Shown: one piece after another, positions 1-24,000 of the stretch
Position numbering within the stretch: position 1 is the stretch's first letter
How the letters are laid out: each line of letters opens with the position of its first letter
Source: an uncultured Gammaproteobacteria bacterium
GTDB lineage: Bacteria; Pseudomonadota; Gammaproteobacteria; Pseudomonadales; Ketobacteraceae
Reading direction: 5' to 3'
Length of the DNA stretch: 24,000 bases
Assembly: GCA_913063495.1 (NCBI GenBank)
Contig: CAJXXT010000016.1
Location: 2,977 to 26,976 of the forward strand
Made by a program: the position numbers and the translations under genes
Notes under the pieces: generated by a model
The model's database searches: none
The model's input: only the letters and a program-made list of their open reading frames with translations
What the model was told of the DNA's origin: nothing

Positions 1-850
1 ACATTTGATCAAAAATTTGAGCTCCCATCTCTTTTGATGTGGTGGTTCTTGTCACTATTAATGCTGCAGATGTAGATAATAACAATGAAGGTATCTGTGC
101 GACCAGGCCATCCCCAATGGTTAATAGTGCGTAAACTTTCAGGGCATCGGTAAAACCCAGACTATGTTGTGCCATTCCGATCGCTAAACCACCCACTATG
201 TTGATGATAAGAATTAGTATCCCAGCTATTGCATCGCCACGAACAAATTTACTTGCACCGTCCATTGCCCCATAAAAGTCTGCTTCTTGTGCAACATCTG
301 CACGACGTGTCTTTGCTTCATCTTGATCAATCAAGCCTGAATTTAAATCCGCATCAATTGCCATTTGTTTGCCGGGCATGGCATCTAACGTGAAACGTGC
401 ACTTACTTCTGCGATTCTCCCTGCACCTTTGGTAACAACGACAAAATTGATAATTACAAGGATGAGAAATACCACAAGACCTACAGCGTAGTTGCCGCCA
501 ATAACCACTTCACCAAACGCTTGAATTACTTTACCTGCGGCATCACCGCCCTGATGTCCGTCAAGTAATACCACGCGGGTTGATGCTACATTAAGCGCGA
601 GACGTAATAAGGTGGCGACCAGCAGTATGGTTGGGAATACGGCAAAGTCTAGAGGCCTTAGGGAGTAGACGGCTACCAGTAAGACAACAAGGGCAAGTGC
701 GATATTGAAGGTGAAAAACATGTCTAGTAAGAAAGGCGGGATGGGTAATGTCATCATCGCCATGACTACGATCAGGAATATCGGGGCGCCGAGGTTTGCG
801 CTTTTACTTGCTTCTTTAAATTGGGAAGCAAACCCTACAGCTTCTGCCAT
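1..850 (-). CDS. flhA: Flagellar export gate protein FlhA, N-terminal membrane domain (rest of the gene lies beyond the window start)
   Basis: Not in the ORF track because it runs off the edge. My reverse-strand translation from ATG 850-848 gives MAEAVGFASQFKEASKSANLGAPIFLIVVMAMMTLPIPPFLLD. It stays in frame through VVTKGAGRIAEVSARFTLDAMPGKQM (about 360-440), which are conserved FlhA/FHIPEP motifs. The position downstream of flhB is as expected. Confidence 0.9.
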   Translation of the reverse strand, partial: MAEAVGFASQFKEASKSANLGAPIFLIVVMAMMTLPIPPFLLDMFFTFNIALALVVLLVAVYSLRPLDFAVFPTILLVATLLRLALNVASTRVVLLDGHQGGDAAGKVIQAFGEVVIGGNYAVGLVVFLILVIINFVVVTKGAGRIAEVSARFTLDAMPGKQMAIDADLNSGLIDQDEAKTRRADVAQEADFYGAMDGASKFVRGDAIAGILILIINIVGGLAIGMAQHSLGFTDALKVYALLTIGDGLVAQIPSLLLSTSAALIVTRTTTSKEMGAQIFDQM

Positions 851-909
851 TAATGAACACCCTTGGTTTTAGCCAAAAATTTGGCAATTTGTGTTATATG
901 GGTGTTACT

Positions 910-925
910 TGCAAGAAGCTGTCCT
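910..925 (-). promoter_or_regulatory. Candidate sigma54 (-24/-12) promoter for flhA
   Basis: The minus strand reads AGGACAGCTTCTTGCA. GG and GC have the canonical spacing of TGGCACG-N4-TTGC, but the -24 element is imperfect. It lies about 60 nt upstream of the flhA ATG, in the flhB-flhA spacer. Confidence 0.35.
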
Positions 926-951
926 ACTTTTGCGGTTTGTTGTGAAAAACT

Positions 952-2085
952 TTAATCCCGCCTCAAATCATCTGGAACTTCAAAATCAGGTACATTACCA
1001 GGATTATCCCCCTTCCCTTTTGTGTATTCGGTTAACTGATAGACGTATGCCAGAACCTGAGCCACTGAGACGTACAGCCCTGTTGGTATTTCCTGTTCCA
1101 ATTTGGTGTTGTAGTAAATAGATCGAGCTAAAGGGGGGGCGGTAACAATAGTGACCTTATGCTCAATGGCTACACGCTTAATTTGTTCTGCCATTAAGTC
1201 CACGCCTTTTGCCACAAGCCTTGGTGCTGCCATGGTTCCATGTTCGTATTTTAATGCAACGGCAAAGTGAGTTGGGTTGGTAATGATTACGTCAGCATCC
1301 GGTACGGCAGACATCATTCTGTTCTGCGCTATTTCCTGCTGCATTCGTCGAATACGGCCTTTTACTTCGGGCTTTCCTTCTGTGTCTTTGTGTTCGTCTT
1401 TAATTTCTTGTTTGGTCATTTTCATCTGTTTAGTGTGTTGAAACAGTTGAAAAGGTACGTCGATGGCGGCGATAAACAGCAGTGCTGTACTTAGAAATAT
1501 AAAACATTTCCCGACAATTTCGACACCATGGGCAATGGCGGATCGTGGATTTTCGAACCCCAAGGCCATCAAATCATGTTGATAATAGCTTAACGCTAAG
1601 AAACCAAAAAAACCGACAAGTACAAATTTTCCGAATGATTTCACCAGTTCCATTAAACCATTCACTGAAAATATCTTTTTCATTCCTTTGATGGGGTTCA
1701 TTTTGCTCATTTTGGGCGCTAGAGACTTCCAGCTAAATATCCAGCCACCAAACAACCCCGGAACAAACAGGGCTATAAAAGCTAACATTAGAAAAAATAT
1801 GTATAACGAGGAGAACGTAGAAAAAATGGCGTTTTCAAATTTGTGAGCAATAAAGTTTAAATCATAAATTTCTGCGCGCGTTAAACTCATTGTTTCACGA
1901 AAGTTTGCTGTCAGTGCCTCTATCAGTGGCCCTGCCAATAGAAGACATCCCATGGATCCAAATATCATAATTCCTGCGGCGGCCAACTCCTTCGATCGAG
2001 GTATCTGCCCTTTTTTACGGGAGTCATCGATCTTTTTCTGGGTGGGTTCTTCGGTTTTCTCCTGGGCACTTTCTTCATCAGCCAT
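952..2085 (-). CDS. flhB: Flagellar export apparatus switch protein FlhB
   Basis: 377 aa. The N-terminus EKTEEPTQKKIDDSRKKGQIPRSKEL, four TM segments and the autocleavage motif NPTHFAVALKY are all present. GAGGAG precedes the ATG. Confidence 0.95.
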   Translation of the reverse strand: MADEESAQEKTEEPTQKKIDDSRKKGQIPRSKELAAAGIMIFGSMGCLLLAGPLIEALTANFRETMSLTRAEIYDLNFIAHKFENAIFSTFSSLYIFFLMLAFIALFVPGLFGGWIFSWKSLAPKMSKMNPIKGMKKIFSVNGLMELVKSFGKFVLVGFFGFLALSYYQHDLMALGFENPRSAIAHGVEIVGKCFIFLSTALLFIAAIDVPFQLFQHTKQMKMTKQEIKDEHKDTEGKPEVKGRIRRMQQEIAQNRMMSAVPDADVIITNPTHFAVALKYEHGTMAAPRLVAKGVDLMAEQIKRVAIEHKVTIVTAPPLARSIYYNTKLEQEIPTGLYVSVAQVLAYVYQLTEYTKGKGDNPGNVPDFEVPDDLRRD

Positions 2086-2112
2086 AGACTGCTAGTGCTC
2101 CTCTGGGATTAA

Positions 2113-2883
2113 TCACTGGACAATGCTCTTCATGCTCAAAAATGCATGCGCACTCAACGTATCAAACTGTGGTAGCACATTTGGCAACGTCAACCATATG
2201 ATGATTAGTCCTGTTACCATCGTAAATGGGAAACCTATCGAAATAATATTCATTTGTGGCGCTACGCGACTGATCACTCCAAAAGTAAAGTTCACCACTA
2301 ACAATGAAATAACGGCTGGCCACGCCACCAATAACCCTGAGGAAAACAACCAAGATCCCATTTTTGCTAACGCCATTAAACTTTCTTTTGGAAGTGATTC
2401 TCCAATGGGAAGTGTTGTAAAGCTTTCCGATAACATTGAGATAACCGTTAGGTGCCCGTTCATGGTAAAAAACAACAGGTTTACCGACATTAGATATAAT
2501 TGGCTGATAGACGTAACGTTAATCCCGTTCACAGGATCCATTAAGGTTCCGAACCCTAACCCCGATTGCATTGCAACCAATTGCCCCCCCACCACAAATA
2601 TCTGAAATAATATCTGCAGGGTAAATGCCATAACCGCGCCTATCAAAATTTGCTGGCCAATGACAAACATTGACGCCAATGAGAAAGGTTCTATATCAGG
2701 TACTTTTCCAGGTAAATTATTGGCAACAAGTAAGGTAACGGATAATGCAATGGATAAACGTAAACGCGTTGAAACTAACGGTGTGCTGAGAATAGGCATC
2801 ACCATAAAAAAAGCACCCACACGGGAAAATGTCCAAATATATTGGGTTAACAGCGAATAAATGTAATCAACTGCATATTCCAT
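2113..2883 (-). CDS. fliR: Flagellar export apparatus protein FliR
   Basis: 256-aa polytopic membrane protein located between fliQ and flhB, the conserved position and size for FliR. Confidence 0.9.
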   Translation of the reverse strand: MEYAVDYIYSLLTQYIWTFSRVGAFFMVMPILSTPLVSTRLRLSIALSVTLLVANNLPGKVPDIEPFSLASMFVIGQQILIGAVMAFTLQILFQIFVVGGQLVAMQSGLGFGTLMDPVNGINVTSISQLYLMSVNLLFFTMNGHLTVISMLSESFTTLPIGESLPKESLMALAKMGSWLFSSGLLVAWPAVISLLVVNFTFGVISRVAPQMNIISIGFPFTMVTGLIIIWLTLPNVLPQFDTLSAHAFLSMKSIVQ

Positions 2884-2892
2884 TGATTACAT

Positions 2893-3162
2893 TTACCGTA
2901 TTAACGACGGTATATCTGTCAGTAGCCGGACGGTAAATTCCAATATCACATTCCCTAACCAGGGAGCGGTGTATGCAAGTACCGACAACGTCACAATAAG
3001 TCGCGGTAAAAAGCTCAGTGTTTGTTCATTGATTTGAGTGGCTGCCTGAAACATGGAAACTACAAGCCCTACCATCAAACTCGGTACAATAATAACACAC
3101 ACTAACATCATAGCGATGTAGAGAGAGTTTCTCATCAGGTCGGTTACAACTTCTGCGGTCAT
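2893..3162 (-). CDS. fliQ: Flagellar export apparatus protein FliQ
   Basis: 89 aa counted from the internal ATG at 3162, which is preceded by AGGAG (3169-3173). The track start at 3204 is probably too long. Two TM segments and the position after fliP fit FliQ. Confidence 0.9.
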   Translation of the reverse strand: MTAEVVTDLMRNSLYIAMMLVCVIIVPSLMVGLVVSMFQAATQINEQTLSFLPRLIVTLSVLAYTAPWLGNVILEFTVRLLTDIPSLIR

Positions 3163-3261
3163 TGGATACTCCTGTTCTATCTTGTTATATGAAATCATTG
3201 TCACATTAATTACGAATAATTTTTCACTAGCTCTAAAGCTTCGCTAGTTTTTAGAGCTTCG

Positions 3262-4023
3262 CTATGTCGTTCCAAAACTGGCAGCGACGGTACCAATGAT
3301 CATCGCCCAACCATCAACAAACACAAACAACATAATCTTAAAGGGCAACGATACAATTAGAGGTGACAACATCATCATACCCATTGCCATCAATACACTC
3401 GCCACCACCAAATCAATAATCAAAAAAGGAATAAACAACAAAAAACCTATCTGGAATGCCGTTTTAAGCTCACTGGTCACAAACGCCGGAATCACCACCG
3501 TCATCGGCACCTCATCAAGGCTGGCATACTTAACATTATTATTGCCACTTTTCGATAGATCCAAAAATATCGCCATATCGGTTTCACGCGTCTGTGCCAA
3601 CATAAACTTTCGAAAAGGTTTTAATGCCAAATCTAAAGCAACCCCTGCTTCAATTTTTTCATCCATATAAGGCTGTGCTGCTTTTTCATATACCTCGTCA
3701 AAAACCGGCGTCATAATAAATAGCGACAGAAACAACGCCAATCCCACTAGAATTTGGTTTGATGGTGTCTGCTGTAACCCCATGGCTTGTCGTAATATTG
3801 AAAATACAACGATAATACGAGTGAATGAGGTCATCATCATCACAATAGCGGGCAAAAATGACAGCATTGTCATCAAAGCAAGCACTTGAATGGTTACCGT
3901 ATAACTTTGAGACCCATTGCCATTATCTACCAATGTTAACGCAGGAATCCCCGCAACATCAGCGCTGTAGCCTGTAGAGCTGAATAACAGCAATGCGAAT
4001 AACATTAGAAAACGACTAATCAC
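3262..4023 (-). CDS. fliP: Flagellar export apparatus protein FliP
   Basis: 253 aa with an N-terminal signal peptide and the conserved FliP C-terminal region [28 protein letters not shown]. Overlaps the fliO stop by 8 nt. Confidence 0.95.
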
Positions 4024-4606
4024 TCTTTAGTCCTTCTTTCATTATTTTCTTCATTTTTTCTGAAAAATCAGAGCTAATGGGTGACTTTTTTTCTTCTTTC
4101 ATTGGAGAACTAGATTCATCAACCACATCCAATGTGTGTAGCTTAGTTATGTTCGTAGCGGTTACACCCAGCACTAATCGGGTTCCTTCAATATCAACCA
4201 CAACCACTTTTTCTTTTGCACCGATCGGGAGCACACCACTAACAGACAATGAATTTGTCATTCCAAACTTATTGATATTAAACCGCTTTAACATCCACGA
4301 GCATGCAAATATTAATATCAGCACCCCGCCCAATCCAAAAAACATTTTCCCGATGGCCCCATCACTAACAGCGGGTTTTGTTACAGGTTGGGAATCTTTT
4401 AGTGATGCAAGCAGCGATGCGGTAGAATATGAATTATCAGGAGGGGATTTTGAATCTACGTTAGCGCTAGGGGGCGTAACAGAAGCCAGCACCTCAACAT
4501 TGGCACTGTTTTTTTCTACGCTATTTTCTACGTTATCCTTAGCACTCACTATAGGTGTGAGCAAGATACTTAAAACAAGACTAAATCCTATCGTTTTAAT
4601 ATTCAT
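4016..4606 (-). CDS. fliO: Flagellar protein FliO (long form with N-terminal extension)
   Basis: Lies between fliN and fliP. A single central TM ([19 protein letters not shown]) is followed by the FliO-like region [33 protein letters not shown] at 4606 is preferred over the TTG at 4609. Confidence 0.75.
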
Positions 4607-4613
4607 CAATCAC

Positions 4614-5057
4614 CTACCCTAATTTTTTAATTCTCTCAGAGGGACTAATTACATCGGTTAATCGAATACCAAATTTTTCATTCACAACCACAACTTCACC
4701 GTGAGCAATCAAAGTACCATTAACTAACACATCAAGCGGCTCACCCGCTAGACGATCCAACTCTATAACAGAGCCCTGATTAAGTTGTAATAGGTTACGA
4801 ATATTAATTTGTGTCGACCCCACTTCCATCGTCAACGTGACAGGGATATCCAGTATCACATCGAGATTGGGGTTGTCGGCTCCAGCAACCGGCATCGACG
4901 ATGGCGCCGCGTCTGCTTGCGCCATTAAGTCATCGAGAGGTGCCGCGACTGCTCCGGGCATATCCTCTTCGACTTCTTGTTGCTCTAATGCCGCGGCCCA
5001 TTCATCTGCAAGTGCCGCGTCATCAATATCTTCATTTGAACCATCTGAATCAGACAT
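4614..5057 (-). CDS. fliN: Flagellar motor switch protein FliN
   Basis: 147 aa with an acidic N-terminus and a C-terminal SpoA-type domain (LDVILDIPVTLTMEVGSTQINIRNLLQLNQGSVIELD...LVNGTLIAHGEVVVV). GAGGAA RBS. Confidence 0.95.
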   Translation of the reverse strand: MSDSDGSNEDIDDAALADEWAAALEQQEVEEDMPGAVAAPLDDLMAQADAAPSSMPVAGADNPNLDVILDIPVTLTMEVGSTQINIRNLLQLNQGSVIELDRLAGEPLDVLVNGTLIAHGEVVVVNEKFGIRLTDVISPSERIKKLG

Positions 5058-5131
5058 ACATTATTCCTCGTCTTTCTTTTACTTTCATCATTCTTTTACG
5101 TACATGGAAATGTCAGGTGATAGTGCTGATA

Positions 5132-6196
5132 TTATTCAGCACTATTCTTTAATCTCTCATCTTCTTCACGTTCAGCTTTAATTTGCTCTCGAAGAAACGC
5201 CAACCGCGACCCCTTACCACTATCCAAATCGGGTTTTTCAATTTTATTGACTATCTGTACAGCAAGATTGCCATTGGCAGAACCTAGCTTCGCGGTAAAA
5301 GTAGGGATATTATTGGCCTGAATAAGTACCGTTTCAGGCATATCAACCGGAATAATGTCACCTTCCTTTAACTCAGAAAGATCTTTCAAACTGATTTTTT
5401 TCTCTAACAGCTTTCCTTTGAGATTAATAACCGCACCCATAATCTCTTCTCGCAAAGATTTTTGCCAACGCTCATCAGAATCATCAACATCACTTTGCAC
5501 ACCGGCATCTAACACTTCTCGCAAGGGCTCGATCATTGAATAGGGAACCGTCAAGTGTAAGTCACCACCGCCGCCATCTAGCTCCACGTGAAATGAACTA
5601 ACAACAACCACTTCACTAGGGCTTACAATATTCGCAAGGGACGGGTTGACCTCTGAACTCAGGTACTCAAATTTGACCGGTAACACCGCTTTCCAAGCTT
5701 CCTCCATATCCATATAAGCCTGTTGTAATACCATTTGTACAACACGGTTTTCGGTTGGCGTAAATTCTCGCCCCTCTATCTTGGCATGACGGCCATCACC
5801 GCCAAAAAAATTATCAACCAATTTAAAAACAAGTTTTGCATCAAGAATAAAGAGAGCGGTTCCACGTAACGGCTTAAGACGCACCATATTTAATGATGTA
5901 GGAACATACAAGCTGTGAACGTACTCACCAAACTTTATAACTTGAATACCACCAACGGACACGTCGGCTGTTCGACGTAACAAGTTAAACAAACTGATTC
6001 TTGTATAACGTGCAAATCGCTCATTCACCATTTCCAGCGTCGGCATTCGCCCACGAACAATACGATCCTGGGTACTGAGGTCGTAGGAATTAACACCATC
6101 TTCCGATTCCTCCGCCCCCGAATCGACATCGCTATCATCAACCCCGTGTAAAAGGGCATCAATCTCGTCTTGGGATAATAAATCTTGTACTGCCAT
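5132..6196 (-). CDS. fliM: Flagellar motor switch protein FliM
   Basis: 354 aa. Carries the N-terminal CheY-P binding motif LSQDEIDALL. Conserved position between fliL and fliN. Confidence 0.95.
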   Translation of the reverse strand: MAVQDLLSQDEIDALLHGVDDSDVDSGAEESEDGVNSYDLSTQDRIVRGRMPTLEMVNERFARYTRISLFNLLRRTADVSVGGIQVIKFGEYVHSLYVPTSLNMVRLKPLRGTALFILDAKLVFKLVDNFFGGDGRHAKIEGREFTPTENRVVQMVLQQAYMDMEEAWKAVLPVKFEYLSSEVNPSLANIVSPSEVVVVSSFHVELDGGGGDLHLTVPYSMIEPLREVLDAGVQSDVDDSDERWQKSLREEIMGAVINLKGKLLEKKISLKDLSELKEGDIIPVDMPETVLIQANNIPTFTAKLGSANGNLAVQIVNKIEKPDLDSGKGSRLAFLREQIKAEREEDERLKNSAE

Positions 6197-6211
6197 GCTG
6201 CTACAACCTAT

Positions 6212-6709
6212 TTATTGCATAACAAAATTAGTGAAGAGTACCTGCTCTACGCCCTCTTCACCCATTTCATCAATGAGTATTTTTTGCAAATCGTCCAATG
6301 CTGCCTGTCGCATGACTTCCTTGCCTTCTGGTGTTCTCAACGCATCAAACTCTTGCGCGCCAAAGATCTGAACCAAATTATTTCTCACCAGCGGCATATG
6401 CTTTTGTAATGCGGTAATTGTTGCTTCTTTACGTGTCATTACAGCAAGATTAATTTGCACGTAACGTTGTCGACCTTTCCAACTGTAATTCACAACAAAA
6501 GGTGGCTTTAAATCATAATAAATCGCGGGAGAGTTCGATGAGTCCATCACCACGTCATCACTTTCACTAGATCCTCCACCGCTCATCATGAAAAATGCTG
6601 CAGCCCCGCCACCCAAGAGAATCACGATAAGAACAATAATAATGATAAGTAACATCTTGTTCGATTTCGGTGCCGCCTCTTCTTGTTCTTCTTTTTTGTC
6701 ATCAGCCAT
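6212..6709 (-). CDS. fliL: Flagellar basal-body-associated protein FliL
   Basis: 165 aa. Charged N-terminus, one TM (LLIIIIVLIVILLGGGAAAFF), then a periplasmic domain. Sits immediately upstream of fliM. Confidence 0.85.
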   Translation of the reverse strand: MADDKKEEQEEAAPKSNKMLLIIIIVLIVILLGGGAAAFFMMSGGGSSESDDVVMDSSNSPAIYYDLKPPFVVNYSWKGRQRYVQINLAVMTRKEATITALQKHMPLVRNNLVQIFGAQEFDALRTPEGKEVMRQAALDDLQKILIDEMGEEGVEQVLFTNFVMQ

Positions 6710-6788
6710 GAAAATTCACCCTTAGGATTCAATCTTGTTAGATTTCAATTACTTTGCTTTAACACAGCGCCACACTTAACAAAATAAA

Positions 6789-6804
6789 TGCAAGAGCTAT
6801 GCCA
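6789..6804 (-). promoter_or_regulatory. Sigma54 (-24/-12) promoter for the fliL operon
   Basis: The minus strand reads TGGCATAGCTCTTGCA. It matches TGGCAC-N5-TTGCA with exact GG/GC spacing, about 80 nt upstream of the fliL ATG. Confidence 0.65.
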
Positions 6805-6988
6805 CGGAACAAGCCTCGTTAACGTTCATAAAAATCCATATTTATCAATAAGTTACAATTGCAAAAAAATGAGGCCGTCAATGTTTTGGCCATACTTCAC
6901 AAGTGTAGTAGAGAATTTGGATATGAAAACGTCATTTTTATAACAGACGCTTGTTTTTACAGGATTTTTTGGCGGAAAGTTGGCATTA

Positions 6989-7020
6989 CACTGCGCTAGA
7001 AAGTACTTTATAGCGCAGTG
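6989..7020. repeat. 32-bp near-perfect palindrome / strong hairpin between fliK and fliL
   Basis: CACTGCGCTAGAAAGT|ACTTTATAGCGCAGTG pairs at 15 of 16 positions. It lies about 48 nt downstream of the fliK stop. No U-tract follows on either strand. Confidence 0.6.
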
Positions 7021-7067
7021 CTAAAACCAAGAAAACGTAAAAATTGAGGGCCGTATTACCACTAGGT

Positions 7068-9149
7068 TTAAGCGTAAAAATCTACCAGACTGTCTGTTTC
7101 AATGGTAGCAACTAGGCCGTCGCCCCCCACAGTATCATCATCACTGTCTTGACCCTTAGCGTTTGCCGCCAAACCACGTTCGTCTTCATTACCTTTATCA
7201 TGGCGGTCATGTGTTAGGTTTTCTTGAATATCAACATTATCAACATCAACACCGTTTTGCTCTAACATATCTCGTAACCGCTGGGCTCCTTGTTCCAATG
7301 CATCACGTGTTACCGAATGCTGACTTGCAAAAACGATACTCGCCTGTTGGTCTTGATTAAACTTAATCGATACATCAATCGAACCTAACTCTGCTGGGTT
7401 TAACTTAATCTCAGCTTCCTGAATTTTCTGACCAATCATCATCATAATGCGTTGATTAAACTCAGGAATAAAACCTGGCTTGTTCAACGGCGTCGCAATA
7501 GAGGTTGATAAGGGCTTTGCTTCTTCGGTTTTGATGGAGGACATTTGCTCTAACGCACGACCAAACGAACTGGGTTTCACACCCTCATCTACAGAAGCCT
7601 TTTTCACGTCCTGACCGGGAATACGTAACTGCCTTAGCCCTTCCATGCCTTGGCTCAGGCGCTTATCAAGCGCTAACAATTTATCTGCTTGTGGGGTCAT
7701 TACATCTTCAGCCCCCGCCTTAGACATGGCAGCACCCTCTAAGCGCCCACCTTCCAATCTCCCTCCTTCTAATAGCACCTTACGTTCCTGCATCATTTGC
7801 TTTAATTCATCCGATGACAAATCGGCTTGTTTCAAAAAGGTAGGTTCTGCCAAACGGTCTGAGCGGTTAACCGACTCAATTGCCTGACTAAGGGGAAGTA
7901 TTTTTGATCCAGGCAATGCCTTTTCTAAAGGGTTTTCTGCTGATCGCTTAGCATCAAGTAATCGAGCGACATCATCCATGCTCCGAAGGGCGCCTGCAGA
8001 CTCAGCCTTGGCGGCATTAAGTTCAGCCACTTTTACCGTTTCAGCTTGCCCCTCAGGTTTAATGATGGCATCCGATAACATGGCGGGATCATTTGCCTTA
8101 CTCAAAGCAACACCCTGCATATCTTCTGGTGAAGTGCTTGAAATCTCAGACTCCAGTACACTCGTGATTTTTGATTCCGAAATAGGTGTTGGTTCTTTAC
8201 CGGTATTGGTATCAACAGAGGCACTAGCTACACTACTTTCCATAACCTCTAGGTAATCACTATTGGCGGCAGCTTGATCGACACGTATATCAGCACTTAT
8301 ATCAGCACCATCATCAACACCCCCGTCAGCACCTAATGTTTGCTCCATCCATTGTGCCAATGTAGACATTGGGATAGTGGATTCTGATTCAGAATCCACT
8401 ATCCCTGTAACCTCATTAGCCGACGTTACATCAGCATCACTGAGCTGCTGAAGAATATAGGGAGACAACACTACCTCATCAACCGCCGGGGTTATCTCAC
8501 CTTTTGACCCTTGTTGTGCGTTATCAGCCTGCTCCTGTTGAAGCATTTGATCTTTAGACTGAGTACCTGACTGTTTAGCTTGCGCTAACTGTGATTCGGT
8601 TTGCTTAGACTGAGCCTGTTGCGTCTGCCTTATTTCTGCGTTTGCACCCTCACGCTGAGCACTATTTTGCTGTGAACGATCTTGCCGAGCACTATCTTGC
8701 TGAAAACTATCTTGCCGAGAGTTTTTCTGTGAAGCCAGGTCTTCGGCACGGTTATTCTCTCGATCTGCCTGCCTTACCCGGTCATTCCCATTATCTGGCA
8801 AACGCTTGCCGCTTTCCTGCTGTTGATTTCTACGATCAGCCTGGCTGATTCGCTCATCTCGCCTATTTTGCTCGGTTCGACGTGCATCATCTGCCTGTCT
8901 ATCTGCTCGTTGAGACGCTCTCTCATCCGCTCTAATATCCGCTTGGCGAGCGTCTTGCTGTCGGCTTTCTTGATTTTTTTGACGTGAACGCTGCTCATTT
9001 CGAGCATCCACTTGGCGCTGATATTCTTGATTAAAGGCCTGCCTTTCATCACCAACCGATTGATTTACAACAGAACTTCTACCTGCACCAAGATCAACAT
9101 CGGGGGCATTGGTACTGACAGAAATAGGCAAGGCAATATCAGCTGGCAT
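7068..9149 (-). CDS. fliK: Flagellar hook-length control protein FliK
   Basis: The C-terminus has a Flg_hook-type domain (IKLNPAELGSIDVSIKFNQDQQASIVFASQHSVTRDALEQGAQRLRDMLEQNG). The centre is long and Q/R/D/S-rich low complexity. ATG at 9149 with AGGAG (9158-9162) is preferred over the track's TTG at 9188. Confidence 0.85.
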   Translation of the reverse strand: MPADIALPISVSTNAPDVDLGAGRSSVVNQSVGDERQAFNQEYQRQVDARNEQRSRQKNQESRQQDARQADIRADERASQRADRQADDARRTEQNRRDERISQADRRNQQQESGKRLPDNGNDRVRQADRENNRAEDLASQKNSRQDSFQQDSARQDRSQQNSAQREGANAEIRQTQQAQSKQTESQLAQAKQSGTQSKDQMLQQEQADNAQQGSKGEITPAVDEVVLSPYILQQLSDADVTSANEVTGIVDSESESTIPMSTLAQWMEQTLGADGGVDDGADISADIRVDQAAANSDYLEVMESSVASASVDTNTGKEPTPISESKITSVLESEISSTSPEDMQGVALSKANDPAMLSDAIIKPEGQAETVKVAELNAAKAESAGALRSMDDVARLLDAKRSAENPLEKALPGSKILPLSQAIESVNRSDRLAEPTFLKQADLSSDELKQMMQERKVLLEGGRLEGGRLEGAAMSKAGAEDVMTPQADKLLALDKRLSQGMEGLRQLRIPGQDVKKASVDEGVKPSSFGRALEQMSSIKTEEAKPLSTSIATPLNKPGFIPEFNQRIMMMIGQKIQEAEIKLNPAELGSIDVSIKFNQDQQASIVFASQHSVTRDALEQGAQRLRDMLEQNGVDVDNVDIQENLTHDRHDKGNEDERGLAANAKGQDSDDDTVGGDGLVATIETDSLVDFYA
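7734..7772 (-). repeat. In-frame tandem repeat LEGGR-LEGGR-LEG inside fliK
   Basis: Read directly: tta gaa gga ggg aga / ttg gaa ggt ggg cgc / tta gag ggt. The copies differ in their codons. Confidence 0.8.
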
Positions 9150-9247
9150 CGTAGTAACTCCTGAACGCAATGGCAGATCACACGTCAATCACAGGAAAAC
9201 ACTGTGAGCATGGGATTCGTTATAGCAAATGCTATTAGCCATTATTC

Positions 9248-9263
9248 AGCAAAGACGATGCCA
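9248..9263 (-). promoter_or_regulatory. Sigma54 (-24/-12) promoter for fliK
   Basis: The minus strand reads TGGCATCGTCTTTGCT with exact GG-N10-GC spacing. It starts 22 nt after the stop of the upstream gene and about 100 nt before the fliK ATG. Confidence 0.6.
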
Positions 9264-9284
9264 ACTTTTAATAAACAACCATTA

Positions 9285-9548
9285 CTACACGCCCAGACCG
9301 GAAATAGCACTGAGGATATTTTGAATAATACGGGTTAATTTAGGGTGATTTTCTTCATAAATAATGAGTTGCTTCTCTAACCCTTCAACCAACGCCTCTT
9401 CCCAATGATCCCCATCACCGTTGATCATTGACTCAATACGCCCAGCAAGCTCTTCTAACGCCTCTTTGTTTTCCTCATCAACCGAACTATCACCACCCAA
9501 TTGATCTCGTAATTCTTCTACCGACGTTTTTAGTGTTTCTTTAGGCAT
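9285..9548 (-). CDS. Small acidic helical protein, DUF4404-like
   Basis: 87 aa. The pattern MPKE..L...vE.LrdqL......deE....Leel..rIe.......dh....L.e.le......E..HP.l......i...ls.lGv resembles the DUF4404 family as I recall it. This was not verified by search. Confidence 0.5.
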   Translation of the reverse strand: MPKETLKTSVEELRDQLGGDSSVDEENKEALEELAGRIESMINGDGDHWEEALVEGLEKQLIIYEENHPKLTRIIQNILSAISGLGV

Positions 9549-9714
9549 GACCTACTCCTTTTATATGATAGGTATATAGCATAGTGTACTATCAGCCGAC
9601 GCATCTTGATAACCATCAGTATTTAACAATATGAAATACCGTTAGCATTTTTTGGTATTTCTTTATGTTGAATTCGTCTGTTAGAAAAGAAACCGTGATA
9701 AAAAGGAATAAACC

Positions 9715-10002
9715 ATGCCTCCAGCCGCCCGAATTGGCGATTTTCACATTTGCCCCCAATGGACAGGAATAGTGCCTCATGTGGGAGGGCCTATTGCTTT
9801 AGGGGAGCCTACGGTGTTGATTGCAGGTATGCCTGCGGCACGGATGGGTGATATGGCGATTTGTGTGGGGCCACCGGATAAAATTGCGAAAGGTAGTGCC
9901 ACGGTGAAGATTGGGAATAAGCCAGCCGCTAGGATGGGAGATACCACGGCTCATGGTGGGGTTGTGATTGTTGGAGCGCCTACGGTGATGATTGGGGGGT
10001 GA
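9715..10002 (+). CDS. PAAR-domain protein (stand-alone, 95 aa)
   Basis: Three PAAR motifs are present (PPAARIGD, MPAARMGD, KPAARMGD), with an ending TVMIGG typical of minimal PAAR spike-tip proteins. An AAGGAA RBS precedes the ATG. Confidence 0.9.
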   Translation: MPPAARIGDFHICPQWTGIVPHVGGPIALGEPTVLIAGMPAARMGDMAICVGPPDKIAKGSATVKIGNKPAARMGDTTAHGGVVIVGAPTVMIGG

Positions 10003-10291
10003 TAGTAATATTATTAGCCTCAATATGACGGCGCTTGTGGATCACGGTAATAATAGAAACTTGATCGCTGTATACATGATAAATAATCCGCCACGATTGC
10101 ACGCTTACTTCTCGTATTAGGTCATCATTAACTTCCGGCACCACCTTTCCTATTGCCGGTAACTCAGCTAATGGCCCTGCTTTATCTAATATTCTATTGA
10201 CCACTTCCTTGGCATTTATCGGCGAATCTTCGGCAATGTAATCATGTATGTCTTTTAAATCAGTACGGGCACGGGGTGTCCAAACTACCAT
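9980..10291 (-). CDS. parE: Type II toxin, RelE/ParE family (ParE-like)
   Basis: 103 aa. Pattern W.P.A..DL..I.dYIa.dSP..A...v..I......L...P.iG....e......RE.....yRIiY......v.IitViHkRR. The start overlaps the antitoxin stop (ATGGTAG), indicating translational coupling. Confidence 0.8.
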   Translation of the reverse strand: MVVWTPRARTDLKDIHDYIAEDSPINAKEVVNRILDKAGPLAELPAIGKVVPEVNDDLIREVSVQSWRIIYHVYSDQVSIITVIHKRRHIEANNITITPQSSP

Positions 10292-10497
10292 TGCTCAATC
10301 TCATGTTTAAGGTCATCGTGAGAAATGACGTTACCCTCCTCAATATCCTTTATGCCTTGATGGATTTTATTAATCACGTAGAGGCGATAAACAATATCAT
10401 TAAAGTCTACGCTATCGGGAAGTTGTTCAATGGCCAGGAGAGCTTCTTGCTTTGCGTTTTGTGTTTGCATCGATTTATTCTCAAAGGTGTTAATCAT
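10285..10497 (-). CDS. Putative cognate antitoxin of the ParE-like toxin
   Basis: 70-aa ORF immediately upstream of the toxin, overlapping it by 7 nt. The call rests on size and position. The family was not identified by eye. Confidence 0.6.
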   Translation of the reverse strand: MINTFENKSMQTQNAKQEALLAIEQLPDSVDFNDIVYRLYVINKIHQGIKDIEEGNVISHDDLKHEIEQW

Positions 10498-10692
10498 CTT
10501 ACCTGCCAGCAGTAGTTAAGCGAAGTCATGCACTTTTCTGACACTTAAAGAGAGTTTACATGAATCTCCTGAGCCCATCACCTATCTTTATTAGGAGGCA
10601 AGGAGACGAAATTGAACGAAGGTTGGACTGCCTGAGTTGGTTTGAGCCACTTTATAAGTGATAACAAGATCCTTCTATCTTTAGAAACACAG

Positions 10693-10742
10693 AAAAATAA
10701 TGCCCGAAATGACACTTTTATGATATTTCGGGCATTATTTTT
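10693..10742 (-). terminator. Rho-independent terminator downstream of the lipase-like gene (symmetrical, potentially bidirectional)
   Basis: Perfect 18-bp inverted repeat AAAAATAATGCCCGAAAT / ATTTCGGGCATTATTTTT with a 14-nt loop. A/T runs flank both sides. It begins 21 nt after the stop at 10763. Confidence 0.8.
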
Positions 10743-10762
10743 CTCCAGTTTTTCCTATCAAA

Positions 10763-12112
10763 CTAAAACCCTGAATTGACCAGATGACGAGCTACCTGTT
10801 CATAGAAATCGGCTGAACCACCATTGTAGGGTGCGGCTTCACGATAACCAGGCCCCGATATTAACGTGTCATCATTGCGACCGGTCACATACATGTGATG
10901 ATAACCCCGACCAAACAGGCGCCCTTTTAGTGTAGCAACGTGAGACATGTTCGGATAACCCAGCAAATCCAGACGTTGTGATTTCACTGTGGTATAGCCA
11001 TCATTTGCACCTAAAGCCCCCCAAATTAAAAAGAAATTCGCAGCCTCCAGGTTACTCCACAAATTAAAATCCCAATTACGTATTTTTGTGGCCCAACTGA
11101 AATATTGAACACCATTATCGCGTTCATTTGATGCATTGACCAAGACATCCCACTTATTTTCATCCCCGACAAAATCAATAAGTTCTGACCAACTTTGTTG
11201 AAAGCTCATATTATCAAAGGGGTAACCCAGCATGTACTTTCGTGAAAGATTCGTCAGGGAGTGTACATAATGACGATACATACCCAGCTCATCGAGATTA
11301 CTTTCTCCAAAGTCCGGCGTTTCCATCAAATCATAAGTATCCCCTTGTTTCCACAACCCTGCTTGCACTTCTTGCTTCAGTGAACCCCAGGCCAGATCGT
11401 TGCCATAATCTGCCCATCCATTACCCGCTACCACATTGCTAAGATAAATAACGTCCAGCAATAACGATGCACCTACAGTTCCACGATTTTCTCCAACGAG
11501 TCCAACAAATGCAGCCACTTTATCGCGCATTAAACCTTGGCTTGGATCATCGTCAGAAACAGGTAAACGAGCAATCATATAACGACCGTCCTGGGAGCCT
11601 TGTGACATACCAAAAATATTCACCTTGCTTGCCCCAGTTTCTTCCAGTGCCTGCAGAACAGTATTTCGCAATGAACGAGCTCGAGCAGCATTACTTGCGT
11701 AGGGTGGTTTATCGGCAATATAAACTGGAACACCACAATGTTCCTCTAGCCGAGTAACAATCTCCGCACTGAAATAGCGGTGATAGGCGTTTAGGTTTCG
11801 GGTTAATTCGCTATTGTGAACATTGTAGTTTCTTGGGGGAAGGTCACGCTCCTCCACAGGTACTTCCCAGCGAGTGCAGCTCTGCCCCCCTGTTCCATCA
11901 CCCACCCATTCCGCACACAAGTGGCTTGATTCTCTTTTCTCACAATCCTTTCCGTCCACATTATCAGGGCATATTTTTCGCATACTCCAATGATGCGAAA
12001 GCACAACAGGGTATTTTGTTTTACAGCTTAGGTCTTCGACAGCAAAAGCTGCATTCATTGTTGTTAAGGTAGTGAGCAGGCCTAACAGGAGCACAAGTGG
12101 TTTCGATCGCAT
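10763..12112 (-). CDS. Secreted lipase-like alpha/beta hydrolase (Sec signal peptide; family-I-lipase-like motifs)
   Basis: 449 aa. Signal peptide MRSKPLVLLLGLLTTLTTMNAAFA. Oxyanion-region-like YPVVLSHHW. Nucleophile elbow G-M-S-Q-G at 11597-11611. NDGYTTVKS resembles the Asp-bearing NDGLVS motif of true lipases, with downstream His residues (GYHHMYV). Six Cys sit in the N-terminal third. AAGGA RBS. Confidence 0.7.
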   Translation of the reverse strand: MRSKPLVLLLGLLTTLTTMNAAFAVEDLSCKTKYPVVLSHHWSMRKICPDNVDGKDCEKRESSHLCAEWVGDGTGGQSCTRWEVPVEERDLPPRNYNVHNSELTRNLNAYHRYFSAEIVTRLEEHCGVPVYIADKPPYASNAARARSLRNTVLQALEETGASKVNIFGMSQGSQDGRYMIARLPVSDDDPSQGLMRDKVAAFVGLVGENRGTVGASLLLDVIYLSNVVAGNGWADYGNDLAWGSLKQEVQAGLWKQGDTYDLMETPDFGESNLDELGMYRHYVHSLTNLSRKYMLGYPFDNMSFQQSWSELIDFVGDENKWDVLVNASNERDNGVQYFSWATKIRNWDFNLWSNLEAANFFLIWGALGANDGYTTVKSQRLDLLGYPNMSHVATLKGRLFGRGYHHMYVTGRNDDTLISGPGYREAAPYNGGSADFYEQVARHLVNSGF

Positions 12113-12535
12113 AACATCGTCCTTTTTGAGTGATCAAAGATTAATCCAAGGTTTCATAGCTGATGGTTTTTTTTGAGTCGCCACGAAGAAAGGGGCGCAG
12201 CATACAGTCGTAATAAGCATTTTTCTTGGATTTTCTGATCAGCATTTGCTTGCAATTTACCTACTGAACATTCACTTACTAAATAATGAGTAGCCTCAAG
12301 ACCTGTGTTTTCATCACAATTTGACCAATAAACGATAAATTATCAAACAAAATAAACCTTATAAACGCCTGATAATCCCATACATAGAAGCAATAAAAAC
12401 GCACCTTTCTTTACGCCTCTTCTGTCTTTATACGAATATAAGCCAAAGATACATCAGTAAATCTAGCACCGCGTATAGAAAACACTCAAAACATCAGTGA
12501 CACATCTAAGTTCAAAGAAACATTCAAAGGAATAA

Positions 12536-14557
12536 ATGATGAAATTTAAAACGGGAATAATACTCGCAAGCTCAATCTTGCTTACCGCATGTGGTGGTGG
12601 CGGAGGCGGAGGAGGTGGATCAACAACAGCACAACTTAACAATAACGAGACCCCTACTACTCCAGAAACACCTTCAGCCAGAATTCAAGTGTCAGCTCAA
12701 AATGGGGAGATGTCCTTACAGTGGCCTGAAACCGAAGTGAACGGGAACACCGCTGAATGCTACAGAGTATCGGTAAGAGGAAACGAAAACGAAAACTACC
12801 AAGAAGTAGAAAGTTGCCTAGAAAACGCGTCATTTACGACCAAACTTAGCGTGATACACACCGATATAGCCGGAATAAGTTATTTGATAGAAGCTTGCGA
12901 CAACACCGGTGCCTGTGAAGAGATTGACAATGTTACGCTGGAAAATGAAAAAGAAAATTTGGTAGAGAAAATCCCCCTCCCATCAGTACCAGGGCTTGAA
13001 GAGTTTGGCTACCGTACCTACCTGTACACCCCTAACGGGTCATACGTTAGAGCATCATTTGAGGCTGATCAACTTAACCATATTCTATCAGAGGATGAAT
13101 CTACGCTAGTTTACCTTTTAAACCATGATTCCTCAACTGGAACAGGTGTGTATGCAGACCCCACACAAGGCAGGAGCATAGATAACGCTACAGATCAAGC
13201 TCTAGCCAAATCGGGTGCAATCCTTGTAACTAAAAAACAAGGTAACGAATGGGTTTTTGACACCTTCATTAAACCACCTACCCTTGAAAACTCTCCATTT
13301 GTGAGGCGCGTATATCACGCTGGCAAGAACTGGAGTAACCTTATAGATAGCTTTCCAGACGGTTTAAAACTTAGCACAGATGGCAACTCCATCGCGGTTA
13401 CACTGCCTGAGTGCGGCGAAATAGAAGTACCCCGCCCCCAAGTATCTTTCGAATGCATACTATCCATTGTGACTTATAAAAGGAAAGATGGGGTCTGGGA
13501 GCTAACAGAAAAAATCAGAATAGCAGATTCAAGAGATGATGCTTATCTCACAGGAAGCCCCTTCCTTTATGCGGAGGAAACTATTGTTATGAGCGGTGAT
13601 GGAAAGACCATACTATTTGATCAGAAAAGGCCTGAACTTAGACCGTACTTTACCGGTATTGTAAATTACCCCTACCCAGACCAATTTAATGGGCACCTTA
13701 TAGAATCAAGTTATTCTGAAAACTACACACCAATCGTTTCGCGAAGATCAGTGGCCGAAGTACTTAACTTTGACGACCCCATCAATGGCTGGACCATTCA
13801 GGCAAGCATAAGACCAGCTCACGATGGGCTTCACCCATCTTACAGAAAGCTTAGCTACGATGGCAGCCTAATAATAGGTTTGGATCGCGGAATCCAACCC
13901 GACACTTTTCATACATTTAAACGAAACAACAACGTCTATCCTCCAATTTGGGAGAAAATTGATTCACCCCCATTCAATTACGTAGGCATAGGTATAGGTT
14001 CCCTTGTAACCAATATTTCGGGTTCAAGCGTGATGTATAACATCAATGGTGATGGAACAATTCAACACCCGATTTTTAAAATAATCGATGGTGTCTACAC
14101 TCCCGACGGAGAGCTTCCCCAACTAACGATCAATAACAAACCTTTTGCATATCCAGGAGAAATTTCGCCAAGCCTTCTCCCAGGCAATGAAAGTGACTAT
14201 GAGATGATAATAAATTCAACTGGTGACGAAATACTTGTCCTAGCAGGAGAAGGTTTTAACACTGGCTCAGAAGTGGAAATACAGATAAGCCGAGAATATA
14301 AAGGGTATGTGAAAATGGACGAGCTAATGTTTAACAACATACACCACATTGAAGATGCCTTTGATAACTCAATTGAAGGTGGGAACAGCACCGGCTATTA
14401 TTTACATTTCAAAAAAGAGAATGCTGAATGGGGGCTTATTGGCCTGATCGCACTTCCAGATCGTAATCCTAACTGGTACACTCATCGGCTTGGCGCTGGA
14501 ATGCCAGTTCAATTTTTAGAGGATGGAATCCTTGTAACTGGAAACATCTATAGATAA
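12536..14557 (+). CDS. Large lipoprotein with poly-Gly tether, FN3-like N-domain and degenerate FG-GAP-like beta-propeller repeats
   Basis: 673 aa. Lipobox LLTAC is followed by G9S. Recurrent blade-like motifs are LSEDESTLVYL, LSTDGNSIAVT, MSGDGKTILFD, LSYDGSLIIGL and NSTGDEILVLAGEG. Each is followed by a g.W....i segment (GNEWVFDTFIKP, DGVWELTEKIRI, NGWTIQASIRP, NAEWGLIGLIALP). Confidence 0.6.
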   Translation: MMKFKTGIILASSILLTACGGGGGGGGGSTTAQLNNNETPTTPETPSARIQVSAQNGEMSLQWPETEVNGNTAECYRVSVRGNENENYQEVESCLENASFTTKLSVIHTDIAGISYLIEACDNTGACEEIDNVTLENEKENLVEKIPLPSVPGLEEFGYRTYLYTPNGSYVRASFEADQLNHILSEDESTLVYLLNHDSSTGTGVYADPTQGRSIDNATDQALAKSGAILVTKKQGNEWVFDTFIKPPTLENSPFVRRVYHAGKNWSNLIDSFPDGLKLSTDGNSIAVTLPECGEIEVPRPQVSFECILSIVTYKRKDGVWELTEKIRIADSRDDAYLTGSPFLYAEETIVMSGDGKTILFDQKRPELRPYFTGIVNYPYPDQFNGHLIESSYSENYTPIVSRRSVAEVLNFDDPINGWTIQASIRPAHDGLHPSYRKLSYDGSLIIGLDRGIQPDTFHTFKRNNNVYPPIWEKIDSPPFNYVGIGIGSLVTNISGSSVMYNINGDGTIQHPIFKIIDGVYTPDGELPQLTINNKPFAYPGEISPSLLPGNESDYEMIINSTGDEILVLAGEGFNTGSEVEIQISREYKGYVKMDELMFNNIHHIEDAFDNSIEGGNSTGYYLHFKKENAEWGLIGLIALPDRNPNWYTHRLGAGMPVQFLEDGILVTGNIYR

Positions 14558-14745
14558 TCAACAAAGAAGTACCAGCTCCGCTTGCAACATAGTGGGGCTG
14601 ATACCTTATCTACAATATAAAGCCAGCACCCCTACCAGTTACAACAAAAATAACTCTTTCTTTTCAGTAACGTATTTTTGTTTTATCTTTGCGGTTACCA
14701 ATCAACATCGATGGCTTTGAATGTAATTGGAGCTGCTGCACTTTC

Positions 14746-14771
14746 ACAAAAGGGTCTCCAATTGAAGACCC
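14746..14771 (-). terminator. Rho-independent terminator at the end of the pilus-like operon
   Basis: The minus strand reads GGGTCTTCAATTGGAGACCC followed by TTTTGTG. It lies 37 nt after the stop at 14808. Confidence 0.6.
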
Positions 14772-14807
14772 TAATTATGAAGCATTGAACCGTACTTAAT
14801 TAGGTGC

Positions 14808-15803
14808 TCATTCCTCCGGAAGCTTACAATACAACGCCATCGTAAGGGTTGCATCATGACCACCACAGGAAGTTAGGTCTTCTCTCTTTATATTATCTGC
14901 ACCATCATTCTTTTTACAATCCCAAGTAATCGCACCAGTCTCTTCATTTTCTTTAGAAGTGCATTTTTTATGTATTGATTGTAACCGGAACGTCCAAGCA
15001 ACATCAGTTCCTTCATCCGTATCTTCACGTACATCAAACCCTACAACTTCCTTCCACGTCTTACCGTTATCTTTTAACTTTGCTTTTTTAGCAGCACAGG
15101 TCAACGATGAAGTAATCGCATAACCAGCCTCTTTCCCTTCCTCGCATACTGGCTTGAGTATTGTTGTTTTATATTGCCCGCCTTCAACTTCAACATCAAC
15201 TTCATCAGCACAATACCAATACCAGCCCCACCAAGACCATTTCCATTTTGCACACTCTTTATCAGTATCTTCCGCATAATTAAACATAGGTACTATTGTG
15301 AATGCTCGATTTCCATAGGTGTCAACAAAAGAACGTACAGTCGCCCAATCACCGTTTGTAGAAAGCAACGAGCCTCTGTCCAATGAATCTACAATAAAAG
15401 GCACCCACTTTTTTGGAACATCCTGGGTAACCGCGTATACACCGCCACTGTCCTCACAAGAAAAAAACAGCTCTTTTCCCCAACCATTCACCAAGTCATC
15501 TGATGCTGTCATATACACACCATCAAAACCTATAATTTCTTTACCTGCCCCCCCTCCTTCAGCATTAGATGTAGCATTTGCAGATACACAGCCATCATCA
15601 TAAGGCCAGCCCCCACTAACCCGAGAAAACTCGTAAGCAGCATTAATCACATCATAGGTTCTTGCAATCGATAACGCTGCGGCACGCTGGTCACTGAATA
15701 TTTTACTCGGTGCAAACAACACCGCTGACAACATACTGAGAGACGTCACAACAACCAAAAGCTGAATCAATGTGAATCCACGACTAAACCGCTCTACATT
15801 CAT
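14808..15803 (-). CDS. Large minor prepilin-like protein lacking Glu5 (GspK-like position and size), Cys- and Trp-rich
   Basis: 331 aa. Prepilin signal MNVERFSRG|FTLIQLLVVVTSL has Gln, not Glu, at mature position 5. It has 10 Cys, the motif KWKWSWWGWYWYC (15210-15248) and a C-terminal ...ALYCKLPEE. It is the last gene of the operon. Confidence 0.75.
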   Translation of the reverse strand: MNVERFSRGFTLIQLLVVVTSLSMLSAVLFAPSKIFSDQRAAALSIARTYDVINAAYEFSRVSGGWPYDDGCVSANATSNAEGGGAGKEIIGFDGVYMTASDDLVNGWGKELFFSCEDSGGVYAVTQDVPKKWVPFIVDSLDRGSLLSTNGDWATVRSFVDTYGNRAFTIVPMFNYAEDTDKECAKWKWSWWGWYWYCADEVDVEVEGGQYKTTILKPVCEEGKEAGYAITSSLTCAAKKAKLKDNGKTWKEVVGFDVREDTDEGTDVAWTFRLQSIHKKCTSKENEETGAITWDCKKNDGADNIKREDLTSCGGHDATLTMALYCKLPEE

Positions 15804-15810
15804 CAGTTAA

Positions 15811-16611
15811 TCACTCACAGTACACAATATAGTCAAAACGAAGTTCATTACATCCATTCCCACTAGAAAACTCATCAGGAGCATCAGCATAACTAACTTC
15901 TAACTTAGCATTCCAATGCTCCACATCATCAATTTCTGTGTCTGTCACGTTAACCCTGTATCCACCAAGGTGCTTGGGATTAAATATACCCTCCGCGCCC
16001 TCTGGGTCAGATTTAACACACACACTTTTTATCATTGTGCTTAGCCTTGGTCGACGACATGCGGGTTTTTCAATATCGGAGTCTAAGATTCCATCGACAG
16101 AACCTGATTCAATTAACTGAGCCACCCTTGGTTTCGGAATATATAATTTAACCTTACTGTCAGATATTGATGCTGAAGGTAATAATGAAGCCACCCATCG
16201 GGCCCGCTCTTTTTCTTTATCAGTAGCAATCGCCCCACTCTTAAAATCATATTCAATGATTAAAACAGGCGTTCGCCCCCTTAATTGCAGGCAAGAAAAC
16301 ACATATTTATCTTCATTTCTAATTTCAGCAAAGTACCCACCAGCCTTTAAAACAGTAAACCCATCTGAACAGGATGTTGTACCATCCACGACCTCTTCTT
16401 CCCCTGGCCAAACGCCATCAATATTCTGTACATAAGCTCTAGTGGAATTGCTTAACGTCATAAATTCAGAAACATGAAAATCCACCAATTTTTCTTCTGT
16501 ATGAGCTAGAAACATTTGAGAAAAAAACACAACGGAAGCAACAAGCAGCGCTGAAACCACCATCATTTCTACTAAGGTAAAACCACGAGACCTATTTGAA
16601 TACATATTCAT
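15811..16611 (-). CDS. Minor prepilin-like protein (about 266 aa) with Cys-rich C-terminal module
   Basis: Prepilin signal MNMYSNRSRG|FTLVEMMVVSALLV. ATG at 16611 is preferred to the TTG at 16623. It has 6 Cys and ends YIVYCE. Its N-terminal globular part is paralogous to that of the 331-aa protein (GxWP...C...F(S)C...(R/K)WV). Confidence 0.75.
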   Translation of the reverse strand: MNMYSNRSRGFTLVEMMVVSALLVASVVFFSQMFLAHTEEKLVDFHVSEFMTLSNSTRAYVQNIDGVWPGEEEVVDGTTSCSDGFTVLKAGGYFAEIRNEDKYVFSCLQLRGRTPVLIIEYDFKSGAIATDKEKERARWVASLLPSASISDSKVKLYIPKPRVAQLIESGSVDGILDSDIEKPACRRPRLSTMIKSVCVKSDPEGAEGIFNPKHLGGYRVNVTDTEIDDVEHWNAKLEVSYADAPDEFSSGNGCNELRFDYIVYCE

Positions 16612-16626
16612 AAAGACTACCAAATA

Positions 16627-17112
16627 TTAAAATTGCTGCTTAGCAGCCATAGAGGGGAATAAACTATACTGAGAAGAGATCGCATATTTTTTACGCGGAT
16701 AAAAAGTCAATACTGACTGTAAATTGTCGTCTGTACCAACAGTGCTACTACTCGCGCCTAAAAAACGCCACTGGCCTTCTGGGGTACTTAACATCAACGT
16801 TAACTGAGAGACGCTACTTCCTGTTACACCCTCAATATAATTACAGCTAACACCCGTATTTTTACACAGAATCTGGATATCATTTTTTGTAAATTCGTCC
16901 GTCAAAGAGTATTCGCGATTAAAATCCAAGGCATTAACGATATTTTGCGCCTCCTCACTGTATGCAGTAAGCTCTAAAATCCTAGCTTGTTCCCGAATAT
17001 CACCATAAAAGATGACGGAGAGTGTAACCATAAGAGATATAACAATTAACAGCTCTACTAGCGTAAATCCCTTATATTTCGAATGAGTTTTCGTAATAAC
17101 TGGCCTATACAT
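16627..17112 (-). CDS. Minor prepilin-like protein (161 aa)
   Basis: Prepilin signal MYRPVITKTHSKYKG|FTLVELLIVISLMV with Glu5. A closely spaced Cys pair is present (ILCKNTGVSCNY). Confidence 0.75.
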   Translation of the reverse strand: MYRPVITKTHSKYKGFTLVELLIVISLMVTLSVIFYGDIREQARILELTAYSEEAQNIVNALDFNREYSLTDEFTKNDIQILCKNTGVSCNYIEGVTGSSVSQLTLMLSTPEGQWRFLGASSSTVGTDDNLQSVLTFYPRKKYAISSQYSLFPSMAAKQQF

Positions 17113-17126
17113 TACAATCAGCCCTA

Positions 17127-18293
17127 TTAATTAAATCCACCGCCAGAAGCGGCACCTGCAAGCGGCAAATAGAACCCCAATACAGCAGCTAACACAGATG
17201 CCAGCATTAAAATAAACCCTACTCGGGACAATGCTTTTGATACCCTGCGGGAAGCATGAATATTTTGTAATTGCATTGTTGACTCCATTGCCTCAAGAAT
17301 ACGCGCCTGCTCCGAATCATCTACCTCAGATATAACAGACATCCCATCTCGAATGGTCGGATCCCAGTCCTCTTCATCTAGTGCATCCGCCAAACCTTCC
17401 GAAGAGGCCAATCTCGCATAAATACGTCCGTATATATCCCTATTCTCCCCTTTAGAGGACGACAATAGCTCATAGATTATCTCTGTATCCACAAAACCCG
17501 ACTGTCTCAACATTCTATATATCGATAAAAACTGAGTTCCTCTATCAAGCAACCTCTTTTGATGGAAAAGCGAAAAAAAAGGTAGCCCTTTAACCAGTCG
17601 CCACAAAATTTTCCTATAAAAGACTAAGAATGGGAGCAGAATAAATGGGGCATAACCATAATTTCTCAACAAATCACCAAGACCAACTAATGCTAACGTA
17701 AAATTATTTGGTTTTAAGTGCATTGCTCCATCCATCATGCTTTGAATGGTTTCACCAATAAACAAGGGCACTAAAATAAAGAATGCAAGACCTAGTACGA
17801 TATACGTAATGCCTAACCTTAACTCTGCACTAACATCCGTACTGATTTTTTCTCTATTTAGTAAGTATTTTGATGCTTCTCGTAAGGCCTCAGAATAACG
17901 ACCATTTTTCTCCGCAGCTCTAGCCATAAGAATAGAAAACTTATCAAAATGAAAAGCTCTTAAATAGTCTGACAAACTTTCACAATTATCTAATTTTTCT
18001 TGCTTTGGCTTTAACCACTGACTGCTTTTTAGCAAAGTAGATATACCTTGATGTACAGTGCGCCCAGAAGCGAGCGCACTGCTTAACGTCTGCATAAACA
18101 CAGCTTGATTCTTTGCATCTGGCGCTGAAGACTCTAATACTGTTGCCAAACGGCCCACAATATCTTCCCGAACAGCGGTAATACGCCGTTCAGGAATTTT
18201 CGAATTCCAACGCGCTTCTTCTTTATTGCTTGCCTCTACTTTTAAAGAAGCAAGCTCACCGCGAGAATCAAGATAGTTTACGACGTAAATCAT
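17127..18293 (-). CDS. Type IV filament platform protein (GspF/PilC family)
   Basis: 388 aa. Two repeats of a cytoplasmic helical domain are each followed by TM segments (TYIVLGLAFFILVPLFIG; APFILLPFLVF; GFILMLASVLAAVLGFYLPL). It sits adjacent to the pilin and ATPase genes. Confidence 0.8.
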   Translation of the reverse strand: MIYVVNYLDSRGELASLKVEASNKEEARWNSKIPERRITAVREDIVGRLATVLESSAPDAKNQAVFMQTLSSALASGRTVHQGISTLLKSSQWLKPKQEKLDNCESLSDYLRAFHFDKFSILMARAAEKNGRYSEALREASKYLLNREKISTDVSAELRLGITYIVLGLAFFILVPLFIGETIQSMMDGAMHLKPNNFTLALVGLGDLLRNYGYAPFILLPFLVFYRKILWRLVKGLPFFSLFHQKRLLDRGTQFLSIYRMLRQSGFVDTEIIYELLSSSKGENRDIYGRIYARLASSEGLADALDEEDWDPTIRDGMSVISEVDDSEQARILEAMESTMQLQNIHASRRVSKALSRVGFILMLASVLAAVLGFYLPLAGAASGGGFN

Positions 18294-18307
18294 TCAGATA
18301 TACCTGA

Positions 18308-18847
18308 TTATGAACAGTGGTAAGTGACGATAACCACATCACTCGCAGAATTATAGTCTGTGACTGTATCAATTTGAGGTTTGCCTGTTACATTTTTAAT
18401 GATATCTCGTGCTGCCTGAGTGGGATTATCCGACCCTGTAGTGGGTATTGATACTGTTAACAATCGAGTTGTATCAGTATACGTTACTGACCAATAATCA
18501 TCCCAAGGCGTTTTCTGATATAACCCTCTCTCTACCAAGTTTTTCTTTGCGGCTGTTGCTACTGGATTTTCTGTTCCCGCTCCCGCTGCCGCAGGGTAAG
18601 TCGCACCTGAGGCTGTGTATTCAGTGGCGTCGTCGATAAGCGCGCATGAACCAAAATTCCTGGCTTTATACGAACTAGCCGCCTTAGGAATGCTACCCAA
18701 AATAAACGCTGTCGTCATAGCGACTTTGGCGTCATCATTCGACTGTCCTAATTCTACAGTAATATACACAACCAATAGCGCCACAAGTGATACTACAGTG
18801 ATCAATTCAACCAGTGTAAAACCAGCCTGTCTCTTTTGTATTTTCAT
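18308..18847 (-). CDS. Major prepilin (type IV pilin-like, 179 aa)
   Basis: Short leader MKIQKRQAG|FTLVELITVVSLVALLVVY with G-1, F+1 and E+5. Two Cys (FGSCAL and the C-terminal YHCS) suggest a large disulfide-bounded region. A 91-nt spacer lies upstream, with a GGGTG RBS. Confidence 0.85.
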   Translation of the reverse strand: MKIQKRQAGFTLVELITVVSLVALLVVYITVELGQSNDDAKVAMTTAFILGSIPKAASSYKARNFGSCALIDDATEYTASGATYPAAAGAGTENPVATAAKKNLVERGLYQKTPWDDYWSVTYTDTTRLLTVSIPTTGSDNPTQAARDIIKNVTGKPQIDTVTDYNSASDVVIVTYHCS

Positions 18848-18938
18848 ATTTCACCCTTATATTTTAAATTAAAATTCATTCCTAAAAAAAGACACCAATA
18901 GCGCAAGAAAAATGCACATTTTATATGTATTTTTCCCA

Positions 18939-20723
18939 CTAACCTTCAGCCAACAATACTTCATTATCAGAAAATGTAGCCTCGTCATTATTAGAGGCCA
19001 GACAACCCACCTTCTTTAATGAATTCAACGCCCTGCGACTGACATCTAGTGGGTTAATTTTCATCTCTAGACCTTCCAATGTGGTAACACCTTTTTTTGC
19101 AAGGCGAATGCCATCATCCCAAAGATCTAAAAAGTCACCTTCTACTTGCTGTGACAGCTTAATATGCACAGCGCCAACACCTTGAGTTATTAGCTTTTCA
19201 GTCTTCTCATCATTAACAAAAACTTCATTTACAATATGCCTCCCTAGGTAGCCATAACTGCAAAGCTCACAACCTTCAACCCTTGCGACATAGGGAACCT
19301 TTACCGTAGCTGGCATTAACGTTTCTACCGATTGGTATTTATCCCAAAGGGAGTCACGCTTTGAAATATGAACACTGGATGAGCAGTGGGGACACACTCT
19401 ATTCACTAAACGCTGGGCCGTAACGGCTAATAGATTTTCCGCTAACAACGCATCATCCACACCAAGGTTTCGCAACCGATTGATAGCGCCGTGCGCATCA
19501 TTAGTATGCAATGTTGTAAGCACCAAATGCCCTGTCATTGAAGCCCTCAGTGCCAATTCTGCAGTTTCAGCATCTCTTATCTCGCCAATCATGATAACGT
19601 CAGGGTCATGACGTAGCAGCGATTTTAACGCCATTGCAAACCCCATATGCTTAGACACTTCCAAAGCCGTTATTCCATCAAGTTGATCTTCAACGGGATC
19701 TTCAATCGTATAAATAGCTTTCTCTGGAAACTGATCTCGTATATCGCGAAGCACTGACTTTAAGGTTGTAGATTTCCCACTCCCGGTTGGCCCAGTAACA
19801 ATAATCATTCCACTAGAACGCCGCCCCACACCGCGCAATATATCAACATGGGATTTCGATAAACCCAGCTGATCTAAACGGCCAACACCCCGCATATTAT
19901 TGAGTATTCGAACGGTAAATTTTGGTTTCACTTGCGTAAACACTTTTACCGGAGCCATCTCCAGTCGCATGCTTACTTGTTTATGTGCAGCCTGGAATAC
20001 CAAATAACCACTACAAGGTTCCAAATAATTATTTTGTTTGCTCACCCGCTCCATAAGATTATTTGCAACAAGCTTAAATTGCTCATTTGTGATCGTTTGC
20101 AGCCCTGGAATATTAGAGACTTGGCAGCGGCCATCAATACGTAACCGTATCACACCACCGTGTGATTCTGGGTTTATATGAATATCACTGGATTTTCTAT
20201 TAATTGCCTCATTTAGTAGATCATCTACAAATTCTTTTGCCCAAGCACCACTGGTTTCTTTACTATTAAAAGCAACATCGTAGTTTGCCTGTACTACAAT
20301 ATCTGATTCAAAATCAGACATTGCCAAAATCCCCAATTTAGAGAATTGAATTTTATCTCTGCTGTCTTTTTTTCGCCGAATTAATGGCTCGATCTGGCTT
20401 CGGTCATAAGGATTCGTTACATACAAAACATCATCGGCAATTAGCCAAGGGCATTTATCATGCGTACTTCGAACCAACGTGTCGCGATTAACAATACTTC
20501 CAGAAAAAATATCACTCTTGTATATATCCGCCAATACTGCTGCAAGCTTTTCGTCATCAACCCCTTGTTCCCACAACCGAGGAACAATCTCCTCCGCTGA
20601 GGCAGGCAAAGCCATACTATGGGAAATTTTTTCCGAAATAACCCCATGCTCCACCAATTTCTCTTGGATTTTTTCAAACTGAATAGCTAGGCGATTTTTT
20701 GTATTTTCGGTAATTTTTGACAC
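18939..20723 (-). CDS. Type IV filament assembly ATPase (GspE/PilB/MshE family)
   Basis: 594 aa. Walker A GPTGSGKST at 19767-19793. Asp/Walker B region DPDVIMIGEIRD. His box TGHLVLTTLHTND. Tetracysteine CPHC...CELC Zn motif. The N-terminal region is T2SSE_N-like (KLVEHGVISEKISHSMAL...LWEQGVDDEKLAAVLADIY). GTG start. Confidence 0.9.
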   Translation of the reverse strand: MSKITENTKNRLAIQFEKIQEKLVEHGVISEKISHSMALPASAEEIVPRLWEQGVDDEKLAAVLADIYKSDIFSGSIVNRDTLVRSTHDKCPWLIADDVLYVTNPYDRSQIEPLIRRKKDSRDKIQFSKLGILAMSDFESDIVVQANYDVAFNSKETSGAWAKEFVDDLLNEAINRKSSDIHINPESHGGVIRLRIDGRCQVSNIPGLQTITNEQFKLVANNLMERVSKQNNYLEPCSGYLVFQAAHKQVSMRLEMAPVKVFTQVKPKFTVRILNNMRGVGRLDQLGLSKSHVDILRGVGRRSSGMIIVTGPTGSGKSTTLKSVLRDIRDQFPEKAIYTIEDPVEDQLDGITALEVSKHMGFAMALKSLLRHDPDVIMIGEIRDAETAELALRASMTGHLVLTTLHTNDAHGAINRLRNLGVDDALLAENLLAVTAQRLVNRVCPHCSSSVHISKRDSLWDKYQSVETLMPATVKVPYVARVEGCELCSYGYLGRHIVNEVFVNDEKTEKLITQGVGAVHIKLSQQVEGDFLDLWDDGIRLAKKGVTTLEGLEMKINPLDVSRRALNSLKKVGCLASNNDEATFSDNEVLLAEG

Positions 20724-20768
20724 TGAGTAACCTATTTCTATTGGAGGTAAACCTTAAAACGACCCAAT

Positions 20769-21281
20769 TTAATCCCAACTGAACCCGACTTGATAAATCA
20801 CACCTTCTTTCTCTAGTTTAGCGCCATTCACGGTACTTACTGCCAGCACTCTATACCCTCCAGGAAGATAACCACCCTCTTTCGCCTCAACATTCCCTGA
20901 TGCCGTTTTAAATGACGCTTGATTACCGTTAATTCTTTTCAAAATAGGAAGTGTTATTTTTGCGCCTTCTGCCGCGCTATTCCTATTACTTACCACAGGA
21001 GAACTTGCTTCGGTTGGCTTTTCATTATTTCCGACATTAAATCCCATAGAATCCATATCACCAGGAACAAAGCCTCCAGACTCCTTGAATGCTTGATAAG
21101 ATTTCGCAATCTTCGCACGCTGCTCTATCAATTTGGCTTGATACTGCAAATCTTGTAATTCTCGCGCTCTTGCTGCCTCTCGCTTCAATACAGAAGCGCC
21201 ATCTTCAGGCCCAGCTACTACAACAGTGTTCATTCCCAAGCACCCAATAATGAGTGCTCCCAACATAGTTGATTTTTTCAT
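20769..21281 (-). CDS. Periplasmic or lipoprotein accessory protein, PilP / GspC-HR-like (tentative)
   Basis: 170 aa. Signal peptide with a possible lipobox (ALIIGC). A coiled segment (QDLQYQAKLIEQRAKIAKSY) is followed by a C-terminal beta-rich region NGNQASFKTASGNVEAKEGGYLPGGYRVLAVSTVNGAKLEKEGVIYQVGF. The function is inferred from topology and operon position. Confidence 0.45.
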   Translation of the reverse strand: MKKSTMLGALIIGCLGMNTVVVAGPEDGASVLKREAARARELQDLQYQAKLIEQRAKIAKSYQAFKESGGFVPGDMDSMGFNVGNNEKPTEASSPVVSNRNSAAEGAKITLPILKRINGNQASFKTASGNVEAKEGGYLPGGYRVLAVSTVNGAKLEKEGVIYQVGFSWD

Positions 21282-21324
21282 TATGATTCCTACTTTCCGC
21301 CGATGATTAGACTTTATCTATTAT

Positions 21325-21795
21325 TTATTCACTACCTAATACAGAAAATCGTATCGTGGCATTCTTTTCTCGTAAGTTGATACCATACAGAAATGCAGGT
21401 ACCGCACTTTGTATTTCTTTAGCAGATACCAACACTGCACCTACACTTCCCTTTAGGTCAGCCGTCCAGGACGCTAACGGCCCGTTATAACTATCTTTTG
21501 AGTTTTTATTGGAAACGAGAGAAACATCAACGCCATATTGATCTGCTATCGCCGTCACATAACGCCATTGGTTTTTGACCGGAGGTAACACCTCCATTTG
21601 GGCCAATCTCTCTGCCTGAGTGTTATATACTTTAATGTCCTCCTCAATAATCTCTACATCTGCAAACGCGGCTTTGTTAACCCGTACGACCTGGCGCTTA
21701 TATATCTGGTGAGAAGTAAGGAATATAACAAGAAACATGACAGCCCAATGAGACCAATCCCATTGAGAAAGAAACCCTGGAAGATTAACTTTCAT
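21325..21795 (-). CDS. Bitopic inner-membrane accessory protein, PilO/GspM-like (tentative)
   Basis: 156 aa. Short cytoplasmic N-terminus, one TM (WAVMFLVIFLTS), a coiled coil, then a small periplasmic alpha/beta-like domain. Overlaps the upstream gene by 11 nt. AGGAAAA RBS. Confidence 0.5.
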   Translation of the reverse strand: MKVNLPGFLSQWDWSHWAVMFLVIFLTSHQIYKRQVVRVNKAAFADVEIIEEDIKVYNTQAERLAQMEVLPPVKNQWRYVTAIADQYGVDVSLVSNKNSKDSYNGPLASWTADLKGSVGAVLVSAKEIQSAVPAFLYGINLREKNATIRFSVLGSE

Positions 21796-22669
21796 TATTT
21801 TTTTTCCTAATACTTAATATCCATTCACCTTTTGGGTCATACTCAGAGGTCACCCAAGAATAATTTTGAGCAGGGTTAACTCCCACATCAGGAACAACAA
21901 AGACTAACTTCTCCCTCTGTAAACTTTGTCCAGGCAATGTCGCTAACTTTGGATTAACCGCCCACACTGCGGCAATGCTCTCGATCATCCGTGCATCATT
22001 CGGAACATCTGTTAGGCGCGTTGTTTTTAATTTATCCAAACCTGATTGAATAACCTGCAATAACTCAGCCTTACTTTCTGCTTGTTCTGTCTCCAGCGCA
22101 TATATTTTGGTTAAACCAACATCTGTCACAAGCCCTAAAACCACACACAAGGTCACTACTGAAATCAAACTACTCCAGGTCTTCCTCACAACTTCCTTAC
22201 GTTGAGTCAATAATTCTGCCGCCAACTTAGCTTCAGTATCCGGCAATACAAGTTGATCAATCTCTGGGTTCAGTTCTGCTGCCTCGTCAAGGTTAAAACT
22301 TGCGTCCGCAGCGAAGAATCCAGCTTCGTAATCCCCTGAAAACTCAGCCCTCCCCAAATCACAATGTATATAGTAGCCATCTTGAGGGGTTATTTTTACT
22401 ACCTGCAACGCCTTTCGATATGACACTAATCCACTATTAATTAATGTATGCCACATTCCGAATACACGAGTATCTGGATAAGACTCTCGAATATCTTCTA
22501 TATCAGTCTCTCGAATATGAATTGCAGGACAGTTATTCGTAGCCGGTGCTAGTTCTACATATTGATGTTGCTCACTTAGCGGAACCGGCCCAACAATATC
22601 AGGAATAAAAACAATATCTTCGCCTAAAATACGAACTGGCCGACGCAGGTATTCCGAAAAATCTGACAC
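21785..22669 (-). CDS. Bitopic inner-membrane accessory protein, GspL/BfpC/PilM-N-like (tentative)
   Basis: 294 aa. A cytoplasmic domain of about 165 aa, one TM (WSSLISVVTLCVVLGLVTDVGL), a coiled coil, then a periplasmic domain of about 90 aa. The GTG start lies 1 nt after the secretin stop. Confidence 0.5.
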   Translation of the reverse strand: MSDFSEYLRRPVRILGEDIVFIPDIVGPVPLSEQHQYVELAPATNNCPAIHIRETDIEDIRESYPDTRVFGMWHTLINSGLVSYRKALQVVKITPQDGYYIHCDLGRAEFSGDYEAGFFAADASFNLDEAAELNPEIDQLVLPDTEAKLAAELLTQRKEVVRKTWSSLISVVTLCVVLGLVTDVGLTKIYALETEQAESKAELLQVIQSGLDKLKTTRLTDVPNDARMIESIAAVWAVNPKLATLPGQSLQREKLVFVVPDVGVNPAQNYSWVTSEYDPKGEWILSIRKKNNES

Positions 22670-22670
22670 G

Positions 22671-24000
22671 TTACGCCCCTTCCAATATTGTGGGCGTCAC
22701 TGTTAACACTAACTCTCTTCGTTCAACACCTTGAGTTTCATTGCCGAAAATAGGCTTGAGTATTGCACCTGTTAGCTTTTCCCTCCAAGGTAATTCCTCC
22801 AATTTTTTCGCTATCGCCCTTCGGATAAACCCACCTAGTTGAATGGGTTTTCCTGACTCTGCAATCACCTGGGTAGAGAGTTCCTGCAGTGCAATTCGCG
22901 GAACAACTTGCGCTTCACCTTCAATTTCAAACACATCACTGCCATCCATAGAACTCACTACAGGCCATATATCCAAAAGAATTCTACCATCGGATAATAT
23001 TCGTGGTGTTACCGAAAGCGTAACTCCAACTCGCACAGACTCTAATGTTTTCTCAACGCGACGATTAACCACCCCTTCAGGCGTTACTCCATCAGCACCG
23101 GTAACTTCTATTTTCCCAATATAAGTCGACTCTTCACCACTTGATATATAGGCATATCCTCCATTTCTAACAGTAACATTCGGCTGATTCAGTAATTCAA
23201 CCTCACCAAATTTACTCAAAAAGTTAAGGATAAAGCCTGCATTTACTTTACTCGAAGAATATGATCCAGCGCCCTGAAACAAAGTATTCGTTGAATCAAA
23301 AATACCATTCTTAACGGTTTGAAATCCAAAATTCAGAGGGTTCCCATTAAACGACCCATTTACCGATGCTAACTGATCCCAATCAATACCTGCTCCACGA
23401 TCATCATTAAGTGTTACGTCATAGGCCTTAACTGAAATATTAATTTGTTTTGATCCCGACTCTGCTATAGATGAAATAAATTCATCAACAGCCTTCATTC
23501 GCTGCGGAGCCCCTCCTGCACTGATAGTTCCCACCGATCGTACAGCTTGTATATATGGAGATACTCTTGTTGCAGATGTCACTTCCGAGCCTCCGTCTTG
23601 AACATTTAGTATACGCTTTGCACCGTCAACAATGGCTAGCCACTCATCATCATTAAATACCGTAGATATCTCATTAGTCGTAGAAGCTCCACCACCAGAC
23701 TTAGATGAACGCAGCGGTCTACCTACGGTAAGGCGTACATCTCGTTTGGAGGAAAACATAGCCAAATTCCATTGCTTATCGACAAAAGAACGTATTTCTA
23801 CTTTTCCATTATTTAGACTTATTTCATAACCACTTAGCGATGACAAGTATTCGAGGTAATCTTTTACGTACATGTCCTTAGCAATCATATTGAGCGTCTT
23901 TGACAAATCAATATTCGAATCTTTTGGTATAATACTGTTATTGGGTAATTTCAATCTCAATGCATCGACTAATGAGACGGATCCAACAAAACTCACCTTT
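22671..24000 (-). CDS. Secretin (GspD/PilQ/T4b-secretin family), N-terminus beyond the window end
   Basis: The C-terminal secretin core is present (LNQPNVTVRNGGYAYISSGEE...VGVTLSVTPRILSDGRILLDIWPVVS...RELVLTVTPTILEG). An N0-like segment lies near the window edge (SLVDALRLKL...YLEYLSSLSGYEISLNNGKVEIRS). The track's GTG at 23996 is probably not the true start, since no signal peptide is visible. Confidence 0.85.
   Translation of the reverse strand, partial: KVSFVGSVSLVDALRLKLPNNSIIPKDSNIDLSKTLNMIAKDMYVKDYLEYLSSLSGYEISLNNGKVEIRSFVDKQWNLAMFSSKRDVRLTVGRPLRSSKSGGGASTTNEISTVFNDDEWLAIVDGAKRILNVQDGGSEVTSATRVSPYIQAVRSVGTISAGGAPQRMKAVDEFISSIAESGSKQINISVKAYDVTLNDDRGAGIDWDQLASVNGSFNGNPLNFGFQTVKNGIFDSTNTLFQGAGSYSSSKVNAGFILNFLSKFGEVELLNQPNVTVRNGGYAYISSGEESTYIGKIEVTGADGVTPEGVVNRRVEKTLESVRVGVTLSVTPRILSDGRILLDIWPVVSSMDGSDVFEIEGEAQVVPRIALQELSTQVIAESGKPIQLGGFIRRAIAKKLEELPWREKLTGAILKPIFGNETQGVERRELVLTVTPTILEGA

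Follow-up and report, generated by a model that had tools for sequence, protein, structure and literature searches.

[quoted passage not shown] We compared this region with a gene cassette in the window, that is, the whole stretch of 24,000 nucleotides that was analyzed. Both share the order secretin, ~300-aa, ~157-aa and ~200-aa proteins, ATPase, pilin(s), platform and minor pilins. Homology was detected for the secretin (285 bits), the ATPase (300 bits), the platform (169 bits in BLAST), the 294/311-aa proteins (84 bits) and the 156/158-aa proteins (50 bits, 3e-11), but the megaplasmid proteins are only 23-36% identical to those of the window. The megaplasmid copies possess two tandem major and two minor pilins, whereas the window copy has one major and three minor ones; moreover, the megaplasmid copies are accompanied by an HD-domain gene that is transcribed divergently, and a radical-SAM/SPASM cluster follows directly downstream of them. 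The megaplasmid copies are plasmid-borne, while the window copy is chromosomal and adjoins flagellar genes. The cassette had been seen before in the sense that its distant homologues, with the gene order kept, are already annotated as a putative 10-gene region on the megaplasmids. It belongs to a conserved, uncharacterized lineage that also occurs on large multidrug-resistance plasmids of Pseudomonas.

Conservation of the gene order in related genomes, a point raised by the earlier note, was found: the order is identical in about 15 marine Ketobacteraceae/Pseudomonadales genomes as well as in Pseudomonas plasmid or contig loci, and it is also kept in more distant loci. Compared with the closest relatives (loci L001, L006 and L007), the machinery proteins are 56-83% identical, with 83% for the ATPase, 80-82% for the platform, 73-76% for the 294-aa protein and 68-70% for the secretin (the latter is 35% identical to the IncP-2 megaplasmid secretin). 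In contrast, the identity is 30-37% for the major pilin and 26-35% or undetectable for the minor pilins. The genes flanking the cassette vary among relatives and none of their loci has a conserved candidate substrate gene next to it, therefore no conserved substrate is apparent. In distant members of the lineage, a PilT-family ATPase lies inside the cassette, in one case fused to PilZ.

The ten genes of the cluster form a true, compact operon for a type IV filament. According to the ORF calls, these closely packed, co-directional genes extend on the minus strand, to which all features below belong, from 14808 to past 24000, and neighbouring genes overlap by up to 11 nt or lie up to 91 nt apart. 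Their products are a secretin, three small accessory proteins, a single extension ATPase, the platform protein and four prepilins, of which one is the major and three are minor ones. Past the last gene, ahead of the convergent gene 12536-14557, the operon is closed by an intrinsic-terminator-like hairpin (14747..14772), which has a 9-bp stem and a 4-nt loop and is followed by UUUU. The stem-loop itself (14772-14751) has a minimum free energy of -21.9 kcal/mol (z = -5.05), and none of 200 shuffled sequences folds equally well; a simple scanner overlooked it because the T-run is short. Packing and terminator are thus both as the earlier note described them, and so is the absence of a PilT-type ATPase gene and a prepilin peptidase gene, neither of which was found in the 24,000 nt of the window. 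Close by, downstream of the operon, lie genes for a lipase-like protein and a large lipoprotein. At the other end, the gene directly upstream of the secretin is kept across the whole lineage, megaplasmid copies included, and the machine within the window is probably incomplete, with at least one further conserved gene past the window end.

The secretin gene (22671..24000; ORF 22671-23996+) matches PF00263 Secretin (1.9e-25) and is 5'-truncated at the window end. Its visible part comprises 441 aa and lacks about 65 N-terminal residues; the secretins of relatives are 494-524 aa long. The missing part includes the lipoprotein signal found in relatives, whose lipobox is LxGC. The extension ATPase (18939..20723; 594 aa) belongs to the GspE/PilB superfamily (T2SSE, 1.7e-83), with Walker A at residue 311 and the CPHC...CELC motif at residues 444 and 485. 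Its N-terminus is divergent and MshEN/T2SSE_N-like (hhalign to MshEN, 73% probability, E = 3e-5). Against PDB chains, the ATPase scored about 200 bits with PilF, EpsE and PilB and 120 bits with BfpD; in BLAST, the best class reference was EtpE (212 bits, against 182 bits for HofB), and the megaplasmid ATPase ranked higher. The inner-membrane platform protein (17127..18293; 388 aa) has strongly diverged from GspF/PilC. T2SSF was matched by its first repeat only (2.3e-13), and BLAST against GspF, HofC, MshG, BfpE and PilR gave no match.

Among the accessory proteins, the 170-aa one (20769..21281) is secreted and PilP-like, consisting of a signal peptide, a coiled coil, a linker and, at the C-terminus, a beta domain of the PilP/HR type across which it aligns to R64 PilP. 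It is just above the cut-off of TIGR03021 pilP_fam (37.5 bits, cut-off 34.65), a model that also matches its equivalents in distant loci (36 bits in L026, 25.7 bits in L028); the earlier note had likewise labelled it PilP-like. The labels "GspL/BfpC-like" and "PilO/GspM-like", proposed for the other two proteins, had membrane topology as their sole basis and find no backing here; the profile comparisons of the 294-aa protein and its Foldseek search were negative. This 294-aa bitopic inner-membrane protein (21785..22669; topology and AF2 model) is an assembly protein specific to the lineage. Its AF2 model (pLDDT 83.4) has an N-terminal alpha/beta domain, a long TM-bearing helix and a small C-terminal alpha/beta domain, and Foldseek against the PDB returned nothing below E = 0.4. 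Pfam and NCBIfam searches gave zero matches, hhalign of its family profile found no similarity to BfpC, R64 PilO, GspL or MshI, and a profile search with this family collected 151 clusters at 50% identity. The 156-aa protein (21325..21795), in which a TM helix at the N-terminus is joined to a periplasmic domain, has PilO/GspM-type topology, yet homology to these proteins was undetected and no Pfam or NCBIfam family was matched. Its gene occupies the same position in all loci compared. Neither protein has a detectable homologue among the reference systems.

All four prepilins carry short signals with G-1/F+1 (G|FTL in each; leaders of about 8-14 aa), in agreement with the first reading of the locus. 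The N_methyl/GFxxxE motif is present in three of them, with the cleavage signals ...QAG|FTLVE, ...YKG|FTLVE and ...SRG|FTLVE. The major prepilin (18308..18847; 179 aa; N_methyl 9.2e-6) has a 9-aa leader and G-1/F+1/E+5. Its Cys68 is invariant in a 19-sequence alignment, and the C-terminal pilin-type Cys noted earlier is indeed there, as the penultimate Cys178 kept in every homologue reaching the C-terminus. The AF2 model (pLDDT 85.5) predicts a fold with a long alpha-1 helix and a sheet of four strands, for which Foldseek found no close solved pilin. The first two minor prepilins are a 161-aa protein (16627..17112; N_methyl 3e-6; 14-aa leader, Glu5) and a 270-aa protein with a TTG start (15811..16623; N_methyl 6.6e-6; Glu5, 6 Cys), the latter being 264-266 aa if an internal ATG is taken as start. 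The large terminal minor prepilin (14808..15803; 331 aa; 10 Cys) is a candidate tip subunit whose signal, ...SRG|FTLIQ, has Gln5 in place of Glu5. The lack of Glu5 holds for the window as the earlier note stated, but not as a trait of the lineage, since it is not kept among relatives. The only model matches of this protein are weak N-terminal ones to GspG/PpdD, and over 157 aa it shares 24% identity with the 339-aa minor pilin of the megaplasmid (40 bits, E 1.8e-6).

In the limited tests made here, the lineage appears to lie outside the characterized classes, as first proposed from the letters of the sequence. None of the NCBIfam equivalogs GspE, PilB, GspD, PilQ, MshL, PilN, GspF and PilC reaches its cut-off, and the pseudopilin equivalogs are also below theirs; the PilP model alone passes, narrowly. 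Neighbour-joining trees, in which one reference stood for each class, were built for the ATPase, the secretin and the platform. The window and megaplasmid families form a common clade in them, with bootstraps of 87%, 100% and 100%, respectively, which lies apart from T4b and from the T4a/T2SS/MSHA group. The ATPase and secretin are not nested in a class already studied. For the ATPase, the GspE/HofB/MshE/PilB split excludes the family in 96% of bootstraps.

As for function, the earlier note left a pilus, a secretion device or both. We narrow this toward a pilus: the pilins diverge far faster than the machinery, the pattern expected for exposed subunits, and a PilT-like ATPase occurs in distant relatives. 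With moderate confidence, we consider this distinct, complete-looking filament machine most likely to be a surface pilus for adhesion or cell-to-cell contact rather than a periplasmic pseudopilus. The conserved disulfide pair and predicted pilin fold of the major pilin favour this reading; lipoprotein secretins in relatives, as with T4b and MSHA pili, the lack of a conserved candidate substrate gene beside the cassette, and the failure of family models and profile comparison to find GspC, GspL or GspM homologues also count toward it. Several points tell against it: GspE models score the ATPase a little higher than PilB ones (301 vs 270 bits, both far under the cut-offs), the window shows neither a retraction ATPase nor a prepilin peptidase, and Foldseek gave no informative neighbour for the 294-aa and major pilin models.

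Some of these points are shared by a T2SS-like secretion device, in which the 179-aa protein would form a short periplasmic pseudopilus that is capped by a GspI-J-K-like trio and drives at least one exoprotein through the secretin. GspE and EtpE are the best ATPase model and class reference, the order E-(G)-F-minor pilins is similar to gspEFGHIJK, and the last pilin lacks Glu5 like GspK, so that order and pilin would also suit a T2SS-like tip complex. The short-leader G|F...E subunits, the PilP/HR-type domain (also the core of GspC), the missing retraction ATPase and the nearby lipase-like and lipoprotein genes fit as well. However, we regard this alternative as unlikely. The GspE, GspD, GspF and GspG-K models are all far under their cut-offs, the ATPase groups with EtpE in 0% of bootstraps, and no homology to GspC, GspL or GspM was found. 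The filament subunits are hypervariable among close relatives, unlike pseudopilins, and the major subunit is longer and disulfide-bonded. The variable flanks and the PilT-like ATPases of relatives also speak against it.

A divergent type IVb system (R64 thin pilus/PAPI-1/Bfp) derived from conjugative elements, where it would stabilize mating pairs, and captured by the chromosome, is equally doubtful. The order secretin/accessory/PilP/ATPase/platform parallels pilN-O-P-Q-R of an IncI1 plasmid and bfpB-C-U-D-E, the PilP-family model is passed, and relatives have lipoprotein secretins. In 85% of bootstraps, the secretin groups with its T4b counterparts and not with MshL/EtpD, homologues reside on Pseudomonas megaplasmids (NZ_CP029096.1, the single record that was inspected closely, has the type MPF_I), and one more distant homologue has a plasmid/ICE-like setting with SSB and ArdC. 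Nevertheless, the T4b ATPase split (PilQ+BfpD) excludes the family in 98% of bootstraps and joins it in only 17%, the platform is outside the T4b clade, and the secretin reaches 43 bits with the PilN-family model, whose cut-off is 288. In sequence, the accessory proteins bear no relation to PilO and BfpC/BfpU, the 294-aa protein being dissimilar to PilO and BfpC, and short leaders with Phe+1 are unlike T4b prepilins. The cluster is without a peptidase, a lytic transglycosylase or equivalents of PilL, PilM and PilV (the PilV adhesin/shufflon), and is chromosomal beside flagellar genes.

An MSHA-type locus with rearranged gene order is highly improbable and largely refuted, despite MshL being the top NCBIfam model for the secretin, whose C-domain is closest to it (152 bits, cut-off 250), Aeromonas MshL being its best class reference by BLAST (74 bits), and short-leader pilins, a lipoprotein secretin, and a peptidase and PilT encoded elsewhere recalling MSHA, because this model match is a generic one (a true MshL scores 279 bits, but EtpD 126, BfpB 99 and PilN 96), the family joins MshE in 0% and MshL in 11% of bootstraps, the ATPase, secretin and platform group apart from MshE, MshL and MshG, BLAST detects no similarity between the platform and MshG, homologues of MshI, MshJ, MshK, MshM, MshN and MshF were not found, and the gene order is unlike the Aeromonas/Vibrio msh locus.

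Returning to the surface pilus, we propose a mechanism whose first five steps follow from homology or topology and whose last follows from comparative data. A housekeeping PilD-type peptidase, encoded elsewhere, would cut the four short-leader G|FTL(V/I)E prepilins. Then a hexameric GspE/PilB-type ATPase would power the divergent platform to pull pilins from the inner membrane. The three minor pilins may prime assembly, with the Cys-rich, Glu5-less 331-aa subunit at the tip, and the disulfide-stapled 179-aa major pilin would polymerize below them. The 294-aa and 156-aa bitopic proteins and the PilP-like 170-aa protein would connect the inner-membrane motor to the secretin, a putative self-piloting lipoprotein through which the fibre would exit. 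With no gene for a retraction ATPase in the window, retraction, if it occurs, would be spontaneous or depend on a PilT encoded elsewhere. The resulting fibre would be exposed at the cell surface, where it may serve adhesion or contact between cells.

The operon belongs to a type IV filament lineage that is conserved but uncharacterised. The ten-gene filament operon read from the sequence in the earlier note is real, and its ORFs, its Pfam/NCBIfam matches, its prepilin signals and its terminator hairpin were all found. On the minus strand, from 14808 to the window end, ten ORFs follow in succession with gaps from an 11-nt overlap to 91 nt. The secretin (PF00263, 1.9e-25) and the ATPase, a T2SSE family protein (1.7e-83) present in a single copy in the operon, were recognised by Pfam/NCBIfam, and the platform protein matches T2SSF in Pfam over the first repeat only (2.3e-13). 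The secretin ORF is clipped at the window edge; judged by the aligned relatives, it lacks about 65 residues, among them the lipoprotein signal. Three proteins carry an N-terminal methylation motif and a fourth prepilin was identified by eye. At the 3' side of the operon lies a minus-strand hairpin (14772-14747) with a 9-bp stem followed by UUUU (-21.9 kcal/mol, z = -5.05).

The gene order is kept in relatives, with the identical ten-gene order on all contigs found via the ATPase or platform-profile search. In the database the ATPase family comprises about 63 clusters with at least 44% identity, which come from assemblies of Ketobacter, Ketobacteraceae and marine Pseudomonadales; below this group identity falls steeply to 31-39%. 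The order is retained at 26-36% identity in contigs of Pseudomonas oleovorans and Pseudomonas sp. HS-2. It also occurs on more than 130 Pseudomonas plasmid records, mainly P. aeruginosa megaplasmids of about 320-640 kb, with additional plasmid matches in Halopseudomonas and Methylophaga; near-identical DNA was sought on plasmids and none was found. A profile of the 294-aa protein encoded after the secretin, searched against 1.84 billion representatives, recovered 151 clusters (50% identity), and the core order is preserved in two distant examples, one of them beside SSB, ArdC and CsrA in plasmid/ICE-like surroundings.

Because an eleventh gene directly upstream of the secretin has homologues throughout the marine clade and on the plasmids, the cassette system probably extends beyond the window. 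The product of this gene is a secreted protein of 165-212 aa in which a signal peptide and a coiled coil precede a conserved C-terminus. Upstream of the secretin, the marine clade additionally encodes a 240-320-aa lipoprotein and has a gene of about 450-600 aa that is transcribed divergently. The conserved upstream genes are located at 5215-6593, 4824-6373 and 2922-4292 in three related loci (L002, L003 and L016, respectively) and at 10223-11110 in the Pseudomonas megaplasmid record NZ_CP029096.1 (L020). A SPOR-like C-terminus in the relatives' upstream lipoprotein was only an impression by eye; Pfam gave no match and the candidate was dropped.

We took the curated bit cut-offs of the NCBIfam ATPase, secretin and platform equivalog models as the yardstick for class assignment, and for none of the three proteins does a curated equivalog attain its cut-off. 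The ATPase scores 301 bits with the GspE model (cut-off 630) and 270 bits with the PilB model (cut-off 676), and the platform 26 bits with the GspF model (cut-off 424). The secretin scores 72.6 bits with GspD (cut-off 351), 54.7 with PilQ (cut-off 284), 43 with the T4b PilN model TIGR02520 (cut-off 288) and 152 with MshL (cut-off 250). For calibration, the genuine T2SS secretin EtpD reaches 543 bits with the GspD model, and R64 PilN and BfpB reach 483 and 226 bits with TIGR02520. The MshL model was calibrated on true and unrelated secretins and gave 279 bits for the true Aeromonas MshL, 126 for EtpD, 99 for BfpB and 96 for R64 PilN; its top match is thus uninformative and the lead of an MshL-like secretin was abandoned. 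A tetracysteine motif was likewise discarded as a class marker, because R64 PilQ carries it too.

We further compared the proteins with one reference per class, namely the pil cluster of an IncI1 plasmid (the R64-type reference), the pO157 Etp T2SS, EPEC Bfp, E. coli HofB/HofC and the Aeromonas caviae msh locus. The record that served as MSHA reference, NZ_AP026896.1 (Aeromonas caviae 'plasmid pKAM479_3' in PLSDB), is 4.94 Mb long and barely annotated; it is a chromosome mislabelled as a plasmid and contains a complete msh locus. In BLAST the ATPase is roughly equidistant from EtpE (212 bits), MshE (183) and HofB (182), with BfpD (138) and PilQ (120) further off; for the platform, none of the reference platforms gave a BLAST match. 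In neighbour-joining trees with 300 bootstraps, read as split supports since rooted-clade supports under-count, ATPase, platform and secretin each form a family split of their own comprising the marine and Pseudomonas copies. For the ATPase this split has 87% support; GspE/HofB/MshE/PilB are separated from the family at 96%, and the T4b pair PilQ and BfpD excludes it at 98%. Groupings of the ATPase family with T4b, with MshE and with EtpE, the only T2SS reference, receive 17%, 0% and 0%, respectively. The family splits of secretin and platform both reach 100%; the secretin family joins T4b against MshL and EtpD at 85%, and the classic HofC/EtpF/MshG platforms group at 99%. Within the limits of neighbour-joining and a single reference per class, the lineage is separate, with ATPase and platform leaning to the T4a/T2SS/MSH side and secretin and PilP to the T4b side.

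The known classes can be compared with the window operon one by one. First, in relation to the T2SS, the ATPase does not group with GspE and the GspE, GspD and GspF models all stay under cut-off. Second, in relation to T4a pili, the PilB and PilQ models are under cut-off and there are no Pfam matches to PilM, PilN or PilO, but the prepilins have the T4a-like short leader with Gly-1/Phe+1, and Glu+5 in three of four. Third, in relation to T4b pili (R64/Bfp/Tcp), the secretin is under the cut-off of the PilN/BfpB family, yet the tree places it with T4b secretins, and the window encodes a protein of the R64-type PilP family (TIGR03021). However, T4b prepilins have a long leader and a non-Phe residue at +1, unlike the short-leader Phe+1 prepilins of the window, and T4b operons contain a dedicated prepilin peptidase, whereas no A24 peptidase was found in the window or in the relatives' 10-kb flanks. 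As for the MSHA pilus, no window protein has BLAST similarity to Aeromonas MshI/J/K, MshM, MshN or MshF.

The accessory proteins were examined in the same way, and the 294-, 156- and 170-aa proteins have no Pfam/NCBIfam match to T2SSL, T2SSM or GspC. The 170-aa protein matches TIGR03021 at 37.5 bits, above the cut-off of 34.65, and its C-terminal domain can be aligned with R64 PilP; the model also matches the equivalent protein in distant loci, and the megaplasmid homologue is under the cut-off. The 156-aa protein has a TM helix at its N-terminus and no family match in Pfam or NCBIfam. The AF2 model of the 294-aa protein is confident (pLDDT 83) and comprises an N-terminal alpha/beta domain, a long TM-bearing helix and a small C-terminal alpha/beta domain. 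Foldseek gave no PDB match below E = 0.4 for it, and hhalign of its family was negative against all four of BfpC, R64 PilO, GspL (EtpL, 0.7% probability) and MshI. Since both searches found nothing, the name 'GspL/BfpC-like' given to this protein before describes its topology, and homology is not supported. For the ATPase N-terminus, hhalign indicates a weak relationship with the MshEN/T2SSE_N domain (73% probability, E = 3e-5).

The four prepilin signals are QAG/FTLVE, YKG/FTLVE, SRG/FTLVE and SRG/FTLIQ, all with short leaders (about 8-14 aa) and G-1/F+1. Two cysteines are conserved in the 179-aa major pilin, C68 and C178 (the penultimate residue), and form a conserved disulfide pair; its predicted fold is that of a pilin, with no close solved structural neighbour. 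Compared with the closest relatives (L001, L006 and L007), the machinery is 56-83% identical, the ATPase being 83% identical, but the major pilin is only 30-37% identical and the minor pilins are 26-35% identical or undetectable. The major pilin gene (18308-18847), 30-37% identical in these loci, lies between the highly conserved ATPase and platform genes, and the three minor pilin genes (14808-17112) diverge likewise. The pattern resembles allele replacement or diversifying selection that acts on the filament subunits alone. A sigma-54-like site in the 3' part of the ATPase gene (19098-19113, minus strand), with one mismatch and 251 nt before the start codon of the major pilin, was rejected; its position is not conserved in 15 related loci, and such matches number 15 in the window against 12 expected, which is not above chance.

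An exposed surface pilus is in our view the rather probable form of this machine, because the pilins are far more divergent than the machinery and the major pilin combines the disulfide pair with the predicted fold. It is also favoured because the relatives' secretins are lipoproteins, because no GspC, GspL or GspM homologue was found among the accessory proteins, because the genes flanking the cassette vary among relatives, and because distant members carry an additional PilT-family ATPase at the cassette end (L026 14440-15909; L028 16194-17183). One of these ATPases is fused to PilZ, which suggests that retraction may be c-di-GMP-controlled in some variants. A T2SS-like secretion device is unlikely. 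Its case is drawn from a GspE score slightly above the PilB score, an operon order resembling gspE-F-G-K and a terminal subunit without Glu5. Indeed the 331-aa prepilin of the window has Gln at position 5, as reported in the earlier note, but the loss is not a trait of the lineage, with Q, H or F in three loci and E in three others.

The remainder of the window is chromosomal. It holds the flagellar export and switch cluster fliK-L-M-N-O-P-Q-R-flhB (952-9188, minus strand), with sigma-54 -24/-12 sites (TGGCAT-N5-TTGCA/T, one mismatch) just 5' of fliL (6789-6804) and fliK (9248-9263), both on the minus strand. Between fliK and the pilus operon are a PAAR-motif gene (9715-10002, plus strand), a ParE toxin gene (9980-10291, minus strand), a 449-aa protein with a weak class-2 lipase match (10763-12112, minus strand) and a 673-aa predicted lipoprotein (12536-14557, plus strand) with a nine-glycine run after the lipobox cysteine and no family match; neither of the last two is conserved in relatives. 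In L001 and L002, PAAR (then DUF4404) adjoins fliK with the pilus cassette on the other side, and in L003 the cassette comes after flhB. Linkage to the flagellar locus is thus a recurring property of the cassette, and the cargo in between varies.

On the megaplasmid NZ_CP029096.1 the secretin is followed by proteins of 311, 158 and 219 aa, then by the ATPase, two pilins, the platform and two minor pilins. Secretin, 294-aa protein, 156-aa protein, ATPase and platform of the window match it in BLAST at 285, 84, 50, 300 and 169 bits, respectively. The megaplasmid type IV pilus cassette (pQBR57_0074-0083 / IncP-2) thus shares order and machinery homology with the window operon, and is monophyletic with the window family in neighbour-joining trees with few outgroups (ATPase 87%, secretin 100%, platform 100%). 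The plasmid cassettes differ in having several radical-SAM/SPASM genes directly downstream and a divergently transcribed HD-domain gene before the cassette (L020 20463-30001; L005, another plasmid copy, 16219-18476). This linkage was not seen at the window operon, where a hairpin and a convergent lipoprotein gene lie downstream and the window ends upstream. The link to pQBR is made through published statements (Hall et al., Cazares et al. and the 2026 pQBR paper) on a backbone region common to pQBR and IncP-2, whose functional role, in the words of the last, 'is yet to be determined experimentally' (PMC13391042). No functional study of the cassette was found in the literature; the lineage is one previously noticed on Pseudomonas megaplasmids, yet never classified or tested. 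In Denise et al. (2019), 884 type IV filament systems stayed 'generic', with no class assigned; the authors note that such systems sometimes occupy the basal position otherwise taken by T4b pili (PMC6668835).

We tentatively propose, at somewhat less than even confidence, a separate type IV filament class, a sister lineage between T4b and T4a/T2SS/MSHA. Its inner-membrane alignment proteins would be its own, with no sequence relationship to PilMNO, GspLM, BfpCU or PilO, as would be the upstream periplasmic partner of its secretin. It would be common to marine hydrocarbon-associated Gammaproteobacteria and to the clinically important IncP-2 and pQBR megaplasmids, where it may be the long-unexplained conserved backbone trait for host adhesion or recipient capture. 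If the lineage is distinct, it would add a new class to the type IV filament tree near the split of T4b from T4a/T2SS/MSHA, and new, sequence-unrelated ways of coupling the inner-membrane motor with the secretin. The same machine is a conserved part of the backbone in IncP-2/pBT2436-like and pQBR megaplasmids, by which multidrug resistance is spread in Pseudomonas. The marine chromosomal copies show that the cassette, far from being a peculiarity of plasmids, is an old and autonomous unit, and they offer a second setting for its study, outside the clinic.

Follow-up and report, generated by a model that had tools for sequence, protein, structure and literature searches.

Why would the last pilin of a filament-assembly operon dispense with the glutamate that is usual in pilins, and what could a loop packed with tryptophan do in such a protein? 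Both questions are raised by the terminal minor prepilin gene of the window analysed here, a stretch of 24,000 nucleotides from an uncultured gammaproteobacterium of the family Ketobacteraceae. The gene occupies positions 14808..15803 and is the last in its operon. An open reading frame had been assigned to this place without mention of the strand; the frame is real and encodes 331 amino acids plus a stop codon, but it lies on the minus strand (ORF list, translation).

The product carries a class III signal. A short basic leader peptide, MNVERFSRG (M1-G9; 15777..15803, minus strand), ends in Gly; Phe at +1 and some 20 hydrophobic residues come next (MNVERFSRG followed by FTLIQLLVVVTSLSMLSAVLFAP); judged from the sequence, cleavage would take place before F10. 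The nine-residue leader would be removed by a prepilin peptidase; the genome encodes such an enzyme (PF01478, 100.6 bits) outside the operon, on a separate contig, C280. In translation, the mature protein starts with FTLIQLLVVV, in agreement with the FTLIQ terminus named in the original prediction, and GFTLVE is indeed found in the major pilin and in the 161-aa and 270-aa minor pilins. Neither Pfam nor NCBIfam holds a family for the 331-aa protein; the Pfam N_methyl model stayed below threshold and the GspG model gave a weak match to its N terminus only. A sequence search of the PDB with the family profile returned pilin N termini alone (prepilin helix and start of the globular domain), and the N terminus of PilE was matched with E = 0.002. 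In the AlphaFold2 model a long α1 helix is packed on an antiparallel β-sheet, as in pilins, whereas Glu at mature position 5, another mark of pilins, is replaced by Gln. The gene lies inside a filament-assembly operon, and we consider it almost certain that a type IV filament has the 331-aa protein as one of its minor pilins.

This operon comprises ten co-directional genes, of which the gene for the 331-aa pilin is the tenth (ORF list, Pfam, NCBIfam). It encodes a secretin, for which the MSHA-type MshL is the best model, two unrecognised proteins (294 aa, 156 aa), a PilP-family protein, a GspE/PilB-type ATPase, which is the sole ATPase of the operon and scores best with the GspE model, the major pilin (18308-18847; 179 aa, with the GFTLVE start in translation), a T2SSF-type platform protein and three minor pilins. 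At 37 nt past the stop codon of the last gene there is an intrinsic-terminator-like hairpin, GGGUCUUC-AAUU-GGAGACCC, followed by UUUUGUG (14745..14771, minus strand). The 46-nt stretch that contains it (14740-14785) has a fold energy of -20.3 kcal/mol (z = -5.4); a consensus scan did not call the hairpin because its T-run is short. Of 28 genomes from the same taxonomic family, 17 have the operon, each in a single copy; elsewhere in the order it occurs sporadically. A locus search seeded with five sequences led to one congeneric genome only, and among the congeners the operon is carried by the MAG 'Gammaproteobacteria bacterium 42_54_T18'.

In the relatives that were read, a flagellar block fliK-fliL-fliM-fliN-fliP stands beside the filament operon (locus L010, 13237-19055), and it lies downstream of the operon in the metagenomic loci L035 and L038. 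In the latter two, about 880 bp (L035 8536-9416, L038 5849-6729) run from the gene for the 270-aa-type pilin to the fliK-like gene without an ORF of at least 100 aa on that strand. The cap pilin may be missing or decayed in these two operons.

The original prediction took the missing glutamate as a sign of a subunit that caps the filament tip, and the comparison of relatives speaks for this reading. Gln at mature position 5 is residue 14 of the precursor and is encoded by 15762..15764 on the minus strand. Searches with profiles in a word-indexed protein library yielded three to four sequences each; the family alignment comprised 16 members (A2), a realignment 26, and position 5 was counted over 30 distinct members of the terminal-pilin family. 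Among these it is His in nine, Glu in nine, Gln in three, Tyr in three, Trp in two and Ile, Asn, Asp and Phe in one each. Since nine of the 30, two congeners among them, keep Glu5, its loss reflects a relaxed constraint and not a fixed feature. Glu5 is found in all 19 members of the family of the adjacent 270-aa pilin, which is a paralogue, and also in every small minor pilin of the loci that were read. Tip complexes are capped by a subunit without Glu5, and no subunit above it needs to have its N terminus neutralised (PMC10191384, PMC9934059). The relaxed position 5 together with this rule from the literature is good comparative support for the 331-aa pilin as the cap, and judged from these sequence comparisons it is quite probably the cap subunit of the filament.

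The 331-aa pilin would then be the first subunit to be assembled. Its hydrophobic α1 helix would anchor it in the filament core, and with nothing above it, Glu5, which normally neutralises the N terminus of the subunit above, would be dispensable and could be replaced by Gln. The 161-aa, 270-aa and 331-aa pilins probably form a three-subunit tip complex. The 161-aa pilin (16627..17112, minus strand), which has Glu5, matches N_methyl and TIGR02532 and keeps its position in the operon, is the likely third member. In a genome of another family of the same order (G435), five matches to the terminal-pilin profile were seen in frames of 293-445 aa on two contigs (C72 and C87), which suggests a local expansion of the terminal-pilin family there.

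How does this subunit compare with caps already described? It shares with GspK and PilK of type II secretion systems and type IVa pili that it is encoded by the last gene of the minor-pilin block, that it is the largest minor pilin (~330 aa) and that Glu5 is absent, and both would be expected to cap a small minor-pilin complex that primes assembly. In GspK, a helical domain is inserted within the pilin fold. The model of the 331-aa pilin shows instead a putative C-terminal, β-rich appendage (pLDDT < 50), and in the alignment the extra part follows the pilin module; moreover, its partner is its own paralogue, and the loss of Glu5 is not fixed among its orthologues. With E values up to 1 allowed, the T2SSK and NCBIfam GspK models matched neither the 331-aa pilin nor any of 16 members of its family. 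A GspK homologue was rejected on the grounds that there is no match to T2SSK or any other Pfam model and that the extra module appears to be appended and not inserted, so the implied kinship with GspK did not hold up.

A second likeness is to Streptococcus sanguinis, in which the modular pilins PilB and PilC and the Glu5-less PilA are proposed to assemble into a complex at the tip and to present adhesive modules there (PMC9934059, PMC8179133). Both are three-gene minor-pilin sets with two members that have extra C-terminal modules and one that lacks Glu5. However, in the operon studied here the Glu5-less subunit is itself modular, its module belongs to no recognised family (neither vWA nor lectin), and the host is a diderm with a secretin. 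The type IVb proteins TcpB and CofB also have a pilin domain followed by C-terminal β-rich domains, and their systems likewise manage with few minor pilins and one ATPase. TcpB is described as relying on its own Glu5 (PMC5207764), and CofB appears in the cited review as a tip-located trimer. These systems have a single minor pilin where the present operon has three different ones, and the PDB search with the terminal-pilin family profile revealed no sequence similarity to TcpB or CofB.

Inspection of the 331-aa protein revealed two modules joined by a linker. The pilin module (residues 10-175; 15279..15776, minus strand) is made up of the α1 helix and a four-stranded sheet and contains the cysteine pair C72-C116 (AlphaFold2, alignments). 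The acidic linker YAEDTDKE (residues 176-183; 15255..15278, minus strand), recognised by its composition, has an equivalent of variable length in relatives that is acidic in several of them. The Trp loop follows, and then a Cys-stapled, charged, β-rich C-terminal module (residues 199-331; 14811..15209, minus strand), which opens with the acidic stretch ADEVDVEVEGG. As had been described, this part is rich in cysteine and charged: its 133 residues include 6 Cys, 27 Asp/Glu and 19 Lys/Arg. Some 20 distant relatives align to residues 7-170 only, and the C-terminal module aligns separately with the 270-aa family.

The closest counterpart of this build is the neighbouring 270-aa minor pilin (15811..16623, minus strand). 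An alignment of the two families with hhalign gave a probability of 99.4 % (E = 9.5e-22, 207 columns) and spans the pilin module and the C-terminal module up to residue 276, with the common motifs KPxC...C...G(F/Y)R...W. Since the match runs through both modules, the 331-aa and 270-aa pilins are paralogues that share one architecture. As far as can be told from this alignment, the C-terminal module is common to both and has not been swapped. The idea that it is unique to the 331-aa pilin, and thus special to it as the original prediction had it, was rejected, since the 270-aa family has it too. For the module itself no match was found with Pfam, in the PDB or with Foldseek, so that it could not be traced to a domain grafted from outside the pilins. 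In a search of 1.84 billion proteins, residues 180-331 were matched by P0002 alone, a metagenomic protein encoded on a 3.3-kb contig of a public run. This protein, 60 % identical, is the one close relative found in libraries of 5.8 and 1.84 billion proteins.

Ten cysteines had been counted in the 331-aa protein, and ten there are, at residues 72, 116, 184, 198, 220, 236, 281, 296, 313 and 326. In the alignments of 16 and 26 members the pair C72-C116 of the pilin module is conserved and is lost jointly in one clade; in the C-terminal module the pair C220-C236 is conserved, together with a terminal pair in which C326 goes with C313 or C296, depending on the alignment. C184 and C198 were gained jointly, just as C72 and C116 were lost jointly, and this pattern of gain and loss fits the proposed pairing of the cysteines in disulfides. 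A second extra pair in the C-terminal region is confined to the window protein and P0002, as is the pair C184/C198.

Between the linker and the C-terminal module lies the Cys-bracketed Trp loop, CAKWKWSWWGWYWYC (residues 184-198; 15210..15254, minus strand), with six Trp and two Tyr. The aromatic cluster had been placed at 15210-15248, which corresponds to KWKWSWWGWYWYC (residues 186-198); the position and the two Tyr are correct, but there are six Trp and not seven. Such a density is indeed unusual. With Trp making up 1.25 % of the residues of the genome, about 0.013 segments of 13 residues with at least six Trp would be expected in all frames of at least 100 aa, and the segment in the 331-aa pilin, the densest Trp cluster of the genome, is the sole one in the 5.8-Mb assembly. 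The next-best segments have five Trp and are located in hydrophobic, possibly membrane-spanning stretches or in repeats. On another contig of the same genome (C34), a 166-aa open frame contains a perfect WID-WID-WID-WID-WID repeat, which is probably a tandem repeat in the DNA read in one frame. A low-complexity or frameshift artefact was considered for the Trp motif and rejected: its DNA is non-repetitive, and the homologue preserves the motif while differing at other codons.

The loop is rare also among its relatives. The segment C184-AKWKWSWWGWYWY-C198 is confined to the window protein and P0002 and is a gap in all other aligned members; it is an insertion when compared with 14 further members of the family or with the family of the paralogous 270-aa pilin (alignment, hhalign). 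The Trp motif is thus no feature of the family, as might have been assumed, but a lineage-specific insertion in two of about 30 members. A scan of metagenomes via the platform protein covered 14 loci and brought up no further copy of the Trp loop. A search of 400 genomes of the class with the DNA pattern for WxWxWWxWxW retrieved TGG/GGT repeats at a rate equal to that of the reversed control. The loop is real and rare, with two sequences known to carry it.

Modelling was informative for the pilin module in particular. AlphaFold2 reached a mean pLDDT of 33.7 with a two-sequence alignment and of 52 with 13 sequences. In the pilin module, a helix (residues 12-63) and four strands (111-116, 122-130, 145-150 and 153-161) were predicted, with pLDDT 78-91 over residues 110-160. 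Residues 164-216, which include the Trp loop, had pLDDT 27-30, and the two runs differ in secondary structure there; in the 13-sequence run the C-terminal module for the most part scored under 50. Foldseek with the 13-sequence model gave nothing meaningful in the PDB (best E = 0.014, TM-score < 0.15), and a PDB sequence search with a 32-residue segment around the loop returned no match.

The spacing of the tryptophans is nevertheless that of a familiar peptide. Trpzip2, SWTWENGKWTWK, has the same WxW-x4-WxW pattern, in which W187, W189, W194 and W196 correspond to W2, W4, W9 and W11, and all four are kept in P0002; the segment is short and could form a hairpin. Until now, the tryptophan zipper has been mainly a motif of designed peptides. 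The loop differs from trpzip2 in that it is natural and part of a protein, that two more Trp (W191-W192) stand at the putative turn and that the putative disulfide C184-C198 is one residue off the ideal register. In this lineage, then, the acidic linker between the modules has gained a loop of 15 residues that would be closed by a disulfide between C184 and C198. We propose that it folds into a β-hairpin of the tryptophan-zipper type, with W187, W189, W194 and W196 interlocking on one face and W191-W192 at the turn. The resulting rigid aromatic 'finger' would project from the tip complex and could bind an apolar target or one rich in sugar rings; candidates are polysaccharides such as chitin, interfaces of lipid or of oil and water, and protein partners.

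Is such a finger exposed? Between the window protein and P0002, 10 of the 15 loop residues are identical (both Cys, the six Trp, S190 and Y197), and the five changes (A to S, K to D, K to D, G to R, Y to E) turn the net charge from +2 to -2. A flip of charge at the non-Trp positions is what would be expected of exposed positions that make no contacts. In addition, the loop has acidic flanks, with Asp or Glu at four of the eight positions before it (YAEDTDKE) and at five of the 11 after it (ADEVDVEVEGG). However, with two carriers only, the conservation of the loop amounts to one data point. Furthermore, the observations do not place the cluster at the distal end, as had been considered: the loop is found where the two modules meet and not at the C-terminal end, and it may thus face a partner subunit instead of the solvent.

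This position is the starting point of a different explanation, in which the loop is a structural clasp, a hydrophobic plug on the pilin module, on the C-terminal module or on the 270-aa subunit that stabilises the tip complex. Tryptophan is usually buried or interfacial, and beyond the six of the loop all 13 Trp of the 331-aa protein are kept between the window protein and P0002. The 270-aa and 161-aa partners have also diverged equally fast (34-35 % identity between congeners), so that interfaces would have to co-evolve. Against a plug speaks the arrangement of the six Trp and two Tyr, which alternate on both faces of a loop of 15 residues and would be hard to bury in full; the strongly acidic flanks and the charge-flipping non-Trp positions suggest exposure to the solvent, and about 28 relatives assemble without the loop. 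Taken together, the acidic flanks and the charge flip favour exposure, whereas the position at the junction and the sample of two sequences keep the clasp alive as a reading that we regard as rather unlikely. That the Trp loop is an exposed binding element is a possibility we hold tentatively, at somewhat less than an even chance.

The composition of the loop also recalls indolicidin, the bovine Trp-rich antimicrobial peptide ILPWKWPWWPWRR, which has a comparable Trp density. The core of the loop, WKWSWWGW, is identical to WKWPWWPW of indolicidin at six of eight positions (PMC4457802), in which the WKWxWWxW pattern is apparent. A loop of this kind could act as an interfacial peptide that dips into the headgroups of a host, prey or vesicle membrane. 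Tryptophan prefers membrane interfaces, which would be in line with such a role. But the loop is devoid of Pro, would be closed by a disulfide and not extended, and resides within a 331-aa pilin, and its cationic character is not conserved: both Lys are Asp in P0002, whose loop has a net charge of -2 as opposed to +2 in the window protein. The likeness is a short motif match without homology and certainly convergent, and insertion into a membrane appears highly improbable to us.

The finger on an adhesive tip was also weighed against a role in secretion. If the operon encoded a machine like a type II secretion system, the 331-aa pilin would cap a periplasmic pseudopilus, and the Trp loop would contact cargo or the secretin gate. 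In order and in product size (161, 270 and 331 aa) the genes resemble GspI-J-K, the one without Glu5 standing last, and the single ATPase with GspE as its best model fits as well. Potential cargo is encoded nearby. A lipoprotein of about 580-700 aa, in which the lipobox Cys is followed by 5-9 Gly, directly adjoins the terminal minor pilin in the window (12536-14557, plus strand) and in locus L001 (1522-3288, minus strand), convergent to the pilin gene in both. In three loci of another genus, lipoproteins of this type with a differing protein sequence are co-directional (L032 9282-11396; L033 5815-7926 and 7965-9710; L034 9350-11416). The filament may have the poly-Gly lipoprotein as its cargo or as a partner. 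Near the operon there is also a gene for an exported lipase class 2-like protein, a second candidate for cargo.

Other observations argue against a pseudopilus. None of the minor pilins reached the cut-offs of the GspH, GspI, GspJ or GspK models, the secretin is best described by the MSHA-type MshL, and in the window the lipoprotein gene converges on the operon without being co-transcribed with it. Furthermore, the major pilin and the three minor pilins diverge en bloc between the two congeners. In a comparison of the window (14808-23996) with L010 (934-9907), the machinery is 60-83 % identical and all four pilins are 34-37 % identical. GspG is strongly conserved, unlike the major pilin here, which at 37 % against 60-83 % for the machinery behaves in a way typical of exposed pili. 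The low identity of the pilins relative to the machinery fits surface-exposed fibre proteins and counts against a periplasmic pseudopilus, and we consider a secretion cap improbable.

Altogether, the locus would encode a two-module cap pilin of a rare type IV filament whose inter-module linker has gained a disulfide-closed and probably hairpin-shaped aromatic finger, and for this reading as a whole we see the chances as evenly poised. The further step, to a natural tryptophan-zipper hairpin that is stapled by a disulfide, was inserted into the linker recently in the manner of a cassette and anchors the tip to an apolar or carbohydrate surface, is rather doubtful.

It is the minor pilins at the tip that decide which targets a type IV pilus adheres to or exports, and so far only a handful of such subunits have been characterised. 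The 331-aa and 270-aa pilins represent an undescribed family of two-module minor pilins that comes as a paralogous pair, one always with Glu5 and the other free to lose it, and the comparison of the two cleanly supports the rule that a cap can do without Glu5. In addition, the loop is a rare case of a new surface element inserted into the linker of a pilin. If it were a mere internal clasp, it would be a curiosity of one lineage; if it is a natural tryptophan zipper, it would offer protein designers a minimal stable binding element and microbiologists a new adhesion device.
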